Positions 1 to 48,631 of a stretch of DNA of 48,631 bases are shown one piece after another. The translations under genes were made by a program, and so were the position numbers. The first letter of the stretch is position 1. Each line of letters starts with the position of its first letter. Source of the stretch: Bacillota bacterium (GTDB taxonomy: Bacteria > Bacillota > Clostridia > Christensenellales > UBA1242); contig WRAD01000003.1 of the NCBI GenBank assembly GCA_009780375.1, positions 1 to 48,631 on the forward strand. Direction: 5' to 3'. The notes under the pieces were generated by a model that was given only the letters and a program-made list of their open reading frames with translations, was not told the origin of the DNA and did no database searches.

Positions 1-452
1 GGTTTCTTTCTTCTAAAAAAGCCTAAGATAGTTTTTTTACTTCTTTTTGTCATTTGATGATTATCTTGCTCAAGATAATTTTTGTTCCCATATGTTCGAT
101 GATGTTGATACTGCTCTTCTGAATTAAAATAGGATTTGCGTATATTTCCATTTTTATTGAAATCATTTAATTGTGGGTTATCAGGCAACGGTATGTTCTT
201 TTTGTTATTATGCCACTTTGAGTGAGTTAACCCAGCTGATTTTCGCATGTTGCCTTGTTTTTCAAAAAGCCAAGACTTGTGTTTTGTCTTTTTATTAAAC
301 CTTATTTCACTACAGGGGCGTGACTGCGAGTCTTTTTGCAATAATTGTTCTAATCTTCGCTTTGCAAAGTCATGCTCTCCTCGCGTTAAATTGGGATTAT
401 TCATCCTTTCCAAATAATATTTTTGCTTTTCTTTGTCGGAGTGTTTTTTCAT
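1..452 (-). CDS. Hypothetical basic Lys/Asn-rich protein, 3' partial (runs off the window)
   Basis: My manual minus-strand translation from the ATG at 452..450 gives MKKHSDKEKQKYYLERMNNPNLTRGEHDFAKRRLEQLLQKD... and stays open to position 1. The ATG overlaps the TGA of the upstream ORF (ATGA at 449..452). It is absent from the ORF track, presumably because no stop lies in the window. Confidence 0.45.
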   Translation of the reverse strand, partial: MKKHSDKEKQKYYLERMNNPNLTRGEHDFAKRRLEQLLQKDSQSRPCSEIRFNKKTKHKSWLFEKQGNMRKSAGLTHSKWHNNKKNIPLPDNPQLNDFNKNGNIRKSYFNSEEQYQHHRTYGNKNYLEQDNHQMTKRSKKTILGFFRRKK

Positions 453-901
453 TCTTCCTCATCCCATTGATCTTGACCTGGCGGCAATGCCTGGCGTTGC
501 GATGGTGCGTTCAAAATTTCACTAGGTTTATTCGGCGATAATTTTGCTTGCTCTGATGTGTTTTTACGCCCAGCTTCACGTTGCTTCTTGGCTTCCTCAC
601 GCTCAATACGCAGTTTATTCTTGGCTTTTTTGAGTTGTTCATCTACTTCATTCATACGTTCGTAAACTTCCTCAATGCAATAGAATCGGGATATAAACTT
701 GCCTAGAAATGGGTGCGTGAGTTTGAAAAGCGTTCTCTTGCGTGCCTTGGTTAAAAGTATTTTAACCTCTAGCATTTCCGCCTCAATCATTGGTGTTGGC
801 ACAAAACGTTTCCACCCGTCGAACAAATACATGTAATATTTAAACAAATCAATGTAAATTTCATGCAGACGCAGCAGTGTTATTTTAGGTGATTTAGTCA
901 T
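449..901 (-). CDS. Hypothetical protein with basic coiled-coil C-terminal half (element gene)
   Basis: 150-aa ORF with SD AAAGGAG 8 nt upstream of the ATG. It overlaps the stop of the ATPase gene by 8 nt and is ATGA-coupled to the next ORF. No recognisable motif. Confidence 0.6.
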   Translation of the reverse strand: MTKSPKITLLRLHEIYIDLFKYYMYLFDGWKRFVPTPMIEAEMLEVKILLTKARKRTLFKLTHPFLGKFISRFYCIEEVYERMNEVDEQLKKAKNKLRIEREEAKKQREAGRKNTSEQAKLSPNKPSEILNAPSQRQALPPGQDQWDEEE

Positions 902-1796
902 AAAAATACTCCTTTGAGTTTAAGTCTTTTTCGTTATAATAGTCCATATATGCTTGCCTGGTGTGTGCTGGCGGATAGATATGTTTTAATTCATAATCTT
1001 GGTTCAGGTTGCCCTGAATGAAGTCAGGTTCGCAACCGTAACTGTCATAGTTGTTGCGAATATCGAACGGAATAATATAAATTTCTGTTATGTAATTTTT
1101 GGTGGTTTTACCGCTTGCAAGATATTTTTCGTATTCGCTACCGTTTGCAAAATGCCGGTTTGTCCATTTTGTATGGATTGAATATCCAGACTTGCTTTTA
1201 ATAAATTCAACCGTTTGAATTTCTATTACACCAGCCAAAACTCTAATTCGATACGCAATGTCACCATATTCTTGCGTGTCCATGAGGATGCGTAGGCGAT
1301 AATGGCGATACCGTTTAAAGAATTTTTTTTGGCAAGGCAAAAGATTTTTCCAGTTGTGACTGTCTAACGCTTCCCCTGCTTCTTGAAGTCCAAGTATCGA
1401 ACCAGGGGGAATAAATTGCGGATCTATAAGCTGAATTTTCCTGCCAGTTTTTTTACATGTAGCAATATGTGTACCGTCTTTGACTGCAAGCCGTTCAAGT
1501 TCGACATTCCATGCTTTGCGAGGCGAATAGCCCCATTCTTCAGCCACAAGGTGAAAATTTGCGCACACCGAATGTTCATACGGTTTTGTGAGGTTAAACC
1601 CACCTTCAATCTTAAGTTGAACCTGGTCACAAGTTTCTTCGTGTAGGTCATGGTCAAACATCGCCTGTGACAATTTGCCCGTTATGTAGGAAGTTTTACC
1701 CGTACCAGGCAACCCAACAACAATTTTAAAGCAAGGTTTTTCAAAGAGATATAGGTTTTCAACGACTTGACCGTTGTATGTTATTGGCGATGTCAT
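894..1796 (-). CDS. Zot / inovirus pI-like P-loop NTPase (assembly ATPase-like), no TM segment
   Basis: Walker A is VVGLPGTGKTS. A Walker-B-like strand is SILGLQEAGEAL. The segment YRHYRLRILMDTQEYGDIAYRIR resembles the Zot-family HRH-G-D---TQ block. SD is AGGTGGTGAG. The 300-aa protein has no hydrophobic segment. Confidence 0.65.
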   Translation of the reverse strand: MTSPITYNGQVVENLYLFEKPCFKIVVGLPGTGKTSYITGKLSQAMFDHDLHEETCDQVQLKIEGGFNLTKPYEHSVCANFHLVAEEWGYSPRKAWNVELERLAVKDGTHIATCKKTGRKIQLIDPQFIPPGSILGLQEAGEALDSHNWKNLLPCQKKFFKRYRHYRLRILMDTQEYGDIAYRIRVLAGVIEIQTVEFIKSKSGYSIHTKWTNRHFANGSEYEKYLASGKTTKNYITEIYIIPFDIRNNYDSYGCEPDFIQGNLNQDYELKHIYPPAHTRQAYMDYYNEKDLNSKEYFYD

Positions 1797-1804
1797 CTCA
1801 CCAC

Positions 1805-2608
1805 CTACGACACAAAGACGTCAAGGCGAATTGTGAAATTTAGGGCGTATTGGTTGTTGGTAGAAAGATTGCCCGTCATTAAACGAAGTTCCCCATTTTC
1901 TGTAATTCGTACAATACGTGTTGAAAGTTGACCAATGCTTATCATAAACACATAAAATGGTATATGGTATGGTCTGAATGCTTGCGGTAAACTTCCGATA
2001 ACGTTATTTGAAGTAGGGGTTGAGAATATAATAGAAGCGTGCAGGGTGTGACCTATTCTTACAAGTGTGTTTTGTGTAACTTCTCTACCTGTAGGAATTG
2101 AAAACTGCCCAAACTGTGGCGTAACGGTGGTCATATCAGACAACTGTTGTTCAAGATTTTGAATTCTGTCGTTAAGATTTGATATTTGGTTCAGGTGAGA
2201 TTGAATTTGATTATTCAAATTTTGCCTTTGCTGTGTTAAGTCTTGAATTTGTTCCAATAGATTGGTTATGCTTTCAAGATAATCTTCGTCAATTAAGGCA
2301 AGTAATTCGTCTAGCCATATATTTACCCTTTCAATTTCTGCCATGTGTTCAACAATTTCCCTATTCAATTCTTCTATCTGAAACAATAAAGTCCTTGTCT
2401 GTGCCTCTAACTGTTCACGTAGTAATTGACCTTGCCTTAGTCCGTCATTATGTGCGTTTTCAAGGTCGGCACGTGTATACAAATCTGCACCGCCCATGCC
2501 ATGACGAATTGCACCCCAATTCGAAGTCCCCCAAAGTATACCAAACGTCAAGACAGATACAAGCAATACGGCAATTACAATTGTGAATATTTTGTTTTTA
2601 TTTTCCAT
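1805..2608 (-). CDS. N-terminally membrane-anchored coiled-coil protein with C-terminal beta-rich domain
   Basis: TM helix IFTIVIAVLLVSVLTFGILWG, followed by a long Q/N/L heptad-like stretch (IQDLTQQRQNLNNQIQSHLNQISNLNDRIQNLEQQL) and then about 100 aa that are non-helical. SD is AAAGGA. Confidence 0.65.
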   Translation of the reverse strand: MENKNKIFTIVIAVLLVSVLTFGILWGTSNWGAIRHGMGGADLYTRADLENAHNDGLRQGQLLREQLEAQTRTLLFQIEELNREIVEHMAEIERVNIWLDELLALIDEDYLESITNLLEQIQDLTQQRQNLNNQIQSHLNQISNLNDRIQNLEQQLSDMTTVTPQFGQFSIPTGREVTQNTLVRIGHTLHASIIFSTPTSNNVIGSLPQAFRPYHIPFYVFMISIGQLSTRIVRITENGELRLMTGNLSTNNQYALNFTIRLDVFVS

Positions 2609-2620
2609 AATTTTATCCTT

Positions 2621-3142
2621 TTATTTAATCTCGTTTATATGTAAACGGAAAGTATTATCAAGTAAAAAAGCGTGCATTAATGCTTGTTCTTGGAAACCTT
2701 GCACCGTTACCCTTAGTTCTGTTCGCATATTCCAAAACAATATTTGTATATTAAGGTTTGCAGTTATGATATACGAGCCGTCAATATAATAAAAACTAAA
2801 CGGAATAGTTGCACGGACAAACCTTTCGCCGATTTCTGCATCAAATATGACATTGCCATTAAATTCAAGGTAATACTCGAATACGTCACCTGCAAATGAT
2901 GGTACGGGCAATAACGCAAGTTCTTCGTATACGAACAAATCAAAATTATCTGAACATGGTGAAAAGAAAACACCGTTTGTAACATATGAAAAACTTTCTT
3001 GTGAAAAACGATTATTTATGTCTATAGAACCCCTTTGAAAACCTGTGCGTGTTAGTTCGTTAACCGTTAATATCATTGAAAAACCCCCAAAGAAGATAAT
3101 TAAAATACACACAAGCCAGTGCGACATTTTATTAGGAAACAT
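2621..3142 (-). CDS. Membrane-anchored hypothetical protein (pVI-position gene)
   Basis: 173-aa ORF with N-terminal TM HWLVCILIIFFGGFSMILTV. SD is GGGGGTGG. The start overlaps the end of the upstream ORF by 11 nt. Confidence 0.6.
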   Translation of the reverse strand: MFPNKMSHWLVCILIIFFGGFSMILTVNELTRTGFQRGSIDINNRFSQESFSYVTNGVFFSPCSDNFDLFVYEELALLPVPSFAGDVFEYYLEFNGNVIFDAEIGERFVRATIPFSFYYIDGSYIITANLNIQILFWNMRTELRVTVQGFQEQALMHAFLLDNTFRLHINEIK

Positions 3143-4439
3143 GAGCCACCCCCTGTAATTGATTGTGATTGTCTATTAAATTGACTGTACCGCCTATCTG
3201 AATATTTGAAACAATGGTATTGTAAAAAGCAAATTGCAAGATGTTAAAATCTCCACTTCCACGTATTCTAAGCATGTGAATATTCAAATATCGTAAACCG
3301 TTAAAGTCAATTCCACGGATATTATTAAAACCAGCCTGTATGTCTACAATTAGATAAAATCTACGCATATCAAACAATTGTGTTCTTGCACGATTTGAAA
3401 GTGATATCACATAACCGTTATGTAATTGTGAAAAACGCTTATCAAAACTTTGTTCGGTTAGCCTAACGTGTTGACGATATGTCGCAAAATTTGAATTATA
3501 TTCACTGTCGTTTAAATCAAAATCACCACGCCCACCTATCATATTAAATAATGACTGTCTGGCGTTTCTAAAACCGTTGTGATTAATAGAAATGCGTACC
3601 ATGGCATAGGTATCGACCCTGTCAACTGGTTCACGTTGAACAGTACCGCCTCTAATTTCATTAATTTGCAATAAATCAAATAAGGGTAATATGACGTCAA
3701 ATGTGCCTTGTCTTTGGTATGTTCCATCAAGTGTTACTATGTTGTTTAATGAATTAAAAACCACGTGGTTAAAAATTCTGTCCCAATTATTATAATGCCT
3801 GCGGTTAGAGCCAACACGAATATTGATTAATGGATTGGTAAGCAAAGAAGCACTTTCGCCAGTGTTCCAATGATTTAAAACGCTTACTTGATATGGTCTG
3901 CCGTCAATAGGTATTGTCATGACTACATCACGCCTAAAATGAAAATCGTTAACAACTTGGCTTTGATATGAAGTCATAACACCACGTAAGCCGTGTTGAC
4001 TTGCTCTTTGATTTATTGTGTTTTCACTTGGTGACCATGAAGTCCTGCCAACAATAAAATTTGTTCGGCTTGCTCTCCATCTGTTGGTATCAAACATAAA
4101 CCTTGGCTCTGTTCTGTGTAGCCACTGTAAACCATATGACATTTTGTGGTCGGGGTTGTCAACCCTTAACCCTAAAAAATGATTGAATTTTATTTCACTA
4201 AAGAAATACCCATTTCTATTTTGGTTTGTAAAGATATTGACTTCGATAAAGGGTCGGGATTCACGCTCTTCGTTTGTTGCTTCTCGAATATAGTTAGTAT
4301 CGCCAATAATATTTACACCACGCAAATCACGGGTAAAAAATGCAAAAACATACGCCATAATCATAATTGCAATAATACCAAGTGCGGTTAACCCGATCAT
4401 GCCAATCTTGATTACTTTTACTGAAATTGTATCATTCAT
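3132..4439 (-). CDS. Large N-terminally membrane-anchored protein (candidate adsorption or minor-coat protein, pIII position)
   Basis: The ORF track starts at a TTG (4466). The ATG at 4439 follows SD AGGAGG and overlaps the stop of the 56-aa ORF (ATGA). The N-terminus is MNDTISVKVIKIGMIGLTALGIIAIMIMAYVFAFF (TM), followed by about 400 aa with no recognised motif. Confidence 0.6.
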   Translation of the reverse strand: MNDTISVKVIKIGMIGLTALGIIAIMIMAYVFAFFTRDLRGVNIIGDTNYIREATNEERESRPFIEVNIFTNQNRNGYFFSEIKFNHFLGLRVDNPDHKMSYGLQWLHRTEPRFMFDTNRWRASRTNFIVGRTSWSPSENTINQRASQHGLRGVMTSYQSQVVNDFHFRRDVVMTIPIDGRPYQVSVLNHWNTGESASLLTNPLINIRVGSNRRHYNNWDRIFNHVVFNSLNNIVTLDGTYQRQGTFDVILPLFDLLQINEIRGGTVQREPVDRVDTYAMVRISINHNGFRNARQSLFNMIGGRGDFDLNDSEYNSNFATYRQHVRLTEQSFDKRFSQLHNGYVISLSNRARTQLFDMRRFYLIVDIQAGFNNIRGIDFNGLRYLNIHMLRIRGSGDFNILQFAFYNTIVSNIQIGGTVNLIDNHNQLQGVAHVS

Positions 4440-4606
4440 ATTAAACCTCCTAATATTCCACCCCAACCAAACCAGTCAATACCCGTTGCTATCCATCCCA
4501 ATGCAATAGCAAGAAAATTAAATATCCTTGCAACAAGCATCAAAGGAAATGCCCCAAAAGGTATTGTCAAAAATAAGGCTATGCCGATGATTAAACCTAC
4601 TTTCAT
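4436..4606 (-). CDS. 56-aa double-hydrophobic-segment protein (candidate virion coat or small membrane protein), below ORF-track cutoff
   Basis: Manual translation gives MKVGLIIGIALFLTIPFGAFPLMLVARIFNFLAIALGWIATGIDWFGWGGILGGLI. Strong SD GGGGGTGGGG lies 2 nt before the ATG. The stop overlaps the start of the downstream ORF (ATGA at 4436..4439). Confidence 0.55.
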   Translation of the reverse strand: MKVGLIIGIALFLTIPFGAFPLMLVARIFNFLAIALGWIATGIDWFGWGGILGGLI

Positions 4607-4618
4607 AACCCCACCCCC

Positions 4619-5545
4619 TTATAATGCACCAGCAAGGTTTGACGCAAAAAAGAAAACGGTATGACCAGTAATTACACGTGTTGTGATATCAATAGGGTTG
4701 CCGACTTCAGCATGTGAAAGCACCCAACGATGAGAAGAACCACCAGACGGTGGGAATGGTTGGGCGGTGGGGTTTCCGCCACTTATAACGACTTGTTGGG
4801 CAAAGACTGTGTTACCGTTCATAAACACAACAGAAAAACGTTGTACGTTCTGCGAGCCTGTAAGTTTATTTTGCAACTCTGTTATTGTTTGGTTCAGGGT
4901 TGTTATAGTACCATTTGCGGTACTTACTTGACCGCTTATCGAGTTAACTTGGTTTGTTAGGTTTGTGACCTGTGATGTAAGTGAATTAATTTGTTCAAGT
5001 TTAAGTACCACTTGATAGTGGTACAGATTTGCCAGATCACCAAGCACTTCAACCTTTTCTTGCATGTCGTCAATGACTTCTTGCATGTCGGTAACTTGTG
5101 TTTGCAAATCTTTAATAGTACCGGTGTTTGAAATAATCGTTGAGTTAAGCGTTTGTATTTGCTTTGTCAGGTCATATATGACTTCCGCATGGTCGCCGTT
5201 GTTGTCGATGACCTGGGTAAGTGTATATATTATGCCTTCAAGTTGTGTAACCTGTGCCGTCATGTTTTGATTAAGGTCTTGCAGTTGCGATATCTTTGTT
5301 TCAAGCGACCCAACCTGTGACCGATATAATTGTACAAGGTTTTGCAATGCATCAAGGTCTGGATCTGATGGGTTGTAATTGTCATTGTCGCACGGTTCGT
5401 AGCTACAGTGATATTCGTTGTCGGGGGTAGTGTTCTCACTAGAGTCAGAAAACCATTCGAGGTGGAAATGACCGACGAGTAATATTGTGGCCGATATCAC
5501 CGCTATTATCGTCATTGCAATTATGGATTTGAATGTTTGTTTCAT
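4619..5545 (-). CDS. N-terminally membrane-anchored coiled-coil protein with C-terminal Listeria-Bacteroides (InlB B / Flg_new)-like repeat
   Basis: TM helix IIAMTIIAVISATILLVGHF, then about 170 aa of Q/T/L-rich coiled coil. The C-terminus FSVVFMNGNTVFAQQVVISGGNPTAQPFPP...HRWVL...VITGHTVFFFA fits the Flg_new repeat pattern. Confidence 0.65.
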   Translation of the reverse strand: MKQTFKSIIAMTIIAVISATILLVGHFHLEWFSDSSENTTPDNEYHCSYEPCDNDNYNPSDPDLDALQNLVQLYRSQVGSLETKISQLQDLNQNMTAQVTQLEGIIYTLTQVIDNNGDHAEVIYDLTKQIQTLNSTIISNTGTIKDLQTQVTDMQEVIDDMQEKVEVLGDLANLYHYQVVLKLEQINSLTSQVTNLTNQVNSISGQVSTANGTITTLNQTITELQNKLTGSQNVQRFSVVFMNGNTVFAQQVVISGGNPTAQPFPPSGGSSHRWVLSHAEVGNPIDITTRVITGHTVFFFASNLAGAL

Positions 5546-5607
5546 TGTTTTTCCTTTATTTAGGAAATGCTCACTTCTCCCGGTGTGAGCTACCGTTAAT
5601 TAATAGA

Positions 5608-5636
5608 TTGATTTTTCTTGTCGGTTCATGTATAAT
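5608..5636 (+). promoter_or_regulatory. Sigma-A-type promoter for the plus-strand nuclease-like gene
   Basis: TTGATT (5608..5613), a 17-nt spacer, then TATAAT (5631..5636). It lies about 38 nt upstream of the ATG, which carries SD GGGGAGGA. Confidence 0.55.
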
Positions 5637-5674
5637 GACTAGGACAAGTTATATTAAATTGTGGGGAGGAATAA

Positions 5675-6223
5675 ATGCCAGCACCAATGTGTAAAAAATG
5701 CAAACAGAATAAAGCGACATATCTTTACTGGTATAACTCTTACTCGGACCTATGTACTGATTGTTATTACGACAAACAATCTGATTCCAAAGATGATGGT
5801 GAAGAAGTTACTGAAGTGGAGCAGGATTCCACAAATAACTATGCAAAACCTAAAAACGAAAGAGATAAATGGGGATTGCCCGAAATTCGTGCTCAATCAG
5901 GACATAGAGTAAGGAGTCGCGGTGAATGTTTAATTGCCAACTGGCTTTACGACAATCGAATACTTTTTGAGTATGAGCGTATCGTATATTTAAATAGTGA
6001 CACCCAGCGTTATCTCATTTCTGACTTTTATTTACCCGATGCTAAACTTTACATAGAGTATTGGGGATACAAAGACAAAGGGAGTTATAATTTAAGGAGA
6101 GATGAGAAAGATACAATTTACAAAGAAAAGGAACTTAATCTGTTAAATGTTGAAGACCATCACATTAACTCTTTGGATGATTTTTTACGCAAAAACTTAA
6201 TCAAGCACTTCAAACATCTTTGA
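5675..6223 (+). CDS. Zinc-ribbon plus PD-(D/E)XK-like nuclease domain protein (only plus-strand gene in the element)
   Basis: The N-terminus carries CKKCKQ...CTDC (four Cys). The C-terminal half, RSRGECLIANWLYDNRILFEYE...ISDFYLPDAKLYIEYWGY, resembles the restriction-endonuclease-like module seen at the N-termini of helicase IV / plasmid Rep-type helicases (E ... D ... E-x-W/K arrangement). Confidence 0.55.
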   Translation: MPAPMCKKCKQNKATYLYWYNSYSDLCTDCYYDKQSDSKDDGEEVTEVEQDSTNNYAKPKNERDKWGLPEIRAQSGHRVRSRGECLIANWLYDNRILFEYERIVYLNSDTQRYLISDFYLPDAKLYIEYWGYKDKGSYNLRRDEKDTIYKEKELNLLNVEDHHINSLDDFLRKNLIKHFKHL

Positions 6224-6693
6224 ATTCGCTTTTTGGTGTGGCTTTTTACGGCTCAGCTGGCTTTGTGGTATTGTTTCTGTTATTTGGCATATGATTTATT
6301 TCTCCTTTTAATCGTCCAAAGTCTCCCTTGTCTGCAGGTTTTACGTCACGATGGACGTCCTATTTTTGTTTTAAACTACTTTTTCTTGAGTGCTATCAGT
6401 ACATGACATCGTAGATAATATTTTTTTCGTATAATCTCATTTCCTTTTAATCGCCTATTTTTAACGTCTGGCTATTCGACGTGTGGGGGCGGTGTTGGAA
6501 TTGCACCAACTGCAAAACGTGTTTTCATTTGCATACAAATCACACTCTAATCTGCAAACTTGTTACCGCCCGTATTCGGACTTGTTTTTGGCCTTGCTAA
6601 GTCCATAACGCAAGGGGTAAGTCAGGAAAATACTTAAGGAGGTTAAAAACCCTATTACCATTGGGTGGCAGTTTTTACACGTGCCACAGGTGT
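6224..6693. other. About 470-bp non-coding region inside the element (candidate origin, packaging or regulatory region)
   Basis: No ORF of 60 aa or more on either strand, and no convincing SD-led small ORF. Short hairpins occur at 6343..6358 (ACGTC/GACGT), 6493..6510 (GTTGG/CCAAC) and 6665..6687 (GTGGCA/TGCCAC). A TTTT(T)AC(G) motif recurs. Confidence 0.3.
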
Positions 6694-6846
6694 CTATACA
6701 TGTTTTAGGTCGGTGAACTTTACGATTTTAAAACCGTATCTTTTCATCTTTTCGACAAGGTTATTGGCTTGCCTTTCTGTAACCGCATAAAGCGAATGCA
6801 GGGTATTTTGCCTGTCTTTATAAGTGATTTCATAACGGAACTTCAC
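6694..6846 (-). CDS. Possible 50-aa protein (GTG start), below ORF-track cutoff
   Basis: Manual translation gives (M)KFRYEITYKDRQNTLHSLYAVTERQANNLVEKMKRYGFKIVKFTDLKHV. AAGGCGG lies upstream of the GTG. The ORF overlaps the 3' end of the preceding ORF by 17 nt, and its composition looks protein-like. Confidence 0.35.
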   Translation of the reverse strand: MKFRYEITYKDRQNTLHSLYAVTERQANNLVEKMKRYGFKIVKFTDLKHV

Positions 6847-7087
6847 AAGTCACCGCCTTAAAATCGTTGATGTTATAAACCTTGATGTGCATGAACTTGC
6901 CTACGATTTGCAAGTTGCCAATTTTGGCTATAAAGTCCGCACGTTTATCTTTTAACATCTCTTTAAAATCTTTGATAGTCATTTCAATACCATGCTTTTT
7001 TAAAAACTTTGCATTGATTTCACTTTTGATAAAATGATTTCGGGTATACCGTGGGTCATCATAAATACAGCGGATGTGATTGAACAT
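6830..7087 (-). CDS. Hypothetical protein (element early-region gene)
   Basis: The ORF track starts at a GTG (7099). The ATG at 7087 is preceded by GAGGTG, which overlaps the stop of the upstream ORF. No recognised motif. Confidence 0.55.
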   Translation of the reverse strand: MFNHIRCIYDDPRYTRNHFIKSEINAKFLKKHGIEMTIKDFKEMLKDKRADFIAKIGNLQIVGKFMHIKVYNINDFKAVTCEVPL

Positions 7088-7095
7088 AACGCACC

Positions 7096-7716
7096 TCACT
7101 TGTTTTTAAGTTTGGCACGCTCCATGGCAAGCCCTGCAAATACAAGAAATTCCATATCTTCATAGCCAAACGCATGTGTAAAAGTCTGACCTTTACCCAA
7201 GTTAAACTCTATTCCGTAAAACTTATGACCTGGCTTGCTCCTGCTGTCAAGCCTGCCTACGACAAACGGAATATCTTTGTTTGCCCCAAGAAATTCTAAA
7301 ATGTCCCTTGCCACTTGATTTCTAAAAGGCACATAGTCCTTTTTAGCCCCCTCGTATTCCGCACGCACGGCGATATGTTCTTGCTTAAACCCAGGTACAA
7401 CCCTTGTTTTTCCTGTGTACACTTTGTCTTTGAATTTTGATGACAGCACAAAGATTTCAATAAGTTTTCTTGATGTCTTTTCTTCTTCGTCAAGTTTAAT
7501 TTCTACAAACTCTTCAAGGTCTGCGTACTGGTCATTATCAAATTGTGCGACTTCTTCAGGTGTGTTTACTTCACTCTTGGGTACAGTATTTGTCTGTTCG
7601 ACTGTCGAACTTGTCACCGTTTCTTCAGGCGTGTTTTCTGTTGTGACTTGTGCGATGGTTTCTTGCACTGCGGTTTCTACTTCATTTTTTACTTGTTTTT
7701 TTACTTGATTGCTCAT
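7096..7716 (-). CDS. Hypothetical protein with acidic, T/E/V-rich disordered N-terminus and a globular C-terminal domain of about 130 aa
   Basis: 206-aa ORF with SD AAGGAGA. No recognised motif. Confidence 0.6.
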   Translation of the reverse strand: MSNQVKKQVKNEVETAVQETIAQVTTENTPEETVTSSTVEQTNTVPKSEVNTPEEVAQFDNDQYADLEEFVEIKLDEEEKTSRKLIEIFVLSSKFKDKVYTGKTRVVPGFKQEHIAVRAEYEGAKKDYVPFRNQVARDILEFLGANKDIPFVVGRLDSRSKPGHKFYGIEFNLGKGQTFTHAFGYEDMEFLVFAGLAMERAKLKNK

Positions 7717-7761
7717 GGCTAATCTCCTTTAACTTTTTTAATTTCTAACCCATCCCAAACC

Positions 7762-8001
7762 CTAGTAATTCGATATAACTTCAATACCTTTGTCTACTAG
7801 TTCGCACTTGCAAGAAACAATCTTGTTTCGCAAATTTGCAAGCAAACTAACAATCTCATTTAAACGAGCATTTCTACAACAAAACAAATCTAACATTTCA
7901 TCAATGCCATCAATGTACTCGTTCAATTTCTCAACGGCTTCAATCGTCCTACGCAACGCAACATCCGCCGCACGCTCGCCTGTTTTCCTAACTCTGTTCA
8001 T
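7762..8001 (-). CDS. Hypothetical small helical protein
   Basis: 79-aa ORF with strong SD AAGGAGG 5 nt upstream of the ATG. Confidence 0.6.
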   Translation of the reverse strand: MNRVRKTGERAADVALRRTIEAVEKLNEYIDGIDEMLDLFCCRNARLNEIVSLLANLRNKIVSCKCELVDKGIEVISNY

Positions 8002-8030
8002 GGTTACCTCCTTTTTTTGATGTTTGTTGC

Positions 8031-8231
8031 TTAGTTGTTTAGTAAGTTCCTAAGTCGTTGTTGAGTGTGAAGTAGTTCGTCGAGTTCTTCAAGATCTGCC
8101 AATCTTTTTCTTAGCCTTGAATTTTCTTTCTGAAGTTCCACTTTCTCAAGCCTCATAGCCCATACTTCTTTCGTGAATTGATCAAGCAACTTTGATACTG
8201 GACATTCACGCTTTTTTTGGTAAGTCGCCAT
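8031..8231 (-). CDS. Small coiled-coil (leucine-zipper-like) protein, first gene of the element block
   Basis: The ATG at 8231 is preceded by GGGGGAAG. The sequence is MATYQKKRECPVSKLLDQFTKEVWAMRLEKVELQKENSRLRKRLADLEELDELL. The ORF-track start at 8252 is upstream of the SD. Confidence 0.5.
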   Translation of the reverse strand: MATYQKKRECPVSKLLDQFTKEVWAMRLEKVELQKENSRLRKRLADLEELDELLHTQQRLRNLLNN

Positions 8232-8263
8232 TCTTCCCCCTTTTAACCTCAATTTGTAAATAC

Positions 8264-8292
8264 ATTTTAAGGTATAAGCGGTTGCAATTCAA
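8264..8292 (-). promoter_or_regulatory. Sigma-A-type promoter candidate driving the element's first operon
   Basis: The minus strand reads TTGAAT (8292..8287), a 17-nt spacer, then TAAAAT (8269..8264). It lies between the hslV terminator and the ORF at 8231. Confidence 0.4.
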
Positions 8293-8298
8293 TATGTA

Positions 8299-8329
8299 CA
8301 AAGAAAAACGCTACCTGTTAGATAGCGTT
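8299..8329 (-). terminator. Rho-independent terminator after hslV
   Basis: On the minus strand a 7-bp stem AACGCTA/TAGCGTT (8329..8323 and 8313..8307) with a 9-nt loop is followed by TTTCTTTG. Confidence 0.6.
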
Positions 8330-8350
8330 ATTTAAGATGTTTCAAAGGCT

Positions 8351-8893
8351 TTAAACCTCTTCGACAGTTATGTTTCCATTTGTAAACACGCAGAGTTCGC
8401 CCGCTATGCGAAGTGCCTCTTTGGTTATTTCAAGTGCAGAAAGTTTGGTATTTGCGGCCAAGGCCTTTGCGGCGGCAAAAGCATAGTTTCCGCCCGAACC
8501 AATCGCACAAATGCCTTTTTCTGGCTCGATTACGTTACCATCTCCAGAAATTATAAGAAGTTTTTCTTTGTCCGCGACAATCATCATGGCCTCAAGATTA
8601 CGAAGATATCTGTCACCGCGCCATGCCTTTGCAAGTTCCACCGCACCACGCATAAGATTGCCACTGAATTTCTGTAACATTTCCTCGAAACGATCACTTA
8701 GTGTGAATGCATCGGCAACGGACCCTGCGAAACCTACAATTACCTTGTTATCATACATTCTGCGAACTTTTACCGCGTTACCTTTAAGAATAACACTTTG
8801 TCCCATGGTTACTTGGCCATCACCCGCGATTACCGTTTTCCCGTCACGTTTTACCGCCACAATAGTTGTTCCATCCAGATGCATATTTGACAT
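8351..8893 (-). CDS. hslV: ATP-dependent protease subunit HslV (ClpQ/CodW)
   Basis: [45 protein letters not shown] matches the HslV N-terminal Thr and GDGQVT region, with a short B. subtilis CodW-type propeptide. The 180-aa length is typical. Confidence 0.85.
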
Positions 8894-8961
8894 TTTGATT
8901 CTCCTTTTTGATTATAACACAGGGATTATCCAGTAATATAGATAATTTCTAATATCAGTAA

Positions 8962-11019
8962 TTATGAACACTCGCGATTATTGCATTTTTCTTTTTTATC
9001 TTTCGGATTAATTACAATAGCAGATCCACATCTTTCACAAAGTTTACCTGTTGGTTGATCCCATGCAACAAAGTCACAGTTTGGATATGATGAACAACCA
9101 AAGAAAATTTTTCCTTTTTTGCTTTTGCGTTTATAGATATCGCCTTTATGTGTATCTGCACATTTTGGACATTTACAAATTGGTTTGTCAAATGGCTTTG
9201 CATTACGGCATTCAGGAAAACCTGGACATGACAAAAATTTTCCAAATCTGCCTATACGCACAATCATCATCTGTCCACATTTTTCGCATGCTGTGTCAGA
9301 AATTTCGGTGGCTATTGTAATATTATCCTCACCTTCCATTGCCGTCTCGATATCTTTTTCAAATGGCTTATAAAATTCATCTATAACAGTTATCCATTCT
9401 CTTCCCTCATATGCAATTTCGTCAAGCTTTTCCTCAAGTCCTGCGGTGAATTCTATATTCATTATATTAATAAAATACTTTTCCAAAAGATCACAGATTA
9501 CAAAACCAAGCTCGGTTGGTTTAAGAACTTTGCCATCTTTTTCAATGTAATAGCGAGCAATTATATTTTGTATAATTGGATTGTATGTTGCAGGACGACC
9601 AATCCCAGCCTCTTCCATTGCTTTGACAAGTGTTGCTTCGGTATATCGTGCAGGTGGCTTTGTAAACTTTTGAGTGTATTCAAGTTTAATGAACTTTGGC
9701 GTGTCACCTTCAACAAGTTCAGGTAAACGCGATTGCTCTTCATCTGCTTCGTCTTCGTCTTTTACGTATAATACTCTCCATCCGTCAAATATTGGTGTAC
9801 GTCCACTTACACGAAATCCATAGCCATTTGCATCTATATCAACAGAAGTTGAATTATATGTTGCTTCGGTCATTTGAGACGCCAAGAAACGATTATATAT
9901 AAGCCTGTATAGTTTGGCTTGGTCGGCCTCTAGGAATTTTGAAACACGCTCGGGGGTAAGTTCAATATTGGTTGGTCTGATTGCTTCGTGAGCATCTTGT
10001 GCAGATTTTTTGCTTTTGTAAAAATTAAATTTTTCAGGGGCATATTCTTTACCAAAATTTGCAAGTATCCATTCTTTTGCCTGGGCCTGGGCATCTGGTG
10101 ATACGCGGACACTGTCTGTACGAATATAAGTTACAAGGGCGGTTTTTCCGTCTTCCCCAATATTAACACCTTCATAGAGCTGCTGTGCCGCACGTCCTGT
10201 TCGAGCAAGGCTCATACCTGCTTTGTTAAGGGCATCTTGTTGAAGAGAACTTGTTGTATATGGTGCAGGTGCATTAGAACGAGTAACGCTTTTCTTAACG
10301 GCGATGACCTTATAAGTTGCACCGTCTATTGCTTTTACCACAACGTCAACATCTTCTTTGTTTACAAGTTGAAGTTTTTTACCATCAAGCCCTGTTCTTA
10401 GAGATGCACGAAAACCGATGCTATCCTTTTCCAGATGTGAAAAGAAATCCCAGTATTCTTCTGGTTTGAAATTAACAATTTCGCGTTCACGTATACAAAC
10501 AAGTTTAAGTGTCACAGATTGAACACGTCCAGCGGATAATTTTGTCTTTTTGACCTTTTTACAGACAACAGGAGAAAGTTTATATCCAACAAGCCTGTCA
10601 AGAATCCTTCTTGCCTGTTGAGCATTAACCAAATCCATATCAATTGCACGTGGTTCAAGCAGAGCGTTTTGAATTGCTTTTTTTGTAATCTCGTTAAAAA
10701 CAATGCGTGTTGCATTTTGTGGTTTGATTCCTAGAATATGGGCAAGATGCCATCCAATTGCTTCTCCTTCTCGATCCGGGTCGGTTGCAATTAAAACTTC
10801 ACTTGCTTTTGCCGCTTTGTCTTTAAGTTTTTTTGCTTGCTCTTCTTTATCTTTCATGACTTTGTACTTTGGAGTATAGTTATTTTCAACATCAACAGAA
10901 AGAACCCTTTTTTGAAGGTCTCTAAGGTGCCCACCAGTTGCCATGACTTCGTAACCTGGTCCGAGATATTTTTTAATTGTATCTTTTTTACCAATACCCT
11001 CGATAATAACAAGTTTCAT
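8962..11019 (-). CDS. topA: DNA topoisomerase I
   Basis: 685 aa. Toprim N-terminus (MKLVIIEG..., DPDREGEAI), type IA core (RVQSVTLKL, YIRTDS) and C-terminal CxxC zinc ribbons. Confidence 0.95.
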   Translation of the reverse strand: MKLVIIEGIGKKDTIKKYLGPGYEVMATGGHLRDLQKRVLSVDVENNYTPKYKVMKDKEEQAKKLKDKAAKASEVLIATDPDREGEAIGWHLAHILGIKPQNATRIVFNEITKKAIQNALLEPRAIDMDLVNAQQARRILDRLVGYKLSPVVCKKVKKTKLSAGRVQSVTLKLVCIREREIVNFKPEEYWDFFSHLEKDSIGFRASLRTGLDGKKLQLVNKEDVDVVVKAIDGATYKVIAVKKSVTRSNAPAPYTTSSLQQDALNKAGMSLARTGRAAQQLYEGVNIGEDGKTALVTYIRTDSVRVSPDAQAQAKEWILANFGKEYAPEKFNFYKSKKSAQDAHEAIRPTNIELTPERVSKFLEADQAKLYRLIYNRFLASQMTEATYNSTSVDIDANGYGFRVSGRTPIFDGWRVLYVKDEDEADEEQSRLPELVEGDTPKFIKLEYTQKFTKPPARYTEATLVKAMEEAGIGRPATYNPIIQNIIARYYIEKDGKVLKPTELGFVICDLLEKYFINIMNIEFTAGLEEKLDEIAYEGREWITVIDEFYKPFEKDIETAMEGEDNITIATEISDTACEKCGQMMIVRIGRFGKFLSCPGFPECRNAKPFDKPICKCPKCADTHKGDIYKRKSKKGKIFFGCSSYPNCDFVAWDQPTGKLCERCGSAIVINPKDKKEKCNNRECS

Positions 11020-11068
11020 ACGTTAATCCCTTTAATATTAATTATTTGTTTTGTTGCGGGAGTTATGA

Positions 11069-12157
11069 CTAGGTCTTTTTGTAATAATTGCCTGCCAGTT
11101 TTTTAATTAAACCACTCATCTCCATATTTGTCAACAAAGTTGAGAGTTTGTGTACAGGCAATCCAATTTCTTCAATAAGCCCGTCAAAATGTACCTCTTT
11201 ATTGCCTATTGTGTCAAGCACTTGTTTTTCATCAAATGAGAGTTGTATAAAAGCGTTTTCCCGTTGCGGTGATTTTTCATATACACCAAATGCATCAAGC
11301 ACATCTTGGGCATTTGTTGCAATTGCCCCGCCTTCTTTTATAAGTTGGTTCGTTCCCCTTGACACGTAACTTGTAATTGGTCCAGGCACCGCATATACAT
11401 CAATGCCTACGTCCTGGGCACATTTCATTGTTATCATTGTACCGCTTTTCAAATCTGCCTCTACAATTACAAGTGCGTTTGATAATGCTGCAACAATTCG
11501 GTTACGTTGAGGGAAAGTAAATTTTGCACCTGAGAAATTAGGCAAATATTCTGATAACACAAGACCGTATTTTGTAATCTTTTGCTGGAGCCCTGTATTT
11601 GACGCCGGATAAAAAGTATTTATACCATTACCCAAGACCGCAATTGTATGTAATAGAATTTTTGAATCTGGAGACTTGTCTTGTTTTAAATCAAAAGATT
11701 TAATTGCACCTAGATGAGCATGTGTATCTATTCCATCGGCAAGCCCTGAAATAACCACAATGCCCTTATCTGCAAATTTCTTTGCAAAATCTTTTGCAAC
11801 CTCTTCGCCGTAATGCGTACATTTGCGTGTGCCTATTATTGCCACAGCAGATTTGGTTAAAAGTTCCAAATTGCCTCGCGCATATAACACAAGTGGTGGA
11901 TTTTCCAGATTACGCAAACGATATGGATAGGTCTTTGATTCGCGAGTAATTACATGAATTTCTTGGTCATAAAGGTTTTTAATAAACGATTTTAATAAAT
12001 CTTTATCACACATTGACAAGATTTTTTCAAAACGTTTCGCATTTTGTTCGTCTTTATAAGTCCCAAGCATTTGCTTGAAGAGTTCCAAGTTTTCAAATTC
12101 CCTAGATATTGCAATCAATGCAAGTTCAGCAATTGTAAAGTTTTCATATGTGTTCAT
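11069..12157 (-). CDS. dprA: DNA-processing protein DprA/Smf
   Basis: GLADGIDTHAH, FPQRNRIVAALS and VIVEADLKSGTMIT motifs typical of DprA. The dprA-topA order is conserved in Firmicutes. Confidence 0.9.
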   Translation of the reverse strand: MNTYENFTIAELALIAISREFENLELFKQMLGTYKDEQNAKRFEKILSMCDKDLLKSFIKNLYDQEIHVITRESKTYPYRLRNLENPPLVLYARGNLELLTKSAVAIIGTRKCTHYGEEVAKDFAKKFADKGIVVISGLADGIDTHAHLGAIKSFDLKQDKSPDSKILLHTIAVLGNGINTFYPASNTGLQQKITKYGLVLSEYLPNFSGAKFTFPQRNRIVAALSNALVIVEADLKSGTMITMKCAQDVGIDVYAVPGPITSYVSRGTNQLIKEGGAIATNAQDVLDAFGVYEKSPQRENAFIQLSFDEKQVLDTIGNKEVHFDGLIEEIGLPVHKLSTLLTNMEMSGLIKKLAGNYYKKT

Positions 12158-12229
12158 TATTCTTTAATTATACATCAATAACAAAGATTTGCACGCAACA
12201 AAACCAAAATATTTTATAAAATAATGAAG

Positions 12230-13789
12230 TTAAACCTTGTATTTGCGATCAAGTGAACGATATGAAACCGCCTCGATGATATGGTCCGAAGTTATATTTT
12301 GAGAATTTTCCATATCGGCAATGGTGCGAGCAACACGAAGGATTCTGGTATATGCGCGGGCTGAAAGAGAGAGTTTTTCAAATGCATCCTTAAGCACACG
12401 TTCAGAATCTCTATCAAGAATACAATATAATTTTGTTTCCACTTCTGTCATTTTGGCGTTACAAAATATTTCGGTTTCACCAGTATTTTTCACGGAATTG
12501 GCCTTAAAACGATCAACTTGTATTTGGCGTGCACAATCAACGCGAGACTTTACATCTGCACTTGTCTCAGAAGTCGAAGTCGACGCAAGATCGTCATACG
12601 TTATGTTATCGACCTCTATATGAAGATCGATTCTGTCCATAAGTGGACCTGACAGTTTTGATAGATATTTATGAATTATATTTGGGCGGCATGAACATTT
12701 TTGAACACGAGAACCATAGTTTCCACAGGGACATGGATTCATACTTGCAACAAGTGTGAACCCCGCCGGATAATTCACGGTTGAATGAGCACGTGCGATT
12801 GTTATTGCATTATCTTCAAGTGGTTGGCGAAGCATTTCAAGTGACGCACGTGGATATTCAGGCATTTCATCAAGAAAGAGTACACCATGATGAGCAAGTG
12901 AAATTTCACCAGGCTTTGAATTAGAACCTCCGCCTGCAAGTGCAACAAGCGAAGCGGTGTGATGAGGGGTTCTGAATGGGCGGGTTGCAACTATGCCTTT
13001 GCCCGCGTCAAGTGTTCCAGCAATACTGTGAATTTTTGAAACCTCTATACTTTCTTGAAATGATATATCTGGCAATATAGTGGGAAAACATTTTGCAAGC
13101 ATGGTCTTACCACTTCCTGGCGGACCAATCAATAAAATGTTATGGCCACCGGCCGCCGCAATTTCAAGTGCCCTTTTTGCGATAAACTGGCCCCTTACAT
13201 ATTTTAAATCAAGTGGGTACTTTGCATCATTCTGCACTTCGGTAAAATCTCGTTTTATTACCGAATCAAGTGCCTTTTCTCCGTTAAGTGCATTTACAAC
13301 CTCTTTAAGAGTTGATGCAATAAACACAGTTATGCCATGAATAAACGAAGCCTCATGAGCATTTGCATGAGGTATAATAACCTTTTTAATTCCTTGCTTT
13401 TGTGCAGAAATCAAGATTGGTAATATGCCTTTGACCGAGCGAATTTCTCCATCAAGCCCAAGCTCTCCAATAAATGCAAATTCTGAAACTTTTTCATCAT
13501 AAATTAATTCATTTGTACAAAGCAAGAGGCCTATTGCAATTGGCAAATCGTATAATGCACCCTCTTTACGCGTATCGGCAGGTGCAAGGTTAACTACTAT
13601 TTTTTGTGATGGAAATGACAAGCCACTGTTGCGAATTGCGGACTCTACCCTTTCCTTGCTTTCCTTAACCGTTGCATTAGGAAGACCTACCAAGTGATAT
13701 TTAGGCAATCCTCTACTTGTGTCTACCTCGACATCAACAATATATCCATCAATGCCTGTTATACCAAAACTTTTAACTTTATGTATCAT
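12230..13789 (-). CDS. comM: Mg-chelatase-like AAA+ protein YifB/ComM
   Basis: Lon-protease-like N-domain, Walker A GPPGSGKTMLA, Walker B VLFLDE and a ChlI-type C-terminus. The ORF-track start at 13825 is a TTG, so I use the ATG at 13789 (MIHKVKSFGITG). Confidence 0.88.
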   Translation of the reverse strand: MIHKVKSFGITGIDGYIVDVEVDTSRGLPKYHLVGLPNATVKESKERVESAIRNSGLSFPSQKIVVNLAPADTRKEGALYDLPIAIGLLLCTNELIYDEKVSEFAFIGELGLDGEIRSVKGILPILISAQKQGIKKVIIPHANAHEASFIHGITVFIASTLKEVVNALNGEKALDSVIKRDFTEVQNDAKYPLDLKYVRGQFIAKRALEIAAAGGHNILLIGPPGSGKTMLAKCFPTILPDISFQESIEVSKIHSIAGTLDAGKGIVATRPFRTPHHTASLVALAGGGSNSKPGEISLAHHGVLFLDEMPEYPRASLEMLRQPLEDNAITIARAHSTVNYPAGFTLVASMNPCPCGNYGSRVQKCSCRPNIIHKYLSKLSGPLMDRIDLHIEVDNITYDDLASTSTSETSADVKSRVDCARQIQVDRFKANSVKNTGETEIFCNAKMTEVETKLYCILDRDSERVLKDAFEKLSLSARAYTRILRVARTIADMENSQNITSDHIIEAVSYRSLDRKYKV

Positions 13790-13845
13790 TAATACTAATC
13801 TAGCGATATTTGTAGAAATTTGCAAATGAATTTACAAGTTTTGTA

Positions 13846-13874
13846 TTGACAATAACTATATTTAATGTTATTAT
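13846..13874 (+). promoter_or_regulatory. Sigma-A-type promoter
   Basis: TTGACA (13846..13851), a 17-nt spacer, then TATTAT (13869..13874), upstream of the ORF starting at 13959. Confidence 0.5.
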
Positions 13875-13958
13875 ATTATGTTTTCACCCCGCATAAGGTA
13901 CGGGCAAATTTATCTGACTTTAATAACTGCGAAAAGCAGAAAGAAAGGAAGTAGACAA

Positions 13959-14333
13959 ATGTCTAATTTGAAAAACAATCCTAGTTTCCAAGATGATTTG
14001 GCAAGGACAAGTTTAATTGCCTTTGTCAATGCATTGCATCCATCAAACGGTGCAAAAAAGCCAATTCTCAAAATTATTGGCTTGATCGAGACAAATACTT
14101 TGACTTATTACTACATGGCATCAATCACAAGTCCATTCTATTTTATGAGCATTGCTAATGATCATAAACAATGGAAAAGTGCTTGTGAGGCACTCAGGAA
14201 ACATATCAAAAATCTTGAGCAATTAGATTGCCCACAAGAAGTCATAGTAATTTTGAAAAGATTTGTCAAAAAAGTTACAGACAGGTACTCACCTAATAGC
14301 CTGTTCTCACCAGGCAGAAAAGTAGGGTGTTAA
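13959..14333 (+). CDS. Hypothetical protein (124 aa)
   Basis: The ATG at 13959 follows GAAAGGAAG. The ORF is followed by a clean terminator. No recognised motif. Confidence 0.5.
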   Translation: MSNLKNNPSFQDDLARTSLIAFVNALHPSNGAKKPILKIIGLIETNTLTYYYMASITSPFYFMSIANDHKQWKSACEALRKHIKNLEQLDCPQEVIVILKRFVKKVTDRYSPNSLFSPGRKVGC

Positions 14334-14349
14334 CCTGAGTAACACTAAG

Positions 14350-14375
14350 AAGAGCGATTGATTCGCTCTTTTTTA
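14350..14375 (+). terminator. Rho-independent terminator
   Basis: Stem AAGAGCG/CGCTCTT with loop ATTGATT, followed by a T-run. Confidence 0.75.
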
Positions 14376-14376
14376 T

Positions 14377-14418
14377 AGTCTAGGAAATTATACATTCGTG
14401 GACATTAAGGAAAAGATT
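14377..14418 (+). repeat. Intergenic repeat, copy A (agtctaggaaattatacattcgtggacattaaggaaaagatt)
   Basis: Matches 21892..21932 with one indel and one mismatch, in the same orientation. Confidence 0.8.
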
Positions 14419-14423
14419 TAATA

Positions 14424-16475
14424 TCAGATCATTGATTTGACAAGTTCAACCACATTCTCGACGGTAAAGCCTAAGTGTTGAAGAACATCTGCATCAGAAC
14501 CGGAAAAACCGAATGTATCAAACCCTAGGATTTTAGATTTTGGGTTTGTACCCAGATATTTATGCCAATATGCAGAATGTGCCATTTCGATTATCAAGGT
14601 TGGAAACATCGAGTTGCCATTTTGGTCTTTACAAAGAACTTGGCTTTTATACTCTTCTGATTGATAATCAAACAATTGCGGACACGGCATGGACACCACA
14701 TTTGTTGCTATATTTTCTTTTGCCAGAATTTGCTGGGCCTGCAACGCAAGGGCAACCTCTGTGCCTGTTGCAACAATAAGTATACGTGCGGTTGGCATAT
14801 TATTATTTGCAAGTGACTTTGACAAAGTATAGCCACCTTTTGATGCAAGTTCCATTCTTTGGGTGGCTGTTATATCGGCGAATTCATTTGTAAGTGTTTG
14901 TGCACCACCACGACTTAGAATAGATGTTGCCGGAATATTTTGTGAATAGATATAATTGAAAGATGCGGCGGTTTCAAGTTCATCACATGGACGGAATACC
15001 GTCATATTTGGGATTAAACGAAGTGCAGTGATATGTTCAGAACATTGGTGTGTTGGTCCATCTGGAGTGTTACCAAGTCCATCATGTGTAAAGATATAAT
15101 GAACCGGTGCACCCATAAGTGCAGACATGCGAATTGATGGGCGTGCATAATCAGAGAACGCAAGAAAAGTTGAACAATATGCAGAAAACCCATGTAACGC
15201 AAGTCCATTGCAAATTGCCGCCATTGCATGCTCACGTACGCCAAATGCAATATCCGTTCCTTGCGGGTTATCATTGCTGAAAAGATTTAATGGACTTATA
15301 AATGCTTTTGTTGTTGATGCAACATCTGCACTTCCACCGAACAGACGTGGGCTCTGTGTCGAAAGTTGTGTCAAAAATTGATTGCCAAAGTCTCGAATTG
15401 CAAGTGACTTGGTTGTTAAAGAAAGATTAAATTTTGATAAATTATTTATAACAGGAGTTAAATCTTCACCCTCGTATTTTCGTTTTGCATTAACAAATTC
15501 AAGCAACTCGTTATATTCTTTTGGATATTCAGCCTTGTAAGATTCAAGTTTTATACGCCAACTTGAATCTGCACCTTGCTTTTCTTTGGCAAGTGTTTCA
15601 AAATGTTTGGCTACATCAATGTCGACACTTAGAAACCCTAGGTCAAGACCCCATTCTTTACGAAGGGCGAGTGTTTCATCTTTTGACAAAACCACACCAT
15701 GGGCCTTTGACGTACCTTTGACATGTGAACCATAACCAATTGTTGTATTGCAAATTACAACTGTTGGTGCATCTGGCGATTGCTTTGCGGCGATAATTGC
15801 ATTTATAATAGATTGCGAGTCATTGGCATTCTGGACATCAATAACATTCCAACCAACCGATTTAAAACGCAACACTACATCTTCTGCGTCCGCCGATGCA
15901 CGTGTACCATCCAATGTTATTTGGTTACTGTCATAAAGCATAATGAGTTTATTAAGTTTCCAAAGACCTGCCAAATTAATTGCCTCGTATGCCACACCTT
16001 CCATAAGGCACCCATCGCCCGCCACACAATAAGTGTAATGATTAATAATTTCGTAACCAGGTCGATTAAATGTCGCAGATAATTTCTTTTCTGCAAGTGC
16101 AAGTCCTACACTCGTTGCAACACCTTGACCAAGTGGTCCGGTACTTGCATCAATACCTTTTTCTTCGTTTACTTCGGGATGCCCATGCAGTGCAGAACCA
16201 AATTTGCGAAATGTTTTAAGATCATCACGCGATACAGGAAAGCCAAACAGGTGCAATGTTGCATATAATAATGCACTTCCATGTCCTGCACTTAAAACAA
16301 AGCGATCGCGGTTAAAGTATGATGGATTTTGGTTATCAAAATTCATGTTTTTGTATGCGGCATATAAAAGAGGTGCGGCACCAAGGGCGATTCCGCCGTG
16401 ACCACTGTTTGCGTTTGTAATCGTTTCTGCAGCAAGAATTCTTAATGTACTTGTTGATTTTTGAATGATGTCCAT
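14424..16475 (-). CDS. tkt: Transketolase
   Basis: 683 aa. N-terminal NSGHGG, TPP-binding GDGCLMEGV, and pyrimidine-binding and C-terminal domains in one polypeptide. Confidence 0.95.
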   Translation of the reverse strand: MDIIQKSTSTLRILAAETITNANSGHGGIALGAAPLLYAAYKNMNFDNQNPSYFNRDRFVLSAGHGSALLYATLHLFGFPVSRDDLKTFRKFGSALHGHPEVNEEKGIDASTGPLGQGVATSVGLALAEKKLSATFNRPGYEIINHYTYCVAGDGCLMEGVAYEAINLAGLWKLNKLIMLYDSNQITLDGTRASADAEDVVLRFKSVGWNVIDVQNANDSQSIINAIIAAKQSPDAPTVVICNTTIGYGSHVKGTSKAHGVVLSKDETLALRKEWGLDLGFLSVDIDVAKHFETLAKEKQGADSSWRIKLESYKAEYPKEYNELLEFVNAKRKYEGEDLTPVINNLSKFNLSLTTKSLAIRDFGNQFLTQLSTQSPRLFGGSADVASTTKAFISPLNLFSNDNPQGTDIAFGVREHAMAAICNGLALHGFSAYCSTFLAFSDYARPSIRMSALMGAPVHYIFTHDGLGNTPDGPTHQCSEHITALRLIPNMTVFRPCDELETAASFNYIYSQNIPATSILSRGGAQTLTNEFADITATQRMELASKGGYTLSKSLANNNMPTARILIVATGTEVALALQAQQILAKENIATNVVSMPCPQLFDYQSEEYKSQVLCKDQNGNSMFPTLIIEMAHSAYWHKYLGTNPKSKILGFDTFGFSGSDADVLQHLGFTVENVVELVKSMI

Positions 16476-16560
16476 TTTTGTTCTCCTTATGCCTGATTAT
16501 ACAACAAGTTTTCAAAAATACATGCAAAGAAAAACCATAAACATGGATATTTGTATATAC

Positions 16561-17136
16561 CTAAACCTCGAGAATATCAACTTCTTTTTTAGAAAGCAGA
16601 TTATCGAGAGATGAAATATACGTATCAAGAAGTTTTTGAACGTCTTTTTCAATGAGTAACTGGTCATCTTCGGAGAGTTTTTCTTCTTTAACAATTTTTT
16701 TAAGATTGTCAAGTGCGGCACGACGATCATTTCTCATTGAAACTTTGCCATTTTCTGCGATTTGTTTGACTTGTTTAACAAGTTCTTTTCTTCGCTCGGC
16801 GGTAAGTTGTGGGAAAATCATACGAATAATTCGACCGTCATCAATTGGATTTGCACCCAAATTTGCATTTTCAAGGGCACGAGAAGTTTCACGAATGATG
16901 GCTGTATCCCACAAGTTAATAACGACGGTTCGAGAATCCGCACAAGAGATATTGGCAAGATTTTTAATAGGCGTAGGCGTACCAAAATAATCAACCATCA
17001 CACGTTCAACAATACCAGTGTTAACTCGGCCTGCTCTAATAAGCGAAAATTCGCTTTTCACATGGTTTGCACGTTCTCCAAGTTTTTCTTCCAAATCAAG
17101 CATCAGCATATTTATGTTTTCATTAAGATAATCCAT
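16561..17136 (-). CDS. frr: Ribosome recycling factor
   Basis: 191 aa. FSLIRAGRVNTGIVERVMVDYFGTPTPIKNLANIS and LTAERRKELVKQVK are typical of RRF. Confidence 0.95.
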   Translation of the reverse strand: MDYLNENINMLMLDLEEKLGERANHVKSEFSLIRAGRVNTGIVERVMVDYFGTPTPIKNLANISCADSRTVVINLWDTAIIRETSRALENANLGANPIDDGRIIRMIFPQLTAERRKELVKQVKQIAENGKVSMRNDRRAALDNLKKIVKEEKLSEDDQLLIEKDVQKLLDTYISSLDNLLSKKEVDILEV

Positions 17137-17176
17137 GCTTTATATTATCAGTTTTTTAAAAGGTTGGCAAGTAATT

Positions 17177-18403
17177 TTACTTTAAGTCTTTTTGAATTCT
17201 AAGAAGTTCGGTTGTGCGACGCTTTTTTGTGGCATGATCAAGTTGATTTGGCATTTTGTCTGCAATGGTGCCACTGCGTCGACTGTATGGAAATATGAAT
17301 GCAGAATTAAATTTAATCGTTTGCATTGCTTTTATCGTTTGTGCAAAATCATCTTCGGTTTCCCCAGGAAAACCACATATTATATCTGTTGTTAAACGAA
17401 GTTGTCGGACAGATTTGTGTGGATCAGATTCTTGATTATGTTTGTTGAAAATTTTGCGTAAATTATCAATTTTTTCGATGTACTGTTCAATTGAATAACC
17501 TCGGTTCATTTGTGCAAGAATTTTATTAGAACCATTTTGCAGCGGCAAGTGTATATTGGGCTCGATTTCCTTGCGTGTGGCAATTAAATGTGCAAGTTCC
17601 AAAGAAAAATCTTTTGGATGAGATGACATGAAATTTACAAGCAAGTTATTATCTTGTAAACTTGCAATTTCAGCAAGTTTGTCACAAAGAACAGTAAGCA
17701 ATTGAACAAAATTAATATTGGTTTGCGGGCATAGATAAGAATTTACATTTTGACCAAGTAAATAAATTATATGTGACGAGTTTTGTTCGGTTGCCAAATT
17801 TGGCTGGTCAAGAGTTTTGACAAGCGTTTCGAATTCAGAAAAGATTTCAGAAGATGGACGAGATATAAGTTTACCCCTGACATATGGAACGATACAATAT
17901 GTACAGTAATTTTCACAACCATAAGTAACGTTAATATAATGTGTATTTGGTTTTTGCCTATCACCACTTGGAACAAGTGAATCAAATTGTGGCATTTCGG
18001 TGCGGTTGTCTTGAATTTGGATAACTCGTTGTTTTTTATTTTGTACGTGCTTGATGACCTGTGATATTATTCCTATGTTATGGGTACCTAGTATTATATC
18101 AAGTTTTGGAAATTTTACTTGCAATTGTTTTGCAATGCCATCACGTTGAGACAAACATCCGACCATACCGATGATAAGATTTCGCCCCTCTAATTTTTCA
18201 CGATGTAATACTGCAAGATGTGAAATTATTTTAGATTCGGCGGTATTACGAACGGTACATGTATTAAATATTATTATATCAGCATTACTTTCATCTTCAA
18301 TACGTACAAAGCCATCTAATGCAAGAAGTGCTGCGATTTTTTCACTCTCGTGTACATTCATTTGACAACCATATGTTTTAATAAAAAATGTCTTTTGTTC
18401 CAT
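17177..18403 (-). CDS. MiaB/MtaB/RimO-family radical-SAM methylthiotransferase, apparently lacking the C-terminal TRAM domain
   Basis: N-terminal UPF0004 cysteines (YGCQMN, NTCTVR, VGCLSQ) and the radical-SAM CENYCTYC motif. The 408-aa protein ends about 35 aa after the radical-SAM domain. Confidence 0.8.
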   Translation of the reverse strand: MEQKTFFIKTYGCQMNVHESEKIAALLALDGFVRIEDESNADIIIFNTCTVRNTAESKIISHLAVLHREKLEGRNLIIGMVGCLSQRDGIAKQLQVKFPKLDIILGTHNIGIISQVIKHVQNKKQRVIQIQDNRTEMPQFDSLVPSGDRQKPNTHYINVTYGCENYCTYCIVPYVRGKLISRPSSEIFSEFETLVKTLDQPNLATEQNSSHIIYLLGQNVNSYLCPQTNINFVQLLTVLCDKLAEIASLQDNNLLVNFMSSHPKDFSLELAHLIATRKEIEPNIHLPLQNGSNKILAQMNRGYSIEQYIEKIDNLRKIFNKHNQESDPHKSVRQLRLTTDIICGFPGETEDDFAQTIKAMQTIKFNSAFIFPYSRRSGTIADKMPNQLDHATKKRRTTELLRIQKDLK

Positions 18404-18455
18404 AGAACATTATAACATAGATTAGAGGCAAAGTAATTGCACATACTATACCAGA

Positions 18456-20837
18456 ATGAAAAAACGAAAGATTTTTGGCGTACTTGCTATTGTCATTGTT
18501 TTAGGGATTGTTGCTTTTTGTGGGACAATTTTCGCTATATATTCAAGCCAAACACTGAGTGTTTCGAAACTTGAAAATCACAGCACTTCTCTGCTTATAT
18601 ATGACAAAGATGATTCCCTTTTAGAAGAAGAATCATCGTTTTTACAAGTTAAAATATACGAACTTCCCACACATGTGCCAATGGCGTTTGTTGCGGTTGA
18701 GGACAAAAATTTTTACAAGCACAAAGGCATAAGTATGGGCAGAATTGTTAAGGCGGCATTTATAAATGTAAAAGCAGGACGAGCCAAGGAAGGTGCAAGT
18801 ACAATTTCCCAACAATTAATTAAAAATACCCACCTAAGCCATGAAAAGACTATGCAACGTAAAATTCGTGAAGCAAGTCTTGCACATAAACTTGAGCGCA
18901 AGTATTCAAAAGATGGAATCTTGGAAATGTATCTTAACGTTGTTTATTTTGGCAATGGAATTTATGGACTTGGAAGTGCAGCACAATTTTATTTTTCAAA
19001 ACCTGCATCAGAATTAACTATGCGCGAGGCGGCAAGTTTAGCATCAATGCTAAAAAGCCCTGGATCATACTGCCCCATTACAAAATATGATAGATTTTCT
19101 TCAAGAGGGGTACTTGTTTTGGGCCTTATGCGTGAACAAGACATAATTAATTCAAATGAATTTGAGATTGCAAGGAACGAGGAAATGAAAATCACCGCAG
19201 ACAAGAGACCTAATTCAATAGCAAAAAGTTATCGAACCGCAACCGCCGCGGAGGCGGCCAAAGTTCTAGATTTAAGTGCAAGTGATTTGGCCGCCTTTGG
19301 GTACAAAGTATATACTTATTACGATGAAGAAGTACAAAAGGCAATAATTGACACGGTAACGACACATGATTATGATATAAAAACAATTAAAGGCAAGCGT
19401 GCAGACAGCGTAGTTATTGCAAGTTCTATTGATGGCGAAGTACGTGGATTTTATACCTCACATCCAAGTTTAATAAACGCAAGAAGAAATTTTGCAAGTG
19501 CAATGAAACCACTTACCGTTTATGCACCTGCGATTGAACTTGGAGTTGTAAGTCCATCAACCTTTATAAACGACGAGCCCTATGCGGCAGGTAATTTTCA
19601 TCCGAAAAACCATGATGGAAAATATCGAGGACCTGTAAGTGTACGAGAGAGTTTGGCAAAGAGTCATAACGTCCCTGCGGTAAAAGTACTTGAATATACC
19701 GGACTTGACAAAAGTATCGAAATTGCAAAACGCATTGGAATAACAAGTTTGGGCACAGCAGAACAAGACGAAAATATGAGTTTGGCACTTGGAAATACAG
19801 CTGGGGGAGTAAGTTTTAATGAACTTGTTGATGGATATTCAACACTTGCAAATGAAGGAACACGAACACATTCAGGGTTAATTCGGATAATTAAGAACAG
19901 AAATGATAAAGTGGTATGGCAGCATAGAAAAGGCGAGAAACAAGCAATTGGTGATGACACCGCATATCTTGTTACTGATATGCTTCAAGATGCGGTTAAA
20001 ACAGGAACAGCAAAAAAACTTGATAATTTACCATTTGATGTGGCTGCAAAAACAGGAACAGCAGAACGTGGTGGAGGGCAACAAACAAATACAGATGCAG
20101 TGTGTGTTGCATACACAGATAATAACGTTTTAATAGTTTGGCATGGTAATGCAAGTATGAAGATTGAAGATGATCTTGCAAAAGGTACAACCGGAGGTGG
20201 CAAAACAACATTCGTGACAAAAGCAATACTTGAGAAAATTGAATCTCTAAAGAATCACCACCATGATAAACAGAATCAAGTTGATAATTATATTGATTAC
20301 TTTGACAGATTCAAAATAGGCATTGCAGATAATGGCGTTAAGACAAGTTTTAAAAGACCCGCAAGTGTTGGAGAATTTGAATTTGATTTGGTTGATGCAA
20401 AAAATGGCAAACTCTCACTTGTAAATGAAATGACGCCACACAACCAACGCATGCGAGATGTGTTTGCAAATAAATTTGCACCAAAGATAACAAGTTCAAA
20501 TTTTTTAAGTGCAACACCTGTCACAGTAGATGGTAAAATTTCAGACAATGGATTACCACTTGTATGGTTTAATACACTTCCTCATCAAACATATGAAATT
20601 TACAAAAATAATATCTTGCAAGAAGTAATCAAAGGTAAGGAAGGTGAATATTTATACTTTGACAAGAATTCAAAAAGCAATGGTACAAGTGAATACTATG
20701 TTACAAGCAGAGTTACAGGCTCGGACCAAACGTATCAAAGTAACAATATCAAAATAATGGTTGATGGGAAATCAAATAAAAACTCTAAGGTTATTGAAAC
20801 CAAGCGAAAAGATACAGGGCGTCAGTGGTTTTTTTAA
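18456..20837 (+). CDS. Bifunctional class A penicillin-binding protein (PBP1A-type) with a C-terminal extension of about 200 aa
   Basis: N-terminal TM, GT51 motifs (EDKNFYKHKG, RKIRE) and transpeptidase motifs SAMKP, SHN and KTGT. Confidence 0.9.
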   Translation: MKKRKIFGVLAIVIVLGIVAFCGTIFAIYSSQTLSVSKLENHSTSLLIYDKDDSLLEEESSFLQVKIYELPTHVPMAFVAVEDKNFYKHKGISMGRIVKAAFINVKAGRAKEGASTISQQLIKNTHLSHEKTMQRKIREASLAHKLERKYSKDGILEMYLNVVYFGNGIYGLGSAAQFYFSKPASELTMREAASLASMLKSPGSYCPITKYDRFSSRGVLVLGLMREQDIINSNEFEIARNEEMKITADKRPNSIAKSYRTATAAEAAKVLDLSASDLAAFGYKVYTYYDEEVQKAIIDTVTTHDYDIKTIKGKRADSVVIASSIDGEVRGFYTSHPSLINARRNFASAMKPLTVYAPAIELGVVSPSTFINDEPYAAGNFHPKNHDGKYRGPVSVRESLAKSHNVPAVKVLEYTGLDKSIEIAKRIGITSLGTAEQDENMSLALGNTAGGVSFNELVDGYSTLANEGTRTHSGLIRIIKNRNDKVVWQHRKGEKQAIGDDTAYLVTDMLQDAVKTGTAKKLDNLPFDVAAKTGTAERGGGQQTNTDAVCVAYTDNNVLIVWHGNASMKIEDDLAKGTTGGGKTTFVTKAILEKIESLKNHHHDKQNQVDNYIDYFDRFKIGIADNGVKTSFKRPASVGEFEFDLVDAKNGKLSLVNEMTPHNQRMRDVFANKFAPKITSSNFLSATPVTVDGKISDNGLPLVWFNTLPHQTYEIYKNNILQEVIKGKEGEYLYFDKNSKSNGTSEYYVTSRVTGSDQTYQSNNIKIMVDGKSNKNSKVIETKRKDTGRQWFF

Positions 20838-20841
20838 TTAA

Positions 20842-21048
20842 CTATAAATTGCCCCATCCATCAGGATCAACATCATAATCTCTTATATAGGCACTTGTTT
20901 CTTTTGTTTCTACTTGTGGAAAAGATCCCCGTCTGTTACTTCCTAACAATCCTAATCCTTCTTCCCTATATAAATCCGCATCTTCAGGATAATACTCATC
21001 GTATTCTGGATCGTCAAATGCGGTTACTGGATACAAAAATGCACTCAT
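20842..21048 (-). CDS. Small acidic hypothetical protein (68 aa)
   Basis: SD AGGGAGA upstream of the ATG. Convergent with PBP1A, with 4 nt between the stops. D/E/Y-rich and no recognised motif. Confidence 0.4.
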   Translation of the reverse strand: MSAFLYPVTAFDDPEYDEYYPEDADLYREEGLGLLGSNRRGSFPQVETKETSAYIRDYDVDPDGWGNL

Positions 21049-21126
21049 TACTTTAATTCTCCCTTTTTGATTTATTTCTAGAATAAGTAATTAGAAACGG
21101 AAATTTCTGAAATACTTTGTCGATTC

Positions 21127-21849
21127 CTAGTCTTCTGTGAAGAAACCAGCAAATGCAGGTTCTGTGGCAATTTGTCGAATAATTTCGATTGCATGTTTTT
21201 CAATACGGGATATGTAACTCCGTGATATACCAAGTTTACTTGCAACTTCTCTTTGAGGAAGTGCAATATTATTTTCAAGTCCATATCGAAGTTTTATAAT
21301 TGTGAATTCCCGTTCATTAAGACGTTTTTTCATCTCTCCAATAAGTTTACGAGTCATAAGTGTTTGCATTTGCGTATGCTTTGGGTCTTCTCCGTCATCG
21401 GGAATTATATCCGCAAGAACAAGTTCCGACCCATCTCTGTCCGAACCAAATGTCTCTGCAAGTGATCCTACCTGTTGATGCTTTTTTGAAACCCTTAAAA
21501 ACATTAAAATCTCATTTTCTATACAACGTGCGGCATAGGTTGAAATTTGTGTTCCCTTTTCAAGTTTGAAAGAATTGATCGCCTTGATAAGGCCTATACT
21601 TCCACAGCTTATAAGATCGTCTGCCTCGGCCGCTCCATTATATTTTTTCACAACATGAGCAACAAGTCTCAGATTATGTTTTATTAAAATCTCTTTTGCT
21701 TGCATATCACCATCATGAAAACGACGCATGTAAATTTCTTCATCTTGTTTGGACAGTGGTTTTGGAAAGCTTGATTTCTCTGCTACCATGCCAGAGAAGA
21801 AAAGAACCTTTCCAAGAAAAGTCAAAAATGGCTCGAAAATCATAGCCAT
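21127..21849 (-). CDS. sigK: Sporulation sigma factor, pro-sigma-K type
   Basis: Hydrophobic pro-sequence [37 protein letters not shown] and [23 protein letters not shown] are closer to B. subtilis SigK ([38 protein letters not shown]) than to SigE. The gene is uninterrupted (no skin-like insert). Confidence 0.75.
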   Translation of the reverse strand: [240 protein letters not shown]

Positions 21850-21891
21850 TCTTATGCAGACATTTGTCGAAATGTGTCAGTTGTTTTTTCA

Positions 21892-21932
21892 AGTCTAGGA
21901 ATTATACATTCGTGGACATTAAGGAAAGGATT
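21892..21932 (+). repeat. Intergenic repeat, copy B (agtctaggaattatacattcgtggacattaaggaaaggatt)
   Basis: Matches 14377..14418. It lies between the stop of the 944-aa gene and the sigK start. Confidence 0.8.
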
Positions 21933-21968
21933 CATGATTCGCTTGTGCGAACTGGTCTAAAATAAACT

Positions 21969-24803
21969 TTATGTTGAGTTCTTATTTTGCTTGGCACCTT
22001 TTCTCTTTGATGCCAGTGTAACTATAAAGGCTATGAACATAAATGTTGCAAGAATTCCTACCACTATTAATGCAATTCCTATTCCGTTTAAAAAGTTATT
22101 GTCTGGTTCTTGTCCTTGATATGGCGGTTCTATTGTGCCTATATTAATATCGGTGCGTATTCCATTTATTACAAGGTATCCATCCTCATCAACCGTTATT
22201 GTAAGTGGTGGCGGATTAACATTATGTTCGGTTATGATTCCGTTTACAACGACATAGCCATCGCTGTTTACCGTTATTATTGGATCTTGTTGGATGACAT
22301 TGTGTTCGGTTACTACATCGTTTACTACCACATACCCTTCATTGTTTATTGTTATTGTTGGTACTCGTTGTGAAACATTGTATTCGGTTGGTGTGCCGTT
22401 TACTACGACATATCCGTCGCTGTTTATCGTTATTACAGGTTCTGATTGATTAACATTATGTTCGGTTGGCACGCCGTTGACCACCACATAGCCATCGGCA
22501 TTAACGGTGATAACCGGGCCGAGTGGGTCTGGGTTTATGTTATGTTCGGTTATGATTCCGTTTACTACGACATAGCCATCACTGTTTACCGTTACAACTG
22601 GATCTTGTTGGATGACGTTATGTTCGGTTACTACATCGTTTACTACCACATACCCTTCACCGTTTATTGTTATTGTTGGTGTGGGTGGGGTGATGTTGAT
22701 GTATTCGCCGTCTGTTCCTATTGCTCGTTCGCCATTAATGCGAATGTAACCTTGATCATCAATAACGATTGTCATACCTGGTGGTTGTGCAATTGTGAAT
22801 GGCATGCGTTCACTTGGTGCAGAAATTGGCCAGCCTCCTATTTGGTCAAGAACCTCTATCGATACATAATAATCGCCTGGTGGTAACCCTAGTTGATCTA
22901 GATTTCGTGGTGGGTATTGCGCATCGACAAGCAAACGATTACCGGTGCGTGTACATAGAATTGTTAGACGATACCCACCTGGATTCGTGCCTGGGGTCCA
23001 ATCAAGTATATTTCCATCGTCATCTTGGTCGGGGAAAACGATGGTTGGTGGTGGTTCTGGATTAATTGCCGGAATACCAGGGTTGTAATATACCGCAAAC
23101 AATTCTCGGTTTTCGGTTATGTTTACAAAAGGACCATTTCCGATGTGGTCCGGGTGATAGTTTTGGAATGGATGATATTCAACAATACGACCATTTGCAT
23201 TTGCTTGGCTTGTTGCCCAGCCAATAAATTGCGAGTTACCAAAACTTGCTTCTGTGAATAAAGGCGAAGTACCTACCACAAATTCTTCCCCTTCATGGAT
23301 TTGAAATGTTTGTGATGGTCGGTTTGTTATCCCGTGCATAGGTGCGTTTCTTTGCAAGATTAATCGGTGTGGGGCCTCGGTACGATTAGCTTCGTCAAAT
23401 ATTGGACGTTGCAACACAGGGAATCCATCGGGCGAACCTTGCATTGTCCAAACATTTGCAAAGTTCCAACCCATTTGTGCGGTATAGTTAGATTGCGTTG
23501 TAAACCAGGTGTGGTTATGTGTGCCAGCAACAGTATTGTTAACAGTAACCGCGTGAGTTGTTGGTGTACCTGTGGCGGCCGTTAAAGTTTGTGGTGTAAT
23601 TACACGATTTCCAGATGAAGAAGTGGTTGGTGGACTTTCCCAGCTTACCATTGTTGAAATGATTGATGATCGTCTTCTTGGTGAATTTGATGACGAAATA
23701 AGTGGGGAAACAATTGCATTATTATTTGCTGTAATAGATGCTTGATTTGAACCGAATACTGCACCAATTCCGGCCGCCGATGCAAGTCGAAAAGTGGCAG
23801 AATTCACAGCTGTATTTTCAATTGAAGATACAATAAGATTTCTATTTACTTGTAATGACGTTATTCCGCTTGGATTTGTTACATTCCAATTATGCATGAT
23901 TCCAACTATTCCACCAACTGAGACATCACCAGATGTAGAGGTACCACTTACAAATACACGCCCACGGACACTTGAATCTTGGACAGTAACATTAGACAGT
24001 CGCTGCATAGTTCCAATAATACCTCCGACGTATAATGCCTCACTTGATGATTGAGCCGCAAGTTCAATTATGCTGTTGACTTGTACCCTTGAAATTACTA
24101 TAACTGCCGATCCATTTACAAGATTAACAATTCCGCCCGTACCTATGGTCGCACGCCGTATTGTGCCAGATATAGATGAATCGGAAATCGTGTTATTGAT
24201 GCCTGAAACATTACTGATAAGCCCATGTGCCGAGGTTCCATTAAAATGAACGTTTGAAATATTTCCTGTTGTCATTGTACCTGCTAACATGGCATGATTT
24301 GAATTGGCACCTGTTATACGAAGGTTGCGCACCGTTCCGTTGTTTACAAGTTCAAAAAATGCCCTGTTTGATACAAGCCCTAGTATTTCATGATTTTGCC
24401 CATCTAATGTTCCATTGAACTGGGAAATTGTAATCCATTCACGAGCAGACAAATTTATATCGTTGCCAAGTTTAATTACTTGTCCAGAAAAATTTCGCAC
24501 ATTTGCCGCACGTGTCGTGTCATTTGCAATATTGGCAAGCCCTGCAAGTTCACGAGCATTAGAAATTAGATAAGGATGTTGAGCGGTTCCACGATTTGGA
24601 AACAAATCAAACCAATCTGTACAAAAATGTCCAGCGTCTTGCCATGTGCCTGTTGGTCCATCTGTTGCAGCCCTAGACGAACCTGAGACCGATATCAAAA
24701 CACCACCTGCCGCAATACAGAGCATCAATACAAAGGCCATTACAAAATAGCCGAGTTTACGTGCCTCCCAATTTGTTACTCTTGAATAGCGATTTACACT
24801 CAT
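21969..24803 (-). CDS. Large cell-surface protein: signal/TM, GLUG-type beta-helix region, Flg_new-like repeat, tandem 26-aa repeats, C-terminal TM anchor
   Basis: N-terminal hydrophobic segment. The stretch ISNARELAGLANI...VIKLGNDINLSAREWITISQFNGTLDGQNHEILGL is typical of GLUG-motif beta-helix adhesins. FIGWATS...ELFAVY is an InlB-B-type repeat. The repeats are ITVNxDGYVVVNGxxTEHNV. The C-terminus is GIALIVVGILATFMFIAFIVTLASKRKG. Confidence 0.8.
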   Translation of the reverse strand: MSVNRYSRVTNWEARKLGYFVMAFVLMLCIAAGGVLISVSGSSRAATDGPTGTWQDAGHFCTDWFDLFPNRGTAQHPYLISNARELAGLANIANDTTRAANVRNFSGQVIKLGNDINLSAREWITISQFNGTLDGQNHEILGLVSNRAFFELVNNGTVRNLRITGANSNHAMLAGTMTTGNISNVHFNGTSAHGLISNVSGINNTISDSSISGTIRRATIGTGGIVNLVNGSAVIVISRVQVNSIIELAAQSSSEALYVGGIIGTMQRLSNVTVQDSSVRGRVFVSGTSTSGDVSVGGIVGIMHNWNVTNPSGITSLQVNRNLIVSSIENTAVNSATFRLASAAGIGAVFGSNQASITANNNAIVSPLISSSNSPRRRSSIISTMVSWESPPTTSSSGNRVITPQTLTAATGTPTTHAVTVNNTVAGTHNHTWFTTQSNYTAQMGWNFANVWTMQGSPDGFPVLQRPIFDEANRTEAPHRLILQRNAPMHGITNRPSQTFQIHEGEEFVVGTSPLFTEASFGNSQFIGWATSQANANGRIVEYHPFQNYHPDHIGNGPFVNITENRELFAVYYNPGIPAINPEPPPTIVFPDQDDDGNILDWTPGTNPGGYRLTILCTRTGNRLLVDAQYPPRNLDQLGLPPGDYYVSIEVLDQIGGWPISAPSERMPFTIAQPPGMTIVIDDQGYIRINGERAIGTDGEYINITPPTPTITINGEGYVVVNDVVTEHNVIQQDPVVTVNSDGYVVVNGIITEHNINPDPLGPVITVNADGYVVVNGVPTEHNVNQSEPVITINSDGYVVVNGTPTEYNVSQRVPTITINNEGYVVVNDVVTEHNVIQQDPIITVNSDGYVVVNGIITEHNVNPPPLTITVDEDGYLVINGIRTDINIGTIEPPYQGQEPDNNFLNGIGIALIVVGILATFMFIAFIVTLASKRKGAKQNKNST
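22137..22775 (-). repeat. In-frame tandem coding repeats (8 units of about 21-34 aa; units 1-2 nearly identical to units 5-6)
   Basis: Unit boundaries derived from the translation are 22137..22199, 22200..22277, 22278..22355, 22356..22433, 22434..22511, 22512..22595, 22596..22673, plus a degenerate unit at 22674..22775. DNA around 22281 and around 22601 is near-identical. Confidence 0.85.
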
Positions 24804-24850
24804 AATTTACCCCTCATTTGTTAGTATCTATATTTTTAATATACTTTATA

Positions 24851-25353
24851 CTACAAATAAGTCAAATGTTTTTTACAGTACTTCGACAAAATTTGCATGT
24901 GAAGTATTATGTTTCCGCGTTTTGGGTTTGTGTAATCATATTCAATGGCAAGTATTTGACCAATTTGAAATGGCTTTTGTCGCCCAAACCAACGAGCAAT
25001 TGAATTAATGTCGTTAATTGAATCCCAATTTTCTTCGTCAGAAAGGGCAACACGTGCCTTTATTCTTTGTGGTTTGTCATCAATCATGATATCCAGATGT
25101 ACATTAAATATAGGTCTTCGTCTGTTTACAAATACCCCCATGATGTTGTGTAACTTCCCAAATATTTACATTTAATAACTGTGCCATCGATTACTTTACG
25201 GTTTTCAGGTGGGATTTGAATATTGGTAATCTGCATTTTTTTATTAAGTAAAAATAAAAGGATAATGACCACAACAAGTAAAATTATCACACCAAGCACG
25301 GCAAATATGGGCACGATAATATCGACTGCATTAAGCATTGAAACTGTGTTCAT
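24851..25353 (-). pseudogene. Frameshifted gene for a TM-anchored small beta-domain protein (DUF3592-like architecture), or a homopolymer sequencing error
   Basis: ORFs 25353..25126 (TM plus start of the domain) and 25141..24851 overlap by 16 nt in different frames at a G5 run (C5 on plus, 25135..25139). Adding one G fuses them to ...YTTSWGVFVNRRRPIFNV... Confidence 0.5.
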
Positions 25354-25398
25354 GATAAATCATTATACAACAAAAAAAGAGCGTAATGCTCTCTTTTA

Positions 25399-26871
25399 TT
25401 AAAGTAATATACAGATTATTCCGCCACGTCCATTGTTTACAATTTTTGTAAGCGTACGCTTCATTTTACGCTTTGCTTCTTGTGGCATTTGTGCGGCCTT
25501 TGTTGATATGCCTTCTGTTACAAGTGATTCAAGTGATTTACCAAATATTGGTGTTTGCCAAAGTGCATTTGCGTCTTTATCATATTCTGCACGAATGAGT
25601 TTAAGCATCTCTTCAGATTGTTCTTTTGAGCCAATTGCAGGAGCAATTTCTGTTTGAACGTCTACCCTGACTAGATGAAGTGATGGTGCAGACGCACGGA
25701 ACTTTATACCATGGCTCTTTCCACTTTTGAAAAGTGCGGGTGCTTCCAACGTAAAGTCTTGGAATGATGGGGCAACAACACCATAGCCACTCTCTTTTGC
25801 ACTTGTAAGTGCGGTACGAAGTCGGTCATATTCACTCTTTACATCACCAAAGTGTTTTATAAAGGCAACAAGTTGTGCATCACTTTGAATTGTTGTACCA
25901 CTTTGAACAGACAACACATTAAAGTAAAGATTATCGGCGGCAACCACATTATAGGTCACAATTCCGGTTGCGATATCAATATGCGTTGTTTCAAGTGCGG
26001 TAAAGTTTGCTGACTTTTCAAAAACCTTTGATGTATCATTATCGGCAAGACGTTTTACACTTGCTGTGTGTCGTTTAAGGGCTTCGATTGCTTCGGCAAT
26101 TATATCATGGTTTCTGTCAAGTACGGTAAGCCAGCCTGGCATGGTTACCCTGAAGCCATTTACAGGGAATTCGGCAAGTAATGATGCAAAAATTTGATTT
26201 ACTTGGGTATCCCCCATGGTCGCCACATTAATTGGAAGAACGGAAATTGTGTGCTTTCGTGCGATATCACTTGCAAGTGTTTGACATTCTTGCGAATGTG
26301 GTTCTTTACTGTTCACAACAACTATGAAAGGTTTACCAAGTTTTTTAAGTTGTGCGATTACCCTTTCTTCTGCTTTTACATAATTATCCCTTGGTATATC
26401 GGTTACCGTGCCATCGGTTGTCATTACCACCGCAATTGTACTGTGTTCGGTTATCACTTTCTTTGTTCCAATTTCTGCCGCTTTTTCGAATGGCATTTCG
26501 GTATCTGACCAAGGTGTTTTAACAAGCCTTGGCCTTTCTCCATCAAGATGACCACTTGCACCCGGAACCATGTATCCAACACAGTCAACCATACGAACAC
26601 GCATTGCGGCGGATCCAATTTTAATGTTTACCGCACTTGCAGGTACAAATTTGGGTTGCGTGGTCATAATTGTTACCCCATCGGCAGACTGTGGTAATTC
26701 ATCGACTACCCGGTTTCTTTCGTCTTTATTCTCTACCTTGGGCACGATATGACTTTGCATAAAACGTGTGATGAAAGTAGATTTTCCTGTACGGACAGGC
26801 CCTACCACGCCTATGTAAATGTCCCCGTTCGTTCGTGTTGCGATGTCGTGAAAGATTTGTGTGTTTGCCAT
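25399..26871 (-). CDS. spoIVA: Stage IV sporulation protein A (spore coat basement-layer ATPase)
   Basis: MANTQIFHDIATRTNGDIYIGVVGPVRTGKSTFI aligns residue by residue with B. subtilis SpoIVA (DIFKDIAERTGGDIYLGVVGAVRTGKSTFI). The C-terminus NNGRGGIICILL compares with NEGSGGLIAIIL. The ORF-track start at 26898 is a TTG. Confidence 0.92.
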   Translation of the reverse strand: MANTQIFHDIATRTNGDIYIGVVGPVRTGKSTFITRFMQSHIVPKVENKDERNRVVDELPQSADGVTIMTTQPKFVPASAVNIKIGSAAMRVRMVDCVGYMVPGASGHLDGERPRLVKTPWSDTEMPFEKAAEIGTKKVITEHSTIAVVMTTDGTVTDIPRDNYVKAEERVIAQLKKLGKPFIVVVNSKEPHSQECQTLASDIARKHTISVLPINVATMGDTQVNQIFASLLAEFPVNGFRVTMPGWLTVLDRNHDIIAEAIEALKRHTASVKRLADNDTSKVFEKSANFTALETTHIDIATGIVTYNVVAADNLYFNVLSVQSGTTIQSDAQLVAFIKHFGDVKSEYDRLRTALTSAKESGYGVVAPSFQDFTLEAPALFKSGKSHGIKFRASAPSLHLVRVDVQTEIAPAIGSKEQSEEMLKLIRAEYDKDANALWQTPIFGKSLESLVTEGISTKAAQMPQEAKRKMKRTLTKIVNNGRGGIICILL

Positions 26872-26897
26872 TGACTTGTTTCGCCTCCTATTGTTCA

Positions 26898-26928
26898 ATT
26901 TGTATGGAGAAGTTTAACAATTTATGAC
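26898..26928 (-). promoter_or_regulatory. Sigma-E-type promoter candidate for spoIVA
   Basis: The minus strand reads GTCATAAA (26928..26921), 14 nt, then CATACAAAT (26906..26898). This fits the mother-cell sigma-E consensus (-35 tcATAtt, -10 CATACAnT). spoIVA is sigma-E-dependent in B. subtilis. Confidence 0.45.
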
Positions 26929-26937
26929 AGGATTTTT

Positions 26938-26979
26938 TTACAAACAAAAACCCCGAATACAGACCTGCAATATTCGGGG
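26938..26979 (-). terminator. Rho-independent terminator after obg
   Basis: A 9-bp stem CCCCGAATA/TATTCGGGG (26979..26971 and 26959..26951) is followed on the minus strand by TTTTTGTTTG. Confidence 0.75.
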
Positions 26980-27025
26980 AAATGCATACCTATATTATAC
27001 TTAATATTATAAATTTTGTCAATAG

Positions 27026-28315
27026 TTATTCGACAAATTCAAATTCTACTTCGCCTACATGAACAATGGATCCTTGTGTCATACCTGCGTTTTTAAGTGC
27101 ATCAATTATACCGCTCTGCACAAGTCTTCTTTGAAAATAATGATTTGATTCGCTGTCGGTGAGAACGACACCTCGGATGAGGTTTTCGACGAGAGGCCCT
27201 TCGACGATAAAGATTTTTTCTTCACCGGATTTTGTGTTTTCAATTTCCATTCTGATGTGGAATTCATTTTTGTTGACCTGTTCTTCGAGAGTTGTAAATA
27301 TTGGTTCAAGCGATAACTTTGGAATGTCTTTGAGTATTGATGCAGTGTATTTTACAAGTTCCACAACACCTTGGTTTATTGCACCAATTATTTCAAAGAT
27401 TGGATATTTTGATTTAATTTTTTTGCGAAAGTTTTTAATTACCTCTGGGTCTGCAATATCACATTTATTAAGTGCAATAATCCTAGGTTTATTTGCAAGT
27501 TCATTACTGAATTCGGACAATTCTTTGTTTATTACATTATAATCATCTATGATTGTCCGACCTTCTTGTTCGCTTGCATCAATTACATGAATAAGAACAC
27601 GTGTTCGGGTCAAGTGCTTTAAAAAATCATGTCCAAGACCAATTCCTTGAGATGCACCTTCTATAAGTCCTGGGATATCGGCAACTATTATATTTTGATC
27701 AAGTATATTTGTAACCGCGATATTTGGTGACAAGGTTGTAAAAGGATATGACGCGATCTTGGGATTGGATCTTGAAATCATACTTAGAAGTGTACTCTTA
27801 CCTGCATTTGGAAATCCGACAAGTCCAACATCAGCTATGCTGTTTAATTCAAGGATTACTTGGTATTCCTTGGTTATTATTCCTGTTTGTGAAAAATTTG
27901 GCGTTTGCTTTTTACTTGTTGCAAAAAAATTATTACCTTTACCACCAGCCCCACCCCGAAGTGCAACAAATTGTTGCTCGTCATCAATAATATCTGCAAG
28001 TAATTCTTTATTTTCATTATTAATTTTATATATTTTAGTCCCAAGAGGTACGTATACCAATTGAGATTTACCCGTTGCCCCAGACCTATGACGTTTTGAA
28101 CCATTTGCACCTGCTTCGGCATAAAATTTCTTGTTGAATCTAAAATCAATCAGATTATCTACACGCGTTGTTCCAACAAAAATAATATCTCCACCTCGTC
28201 CGCCATCACCACCATCTGGTCCACCTTTCATTGTTAATTTATCACGGAAAAACGACACATGACCGTTACCTCCATTCCCCGCCTTAATTGTTATTGTAAC
28301 TTTATCTAAAAACAT
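27026..28315 (-). CDS. obg: GTPase Obg/CgtA
   Basis: Glycine-rich Obg fold (AGNGGNGHVSF, GGPDGGDGGRGGD), G1 motif GFPNAGKST, and a C-terminal OCT-like domain. Confidence 0.95.
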   Translation of the reverse strand: MFLDKVTITIKAGNGGNGHVSFFRDKLTMKGGPDGGDGGRGGDIIFVGTTRVDNLIDFRFNKKFYAEAGANGSKRHRSGATGKSQLVYVPLGTKIYKINNENKELLADIIDDEQQFVALRGGAGGKGNNFFATSKKQTPNFSQTGIITKEYQVILELNSIADVGLVGFPNAGKSTLLSMISRSNPKIASYPFTTLSPNIAVTNILDQNIIVADIPGLIEGASQGIGLGHDFLKHLTRTRVLIHVIDASEQEGRTIIDDYNVINKELSEFSNELANKPRIIALNKCDIADPEVIKNFRKKIKSKYPIFEIIGAINQGVVELVKYTASILKDIPKLSLEPIFTTLEEQVNKNEFHIRMEIENTKSGEEKIFIVEGPLVENLIRGVVLTDSESNHYFQRRLVQSGIIDALKNAGMTQGSIVHVGEVEFEFVE

Positions 28316-28337
28316 ACTAAACCCAGTTTATCACAAA

Positions 28338-30740
28338 TCAACCAATTTCCAGGGTAAAAGTTTTACCCACAACAAGTTGCACATTAAATACTGTATTGTT
28401 TTCACCAAGTTTGTATTCTTTGCTCTTTAATTTTTTAAAGTTATGATTAAGTTGTATATCAATATTAACAGAGATTTTTGGAAAAATTTTGAGAATCACC
28501 CTACCAGATTTCATATCCCAACTTAGATTTATTTTTGCGGCAAAATCGGTTGCTATCCCGTTCACTTCCCCTGAGCCAAATTCAGGTAAAATTATCGGAA
28601 GAATACGTAGTGTTTTCTTGTCACTTTGAATTATGCATTCTGTAACTGCGGTGGCAAATCCAAGGTTTCCTGCAATATCAATAGATGGATTTTCAGAGTT
28701 TGTATAACCACTTCCTCGCCAATCATTTGTCAAACATACACCGGATGCGGTAAAACATGATGACAAAAGCCTTATAAGGGATTCACGAGTTGCTTCGATA
28801 TTTCCAGAATGAGCAAGTTGGATTGAATACATTGCAAGCGTTTTTGCATCTTGCACAGAACTTGCATTTTTGATTCTTGCTGTGATTGCATTTTGCGAAG
28901 CCTGTCTTAGTGATATTACATTATCTTGAGTGGTTGCAACCGCCGGCTTGTATGGAAGGTTCTGGTCACTGAATGAAAAATTCTTCAACGGATACAAGCC
29001 ATAACAATGAAGGTTTCCACGATTCATAACGCCATCAATAAACGCACTGTTTGTATATTCTTTAATTTCACCCTTTTCATTTACAGAATAAGGTGGAAGT
29101 TTCTTTTTCATTTCCTGCCAAATTAAATCATCTTTTTTCGCACCTAGGACTTCAGATGCATGAAGAAGATTTTCAAGTAATGCGGAAAATGCCAAAAAGT
29201 CAACAGTAGAATTTGTAGTAAAACGAAAGTTTTCAAGCGGCTTACCCATTATAGTATTTCCAGGGATTGAATGTGGAGAGTAACTTGGAATTGTAGAGTA
29301 AAAACCGTTGTTATCAAGTTTTAAAAAGTCCGAATAGAAATTAAAAACCTCTTTCATAAATGGAAAGATTCGGCTCTTAAGTGTTTTGACATCACCTGTT
29401 ACAAGATAATGCGTATAGAATAAATTGGCCGCAAGTGCAGACGATGCAATAAAATGCAAGGTTGCCGAATCAACAGAACCAAATAATGCAGAATCAGGAC
29501 TTGTATTATTTGGAATTACATAACCAAGCGTTCCATATACACGGGCGGCATTCTTTTTAAGGTCGGCAGAATATTTCTCAAAGAAGCCAAAGAAATCAAG
29601 TAAATTATCTGGGTCAATAGAATTTACAAGTGTATTGTAAATTAATTGTGCAGTGTTATCAAAAGAAACAAGTGATTTCATATTAGACTGTGAAACCCAA
29701 AGACCTCCTGTTGAGAGCGATTTACCCATACAGATGGTCAAATATTTTGCAAAATTCCATGCTTTTACAATTAAATATTCTGGAATAATGCTTTTGTGGC
29801 TCTGATTTACAAGCATTGCCATATCTTGAAAATCTTCCAGAGTTTTCTCTGATGATTTAATTGATAAACTCACTTCGTTAAAAAGCCTCTTATGTATTGC
29901 CTCATTTGCATTTTGCAGTTTGGAATAAGTATATTTTATATTTTGAAGTTCTGTTTTAAGTGCTTTGAATTGTGTTTCTTTATTTCCACCAACAAATGGT
30001 TTTGCCAATATTGTTATTTCATCTGCATCTTTTATAACAATACCGTTCTCTGTGTTGGCCGGAATACCTCCATTTACAATTATTCGTGCAACAAGACCAT
30101 AGTCATTGGCTTTTTCTTTGGCGGCAAAATAAATATATCCGCCCTCATATTTGCATGTTATCAGAGATTTACCTTTGGCTTCATTTGATGAATCATCGAT
30201 TAAATGTGCAACCGAAATATTTAAATTTATTTTTTGCAAACCATTTTTATATATATTATAGGCAATAATATCGGTGGTTCTCCCAACAAAAGCACTTCTC
30301 TCTATCTTTGTTGCATCCGCATTGTATGTTACAAGAACCTCTGCACTTTCCATGTTTGTCATTCTTTTATACTCGCTAATCTTACCTTGGTTAAGAAAGT
30401 CAAGTTTTATTTGACAAAGTGGTATTTGAATATCAGGTCTTGGGTTACAGTTTTTTTTCTTGAATTCAGTTTCAAGAAGTTTTTCCGCATCAAAAATCTT
30501 TCCATCCGCATAAAGTTTTCTTACATTTGCAAACTTATCGGAAACATCTTGTAAGACCCCTGTATAACCACCAGCTTTGAGGTCGGCATGATTAACAAGA
30601 ATGCGTTCATTTGCAAATGCACCTGTCAACGCGATACCCACCCTTCCATTACCCAAAAGACTTGCATCAAGATATGGATTTCCAAAGAAATTGGATGGTT
30701 GTGTATTAAATATTATGTTTGCATCGTTTAATTTTGCCAT
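28338..30740 (-). CDS. Glycoside hydrolase family 95-like protein (alpha-L-fucosidase-like), no signal peptide
   Basis: N-terminal LLGNGRVGIALTG...ILVNHADLKAGG resembles the GH95 N-domain. C-terminal IDIAGNLGFATAVTECIIQSDKKTLRILPIILPEF...GIATDFAAKINLSWD parallels the GH95 segment DGNFG-TA-IAEML-QS...LLPALP...GLRARGGF. Confidence 0.6.
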   Translation of the reverse strand: MAKLNDANIIFNTQPSNFFGNPYLDASLLGNGRVGIALTGAFANERILVNHADLKAGGYTGVLQDVSDKFANVRKLYADGKIFDAEKLLETEFKKKNCNPRPDIQIPLCQIKLDFLNQGKISEYKRMTNMESAEVLVTYNADATKIERSAFVGRTTDIIAYNIYKNGLQKINLNISVAHLIDDSSNEAKGKSLITCKYEGGYIYFAAKEKANDYGLVARIIVNGGIPANTENGIVIKDADEITILAKPFVGGNKETQFKALKTELQNIKYTYSKLQNANEAIHKRLFNEVSLSIKSSEKTLEDFQDMAMLVNQSHKSIIPEYLIVKAWNFAKYLTICMGKSLSTGGLWVSQSNMKSLVSFDNTAQLIYNTLVNSIDPDNLLDFFGFFEKYSADLKKNAARVYGTLGYVIPNNTSPDSALFGSVDSATLHFIASSALAANLFYTHYLVTGDVKTLKSRIFPFMKEVFNFYSDFLKLDNNGFYSTIPSYSPHSIPGNTIMGKPLENFRFTTNSTVDFLAFSALLENLLHASEVLGAKKDDLIWQEMKKKLPPYSVNEKGEIKEYTNSAFIDGVMNRGNLHCYGLYPLKNFSFSDQNLPYKPAVATTQDNVISLRQASQNAITARIKNASSVQDAKTLAMYSIQLAHSGNIEATRESLIRLLSSCFTASGVCLTNDWRGSGYTNSENPSIDIAGNLGFATAVTECIIQSDKKTLRILPIILPEFGSGEVNGIATDFAAKINLSWDMKSGRVILKIFPKISVNIDIQLNHNFKKLKSKEYKLGENNTVFNVQLVVGKTFTLEIG

Positions 30741-30792
30741 GATGATATCATACCATATTTATGATCCAAGTTACAAGTTATTATCACAATTT

Positions 30793-32478
30793 TCAGCGTG
30801 TAAAATGAAGTCCAAGTTCAATTTCAACATCAAAGTTAAATCCAAGATCAATTTCAAACATATCAAGTATTCCATCAATATTGACGATTGCCTCGAAAGA
30901 AATTATATTTGTACGACTGTCGTATATTACTTGTAATTGTATTGCTTGTGAAAGGATATTAAAGATATCTGCTGCACCCAAATGCTCAAACGAAGGAACT
31001 AGTTCATTAAGTGCACCTGCTATTGCAACACCAAAGAAACCTAGAGGGCTTAGAATTGCAGTATGGTTATCCTCGTCTGTAAATGTTTCGGTAATAATTA
31101 CTTGGTTACGCGTACCACCTATGTTAACAAGTGTATAGAATACATTACTTAGAAGAAGATCGGTAACATCTTCACCGAGCATATCTTCAAGTATATCAAC
31201 CTGTATACCAAATACATTAGAGTTACCGAAATTCAACTGAACCATTTCACCGGCAAGATCAATAATACCTTTAAATAATTCTGGAATTTCGTTAATAATT
31301 TCTAGAACCATCGGCAGAATTTCTTTGACCTCTGGAATCGCAAGAAACAAGAAATCAATTATTGCAGAATCACCAAGAGCAACAATTACATCAAGCAAAC
31401 CATTTACAAGCGAATCAACAACATCTGTGGTTGTGTTTGCAACATCATCAAGTGCATCCAAAACGATTGGAATAAATTCATCTGCAACAAAAGTAAAGAA
31501 TGCATCTGCCTTGGTTGTATCAAGATGATTAACATCAAAGTCTGGGATAAGAGTAAAACTTATATATAAAACATCAACAAGCATGTCAAGCACCAATGCA
31601 TTTTCCATGAGTGAACGGAAAATCACAAGGGTATCCACAATATCGGTCGCAAAGATGTCAAACAAAGAATCCTTTATCCAATCAATATCACCAAGTTCGG
31701 TTGCAATCGTTTGAAATGCAAGTGCGTGGTCTGTCCAAATGTCTTCAAATGCCTCTTCGGTAATTTCAGGAAGAAGTATGCTGAACAAGTGGTTCAACAG
31801 GTCTTCTGATGTTATGAATGCATCTGCTTCTAGACGTGTGAAAACATCAAGATGTACAAGCAAGTCAACTAATGACATATCAAGATGATTATCTTCGATA
31901 TAATCAAGATCTAAAAGGAAAAATAGAATTGCCTCGGCAAGTCCTATAAAATTCATAGGTTGCGATTCAGGGAAAATTGAAACAAGTTCATTAGCAATAT
32001 TTGTACGTACAGTATGATGTCCAAAGAGTTCAAATATACGCGTTGCCTGCTCCTCTGGAGACAGCATAAATTCACCTTCATAAGTTGCAAACAGTCCATA
32101 TGGTGCCTGGGTATCCCTAATGATAAGTGGTACAACAGTATTTACAAGTGTTTTGGTTAAATCCTGTGCACCAATGACAATGTCGCCACCCAAAAACAAA
32201 CGCATAGTTGGTTCAAGCAATTGATCAAGAATATTTCCAAGTGCCTCGGTCAAAATTGGTGTTGCGACATCGGTCACAAGTTCAACAAGCCCTTCCCTGT
32301 CCTCAAGATTTACTGTGTGTTCGCCAATTGTAACATGATTCAGTGTATACGTGCCTCGTGCGATGCGATTAGAATTACCGCCCCCCATCAAAACAATTGC
32401 AACAGGAACAATTACACCTATTACAAGTACACATGCAAGCACGATGGCAAGTGTTTTTTTACTTATTTTTGAAGCCAT
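30793..32478 (-). CDS. N-terminally membrane-anchored, highly acidic D/E/L/I/V-rich protein of unknown function
   Basis: The ATG at 32478 follows GGAAGGAGAA. MASKISKKTLAIVLACVLVIGVIVPVAIVLMGG is the TM segment, followed by about 520 aa with no recognised motif. Confidence 0.6.
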   Translation of the reverse strand: MASKISKKTLAIVLACVLVIGVIVPVAIVLMGGGNSNRIARGTYTLNHVTIGEHTVNLEDREGLVELVTDVATPILTEALGNILDQLLEPTMRLFLGGDIVIGAQDLTKTLVNTVVPLIIRDTQAPYGLFATYEGEFMLSPEEQATRIFELFGHHTVRTNIANELVSIFPESQPMNFIGLAEAILFFLLDLDYIEDNHLDMSLVDLLVHLDVFTRLEADAFITSEDLLNHLFSILLPEITEEAFEDIWTDHALAFQTIATELGDIDWIKDSLFDIFATDIVDTLVIFRSLMENALVLDMLVDVLYISFTLIPDFDVNHLDTTKADAFFTFVADEFIPIVLDALDDVANTTTDVVDSLVNGLLDVIVALGDSAIIDFLFLAIPEVKEILPMVLEIINEIPELFKGIIDLAGEMVQLNFGNSNVFGIQVDILEDMLGEDVTDLLLSNVFYTLVNIGGTRNQVIITETFTDEDNHTAILSPLGFFGVAIAGALNELVPSFEHLGAADIFNILSQAIQLQVIYDSRTNIISFEAIVNIDGILDMFEIDLGFNFDVEIELGLHFTR

Positions 32479-32539
32479 AGCGTTCTCCTTCCGTAATAAC
32501 ACAAGACTAGCATAGTTTGTGTGTTAAACAAACGAATTA

Positions 32540-32707
32540 TCAGTTCCTGATATATACGAGTTTTGAATAATTGGCAATAGACATAACTAGCCTATACGAC
32601 CTCTTTGAACATAGAATGGGGCGGCCAAAGATGTACCTTGACCTACTACATAAAAATATAAAAATAGTTAATACGATTATCCTAAATTTTAACACACCGT
32701 TTTTCAT
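32540..32707 (-). CDS. Possible 55-aa small membrane/basic protein, below ORF-track cutoff
   Basis: Manual translation gives MKNGVLKFRIIVLTIFIFLCSRSRYIFGRPILCSKRSYRLVMSIANYSKLVYIRN. GGGGG lies 4 nt upstream of the ATG. This is weak evidence. Confidence 0.25.
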   Translation of the reverse strand: MKNGVLKFRIIVLTIFIFLCSRSRYIFGRPILCSKRSYRLVMSIANYSKLVYIRN

Positions 32708-32721
32708 TAGCCCCCTAAAAG

Positions 32722-33183
32722 TTATTCATTTAAGTGAATCAGCGGAATGACACTTGCCCATTCAATATCATTACGCGTTTCATTTAAAATGTTAACATAC
32801 TCTACAATTCTTTGCCTGTCTGGTTGTATTAAAGTTATTGTCAATGACATATTAAAAGTATCCATATTAATGGGATTGTCTACGAACAATCCCATTCTTT
32901 GTCTACGAATATTGTAATCCCTAAAAAGAGATGAATTCTCAACGCCAATACCTTGTAATTCTGGAAAAAATGTCCATGATACAATTGGCAATTCTCCGTC
33001 TAAAATCGATTGATCAATTATCGCAAGACTTGCACTATTTGATAAATTAACACTAAACTGTCTGTCGCAAAAATCAGGACGTTCAACGATGTTGCGTCCA
33101 CATCCAACCAAACTTAATATTGGAATAACCATCATCCCAACCCCAATCAATAACACAAATTTTAACAACTTACCTCTCTTCAT
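32722..33183 (-). CDS. Lipoprotein with subtilase-prodomain-like domain
   Basis: Signal peptide plus lipobox LVGC. Shares the DRQFSVN motif and the ...L.ITL.....R..I..Y...L pattern with 33457..33837 and with the N-terminal region of the S8 protease at 39613..42312. Confidence 0.6.
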   Translation of the reverse strand: MKRGKLLKFVLLIGVGMMVIPILSLVGCGRNIVERPDFCDRQFSVNLSNSASLAIIDQSILDGELPIVSWTFFPELQGIGVENSSLFRDYNIRRQRMGLFVDNPINMDTFNMSLTITLIQPDRQRIVEYVNILNETRNDIEWASVIPLIHLNE

Positions 33184-33267
33184 ACATGTATGATTACATC
33201 TATTGCTATATTTGGCAAATGATATTTCATAATATCTATCATAAGATATTGCTATTAAACTTATTTT

Positions 33268-33441
33268 TTAACATAAATCATCTTTAATTGTTGCGGTACT
33301 TTTTATCATGTTGTCCGCATTCAAACCATCAAAATTTGTATAAAATATTGATGCATATGCACTGTGAAAATCTGGTGATGTACTGAACGCAACAGGCATA
33401 CTTACAAATAAAAACATTAAAATTGCAATAAACTTTTTCAT
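33268..33441 (-). CDS. 57-aa secreted peptide/protein, below ORF-track cutoff
   Basis: Perfect SD AGGAGG 6 nt upstream of the ATG. MKKFIAILMFLFVSMPVAFSTSPDFHSAYASIFYTNFDGLNADNMIKSTATIKDDLC carries a signal-peptide-like N-terminus. Confidence 0.45.
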   Translation of the reverse strand: MKKFIAILMFLFVSMPVAFSTSPDFHSAYASIFYTNFDGLNADNMIKSTATIKDDLC

Positions 33442-33456
33442 TGGTTCCTCCTAATT

Positions 33457-33837
33457 TTATGCAATAGAATTATTATTTTCTAAAATTACATGTGCATATA
33501 AAACATCGTTTCTTTGTTTAAATAAACTAATTGCATTTAGCACATTTTCGCGTCCTTGATGCACCAATGTTACCCTCAGGACAATTCTATCCGGCGTACT
33601 TTCTATTGTTGCCCATAGATTATTTAACGCAACCCCTGTATCAAGAAAATCATTGACACTAAATTGACGGTCGGTTTCGGTGGCATGTCTGCTTGCTTCT
33701 TCTGTCAAGATAACCGTAAAATTTGTATCTGAAAAGTGCAAATCTTCTCTTCCTCGCCCACATCCCGCAAGAAAAACAATTGGCAATGCAAGTGCACCAA
33801 GCAACATTAATATTCCTAATACTCTAATTTTTCTCAT
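33457..33837 (-). CDS. Lipoprotein with subtilase-prodomain-like domain (paralogue of 32722..33183)
   Basis: Signal peptide plus lipobox LAGC. Contains DRQFSVN and the segment LRVTLVHQGRENVLNAISLFKQRNDVLYAHV. Confidence 0.6.
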   Translation of the reverse strand: MRKIRVLGILMLLGALALPIVFLAGCGRGREDLHFSDTNFTVILTEEASRHATETDRQFSVNDFLDTGVALNNLWATIESTPDRIVLRVTLVHQGRENVLNAISLFKQRNDVLYAHVILENNNSIA

Positions 33838-33950
33838 GCATAATTATTACATCCGTTCAGGGGATATGTCAAGTTAAAATTATTATAAGATTTATAAATT
33901 TGAATTTGCAGAATCTGTGTGAATATGGTGCGTAATAAGATAATTTCCTG

Positions 33951-33959
33951 TGCTATAAT
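33951..33959 (+). promoter_or_regulatory. Extended -10 promoter element (TGcTATAAT) 7 nt upstream of the trpS ATG
   Basis: TGC at 33951..33953 plus TATAAT at 33954..33959. The trpS ATG is at 33966 and has no SD upstream. Confidence 0.35.
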
Positions 33960-33965
33960 TATGTT

Positions 33966-34961
33966 ATGAATAAAACTGTGCTTACGGGGATTAAACCTAC
34001 TGGGGTTGCCCATATTGGAAATTATTTTGGGGCAATACGACCTGCGATAGAACTTGCAAATGCAACAGAAGGCCCAAGTTATCTTTTCTTGGCGGATTAT
34101 CATTCGTTGACGACGGTAAAAGATGGGGCAAGCCTTTGTGAATATGTTAAGGATGTTGCGTGTACATGGCTTGCATGTGGACTTGATGTTAAACGAAGTA
34201 TATTCTATCGCCAATCCGATGTACCTGGAATTTTTGAACTTGCAATTATTTTGGCAAACTATACTGCAAAGGGACTTCTTAATCGGGCACATGCGTACAA
34301 ATCTATTGTTCAAGATGCAATTGACAGAGGCGTTGACCCCGATCATAATGTGAATGTCGGGTTGTTTTATTATCCGGTGCTTCAGGCGGCAGATATTTTG
34401 GCATTTGATGTTGACTTGGTACCTGTTGGACAAGATCAAAAACAACATATCGAAATTTGTGCGGATATTGCAAAGTCTTTTAATGCGATACATGGAAATG
34501 TTTTACGTGTGCCTGATGTAATTATTAAAAAGGATGTTGCAACCCTTCCTGGTCTTGATGGACGCAAGATGAGCAAGAGTTACGGCAACCAAATTCCACT
34601 TTTTTGTTCAGAATCCGAATTAAAAAAGTATATAAAAAAAATCGTTACCGACAGTTCACTTCCGACCGACCCAAAATCAACAGACTGTTTGATTTTTCAA
34701 ATTTACAAACTATTCGCAACAGAAAGTGAAGTCGAAACTATGGCGAACAGATTTAAACAAGGCATTGGTTGGGGTACGGTTAAAGAGGAACTCTTTCTCG
34801 TTGCGAATCGAATGATTTCTCCTATGCGTGAAAAGTACGAATATTATATAAACAACTTTGAAGAGGTTGAAAAGGTCTTAATAGAAGGTGCAAAAAAAGC
34901 ACGGCAAGTTTCACAAAAAACACTCGAGCGAGTGCGAAAAGTAATAGGGGCAAGCACATGA
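33966..34961 (+). CDS. trpS: Tryptophan--tRNA ligase
   Basis: The N-terminus TGIKPTGVAHIGNYFGA carries the HIGH motif, and KMSKS is present (GRKMSKSYGN). The 331-aa length is typical. Confidence 0.95.
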   Translation: MNKTVLTGIKPTGVAHIGNYFGAIRPAIELANATEGPSYLFLADYHSLTTVKDGASLCEYVKDVACTWLACGLDVKRSIFYRQSDVPGIFELAIILANYTAKGLLNRAHAYKSIVQDAIDRGVDPDHNVNVGLFYYPVLQAADILAFDVDLVPVGQDQKQHIEICADIAKSFNAIHGNVLRVPDVIIKKDVATLPGLDGRKMSKSYGNQIPLFCSESELKKYIKKIVTDSSLPTDPKSTDCLIFQIYKLFATESEVETMANRFKQGIGWGTVKEELFLVANRMISPMREKYEYYINNFEEVEKVLIEGAKKARQVSQKTLERVRKVIGAST

Positions 34962-35422
34962 AACAAGTGGCATCAAATAAAAAAGCATATCACAATTATT
35001 TTATACTTGACACCATAGAGGCAGGTATACAACTGTATGGTTGGGAAGTGAAATCAGCACGAGCAAATAAAGTAAGTCTTCTTGAGAGTTTCGTTTACAT
35101 CTCGCTTGGCAAAAATAACACTTTCGAAGTGCATTTAAAAAACTCTCACTTTGCAAATTACGAGAATGGTGTTGTTAAAGAACAAGATGTAAGACGAAGT
35201 CGGAAACTTCTTATGAATCGCAATCAAATTGACAAATTTCATAAGGCGGTCGCAACAAAAGGTGTGACTTGTGTTGTTACAAGAATCTATTTTAATAAAA
35301 AGGGGCTTTTAAAAGCAGAGGTTGCACTTGCAAAAGGAAAGCAGACGTTTGACAAAAAACAAGTTTTAAAAGAAAGAGACCTTAAACGTGAAACAGAGCG
35401 TGCGATTAAAATATATAAATAA
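34958..35422 (+). CDS. smpB: SsrA-binding protein
   Basis: NKKAYHNYFILDTIEAGIQLYGWEVKS is the canonical SmpB N-terminus. The start overlaps the trpS stop (ATGA). Confidence 0.95.
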   Translation: MKQVASNKKAYHNYFILDTIEAGIQLYGWEVKSARANKVSLLESFVYISLGKNNTFEVHLKNSHFANYENGVVKEQDVRRSRKLLMNRNQIDKFHKAVATKGVTCVVTRIYFNKKGLLKAEVALAKGKQTFDKKQVLKERDLKRETERAIKIYK

Positions 35423-36038
35423 GTCTTGATAAAAGTACAAAGTTTAAAAACCATTCAACAAGCCCAAGTACAGCGATAAAACATAAAACCATTAAAAGCG
35501 GGCGACGAATTTCTGGCAAGCGGCAAGCGGATTTAAATCCATATTGCCTAATTTGTTTTCCAAGTTTCAAAAAGAAAATCGAAATGCAAATAAAGAAAAC
35601 AAGCAGTGTCACAAGGACAAGCATATAGATTATAAAGAATGGTGCCCCATGGAAAAAGCCAAAACGATCAACTATCCACCAGAGATTTATCACCATCCAA
35701 AAACTTCTAAATGCGAGATAGATGAATGTAAAAATCCATGTCCATTTTGTTAGACTGAACAAGAAAATAATTATTCCGCCAAAGAAAATATCTGTAAGTC
35801 TTGCAAAAATAAAACTGAAAAATCCTCTGCCGGGAGATGCAACGTTTGCAACATTTCCATCAAGTAATCCGCGTGTAATTCGCATATGGTTAAGAAACGG
35901 ATCAAAGGTTACAATAATGCCTATGATTATACCCGCAACAACAAAAATGGACAAAAAAATTACAAGCGTTTTATTTTCACGCCAAAACTGGTTCAGATTA
36001 TTTCGCAGGTCATACCCTCTTCGGCGTCTAAATTTCAT
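35406..36038 (-). CDS. Polytopic membrane protein, SpoIIM-like (stage II sporulation protein M family) - tentative
   Basis: About 210 aa with about 5 TM segments, a basic N-terminus followed by a TM segment, and an overall layout like B. subtilis SpoIIM. Sequence similarity was judged by eye only. Confidence 0.4.
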   Translation of the reverse strand: MKFRRRRGYDLRNNLNQFWRENKTLVIFLSIFVVAGIIIGIIVTFDPFLNHMRITRGLLDGNVANVASPGRGFFSFIFARLTDIFFGGIIIFLFSLTKWTWIFTFIYLAFRSFWMVINLWWIVDRFGFFHGAPFFIIYMLVLVTLLVFFICISIFFLKLGKQIRQYGFKSACRLPEIRRPLLMVLCFIAVLGLVEWFLNFVLLSRLIYIF

Positions 36039-36105
36039 GTCTATATCTATTCAGATATTAAATCGGTAATGACTGTAATTAAAAAGTTTGTCGATTATTT
36101 TTGAT

Positions 36106-36750
36106 TTAGGCATTTGGCAAATTTCCACCATCTGCACCACTTCGATTTGCCATGCCATAAAGTTCATCATCTTGATGAATAATTTTAATTTTTGACAACA
36201 ACTCTTCATATGAAGGAAGATTGTCAATTGATTCAAGTTCAAAACGCTTAAGAAATTCATCGGTAGTTGCGTATAAGAGAGGTTTGCCAACTGTGTCTTT
36301 TTTGCCAACAACCTCTATAAGATTATTTTGAGAAAGTATTTGAACACCATATGCACTATCTACACCTCTAATATCATCGATTTCTATTCGGGTTATTGGT
36401 TGTTTATATGCTATGATAGCAAGTGTTTCAAGTGCCGCCTTGGTAAGGTTTTTTGTACGAATTGGATTAAGTATTTCTGCGACACGGTTGGCATATATTG
36501 GGTTGGTAGAAAATTGCCACATATTACGGTATTTTATAAGATGAATACCACAACTACCACTGTATTTTCTTTGTAATATTTTCATAGCATCAATTATTTC
36601 GGCTTCGACCATTTCAAGTTTACTTGCCAAATCTTTTGCCTCTACCCCATCACCATGAAGAAAAAGAATCGCCTCAATATGCTCTACTAGATTTTCAATT
36701 GGTGATGTTTTATCCGCAATTGCTTTGTTTTCAATAATTTGCTCTACCAT
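36106..36750 (-). CDS. scpB: Segregation and condensation protein B
   Basis: IEAILFLHGDGVEAKDL..., winged-helix repeats and RGVDSAYGVQIL. The ATG at 36750 follows GAGGGGGA. The gene lies immediately downstream of scpA. Confidence 0.85.
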   Translation of the reverse strand: MVEQIIENKAIADKTSPIENLVEHIEAILFLHGDGVEAKDLASKLEMVEAEIIDAMKILQRKYSGSCGIHLIKYRNMWQFSTNPIYANRVAEILNPIRTKNLTKAALETLAIIAYKQPITRIEIDDIRGVDSAYGVQILSQNNLIEVVGKKDTVGKPLLYATTDEFLKRFELESIDNLPSYEELLSKIKIIHQDDELYGMANRSGADGGNLPNA

Positions 36751-36775
36751 AATATCCCCCTCAAAAATATAACTA

Positions 36776-37567
36776 CTAATCAAGTATACCTTCTACAATT
36801 GTATAGGTCTGTGATGACTCTGTTGCTTCATCAAATTCTTTTGACATAAGTGTTATTTCACCAAATCTCTGCTCTTGAGCGACGACAATTTCTTGATTCT
36901 TAAGAAGTTCTAAAAGTGCCAAAAAAGTATTAATGACCTCACTTTTTGAAAAATCATTTTCAAATAATGCTGCAAATGGAATCTTCAAGTTCCTGTTTCT
37001 AAAACGCGTTCTTATTTCCTCCATTTTATCGGCAACGGTAAACCTGTCCATGCGAATTTGTTTTTCTTTTATTGGTGCCGCTTTTTGTTCAATCTTGTGC
37101 ATTATTTTTTGAAATGCAGACACAAGTGCCTCGATACTCAGATCTTCCATTGTATATTTTGTTATTACTTTTAACTGTGCCGCAGGTTTATAGAATCTGT
37201 CTACATTTTCGGCCAGTTTTAATTTTTCACTTGCCTCTTTAAGAAGTTTATATTCTTCTAGCTGTGCTTTGAGACGTGTTTCAATTTCTTCTTCGGTCAA
37301 TACTGGTTCATTTTTTTCTTTTGGAAGAATTTGTTTACTTTTGATTTCCATAAGTGTGGAACCGACCTCTATAAATTCAGATGCCAGGTCAAGATCAAGG
37401 TCATTTAAACCATGTAAAAAAGACATATATTGGGCGGTTACCATAGAAAGTTGAATTGTCTTTATATCAAGTTTTGCTTCTCTAATAAGATGCAAAAGCA
37501 AATCAAGTGGACCTTCGAAATCGGCCAACTTGACTTTGTACTCAATATTAGAACGAACCAAATTCAT
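36776..37567 (-). CDS. scpA: Segregation and condensation protein A (kleisin)
   Basis: YKVKLADFEGPLDLLLHLIREAKLDI is the canonical ScpA N-terminus. Length is 263 aa. Confidence 0.9.
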   Translation of the reverse strand: MNLVRSNIEYKVKLADFEGPLDLLLHLIREAKLDIKTIQLSMVTAQYMSFLHGLNDLDLDLASEFIEVGSTLMEIKSKQILPKEKNEPVLTEEEIETRLKAQLEEYKLLKEASEKLKLAENVDRFYKPAAQLKVITKYTMEDLSIEALVSAFQKIMHKIEQKAAPIKEKQIRMDRFTVADKMEEIRTRFRNRNLKIPFAALFENDFSKSEVINTFLALLELLKNQEIVVAQEQRFGEITLMSKEFDEATESSQTYTIVEGILD

Positions 37568-37714
37568 ATTCCATTATAGAACGAAAATCCCAAACCACAA
37601 AGGCAAATTTACTTTTTAAATAACAAGGTTTATTTTGCAAATCAACCAAGAAAATTGGAAAAATTAGGTGCGAGTGGTTTTGGAAATGGTAGGCATTAGA
37701 ACCTAGTTCGATGA

Positions 37715-38158
37715 TTATCCAACACCAACAGTTTCCCCAGAAACCGTCCGTGCAAGTTGCGAGCGATCTATATCAACTTCTCTGCTTCCAGAAAGATACG
37801 GGCTTTGATGAAGTGTTCTTGCATTCTTGCTGTGTCTTCGAAAACGGCCTTGAGGACAGTTTTCCCATATATTATGCTCTTGAACTTCGTGACCTGATGG
37901 AGCGATATGTTTTGGTATTGAAACATCTGGTCTCATAATTTGTGGGTTTGCTGCAGGGACACGAGCTATCCCTGGCCCAAAATCGTTTCCTAGATTTGGC
38001 AGAACATCCTCTGGATGTATATCTTGGTGCGTCGACATTACTGATGTCTGAGTTGGACCAAAAGCTTGACGAAGACTCTCCATACTTGCTTGCTCTCTTT
38101 GTGTTATTGCTTGATTATGATTTTGTGGTGTTCCTTGTGGACGGTGGAAACTGAACAT
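37715..38158 (-). CDS. Pro/Gln/His-rich low-complexity protein (147 aa), possible spore-associated protein
   Basis: The ATG at 38158 follows AAGGAGGA. MFSFHRPQGTPQNHNQAITQ... The ORF-track start at 38275 lies inside the upstream gene. Confidence 0.5.
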   Translation of the reverse strand: MFSFHRPQGTPQNHNQAITQREQASMESLRQAFGPTQTSVMSTHQDIHPEDVLPNLGNDFGPGIARVPAANPQIMRPDVSIPKHIAPSGHEVQEHNIWENCPQGRFRRHSKNARTLHQSPYLSGSREVDIDRSQLARTVSGETVGVG

Positions 38159-38219
38159 ATATCCTCCTTGATTAATTCCTAGGGGTATATATGTGACTTT
38201 ATTATCAAATGTTACAAAT

Positions 38220-39626
38220 TTAACTTTTAACTTTGTACTTTGAAACAATCTTCTTGATCGAGCCAAAGTAACCAAGTTTTTTTATATTGGTATTACTTAC
38301 AAGATCAATTTCTGCCTCAACTTTTCCTGCACGTGTTATAAAGATTTTACCTACAGAATCATTGGTTGTAAATGGTGCGTTAATTGTTTTATTGACTTCT
38401 ATTTTTATCTCAGATTGGTTTTTATCGCCTTTTTTTACAAGATCATAAAAGTCGGTTCTTGCAAATAAATCAACTTTGTCTTTCATTGCCCCCTTGACTT
38501 TGACCGTTGCCAATACATCATCTTTTGACACAACAAGTTTATTTTGATATGCTCCAAACACATGATCCATAAGGCGACCACTCTCTGAAAAACGAGTTTT
38601 ACTGTCTTGTGAACCGATTATAACCGCAACAGGCCTAAGGTCACCTCTTGTTGCCGATACGGTAATGCAATGCCCCGCCTCGGATGTGAATCCTGTTTTT
38701 CCACCTGTTATGCCATTATAAAAACGTGCATGGCGGTTTGTATTTGTAAGTCCTGTTACACGTCCACTTGGGTGTTGTAAATCATACATCCACGTTTTCT
38801 CATGTGTACCATAATATTTACTTTGCATCATATAGGCATATACTTTTGCAACATCTTCGGCAGTACTGTATGCACCTACCGCAGGCAAACCTGTCACATT
38901 GGCATAATTTGTGTTTTTCATCCCAAGTCTCTGTGAAAGTGCATTCATACGTGCAACGAACTCGGTTTCACTTCCAGCAACAAGTTCGGCCATTGCAACG
39001 CAACTGTCATTCGCAGACGCTATGATAATAGATTTTATAAGGTCATCAACACTGTATTCATTGTTTGTGTCTAAAAATGCTTGACTTCCTCCCATACCAC
39101 TTGAATTTTCCGATACGGTAACCATTTGATCAAGGGTGATTTCTCCTGCCTCAAGTGCATCATATATCACCGCAAGCGTTGTAATCTTAACCATACTTGC
39201 AATCGGCAATTTCTTATCACTGTCTTTATGATACAAAACTTTACCACTGTTTGCCTCCATTAAAAACGCCGCCTTTGATGTGATACCCAAGCCATTAATA
39301 TCTTCAATTTGACTTATCATATAACCAACATCAACGGCAAGGGGTTCAAAGCCCATTTCCTCGTTAAACATTGCATCCATTACCGCACCTTGTACCGCAA
39401 TTCCTTTGATGCCTTTTGATGTGCCCTCTGCATTTTTACCTTGTGGTAAAATCGCCCCACCGATTATGAATGCGGCAACACCTGTAAGTGCAACACCTGT
39501 AACGATTATTTTTTTTGCTTTATTACAAGCACCAGTATTTTTTACTTCAGATATTTTTTTTTCCATGAGCCTAGTTTTTGCAAACTGTTCAAAACTATTC
39601 ACAAATATTGAACTAGACCGTTGCAT
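38220..39626 (-). CDS. D-alanyl-D-alanine carboxypeptidase (peptidase S11, DacB/DacF-like)
   Basis: SxxK (ASMVKI), SxN (SANDS) and KTG (KTGFT) motifs, a C-terminal PBP5-type beta domain and an N-terminal TM segment. The start is uncertain: the alternative ATG at 39566 avoids the overlap with the upstream stop. Confidence 0.85.
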   Translation of the reverse strand: MQRSSSIFVNSFEQFAKTRLMEKKISEVKNTGACNKAKKIIVTGVALTGVAAFIIGGAILPQGKNAEGTSKGIKGIAVQGAVMDAMFNEEMGFEPLAVDVGYMISQIEDINGLGITSKAAFLMEANSGKVLYHKDSDKKLPIASMVKITTLAVIYDALEAGEITLDQMVTVSENSSGMGGSQAFLDTNNEYSVDDLIKSIIIASANDSCVAMAELVAGSETEFVARMNALSQRLGMKNTNYANVTGLPAVGAYSTAEDVAKVYAYMMQSKYYGTHEKTWMYDLQHPSGRVTGLTNTNRHARFYNGITGGKTGFTSEAGHCITVSATRGDLRPVAVIIGSQDSKTRFSESGRLMDHVFGAYQNKLVVSKDDVLATVKVKGAMKDKVDLFARTDFYDLVKKGDKNQSEIKIEVNKTINAPFTTNDSVGKIFITRAGKVEAEIDLVSNTNIKKLGYFGSIKKIVSKYKVKS

Positions 39627-42312
39627 GAATTATTATCTGATTTGCCCCTACATGTGTTCCCCATGAACTTGTAATATTTAAACGAATTATTCTTGTCCGA
39701 ACACCATCAACAGTAATAACTGAACGCCCTGCACTTGCGTTTACACCAACAAATGCGGTGCCTAATCTTATTCCATTACTTCCCGAAAAGTATGCATCAC
39801 GCGTACGATGTGACCCAGATGAAAAGCGATTATAAAATACTATACGATGCACAGTTATATAGTAATTAAGTTCAAGTTGCAACCAACCTGTTCTGGAATT
39901 TCTTGTCCACTGAACCGCCGCAAAACCCGCGGCATTTCCAGGTCCTACATCACCAACCCAACCATCAAATGCACCAAAAGGATGTCGCCCTGCGGTATTT
40001 GCCGCACCTGTTATCGTTCCATGTTCATTGGTTGCCGATGTCCATGTCGGCTGCACCCATCTTTGAACGGAAGGGTCATTTGTGAAAATTCTGATTTCAT
40101 TTGCACCAATTGCATCGCCCCACGAGTTAAGCACATTAAGTCGTATGATATGGGTCCTTACGTTAGGCACATTAATAAATGTAGAACTTCTGTTAAGATT
40201 ATTTCCTCGAAACATGCCACCAAGTGGCACACCGTTTGCACCGGTAAAATATGCATCTCGTGTACGCCCTGAACCAGAACGATTTATGAATTGAATCTGG
40301 TGAATGTATACCGCATAATTCAACCGAAGTTCAATCCATCCAGAAGTATCAAGTTTTGTCCATTGCGAGGCATTGAACCCTGCACTTGTTCCTGCGGCCA
40401 CGGTTCCTACCCAGCCATCAAATGCACCAAATGGCTCTCGCCCTCCTTCATAATAACCACTTGCGGTTATTGTTCCGTGTTCACTGTAATTACTTGTAAA
40501 ATGTGGTACGCTTGCCCCTGCAAATTCGCCTTGTGTTATTTGTCTGAAACCCGCCCAACTTTGTCTTGGTTGAATGACACCTGTATGGTCATTTGGCACA
40601 TACAGTGTGATTTGCGATCTTGCCAAACCTGCGGTTGCGGTGTCGTGGAATGTTGTTAATCGGTTTAGTAATGTTATTGATTTAAGGCTTGTTGCACCGA
40701 TAAATGCATAAGCACCAATTTCACGGACACTTGATGGAACGATGAGGTGTTCGATTGTGGTGTTATTTCTGAAGGTCTCGGCCGGGATTGTTGTTATGCC
40801 GTGTGGAACCTTAACTGTTGTATAACCTGGAAAATGAAACATAGAAGAAACTACCGCTCTGTATGCATTCAAGCGTCCACCCGACACAGATATGTTTTGC
40901 AGATTTGCATTGGTATCAACAGTATTCATCAATATGTTTCTAATTTCATCAGGACGATATAACAATTCAGGATTACCAGATATCATCAATGCCGCCACTC
41001 CAGCGACGTGTGGTGCACTGCTAGAGGTGCCATTGAAAACATTGGTATACGCATTATTAAATGCTGTTGTTCTGATATTTGTACCAGGGGCAAAAATATC
41101 AACAGTTGTTGCACCGAAATTAGAACCCCAACCAAAGTTGGCAGGTATAATTCTACGGTCTTGTTGGTCTGATGCTCCGACAGAAATGACATTTGGAAGT
41201 CTGTAACTTGCTGGGAATTGGGCACCACTATCAACCCAACCTACTTGAAAATTTTGCACATCATTATTCCAATTAGCATTCCCTGCGGCTCCTACAAACA
41301 GCCCAGGGAAAGCAGCGATTGCGTTTGCATGAGCAGTGCTTGGTCCTGCAGAATAACGAACTCCATTTACAGTTTGTGTAAAACGAAAACTAGCATTAAC
41401 GATGCTAACATTATTATTTCTTGCGAATGTTAAAGACCCAACCAAGTCATTCCAACTAAGAGGCACTATAGATGCTCCTCTTGCGACACCAGAAATAGAC
41501 CCAGCAATTATTCCTGCGACACTAATCCCATGAGCATCGTTTGGATTTGGAGCAATATTTCCTTGCAACAGTCTATTCCCCAATGATGTATGTGGGAGAA
41601 CTCCACCTTCCATAACACCCACTCTAATTCCTGCGCCATTTCCAGCGATTGACCAAGCATCTGTGACATTAATCCTGTCAAGCCCCCAATGACCAGTTGC
41701 ATTTGTTACAGGCACCCAATTGAAACTTGGCTCTGCCGCCAAGACCTTGTCAAGAGTTTCCAGTTCTTCAATTGAGGCAAGCACATTATCTTTGCCGCTA
41801 TCAACCAACCTCAAAGACAAAATTTGATTGAAACTTGAAAAGTGTCTTTCCTCGGCTGAAAAATTCCTCTCTGTTGCAGTTGCAGAGTTTAAAAATTTAT
41901 TTTTCATTCTACTATCTGTAAAATATGTCAAGTCTTCTACATCAGCAAACATCACACTGGACCTTTGTCTTGAATTAACACTAAAATCATCTGCACTAAA
42001 AGAATTGTTTGGAATGCTGTACGCGCTCCTAAGTGTAACGATGATAGTTTCATCACAGAAATCCTCATCAATACTAAAGGTTCGGTCAAACCTAATATCC
42101 CTCTCGAAAGTTTCGCCACCCCTTGTGATCACTCGAGTATATTCTTTACCAAGTTCACTATCAACACTCCTAACTTCATTAAACGACTGAGCATATACTT
42201 GTGAGTTTGCTTGTTGTGGCGGTGGCACTACGAAGACGCTTGCTACAACAAGTATCAACAAACTCGCAAGCAAAGTCGTTTTCTTAGCATTTTTCAACAA
42301 AAAGTTTTTCAT
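39613..42312 (-). CDS. Secreted subtilisin-family (S8) peptidase with prodomain, BspA-type LRR segment and two F5/8-type-C (discoidin)-like domains
   Basis: Signal peptide, then a prodomain-like segment (FNQILSLRLVDSGKDNVLASIEELETLDKVLAAEP). S8 motifs are HGISVAG and GTSSSAPHVAG. The Asp motif reads VGVMEGG. TIPAETFRNNTTIEHLIVPSSVREIGAYAFIGATSLKSI is the LRR_5-like segment. Two units of about 150 aa follow (EHGTIT...PFGAFDGWVG...RTRDAYF...IRLN). Confidence 0.85.
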   Translation of the reverse strand: MKNFLLKNAKKTTLLASLLILVVASVFVVPPPQQANSQVYAQSFNEVRSVDSELGKEYTRVITRGGETFERDIRFDRTFSIDEDFCDETIIVTLRSAYSIPNNSFSADDFSVNSRQRSSVMFADVEDLTYFTDSRMKNKFLNSATATERNFSAEERHFSSFNQILSLRLVDSGKDNVLASIEELETLDKVLAAEPSFNWVPVTNATGHWGLDRINVTDAWSIAGNGAGIRVGVMEGGVLPHTSLGNRLLQGNIAPNPNDAHGISVAGIIAGSISGVARGASIVPLSWNDLVGSLTFARNNNVSIVNASFRFTQTVNGVRYSAGPSTAHANAIAAFPGLFVGAAGNANWNNDVQNFQVGWVDSGAQFPASYRLPNVISVGASDQQDRRIIPANFGWGSNFGATTVDIFAPGTNIRTTAFNNAYTNVFNGTSSSAPHVAGVAALMISGNPELLYRPDEIRNILMNTVDTNANLQNISVSGGRLNAYRAVVSSMFHFPGYTTVKVPHGITTIPAETFRNNTTIEHLIVPSSVREIGAYAFIGATSLKSITLLNRLTTFHDTATAGLARSQITLYVPNDHTGVIQPRQSWAGFRQITQGEFAGASVPHFTSNYSEHGTITASGYYEGGREPFGAFDGWVGTVAAGTSAGFNASQWTKLDTSGWIELRLNYAVYIHQIQFINRSGSGRTRDAYFTGANGVPLGGMFRGNNLNRSSTFINVPNVRTHIIRLNVLNSWGDAIGANEIRIFTNDPSVQRWVQPTWTSATNEHGTITGAANTAGRHPFGAFDGWVGDVGPGNAAGFAAVQWTRNSRTGWLQLELNYYITVHRIVFYNRFSSGSHRTRDAYFSGSNGIRLGTAFVGVNASAGRSVITVDGVRTRIIRLNITSSWGTHVGANQIIIHATV
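39616..40530 (-). repeat. Internal tandem duplication encoding two discoidin-like domains
   Basis: Domain 1 is about 40060..40530 and domain 2 about 39616..40059. Conserved blocks are EHGTIT, PFGAFDGWVG, SGW(I/L)xLxLNY, RTRDAYF(T/S)G(A/S)NG, VRT(H/R)IIRLN and GAN(E/Q)I. Confidence 0.8.
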
Positions 42313-42334
42313 TTTATTCCCCCAAAATTTTGTT

Positions 42335-42838
42335 TTATTTCACCTGTATTCTAACTGAATCTATTCTCAAGGTAATTGGTGTTGTATTCCCATTTGCAAA
42401 AAAGATTGCCTCTGCCCAAACATGATACTCTCCAGCAGTGTTCAAAGTTTCCTCAACTGTTCGAGTCAAAACGCTATCTTTTGCTATATTCGCTTTTACA
42501 CTTTTTACTTTAGTGTCAACAGCAGGCATATGTCCATCTAAAAGAATTCCGAGATGTATCTTATTCTCACCAGTTGCTGATGTATAAATATCTCGTTGGA
42601 TAAATTCGATTTCTACAGCGCTGCCACTCAAATTTATAAGCGTAGAAGTGACTTTTATTTTATCACCAATGCTGGCATTTTTTTTGTTGACATCAATCTC
42701 TAATCTGAAGTTGCCACAAGCCGATAAGTATCCGACTGGGTTTTCTCCTTTATCTCCGTTTCTGCTTCCGCAACCTACCATTACAATAGATGTTATCATG
42801 ACCAAAGAAAGCAGTGCAATCAGTTTCAATTTTTTCAC
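42335..42838 (-). CDS. Lipoprotein with Ig-like domain, possibly BsuPI-type proteinase inhibitor-like
   Basis: The GTG at 42838 follows AAGGGGGAA. VKKLKLIALLSLVMITSIVMVGCG carries the lipobox. The pattern IGDKIKVTSTLINLSGSAVEIEF...GEYHVWAEAIF is reminiscent of the BsuPI fold. The gene is directly upstream of the S8 protease. Confidence 0.5.
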   Translation of the reverse strand: MKKLKLIALLSLVMITSIVMVGCGSRNGDKGENPVGYLSACGNFRLEIDVNKKNASIGDKIKVTSTLINLSGSAVEIEFIQRDIYTSATGENKIHLGILLDGHMPAVDTKVKSVKANIAKDSVLTRTVEETLNTAGEYHVWAEAIFFANGNTTPITLRIDSVRIQVK

Positions 42839-42955
42839 GCAGTTCCCCCTTTTAACACAACACCACAACTTATATTGCATAAATCAATATACCATAATTA
42901 ACGCCAACAATGATACAACAACCTTTTTCACAATTTAATCCCCCTGTTTTTAATT

Positions 42956-43402
42956 TTATTTTTGGTGAATATTCCAAATTATTCCTATATTTCCACTTGT
43001 CAGCAAACCTTTTTCAAATGCTTGTGTGAGAGTATAAAAACTACCATCATGCCATACGAGAACTTGATGCCCTGGTTGGGGATAATTAAAGGTTCTACCT
43101 GCAACTGTTTCTGTTCCACCCCAAATGTCTATCATTAAATTAAAACCATCATCGATTGACACTGCAATCGCACCATTAAAAGTCCCAAAATAAACATGGA
43201 TACGTACATAGTCAATTGACTCAATATCTGCCCCTCTTGGAGAGGAATTAAAATAGTCCTGTCTTATCGTAAGTGCAATTTCTGAATCTAATTTCATACC
43301 ATTTCCTCCATTGTTGTTCCCACAGGCCACAAAGATGACAGAAGCCATCAAAAACAAACAGCCAATACCAAATGCAATCAGTGTTTTTTGAATCTTTCTC
43401 AT
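42956..43402 (-). CDS. Lipoprotein of unknown function
   Basis: Signal peptide plus lipobox FVACG. The segment VYFGTFNGAIAV...VWHDGSFYTLTQAFEKGLLT recalls a recurrent Firmicutes lipoprotein family. Confidence 0.6.
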   Translation of the reverse strand: MRKIQKTLIAFGIGCLFLMASVIFVACGNNNGGNGMKLDSEIALTIRQDYFNSSPRGADIESIDYVRIHVYFGTFNGAIAVSIDDGFNLMIDIWGGTETVAGRTFNYPQPGHQVLVWHDGSFYTLTQAFEKGLLTSGNIGIIWNIHQK

Positions 43403-43476
43403 ATTCTTTCTCCTTTTATGTATCAGTATAGAAGATTAAATATGAATTAGTCAACAACTTTGTATGACAGAGACTT

Positions 43477-44205
43477 TTAATTTGCCTCCGCCATATGTTC
43501 GCGAAATTGAGATAATACGCGTTGTTCTATGCGAGAAACTTGGACTTGGGAAATGCCAAGTGCCTTTGCAATTTGGCTTTGCGTTTGGTTACGAAAGTAA
43601 CGCAAAATAATAACCTTACGATCACGAATGTCAAGGGCGGCAAGCATATTTTTAAGCATAAGTTGATCTACAGGATCGGTTGTGACGGCGGCCGGCAAAC
43701 GCTCGGCAATAGATAACTTTTCCCCATCACCATGCGAATCGGATTTATCAAATAAAGCAAGAGGCATTTGTGCCGCTTCCATTGCATAAACAATATCTTC
43801 ACGCGTTACTTCAAGTTCTGTTGCTATTTCATCGATTGTTGGGCTGTGCTCTCTGCCTTGGCATGTTGCAAGGAATCGCTTGATTCTTGTATAAAGCGTT
43901 TTAACACTGCGACTTACCTTGATTGTACCGTCATCACGTAAAAAGCGTTTTACTTCGCCGGCAATAAGAGGAACAGCATAAGTTGTAAACTTTACATTAT
44001 ATTTATCATCGTATTTATTAATTGCCTTGACAAAACCCATGCATCCAAGTTGATACAAGTCATCATAGTCAACACCTTTTCCTATATATCTTTTAACTAT
44101 ACTTTTTATAAGTGGAGAATTGCGTTGAAGTAACTCGGTTTTGGCACTGTCACTGCCTTCTTTTGCCTCGATAAGAAGGGCTTTGGTTTGTTCTACAGTA
44201 AGCAT
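43477..44205 (-). CDS. sigF: Sporulation sigma factor F
   Basis: DDLYQLGCMGFVKAINKYDDKYNVKFTTYAVPLIAGEVKRFLRDDGTIKVSRS closely parallels B. subtilis SigF. It is the third gene of the spoIIA operon. Confidence 0.9.
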   Translation of the reverse strand: MLTVEQTKALLIEAKEGSDSAKTELLQRNSPLIKSIVKRYIGKGVDYDDLYQLGCMGFVKAINKYDDKYNVKFTTYAVPLIAGEVKRFLRDDGTIKVSRSVKTLYTRIKRFLATCQGREHSPTIDEIATELEVTREDIVYAMEAAQMPLALFDKSDSHGDGEKLSIAERLPAAVTTDPVDQLMLKNMLAALDIRDRKVIILRYFRNQTQSQIAKALGISQVQVSRIEQRVLSQFREHMAEAN

Positions 44206-44223
44206 ATTTTTGTACCCTCCCCT

Positions 44224-44739
44224 TTAGACTGCGTTTTCTTTTGGGGTAGAATTTTTGACAAAGAATTTTTGCATTGTTATAGTTGTTCCCTTGTTAGGGC
44301 GACTTGAAACATTTAAATTGTCCATAAAAGATTGCATAACGGTAAAGCCCATACCACTTCGTTCTTCTTCTGGCTTGGTTGTGTGAAAAGGCTGCATCGC
44401 TTGTTCAATATCGTTTATACCTTTGCCTTTATCTGTGACCTTTATACGAATACTGTCATTAAATAATTCTGCCTCAATCACAATTGTTGGCATAGTGTAA
44501 TCTGTTGATGGAAGATGCACACCCTTTAACTTGATTATACCTTCACCATATGCATGTACGATTGCATTGGTAACCGCCTCGGATACCGCAGTTTTGATAT
44601 CATTGATTTCATCCAGAGTCGGGTCAAGTTGACTTGCAAATGCCGCGACAGTTGTACGTGCAAAACTCTCGTTTATACTCTGTGCAGACAATTCAAGTCG
44701 CATTGCATTAATTGGGTCGGCAATTAGTTTTTTGGTCAT
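44224..44739 (-). CDS. spoIIAB: Anti-sigma F factor (serine kinase) SpoIIAB
   Basis: [42 protein letters not shown] and [16 protein letters not shown] match SpoIIAB. SD is AAGGAGA. Confidence 0.9.
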
Positions 44740-44767
44740 TATATTGGTCTCCTTGATAAATTCGGAT

Positions 44768-45076
44768 TTAGTTGGCCTTTGGCATAATTGAATAAAGCCC
44801 TGTCATTTTGAAAATACGTTCTGCCTGTGATGAAGGATTGGCGACATAAATTGGCACGTTACGATCTCGCATTTTTTTATAGCGGCCAATAAGAACCCCT
44901 ATACCGGTCGAGTCCATAAATTTAAGATTTGCAAGATCAATGATAATTTGCCCTGCCCTTGTTTGAACCATATGGTGATCAAGTTGCCCACGTGTAAATT
45001 CGGCGGTATGATGGTCAAGTTCACCGTCAAGCGAAATATAAAGTGTGCCTTGATGCATTTTTGTGCGAACATTCAT
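44768..45076 (-). CDS. spoIIAA: Anti-sigma F factor antagonist SpoIIAA (STAS domain)
   Basis: 102 aa with the STAS-type motif [18 protein letters not shown]. It is the first gene of spoIIAA-spoIIAB-sigF. Confidence 0.9.
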
Positions 45077-45347
45077 GATTTAATTATAGATTTGATAATT
45101 GGTTTCATATTGGCGATTATTGACATATTTTAAGAATACAAGTCGAAAATTATGTTCCTTATAAAAAGAAAAAAGAAACCGCCTTAATAGTAACAAAAGA
45201 AACAAAGGAAACGGTAACTAATATGTAAAAAGTTTTTAGGCGAATTTGAAGATAAAGTGAGCACAATGTCAAAATAAGAACCGAAGCAAAGAAAGATAAA
45301 ATCAAGTGCAGATTTAAAACATTGTACATCCCCATTATTATGTTAGA

Positions 45348-45974
45348 TTATTTATTTTTATTGCAGTGGGTGTATATTGCACAATCTTCGCATTTAGGCG
45401 AAATTGCTTTGCAATAATATCGCCCAAATAAAACCATATAAAGATGGTATCTTCCCCAGTTTTGTGGCGACCACAACCCTGCCAAATCTTTTTCAATTAT
45501 ATATGGATTTTTGCTTGTTGTAAAGCCAAGTCGATTTGAAACACGTATGACGTGTGTGTCTACTGCTATTGCAGGTTTATTATAAAATTCTGCAACAAAA
45601 ACAGATGCTGTTTTTCGTCCAATACCTGGTAACTTTTCGAGAACACAGACTTCGTCAGGAATTTTTCCTTGGAATTGCTTTTGCAATATTTTACAAAGTG
45701 CAATTATATTTTTGGACTTGTTTCGATAAAATCCAGTTGAGTAAATTTCTTTTTCAAGTTCGCTTGTGTTGGCATCTGCATAGTCTCCAATTGTCCTGTA
45801 TTTTTGAAACAAAGTTCTGGTTACTGTGTTGACACGCTTGTCGGTGCACTGAGCAGATAAAATTATTGCAACAAGTAAATCTATGTCACTTGCATAATCA
45901 AGTTCGCATTTTGGCATCTTCCCAAATAAACTTTCAAAATATTGAAATATTGAAATTATTTTTTCATCTTCCAT
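45348..45974 (-). CDS. nth: Endonuclease III
   Basis: HhH-GPD motif (LPGIGRKTASVF, VDTHV) and a C-terminal 4Fe-4S cluster loop, CKAISPKCEDCAIYTHC. Confidence 0.9.
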   Translation of the reverse strand: MEDEKIISIFQYFESLFGKMPKCELDYASDIDLLVAIILSAQCTDKRVNTVTRTLFQKYRTIGDYADANTSELEKEIYSTGFYRNKSKNIIALCKILQKQFQGKIPDEVCVLEKLPGIGRKTASVFVAEFYNKPAIAVDTHVIRVSNRLGFTTSKNPYIIEKDLAGLWSPQNWGRYHLYMVLFGRYYCKAISPKCEDCAIYTHCNKNK

Positions 45975-46032
45975 AGTACCAATTATACATAAAACCTTTC
46001 ACGAACACAACCCTCGTCACATATATAACCAT

Positions 46033-46350
46033 ATGGATTTAAAAAGTTTTTCTAACACAGATGATTATGCAGGCTATCGTGATGAAAGCGTTCTTAAGGA
46101 AAAAGAAACAAAACAGCAAGAGCCAGAACAAGAAAAAAAGATAACAGAACAAGATGTTCGCGAAACAATTGGCAAATATGCAAAATTCAGCAACGACGAG
46201 TTAATGGTAGAGCTTATGAAACAGGTTGCATTGCAAAAAGGCAAAGGCAATGCCGAAGGCATGAAATCAACCATTGAAAGAATCAAGCCTTTTCTTAACG
46301 CAGAACAACAGAAACGTCTGGAGGCAATTATAAAACAAATGAATCTATAA
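46033..46350 (+). CDS. Hypothetical helical protein (105 aa)
   Basis: ORF with a charged, helical composition. No recognised motif. Confidence 0.45.
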   Translation: MDLKSFSNTDDYAGYRDESVLKEKETKQQEPEQEKKITEQDVRETIGKYAKFSNDELMVELMKQVALQKGKGNAEGMKSTIERIKPFLNAEQQKRLEAIIKQMNL

Positions 46351-46400
46351 ATTAATGTGACTTTTGCAAGAAAGTCATTACATCAATTTTTTTCATATAT

Positions 46401-46907
46401 ATGTGTATGAAAAAAATTGAAAGTTGGAGCGAGCCAGATGACCTTGGCATGGCACAGAGTTTTAATCTTCCTTTATTTAATCAAGAACAAAAAACTCGGG
46501 ATCAGCCAAATTCACAACCTGAATGCAGATGTAGACAAAATAAAATTGAATATTCTGAACATAGTAAAACTTCGGAAAAAAAATCAACAGGAAAGATCAA
46601 TGATATCGGTGGTTTTGATATATCCGCACTTCTTTCAATGCTTGGAGGTGGTCAGAACGGAAACAATCCACTTTTTGACATCGTTACCAAAATGATGTCA
46701 AGTGGTGGTCTGGGCGACACAAAAAATCAAAATTCAAATAATGGTTTTAATTTAGGCGGGTTCAATTTGATGAATTTATTACCATTGTTTATGAACAGTG
46801 GTCTTTTTATCGAAAATTTTTTCAAATCAGGAACAAGTAACAAATCTGTGAATCAAGAGAATTCAAACTCGCGTGTAATTGATTTATCGGACTATGATGT
46901 CAGATAA
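46401..46907 (+). CDS. Hypothetical Gly/Asn-rich low-complexity protein
   Basis: 168-aa ORF. The start is uncertain (alternative ATG at 46407). No SD and no recognised motif. Confidence 0.4.
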   Translation: MCMKKIESWSEPDDLGMAQSFNLPLFNQEQKTRDQPNSQPECRCRQNKIEYSEHSKTSEKKSTGKINDIGGFDISALLSMLGGGQNGNNPLFDIVTKMMSSGGLGDTKNQNSNNGFNLGGFNLMNLLPLFMNSGLFIENFFKSGTSNKSVNQENSNSRVIDLSDYDVR

Positions 46908-47490
46908 TCACCACAACATAAGAATCCTTCCATTTATCAAAATTAATTTCAAGATTTTTAAGGAAATACAACTTATTTACGATAATGAATTTCGGCACGC
47001 GAAAATGCGAGCGAGCAAGTGAAAGTGCCAGTAACTGGTTGTCTGACAAATTCTTAAGTTTACTTTTGGGGTCGAGTTGGTAATGCTTAATCACCTCATC
47101 CGTTTTTTGTTTCGCATCAACCTTGGTATCTCTTGCACGAAGTACAGTGTAAACATTTTTATAAACACTTGTTCCCTTTGACAAAAACATTGTAGGATCT
47201 CCAATAGCAAGTACATTGTTCAATGACGAACGTGAAAAATTAACGATATCAAGTGAATCACTTATTTCATCGATACCTTTTGGAACGACTATATCTGGAT
47301 GCTGGTACCTCATAGTTTGTAATAAACTTTGTTGTGGTGGTAATGGTTTAAGGCCGGATAATAAAAAAAATAATTTATCCGCAAGTTGTTCTTCACCTAT
47401 CTCGAATGTATGTGGTTTACCTTGTTCTATCTCTGCACTGAATATAAATGGTATGCCCTGATGAACAATCTTTAAATTAATCTTTAACAT
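46900..47490 (-). CDS. ABC-ATPase-fold-like protein with degenerate catalytic motifs
   Basis: The overall pattern follows an ABC nucleotide-binding domain. However, Walker A is IGEEQLADK, the signature is LSDNQ (instead of LSGGQ), and Walker B is FIIVNKL (instead of hhhhDEP). The start overlaps the ansA stop. Confidence 0.5.
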   Translation of the reverse strand: MLKINLKIVHQGIPFIFSAEIEQGKPHTFEIGEEQLADKLFFLLSGLKPLPPQQSLLQTMRYQHPDIVVPKGIDEISDSLDIVNFSRSSLNNVLAIGDPTMFLSKGTSVYKNVYTVLRARDTKVDAKQKTDEVIKHYQLDPKSKLKNLSDNQLLALSLARSHFRVPKFIIVNKLYFLKNLEINFDKWKDSYVVVII

Positions 47491-48542
47491 TTTTGTATTT
47501 CACCTCGAATTGAGGTTACAAGTAATTCACATATTTTTTCATATGTAAATCCTTGTGCAAGTAACCATGAGAGTTTGACGGTTGCCGCCTCTATTGAAAT
47601 ATCGTTGCCTGGAATTGCACCAAGTTCTCGTGCGTAAATTGCCGGTTGATATTGTGTCATTGATGCCACGCCACCAGGCGTTTGAGTTGTTACAATTATA
47701 GGAATTTTCTTTTTTCGCAAGAAATCAAAAGCAGATCGCAAGCAGTTATAAGTTGCATTTAATGACGCAACGTTTGGGTTGCCATCACCGTATGAGCGAA
47801 TTACAAAGCCTTTGACGCCTATGTCGGCCAGATTGATTATTATATCGGGGTTTAATGATGGAAATTCGGACAATGCAATTATGTTTGGTTCAAAAGCATT
47901 TTTTACGTCAAGCTGTGCTGCTTTTTTTGCATAAGGTTTAAGAAAAGAAAGATGTAACGCAATCTCATGTTCATTATATATGATTTGGTTACCAATCACA
48001 CCAAGTCCCCTGAAACGACGCGAACATTTAAATGCATCGTAATCAAGTTCGGTTTGCTTTTTAACCTTTGTTCCTGTTACAATTTGCGTCCCAAAAACAA
48101 GAAACACACCAACAAGGTCTTTTCTTTCGGCAAGAACACGCAAACAATTGTCAAGGTTAATAATCGTGTCTGTGCCAATAACACCGATAGGGGCCTGGGC
48201 CCCTGTGAAACAAACAGGTTTACCAAGATTTCCAAGTGCAAACGAAACCGCCGACATTGTGTACCCCATAGTATCTGTGCCATGTGTAATAATAAAAGCA
48301 TCATGGTCATCATAACTGTCAACAATCGTTTGAACTATGATTTTCCAATCGTCCATTACTATGTTTGTACTGTCCTTATTTAAAATTGATTTTGATACAA
48401 TTTCGGCAATGCCTAAACGCTCTTTTTTATAATTAAGAATCCTTATAAGATTGTCTGTTTTGTTTGTATCCGCAACGTTAACACCGTCACTGTCTTGATC
48501 CATGCCAATTGTTCCACCGGTTGTAATAATTAAGATTTTCAT
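47484..48542 (-). CDS. ansA: L-asparaginase, type I (cytoplasmic)
   Basis: MKILIITTGGTIGM (catalytic Thr motif) and HGTDTMGYT. 352 aa with no signal peptide. Confidence 0.85.
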   Translation of the reverse strand: MKILIITTGGTIGMDQDSDGVNVADTNKTDNLIRILNYKKERLGIAEIVSKSILNKDSTNIVMDDWKIIVQTIVDSYDDHDAFIITHGTDTMGYTMSAVSFALGNLGKPVCFTGAQAPIGVIGTDTIINLDNCLRVLAERKDLVGVFLVFGTQIVTGTKVKKQTELDYDAFKCSRRFRGLGVIGNQIIYNEHEIALHLSFLKPYAKKAAQLDVKNAFEPNIIALSEFPSLNPDIIINLADIGVKGFVIRSYGDGNPNVASLNATYNCLRSAFDFLRKKKIPIIVTTQTPGGVASMTQYQPAIYARELGAIPGNDISIEAATVKLSWLLAQGFTYEKICELLVTSIRGEIQKC

Positions 48543-48631
48543 AACTTAAAGTATAACATAAACACTAAAAATGTTAAAGCAGAACAAAATCACCTTTCGG
48601 TGCGTTTCAGCCGAGATCCTAGTACAAAAAA

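Follow-up and report, generated by a model that had tools for sequence, protein, structure and literature searches.

The window, a stretch of 48,631 nucleotides from an uncultured endospore-forming Clostridia bacterium of the termite gut, begins with a dense block of genes on the minus strand. Between positions 1 and 8300 we counted 13 plausible minus-strand genes, 12 complete and one cut by the left edge, and one of the 13 is uncalled in the source record; a preliminary description of this DNA had given at least 15. Neighbouring genes are -17 to +45 nt apart, those meeting at 4436-4439 and 449-452 share ATGA-type overlaps, and AGGAGG-, GGAGG- or GAGG-like motifs precede most starts. Accordingly, the tight packing, the overlaps and the ribosome-binding sites reported before were found again, whereas the block is not uninterrupted, as it is broken by a plus-strand gene (5675-6223) and by 470 non-coding nt (6224-6693).

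The gene at 894..1796 (minus strand) encodes a protein of 300 aa. As a single sequence it had no match in Pfam, which in itself speaks against an inovirus reading, and its sole family match in the Pfam and PHROG searches was PHROG 197 'Zot-like' (E=0.023). The protein belongs to a family of 390 representative clusters. A profile from 87 of its relatives matched the N-domain of Zot (PDB 2R2A, E=1.1e-15), and 67 of these 87 matched the Pfam model Zot (PF05707). Moreover, the AlphaFold model (pLDDT 91) had 2R2A as its top PDB match in Foldseek (E=3.5e-8), and its top BFVD matches included 'Zonular occludens toxin [Inoviridae sp.]' entries. Walker A (G33-K34-T35) and the catalytic Glu are intact, and E139 and R185 are retained. 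The preliminary description had proposed a Zot/pI-like ATPase here and had staked this on a family match; such a match was obtained at the level of family and fold, and the product is, as judged from profile and model, a divergent morphogenesis ATPase of the Zot/pI family. A Kyte-Doolittle scan of all 300 aa revealed no hydrophobic segment. The lack of a transmembrane (TM) segment had been described correctly, but it is not unusual, since just 4 of the 152 family proteins examined carry one and phage B5 and gut-virome inoviruses, like the element, have none downstream of the ATPase domain.

Upstream of the ATPase gene lie five minus-strand genes for membrane proteins, whose TM or hydrophobic segments were located by Kyte-Doolittle scan. 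The 308-aa product of 4619..5545 (TM segment 7-25; heptad score 0.89 over residues 63-234) is an N-anchored coiled-coil protein that has a small domain at its C-terminus; its family matches were limited to coiled-coil families, and it is a candidate surface fibre. It is followed by a wholly hydrophobic protein of 56 aa (4436..4606) with two hydrophobic stretches. On the coding strand no other small hydrophobic ORF has a ribosome-binding site, and the protein is a candidate virion or membrane subunit. Only two of its residues are basic and none of these is near the C-terminus, as had been noticed before; its first 47 residues are 55-74% identical in the sister elements L096 and L098. The largest structural candidate, an N-anchored protein of 435 aa (3132..4439; TM segment 17-35), has four homologues at 46-63% identity, with every traced homologue in the same gene order, and may be the analogue of an adsorption protein. 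Next to it are encoded an N-anchored protein of 168 aa, or 173 aa with the start at 3142 (2621..3127/3142; TM segment 4-22; 59-70% identity in L096 and L098), and an N-anchored protein of 267 aa that combines a coiled coil with a beta-rich C-terminal domain (1805..2608; TM segment 7-25; heptad score 0.76 over residues 111-165), the N-terminal part of which is 38-47% identical in the same two elements. Shuffled sequences scored about 0.38, none of 200 shuffles reached the observed value and two control proteins scored nothing, which bears out the two N-anchored coiled-coil proteins of the earlier reading. The five ORFs it had singled out, namely the ATPase gene and the four from 4436..4606 to 1805..2608, exist on the minus strand at exactly these coordinates.

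The ATPase gene overlaps by 8 nt with the gene 3' of it, which is translationally coupled and encodes a protein of 150 aa (449..901, minus strand); a partner gene after the ATPase with a loosely shared N-terminal motif was found in eight elements. Most of the following gene lies at 1..452 (minus strand), where the window edge cuts it, and its product of 153 aa is very basic (36 K+R versus 16 D+E). At the other end of the block, the first gene inside the attachment site attL encodes a small, charged and partly coiled protein of 66 aa (8031..8231), a candidate regulator with nothing above noise in family searches. Further minus-strand ORFs encode 79 aa (7762..8001), 206 aa (7096..7716), 85 aa (6830..7087) and, in the uncalled case, possibly 50 aa with a GTG start and a weak match to PHROG 38550 (6694..6846; E=0.0027). 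The 206-aa protein, with an acidic and Thr-rich N-terminal half, matched itself only among 5.8 billion clusters and had no Pfam, PHROG, PADLOC or NCBIfam match; its place on the circular map is that of a single-stranded-DNA-binding gene, which makes it a candidate for this role. Inspection of ORFs gave no convincing gene in the 470-nt stretch 6224..6693 (no strand assigned), which had no Rfam match and may be a regulatory or origin part. Besides, the plus-strand gene (5675..6223) encodes a Zn-ribbon and PD-(D/E)XK nuclease of 182 aa (PADLOC PDC-S69, E=7.7e-30; HEAT_CxxC_PD-DEXK, E=3.3e-11; PHROG 9019 'Holliday junction resolvase', E=2.4e-7), a probable cargo protein of a type found in candidate anti-phage defence systems.

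Extending the contig by 5 kb to the left and searching for direct repeats placed the element in the 3' end of hslV. attL (8352..8408, no strand) comprises the last 57 nt of hslV including the stop codon, and attR (L001 16532-16588, outside the window) is a second copy of these 57 nt with 91% identity. Because this copy was found left of the window, 13,143 bp from attL, the element is bounded by att repeats at both ends and measures 13,143 bp. The two copies differ at 5 of 57 positions and contain identical blocks of 19 and 26 nt, and direct reading of attR gave the same C-terminal peptide as in hslV apart from one A-to-S change, with otherwise synonymous differences. hslV remains intact, since the element supplies a replacement 3' end. 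The limit of the element had been set at 8300; its right end lies at 8351/8408, and its left part continues for 4,792 nt beyond position 1. The attR junction is present in an independent Logan contig of run X1 and both junctions occur in an independent assembly. At the hslV locus the element was missing in all 10 related loci inspected, so that the block is not conserved there, in agreement with the mobility proposed earlier. The check for circular junctions came out negative, as neither these nor empty-site contigs were seen among the assembled contigs, which drop minor forms. In two samples the element and the host flanks have equal depth; this and the purely integrated junctions speak against an inovirus reading.

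The replication and integration genes had been suspected to the left, and Rep_1, integrase and att repeat were indeed found 0.6-4.8 kb left of the window on the source contig. The reported absence of Rep and integrase thus applies to the window and not to the element, while the absence of a recognisable single-stranded-DNA-binding gene holds for the element as a whole. The rolling-circle initiator Rep_1 (pC194-type; L001 12388-13893; PF01446, 67.9 bits versus a cutoff of 33.2) has intact HUH (HPHIH) and ExxKY motifs, which were read directly. About 50 nt upstream of rep, a hairpin plus CTTGATAC forms a candidate origin; this assignment is drawn from context only, because the CTTGATA motif occurs 4 times versus 2.2 expected. 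The source contig also encodes a DNA methyltransferase (L001 14130-14786), a Xer-like tyrosine integrase (L001 15417-16379, minus strand; PF00589, E=8e-27), between these two the fragments of an ArdC-N (53 aa) and a methyltransferase gene (92 aa), and, likewise left of the window, a 90-aa paralogue of the 153-aa basic protein. On the circular map the conserved five-gene membrane module, with one small hydrophobic and four N-anchored proteins, sits between Rep and ATPase. The element is atypical in that its only small hydrophobic protein has no basic tail, its larger membrane proteins are all N-anchored and no single-stranded-DNA-binding gene is recognised.

Similar features were found in sister elements. 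In L096 and L098, both from this metagenome, structural module and ATPase are retained whereas Rep and integrase differ. Their Rep is of the PF02407 type, and that of L091 combines PF01719 with a helicase-like P-loop; the integrase is a tyrosine recombinase in L096 and an rve DDE enzyme in L098, which lies between perfect 17-nt repeats spaced by 10,324 bp. A rolling-circle Rep was present in 4 of 4 related elements with the region captured (L005, L091, L096 and L098). The oddities recur in the sisters, which likewise have a single small hydrophobic protein lacking a basic tail, carry coiled-coil proteins with an N-terminal anchor and show no recognisable gene for single-stranded-DNA binding. 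The lack of a canonical coat protein, with the missing basic C-terminus conserved in the sisters, is an observation against an inovirus reading. In L096 the homologue of the 435-aa protein is in two pieces of 37 and 408 aa, and L003 encodes a basic protein (34 K+R in 90 aa) comparable to those beside the ATPase.

Among known systems, the isolated filamentous phage B5 of Propionibacterium (Bifilivirus B5, Paulinoviridae) has the same order of small TM proteins, large protein, mid-size TM protein, TM-less ATPase and Rep. Its ATPase Orf8 (308 aa) is directly followed by Rep (Orf9), and in B5 and gut-virome inoviruses Rep is as a rule directly preceded by an ATPase of about 270-310 aa that has no TM segment. 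Our family profile gave 65 bits with the Zot proteins of two gut inoviruses of 5.5 kb and a weak 17.7 bits with Orf8. In contrast to the integrated 13.1 kb element, B5 is 5.8 kb long with no integrase annotated in its record, and has three small TM proteins, including one of 57 aa with a basic C-terminus (KWIFRKAKSLVS), where the element has one without basic tail. The large proteins of the element are N-anchored only, whereas an N-terminal signal peptide and a C-terminal anchor are found in B5 (Orf6), Ff pIII and gut inoviruses, a further point against an inovirus reading. ATPase fold and motifs are also the same as in the Ff phages (M13/fd/f1) and CTXphi Zot. The circular order in Ff is replication, small hydrophobic protein, large membrane protein, mid-size membrane protein and ATPase, and that of the element is alike; the filamentous-phage module order seen in the preliminary description thus has its parallel in both B5 and Ff. 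Ff pI and Zot span the membrane with a TM segment and contact the pIV secretin through a periplasmic domain, whereas the element has neither TM segment nor secretin, as expected because its host has no outer membrane. Moreover, the Ff initiator is gpII-type instead of Rep_1, and CTXphi uses host XerCD where the element has its own Xer-like recombinase.

The closest ATPase in the phage collection (266 aa; 29% identical across 81% of the query, E=7e-15) is that of Bajarodino virus 12 (PQ006185.1), whose circular genome of 9.8 kb came from rodent faeces and was deposited as complete and filed under Inoviridae. No family ATPase in the length class of this virus and the element has a C-terminal TM segment. 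As in the element, there are an integrase, a partner ORF behind the ATPase and, upstream of it, TM-anchored proteins (344 and 541 aa); no further protein is detectably similar, the 541-aa protein differs in that its TM segment lies mid-chain and its tail is very basic, and no Rep is annotated. Inovirus prophages of Enterocloster were shown experimentally to secrete filaments of 500-700 nm (Microbiome 2023, PMC10061712). By description, these and the catalogue of Roux et al. 2019 (PMC6813254) resemble the element in Clostridia integration, direct repeats, a pI/Zot homologue, many short orphan genes and in replication and integration modules that vary among relatives. They are mostly 6.5-8.5 kb long (PMC10061712, PMC6813254) and inoviruses are usually given as 4-12 kb (PMC10061712), whereas the element is larger at 13.1 kb. 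The catalogue also looks for several single-TM proteins of 30-90 aa (PMC6813254), of which the element has one at most. IME1 of Dehalococcoides is summarised in a preprint (bioRxiv 10.64898/2026.09.15.751708) as an integrated/episomal element with a pI-like ATPase and small TM proteins that is proposed to be non-lytic, which is alike; according to the same summary it measures 21-28 kb, is confined to Chloroflexota and is proposed to package dsDNA, and its abstract does not mention a rolling-circle Rep, which the element has.

We consider it likely that positions 1-8408 are the right-hand 8.4 kb of a temperate 13,143-bp inovirus-type (Tubulavirales) element integrated by its own Xer-like recombinase. 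The element is most likely a prophage related to filamentous phages. It is unlikely to be a cryptic, decaying prophage of the same lineage that no longer excises or forms particles and is merely carried by its host. Such decay would fit the ArdC-N and methyltransferase fragments, the att mismatches, a zinc-ribbon ORF that begins directly after attR, where the contig breaks, the host-like depth with integrated junctions only and the split homologue in L096. However, none of the core genes (Rep, ATPase, five membrane proteins and integrase) is truncated, their catalytic motifs are intact and their translation is tightly coupled, and rare excised forms are invisible in contig data. The att mismatches lie outside the identical blocks, a pattern expected when a phage-borne copy differs from the host copy, and the coexistence of several diverged sisters in one metagenome argues for a living lineage.

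Slightly less probable still is a virus or transfer agent that makes no filaments and is enveloped, pleomorphic or a vesicle, with N-anchored coiled-coil spikes and DNA condensed by basic proteins, so that Zot-like ATPase and rolling-circle Rep would be its only borrowed parts. The single small hydrophobic protein without DNA-binding tail is consistent with this, as are the very basic small proteins here and in L003 and the four N-anchored proteins, two of which resemble type II spikes in their long coiled-coil stalks and globular C-terminal parts. In addition, packaging ATPases from membrane-containing viruses rank second among the fold matches of the ATPase (STIV2 B204, E=9e-5), and pI-like ATPases have been proposed for non-inovirus budding elements, as the preprint on IME1 summarises (doi 10.64898/2026.09.15.751708). 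Yet the best matches by sequence, profile and fold are all Zot/pI and none is a packaging ATPase, no capsid-like protein was found, and the B5-like gene order, the Inoviridae record with a family member and the Rep genes here and in the related elements point to filamentous phages. An integrative rolling-circle plasmid or mobilisable island with surface-protein genes, and not a virus, is very improbable. Rep_1 (pC194/pUB110 family) is best known from small Gram-positive plasmids, and a methyltransferase, an ArdC fragment and a nuclease are cargo typical of mobile islands. On the other hand, the ATPase had no match in 72,556 plasmid records while its family occurs in viral records, the family searches revealed no relaxase, coupling protein or VirB4-like gene, and the membrane module accompanies the ATPase across elements regardless of Rep type.

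As an inovirus-type prophage, the excised circle would replicate by rolling-circle synthesis to single-stranded circles, probably starting from the candidate origin, the hairpin with CTTG/ATAC some 50 nt upstream of rep. The membrane proteins would accumulate in the cytoplasmic membrane, to which the soluble ATPase would be recruited, perhaps via the coupled downstream protein or the N-anchored proteins. DNA charge would probably be neutralised by the separate very basic proteins encoded beside the ATPase, because the 56-aa protein has no basic tail, and the coiled-coil proteins may form distal fibres or adsorption structures. The nuclease on the strand opposite to the block and the methyltransferase would be cargo for defence or anti-restriction. 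The ATPase would power assembly of the DNA-protein particle and its extrusion across the Gram-positive envelope without lysis, and the element would be a fairly ordinary member of a known, little-studied group.

We regard the element as a new, well-bounded member of the known integrated inoviruses, found in the termite gut and carrying a lineage-specific structural module. Integrated, repeat-flanked inoviruses of Clostridia that secrete filaments have already been documented (PMC10061712), and inoviruses were predicted by the thousands by Roux et al. (PMC6813254). The boundaries of the element are given by a direct repeat: the 57 nt that end hslV (window 8352-8408) are found again, at 91% identity, 13,143 bp away, just past the integrase, and the distal copy (attR) can still be translated into the HslV C-terminus, its changes being one conservative and several synonymous. 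Repeats of this kind usually arise when a phage inserts at the 3' end of a gene and itself supplies a new end for it. The sequence of the hslV 3' end is also conserved in hslV of relatives. In assembled contigs of two metagenomes, the sequencing depth over the element equalled that of the host, and both junctions of the integrated form were seen independently in Logan contigs of one termite-gut run. No circular or empty-site junction turned up when window sequence was compared with these contigs, which says little about excision because assemblies lose minor forms. According to the preliminary description, mobility would be refuted by the same block with identical flanks in all related genomes. 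In the nearest genome by TopA (74% identity), a Bacillota MAG from termite gut, and in nine further relatives, hslV is instead followed by host genes and the block is absent; the element is therefore mobile. With flanking direct repeats, its own recombinase and a site that is empty in these relatives it has the hallmarks of a temperate element, and we are highly confident that it is a mobile element with Zot and Rep genes at hslV. A cellular apparatus was rejected given the att boundaries, the absence from the relatives inspected and the orphan genes accompanied by Rep and integrase.

Directly to the right of the element lie hslV (8351-8893), topA and dprA. SpoIVA is encoded at window 25399-26898 and the host is therefore an endospore former, as had been proposed. 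No hslU was seen beside hslV on the longer contig (locus L001) that carries the element; in most relatives it lies within 2 kb. On the host side of attR (L001 16656-16758), a CxxC zinc-ribbon ORF starts ~70 nt past attR and is cut off by the end of the 72.7 kb contig; this ORF has the same weak DUF7685 match as the nuclease of the element. Two large host ORFs on the minus strand (window 21969-24803 and 30793-32502; 944 and 569 aa) gave no Pfam match at E<=1e-5.

The preliminary description recognized no Rep, integrase or SSB-like gene in the visible 8.3 kb and offered as one alternative that replication and integration genes lie to the left. This proved right for Rep and integrase, both of which are present on L001, a locus taken from an ENA metagenome contig of 72.7 kb, which overlaps the window exactly (window x = 11797 minus L001 x) and adds 4,962 nt past window position 1, while no single-stranded-DNA-binding (gpV-like) protein was recognized in the element by Pfam, PHROG or NCBIfam. 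On L001 the ATPase is followed in order by proteins of 150 aa, 153 aa (very basic) and 90 aa. Outside the window, a 501-aa Rep_1 protein is encoded (L001 12388-13893; PF01446, 67.9 bits, cutoff 33.2), in which we read HPHIH as the HUH motif and EVFKY as the pC194-type ExxKY motif; a PDB sequence search with this protein found nothing. It is followed by a 218-aa DNA methyltransferase (PHROG 757, E=1e-49) and then by fragments of a second methyltransferase and an ArdC N-domain, and the opposite strand encodes a 320-aa Xer-like tyrosine recombinase (PF00589, E=8e-27; NCBIfam Xer-type models). Rep_1 replicons of the pC194/pUB110 type have a double-strand origin with a CTTG/ATA nick sequence at a hairpin. 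At L001 12294-12331, ~0.5 kb left of window position 1, we found a perfect 17-bp GC-rich hairpin with a 4-nt loop, directly followed by CTTGATAC (to 12339) and ~50 nt upstream of rep. By their context, the hairpin and CTTGATAC plausibly form a candidate double-strand origin, although the same scan reads a minus-strand terminator-like site here. The CTTGATA heptamer is not enriched (4 observed, 2.2 expected), TCTTGATA had no match, the region before rep in L005, a further locus with a related ATPase, does not preserve the heptamer of the hairpin site, and an Rfam search of the element gave no match.

Inside the window, an ORF scan of positions 1-12000 recovered all previously named ORFs in place on the minus strand. 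Their dense packing was confirmed, with gene spacings of -17 to +45 nt and AGGAGG-like motifs before most starts, but the supposed number of at least 15 ORFs was too high, as we counted 13 plausible genes in 1-8231. The minus-strand block is broken by 470 nt without a convincing gene (6224-6693) and by the sole plus-strand gene of the element (5675-6223). The latter encodes a Zn-ribbon and PD-(D/E)XK nuclease (PADLOC PDC-S69, a candidate defence family, E=7.7e-30; HEAT_CxxC_PD-DEXK, E=3.3e-11) for which a PDB sequence search found nothing. In the sister element L098 the equivalent slot holds a different reverse-strand Zn-ribbon gene (L098 8701-9153), which suggests a cargo position. Within the 470-nt stretch, a minus-strand ORF of 32 aa (6563-6661) begins with hydrophobic residues and ends with basic ones (SKAKNKSEYGR) but lacks a ribosome-binding site.

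A hydropathy scan confirmed N-terminal anchors in the 308-aa (4619-5545), 435-aa (3132-4439), 168-aa (2621-3127) and 267-aa (1805-2608) proteins and showed that the 56-aa protein (4436-4606) is hydrophobic throughout, its C-terminal part being free of basic residues. Long coiled coils in the 308-aa and 267-aa proteins were likewise corroborated, since their heptad-periodicity score was reached by none of 200 shuffles and two control proteins gave nothing. A supposed likeness of the C-terminus of the 308-aa protein to a Listeria-Bacteroides repeat found no support in Pfam and was dropped. The 56-aa protein is the single small hydrophobic ORF with a ribosome-binding site in the element and the one candidate for a short single-TM structural protein. 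It has one or two hydrophobic stretches, ends in GWGGILGGLI and contains K2 and R27 as its only basic residues; the basic DNA-facing C-terminus of a major coat protein is thus missing. A 206-aa protein, by position a candidate for single-stranded-DNA binding, is an orphan for which no homologues were found. Small, very basic proteins with the common N-terminal motif ~EEK.KYY.GR...LT.GQR.YA occur once or twice per element (window 1-452, minus strand; L001 11928-12200; L005 1508-1921; L096 13240-13940; L098 8426-8665), the element itself having two paralogues, and could bind DNA.

The assignment of the 300-aa protein at 894-1796 (minus strand) to the Zot/pI ATPases, made from the sequence in the preliminary description, was upheld at the level of the family. 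As a single sequence the ATPase had no Pfam match at E<=0.1, did not reach the PF05707 model and matched PHROG 197 'Zot-like toxin' only at E=0.023. A word-indexed search returned two relatives in addition to the query, and an exhaustive search with their alignment yielded 390 representative clusters (50% identity), nearly all of 260-290 aa. A profile of 87 relatives matched the Zot N-domain 2R2A (E=1.1e-15) with both Walker regions aligned, and 67 of the 87 matched PF05707 individually (E<=0.01; best 3.1e-12). The AlphaFold model based on the family alignment reached a pLDDT of 91.2, compared with 30 when only three aligned sequences were used, and confirmed the Zot fold, with 2r2a_A as best PDB match (E=3.5e-8, TM-score 0.63 on the target) and Inoviridae Zot entries among the top viral structure matches in BFVD. 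The second-best fold match was the STIV2 B204 packaging ATPase (E=9e-5). The Walker A motif is GLPGTGKTS (residues 28-36). Across the 87 relatives G33, K34 and E139 do not vary, and T35, S146, Q175 and R185 hardly do; R185 is found in 86 and H165 in 77. The Walker B Asp position (residue 138) is Gln here and Asp in only 39 of the 87, with Thr, Ser, Gln or Met in place of it in the rest; the catalytic Glu directly after it never changes. Since the element's ATPase keeps all of these conserved residues (G33, K34, T35, E139, S146, Q175, R185 and H165), it is probably active. The label 'Zot' denotes an assembly ATPase family here and should not be read as pointing to a toxin.

In Ff pI and CTXphi Zot the ATPase domain is followed by a TM segment and an extracytoplasmic domain. 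The lack of a TM segment in the ATPase, which had been called unusual, is real, as no hydrophobic segment was found, but it is not unusual, because only 4 of 152 family proteins have one. Similarly, Orf8 (308 aa, P-loop) of Propionibacterium phage B5, an isolated filamentous phage with a Gram-positive host, has no hydrophobic segment and is directly followed by Rep. Two 5.5 kb gut-virome inoviruses also encode a Zot without C-terminal TM and then Rep, one of these Zot proteins having an N-terminal hydrophobic stretch. All three proteins are matched by our family profile. Accordingly, a TM segment is not defining for Zot/pI members of the Gram-positive type, and a soluble TM-less ATPase is the state of the whole family of ~390 clusters at 50% identity. 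The closest relative in phage collections belongs to bajarodino virus 12 (PQ006185.1), a circular 9.8 kb genome from rodent faeces with an integrase, filed under Inoviridae. A search of IMG/VR with a 13-sequence ATPase alignment returned one contig (L007), and a related-locus search with a three-sequence alignment gave no confirmed relative. The ORF at 449-901 (minus strand) overlaps the ATPase stop codon, and its equivalents overlap or abut it in L007 and in six further loci (L003, L088-L092). Across eight elements these ORFs share a loose N-terminal motif (~L-DE-L...F..Y...L.T.DFV) followed by basic stretches and may encode a conserved ATPase partner or adaptor.

Four homologues of the 435-aa protein were found, and long contigs from the same metagenome, L096 and L098, carry two of them; Logan contig L099 has a further copy of the L098 element. 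In both sisters a small hydrophobic protein of 68-71 aa (55-74% identity over the first 47 residues), again without a basic tail, is followed by proteins of 408-420 aa and 165-171 aa and by one of 326-378 aa that resembles the 267-aa coiled-coil protein in its N-terminal part (38-47% identity). The run ends with a family ATPase, which matches the profile at E=1e-61 to 1e-86. Both sisters have a Rep of the PF02407 type, and the integrase is a 440-aa tyrosine recombinase in L096 and an rve DDE enzyme in L098. A perfect 17-nt repeat flanks the L098 element, its copies lying 10,324 bp from each other; a search of L096 revealed no clear att repeat. In L096 two pieces, of 37 and 408 aa, make up the homologue of the 435-aa protein. 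The 20-nt palindrome TTGAAAGTGTACTTTCAAAA also occurs there four times in and around the element (7420, 15085, 15528, 17187), near the Rep and methyltransferase genes, and may represent a putative operator or binding site. In L005 an ATPase with 84% identity is paired with a different Rep_1 protein. In another locus, L091, ATPase and a small ORF are followed by a Rep with PF01719 (Rep_OBD; L091 1463-2458), in which we read HYHYLV as HUH motif and GATRLGKT ... LLLDEF as a helicase-like P-loop, and then within ~2 kb by host genes including the spoIIIA operon. The element and its sisters define a conserved ATPase-plus-membrane module with swapped replication and integration genes. Roux et al. describe inoviruses in the same way, with morphogenesis genes that form a stable module and modules for replication and integration that can be exchanged (PMC6813254).

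The circular map runs from Rep through cargo and integrase, attP, small early genes, the small hydrophobic protein and the large, mid-size and coiled-coil membrane proteins to the ATPase, a gene order that parallels those of Ff and B5. The element would be excised by its own integrase and replicate as a rolling circle, plausibly from the hairpin site, and its five structural proteins would be inserted in the membrane before ATP-driven assembly and extrusion. We favour, with moderate confidence, that it makes filamentous single-stranded-DNA particles. Inoviruses have short structural proteins of 30-90 aa that carry one TM domain each (PMC6813254). B5 and the gut inoviruses encode three to eight such candidates, whereas the element has one, and their pIII-like proteins carry a signal peptide and a C-terminal anchor, whereas the large proteins of the element are all N-anchored, two of them on coiled-coil stalks. 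Together with the tail-less hydrophobic protein, a state conserved in the sisters, the highly basic proteins that could condense the DNA separately and the unrecognized single-stranded-DNA-binding gene, this could mean that the termite-gut lineage (the element, L096 and L098) combines rolling-circle replication with a Zot-type ATPase and forms a particle unlike the Ff filament, for instance an enveloped one. We give this little probability; if true, a single-stranded-DNA element of Gram-positive bacteria would have a virion that is enveloped or built in some other new way.

It is also improbable that the element is a cryptic remnant, a reading favoured by the fragments of genes close to the integrase and by the contig ending directly past attR. 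Both readings are kept in view because the element has a single tail-less small hydrophobic ORF, N-anchored proteins and no recognized single-stranded-DNA-binding gene. An integrative plasmid is unlikely, as a plasmid collection gave no match to the ATPase and transfer genes are absent from the element. A membrane-containing icosahedral virus (Tectiviridae, STIV-like), which would have an FtsK/HerA-type packaging ATPase of the A32/B204 type and a double-jelly-roll capsid protein, is not supported: the B204 fold was matched only second to Zot, and Pfam and PHROG sequence-family searches gave no capsid-like match for any ORF of the element.

Filamentous phages of Gram-positive bacteria have barely been studied, and before the Enterocloster work only two hosts with isolated filamentous phages were counted (PMC10061712). 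The locus described here provides a whole element with known boundaries, integrated at a defined site, the hslV 3' end. Its practical value is modest and lies in better prophage annotation and in a candidate system for extrusion studies in Clostridia. Because the TM-less ATPase is the family-wide state, the locus raises two testable questions, namely how a soluble Zot-type ATPase couples to the membrane and how the particle passes the thick wall without a secretin.

Follow-up and report, generated by a model that had tools for sequence, protein, structure and literature searches.

What is the role of a single plus-strand gene set within an array of minus-strand genes that reads as an inovirus-like prophage? 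The gene lies in the window, which is the whole 48,631-nucleotide stretch that was analysed and forms the first 48.6 kb of contig C3 in a source genome of 689 kb that is 65% complete. In the reading put forward here, to which we give a probability of about 0.5, the product of this gene, P0001, would be a dimeric, metal-dependent nuclease that is guided by a zinc ribbon, expressed in the lysogen and cuts incoming DNA, thereby serving defence or superinfection exclusion. The architecture of P0001 is new and its nuclease family has already been flagged computationally as a defence candidate.

The gene and the element around it

The gene, its expression signals and the surrounding element consist of the following features:

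894-5545, minus strand: morphogenesis module, with a coiled-coil protein of 308 aa, a 56-aa TM protein, proteins of 444 aa and 173 aa, a coiled-coil protein of 267 aa and a Zot-like ATPase
5608-5636, plus strand: sigma-70-like promoter, with TTGATT at 5608-5613, a 17-nt spacer and TATAAT at 5631-5636
5665-5669, plus strand: Shine-Dalgarno sequence GGAGG, 5 nt 5' of the P0001 ATG
5675-6223, plus strand: open reading frame of P0001, 182 aa plus stop
6224-6693: gap of 470 nt without a convincing gene, between the P0001 gene and the next minus-strand ORF
6343-6368, plus strand: terminator-like hairpin with a T run, 120 nt 3' of the P0001 stop
6694-8252, minus strand: five ORFs without an assigned function (50, 89, 206, 79 and 73 aa), between the P0001 gene and hslV

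P0001 is encoded by the sole convincing plus-strand gene between 1 and 8300, where the remaining credible genes are all on the minus strand. One further plus-strand ORF of at least 100 aa (2179-2586, TTG start) was dismissed, as it lies antisense within a conserved minus-strand gene. The promoter matches 10 of 12 consensus positions, ties for best among the 16 promoter-like sites found between 4000 and 9000 and is the only one of these positioned directly 5' of a gene start. As a class, promoter-like sites are not enriched in this region (16 versus 12.9 +/- 3.5 in shuffles). An alternative gene call, P0002, begins at Met5 and gives a protein of 178 aa; a Shine-Dalgarno sequence is present solely at the 5675 ATG. 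The preliminary description had reported a lone plus-strand gene with a near-consensus promoter and a strong Shine-Dalgarno sequence of its own, and each of these points stands. That the gene is real follows from its conservation, as 16 relatives are found at E ≤ 1e-3 among 33 candidates and its domain is found at the same threshold in 8344 cluster representatives. In addition, the gene occurs unchanged in two termite gut metagenome DNA runs, as short contigs, none of which reaches beyond base 1 of the window.

The P0001 unit interrupts the minus-strand array, so that transcription from 6694 toward the gene starting at 5545 would run antisense to P0001, as had been proposed for transcription of the structural module. 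With a separate promoter and a direction opposite to that of the phage operons, the gene could be expressed, and P0001 produced, while the phage genes are silent. P0001 would be the product of an accessory gene of the prophage, transcribed from its own, constitutive-type promoter.

The element itself is read, from its gene content, as an inovirus-like prophage that is truncated by the start of the contig and whose Rep is seen in relatives only. The Zot-like P-loop ATPase (894-1796, minus strand) shares 29% identity with an annotated Inoviridae Zot across 81% of its length. This ORF has no Pfam match, and its relative in a related element, L206, exceeds the Pfam Zot cut-off (25.8 bits versus 20.3). 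Other elements keep the same succession of genes, from the 56-aa TM protein through those of 444 aa and 173 aa and the coiled-coil protein to Zot. On the far side of the P0001 gene, the five ORFs at 6694-8252 match no family, are accessory DNA and are presumed, by position only, to be early genes; within the bacterial family, the 206-aa ORF was found in a single genome out of 151, namely the window's own. Nucleotide synteny with four genomes of the same genus ends at 8347, and from hslV (8351-8893) onward the genes are those of an ordinary chromosome, among them topA, dprA, one for a Mg-chelatase-like ATPase and one for transketolase. No break in GC composition is seen at the element and there are no tRNA genes within the window. 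The gap 3' of the P0001 gene shows no origin-like structure (z +0.45) and merely short, two-copy repeats, and no integrase or HTH remnants were found near the gene, the gap included (best E 0.07). A scan of viral contigs with the Zot-like ORF gave no relatives. When 15 window proteins were compared by tblastn with 166 loci holding nuclease relatives, no protein of the element matched except Zot, and this single match was in a bajarodino virus record that has no nuclease.

Architecture, predicted fold and putative active site of P0001

P0001 can be divided into three parts, and the four residues that matter most in what follows are encoded by the codons given last:

5690-5764, plus strand: zinc ribbon C6-x2-C9...C27-x2-C30, residues 6-30
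5765-5854, plus strand: acidic, low-complexity linker spanning residues 31-60, for which the model predicts disorder (pLDDT under 50 at residues 38-59)
5855-6220, plus strand: Vsr-like PD-(D/E)XK domain, residues 61-182, by predicted fold, invariant columns and PDC-S69 match
5924-5926, plus strand: E84
6023-6025, plus strand: D117
6056-6058, plus strand: E128
6107-6109, plus strand: K145

The CxxC...CxxC ribbon that had been noted in the N-terminus is present, and all four of its cysteines are kept in the nearest relative, P0003, which is 66-70% identical. In two other relatives, P0004 and P0005, the ribbon is repeated two to five times. The only Pfam match of P0001 (hmmscan, E ≤ 10) is DUF7685, which falls on the ribbon and is weak, being under the cut-off (E 0.0077), and the AF2 model of the ribbon is of low confidence (pLDDT 43-53). 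As a C4 zinc ribbon, this part would serve in nucleic-acid targeting, with the acidic linker providing flexibility. The C-terminal motifs quoted in the preliminary description are present and form the best-conserved region across the domain family. P0001 matches no NCBIfam family and no PDB entry by sequence, and profile searches of the PDB gave nothing significant.

The fold of the C-terminal part was approached through the AF2 model, which was built on a 39-sequence alignment and has a pLDDT of 84-97 over residues 71-182, i.e., over most of the domain spanning residues 61-182. Its secondary structure (helices 82-93 and 136-151; strands 103-105, 113-120, 125-130 and 155-160) contains the alpha-beta-beta-beta-alpha-beta core of the PD-(D/E)XK superfamily. 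VIA-align against the full structure library produced 56 chains at Z ≥ 5, and the matches listed are largely nucleases of the PD-(D/E)XK fold, with restriction enzymes, Can2/Card1 and Hjc lower down. The leading matches include:

RAP-domain mitoribosome protein, 9g6k_L9: Z 11.4, top match
I-Bth0305I catalytic domain, 3r3p: Z 10.8, rmsd 2.5 A over 91 residues, 22% identity
NGO0050, 3hrl: Z 9.9
Vsr, 1cw0: Z 9.4
TnsA: Z 8.5
Bax1: Z 8.4
FASTKD4 RAP: Z 8.2

The best Foldseek match is 3r3p_A (E 2.4e-3, TM 0.75 by target). Together, the VIA-align and Foldseek matches support placement of the domain in the Vsr-like branch of the PD-(D/E)XK fold.

The residues E84 (helix 1), D117 (strand 2), E128 (strand 3) and K145, among others, are invariant in alignments of 16, 39 and 31 sequences. 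The pattern S..E / D[FW][YF] / E-x-x-G is found in the ORFs of 81 of 82 relatives, the exception being interrupted by a stop, and its Glu, Asp and Glu are kept in all nine proteins from the bacterial family of the window. The three acids would hold the catalytic metal. The earlier proposal of a PD-(D/E)XK-like nuclease with acidic catalytic residues is thus upheld by the structure search, in which nucleases reach Z 10.8, and by the invariance of E84, D117 and E128. Two features of the canonical active sites are absent: the lysine of (D/E)xK, whose position is occupied by W130, and the histidine of the Vsr and EDxHD enzymes, whose position is G131, both of these being invariant. As a result, nuclease activity is not assured. 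Judging from the alignments, the missing beta-strand lysine may be replaced by K145, which is invariant and lies in the next helix, or by R141.

Since the top structural match is a RAP-domain protein of the mitoribosome, and proteins of this kind are RNA-associated, the best match is itself a point against defence. It raises the alternative that P0001 is a nucleic-acid binder acting as a regulator, either non-catalytic or RNA-directed in the manner of RAP proteins, an idea to which the second RAP match (FASTKD4) and the missing canonical Lys and His lend weight. This alternative is very unlikely, however, because thousands of diverged proteins keep the three acids and K145 unchanged and because the family, which includes fusions with helicase, UDG, DCD and HRDC domains, adjoins DNA restriction genes, as explained below.

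Comparison with solved nucleases shows what P0001 shares with them and where it departs. The homing enzyme I-Bth0305I, which is described as having a DNA-binding N-terminus and a C-terminal nuclease with the active-site set E170, D196, N208, H213 and D222 (PMC3239194), has in common with P0001 both this bipartite layout and the Vsr-like variant of the PD-(D/E)XK fold. Its helix Glu, strand-2 Asp and strand-3 acid correspond to E84, D117 and E128 of P0001. Here, the likeness ends, as H213 corresponds to G131 and D222 aligns with a basic residue, in an alignment that is weak (E 0.52). In addition, P0001 differs from the EDxHD homing enzymes in having no NUMOD repeats and in being encoded by a free-standing gene, outside any intron or intein, with its own promoter. 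Vsr (1cw0) and DUF559 (3hrl) belong to the same branch of the fold, but P0001 matches neither family (PF03852, PF04480) in Pfam at E ≤ 10 and lacks their catalytic His. Moreover, the zinc site of Vsr is internal, whereas the ribbon of P0001 lies outside the nuclease domain. Because Gly stands in place of the general-base His and, in the weak alignment, the last Asp pairs with a basic residue, P0001 is a member of neither the Vsr nor the EDxHD group.

The nuclease domain is also predicted to form a symmetric dimer. A model of two copies of the domain reached a score of 0.72, versus 0.00 for the best control, with a contact agreement between runs of at least 95% and a partner pLDDT of at least 81. 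Of 30 proteins solved as pairs, 20 attained the mark used in this test, as did one of 23 solved as single chains; these counts apply only roughly here because a non-standard alignment, our own, was used. The modelled interface is made up of a conserved hairpin (R72/G76/H77) and a strand (Y100/E101). As a symmetric dimer has two active sites, cutting of both strands would be possible.

The domain family and the prophage cassettes

A profile search with the domain finds 306 of the 8344 cluster representatives at E ≤ 1e-30. In the 150 representatives that were listed, the domain is C-terminal in nearly all and is without a Pfam family in every one (E ≤ 1e-4); an NCBIfam model is lacking as well. 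The N-terminal partners vary: KilAC/ANT-like winged helices are present in 10 of the 150, DCD modified-base readers in eight and ankyrin repeats in four, with single instances of a zinc ribbon, HEAT, TPR, MORN, UDG, HRDC, RecD2 OB/HHH and others. Fusions of DCD to PD(D/E)XK nucleases have been interpreted as acting in the restriction of modified DNA (PMC7641849). The prevailing version in Bacillaceae, Paenibacillus, Neptuniibacter and Photobacterium is about 295 aa long and has two winged-helix-like repeats; 67 of 82 ORFs fall in the range of 280-330 aa. The domain is also found on helicases, as had been suggested for helicase IV-type enzymes: L087 encodes a protein of 931 aa with Helicase_IV_N, UvrD-helicase and Zn_ribbon_Top1, and L086 a 1200-aa SF1 helicase. 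In these modules, which include PDC-S68, the domain is the same but of lower similarity (30-35% identity by tblastn) and is part of proteins of 900-1200 aa, whereas in P0001 it stands nearly alone.

The link to defence comes from two sources. First, the P0001 domain matches PADLOC models, namely PDC-S69 (7.7e-30), HEAT_CxxC_PDDEXK (3.3e-11) and PDC-S68 (6e-10). The match to PDC-S69 (PDLC05067) covers profile positions 160-283 of 289, with the same invariant residues, and does not extend to the whole model; in relatives about 295 aa long, the match spans positions 1-289 (1e-103 to 1e-120). PDC-S69 proper, at about 295 aa, has two N-terminal KilAC/winged-helix-like repeats, and P0001 instead has a single ribbon and a short linker; the domains of both occur in mobile and defence contexts. 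Judging from its name alone, PDC-S69 would be one of 145 'guilt-by-embedding' candidates, and PDC systems are presented as candidates awaiting proof of defence (bioRxiv 10.1101/2024.01.29.577857). Literature searches for the name PDC-S69 found no mention of it in the library covered, and those for HEAT_CxxC_PD-DEXK, or for HEAT, CxxC, PD-DExK and reverse transcriptase together, found no mention of that system and not the parent system of the PADLOC model. A search on inovirus morons found nothing specific.

Second, the family is made up mostly of chromosomal genes that have restriction genes as neighbours. At 79 genome loci, the most frequent neighbour clusters are Mrr-type nucleases (Mrr_cat, 21 loci), a type IV-like enzyme with PLD and ResIII (16) and HNH_2 (13); scoring relied on crude, in-house ORF calls and single-linkage clusters, and three of 82 loci dropped out. 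HTH clusters adjoin the domain gene at some of these loci.

Within the bacterial family of the window, the nuclease domain was found by profile search in 15 of 151 genomes and Zot relatives in 41. A nuclease lies within 15 kb of the Zot match in only five of these 41 Zot-positive genomes, which marks the P0001 gene as accessory. Eight nuclease loci outside the window and six Zot loci were inspected. In four of the eight (L206, L207, L208 and L210, from four genera), the nuclease is part of an operon-like cassette comprising an HTH_3 repressor, the zinc-ribbon nuclease, which starts 5-18 nt past the HTH gene, and a tyrosine integrase. These cassettes end at tRNA genes and are divergent from the inovirus-like genes. 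At a fifth locus (L209), the nuclease gene lies within such an element and adjoins a PemK-like gene; at two others (L211, L213), it adjoins an rve/IS30-like gene and a rolling-circle Rep and at the last (L212), it is in other phage-like DNA. Further afield, an unrelated 40.6-kb contig of a non-filamentous temperate phage (L002) has a repressor, the nuclease, a gene of no assigned function and an integrase, and a 10-kb contig with pIV and Zot (L003) has a member of the domain family that is encoded on the opposite strand and adjoins a toxin-antitoxin pair. Taken together, the gene orders suggest that the nuclease keeps recurring in the part of temperate phages that would be expressed in the lysogen.

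The preliminary description had likened the layout to that of a moron and asked whether such nucleases are variable cargo at one position. The gene is indeed accessory, but it is not a one-off insertion: it recurs in related prophages, usually in a repressor-integrase cassette. A second related element in the same genome (L188) has a different gene, encoding a zinc ribbon and a TM segment, in the same opposite-strand slot, and the distribution of the nuclease is patchy. The shared position is that of the cassette in relatives and not that of the window gene.

From one cassette to another, the identity of the nucleases disagrees with that of the integrases (60% versus 38% in one comparison and 30% versus 62% in another), co-divergence of the two was searched for and not found, and the parts of the cassette have therefore been shuffled. 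Such discordance would also be expected of a selfish, free-standing homing-type endonuclease, one that cuts phage relatives lacking the nuclease and is propagated through recombinational repair. In the Foldseek search, the nearest enzyme of solved structure is, after all, the catalytic domain of I-Bth0305I, with its similar layout, and the PHROG 'homing endonuclease' matches P0001, if weakly (4e-4); the promoter of its own and the patchy distribution fit as well. This earlier suggestion is nevertheless weakened and is now unlikely. The His and last Asp of EDxHD are not kept (by the E 0.52 alignment and the invariant G131), there is no NUMOD, intron or intein, and the presence of one cassette position in four genera, at 30-60% identity, suggests long residence rather than recent invasion. 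The mostly chromosomal location of the family near restriction genes points the same way.

The HTH genes bear on another alternative, in which the protein is a toxin or addiction module, acting to kill or arrest cells upon loss of the prophage or infection and restrained by a partner that in relatives would be the HTH protein. An HTH_3 gene lies immediately upstream in four family loci and in the non-filamentous phage contig, HTH clusters recur at the genome loci, and the gene is placed by toxin-antitoxin-type genes in L003 (a PHROG toxin/repressor pair) and in L209 (the PemK-like domain). Against this, the window gene is solitary, its promoter being strong and an HTH partner lacking, so that an uncontrolled toxin would hardly be tolerable, and the HTH proteins of the cassettes are positioned as phage repressors usually are, in divergent orientation to the phage operon. 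On balance, a toxin is improbable.

A role in the phage's own DNA processing had been proposed in the form of an unconventional replication-initiation nickase that would explain the missing Rep; action of a nuclease on the replicative form, in excision or on host DNA are further versions of the idea. The gene does recur in inovirus-like prophages, and no Rep gene is found in the part of the element that is in the window. Comparable zinc ribbons in topoisomerase I bind single-stranded DNA. In all six that were examined for Rep (L188, L189, L190, L206, L207 and L208), an HUH-type Rep gene (Viral_Rep-type or REP_ORF2-G2P-type) lies 0.3-1.2 kb downstream of Zot; L188 additionally has an rve-type integrase there. 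In the window, 893 bases remain past Zot before base 1, the last ORF there is incomplete, and the Rep position thus falls off the start of the contig, so that its apparent lack gives the nickase role no support. By analogy with the relatives, the Rep gene of the window element is most likely simply unassembled; elsewhere in the genome, the sole Rep-like trace is a match of 80 residues on contig C7. Moreover, L206, L207 and L208 hold both Rep and the nuclease, P0001 has neither an HUH nor a Rep_trans signature and no such Pfam or PHROG match, the nuclease is near Zot in so few of the Zot-positive genomes, and the cassette occurs in a non-filamentous phage contig as well. The nickase is not supported, and a DNA-processing role in any form is highly improbable.

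A proposed defence of the lysogen and its meaning

The defence reading is favored because of the lysogen-expressed location, the company of restriction genes, the swapping of reading domains, the fold and the conserved acids. The superinfection-exclusion or defence role that had been among the first candidates is thus supported by the PADLOC match, the restriction neighbours and the repressor-integrase cassettes. The targets of the nuclease would be other phages, plasmids and the replicative form of rival filamentous phages, and the lysogen and its prophage would be protected, as they are by other genes next to prophage repressors. Genes for defence that are expressed in lysogeny from positions near the repressor include rexAB of lambda, sie/ltp of lactic-acid-bacterium phages and the defence genes of mycobacteriophages. 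The relatives of P0001 share with these the position in an immunity/integration cassette, the co-orientation with the repressor and the direction opposite to the lytic operons. They differ in the type of protein encoded, and the window P0001 gene differs further in having neither repressor nor integrase as neighbours. The cassette argument is transferred to the window gene, by analogy, from relatives that are only 32-44% identical. No basis for self/non-self discrimination by P0001 was found.

A narrower and rather unlikely version, offered tentatively, is that P0001 is a weapon between filamentous phages. Here, the dimeric, ribbon-guided nuclease would destroy the double-stranded replicative form of superinfecting ssDNA phages, or other incoming DNA, while sparing the integrated copy. 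As the host genome has two related elements and only one of them has the nuclease, this idea would be directly testable. If it is true, the PDC-S69-type family would be a modular, single-gene restriction effector in which a swap of the N-terminal reader alters specificity.

If P0001 is inactive or purely selfish, it would be an ordinary mobile-element nuclease. At 182 aa, with a ribbon and a nuclease domain of 120 aa, it has the smallest architecture among those seen, which makes it a convenient test form. If it is active, it would provide the first functional handle on a very large family, with 8344 cluster representatives and no Pfam or NCBIfam family, and it would mean that filamentous prophages of small-genome gut bacteria keep such nucleases in their immunity cassette.

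The chromosomal site next to hslV

The inovirus-like element of the window sits downstream of hslV, in what seems to be a variable region. At the nucleotide level, the match to the window ends at 8347 in each of the four same-genus genomes compared (L219-L222), and the DNA downstream of hslV in two of these, L219 and L220, carries different genes. No hslU follows hslV in the window (region 8253-8893) or in the two same-genus genomes with ORFs listed, which are again L219 and L220.

Coiled-coil proteins of the morphogenesis module

The morphogenesis module includes proteins with a transmembrane (TM) segment and a coiled coil, which range from 267 to about 880 residues and differ in size between elements:

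Window 1805-2608 and 4619-5545, TM and coiled-coil proteins
L190 (related element) 10228-12798, TM and coiled-coil protein
L206 (related element) 8879-11521, TM and coiled-coil protein
L208 (related element) 6300-8591, TM and coiled-coil protein

In the larger of these proteins, the C-terminal modules are repeated and beta-rich. The TM and coiled-coil proteins may be host-recognition proteins. In the window gene at 4619-5545, contigs from both termite gut metagenome runs join across 90 skipped bases (30 codons), at about 5213-5304, and read depth is higher over 5304-5474. The joint and the rise in depth suggest either a length variant or a repeat that also occurs in the second element of this genome (L188).

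Nuclease relatives as cargo

The 10-kb viral contig IMGVR_UViG_2684623198_000002 (L003; region 1676-8929) encodes a secretin (pIV-like) and a Zot-like gene, together with a nuclease-family member of 261 residues, which lies on the opposite strand and adjoins a repressor/toxin pair. This contig is an independent example of the family being carried as inovirus cargo. In the related element L209, a 280-residue protein with a C-terminal PemK/MazF-like domain (6533-7375) is encoded immediately upstream of the nuclease gene, and both genes lie within the inovirus-like element. At one of the 82 loci with a relative, that of Gracilibacillus kekensis (L038), the nuclease ORF has an in-frame stop within the DF-Y-LP motif, and is likely a pseudogene or a sequencing error.

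A second element and the exchange of modules

The window's own genome has another inovirus-like element, related to the first, on contig C2 (L188, G000:C2:13000-32999, at 5969-15792). Its Zot is 34-37% identical to that of the window, and its homologue of the 444-residue protein is 45% identical. Other genes include:

5969-7057, rve integrase, past Zot
7301-8386, Viral_Rep-type Rep, past Zot
14155-14607, + strand, zinc-ribbon and TM gene, in the slot held by the nuclease in the window

Two different replication proteins occur among the related Zot-bearing elements: a CRESS-like Viral_Rep plus RNA_helicase (S3H) protein in some (L188, L189, L206-L208), and a protein of the REP_ORF2-G2P type in the remainder of those compared (L190, L211, L213). 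The integration genes of these elements also vary, being a tyrosine integrase, rve/IS30-like, or none seen. In the Zot-bearing elements the morphogenesis core is conserved, and around it the modules for replication and for integration are exchanged.
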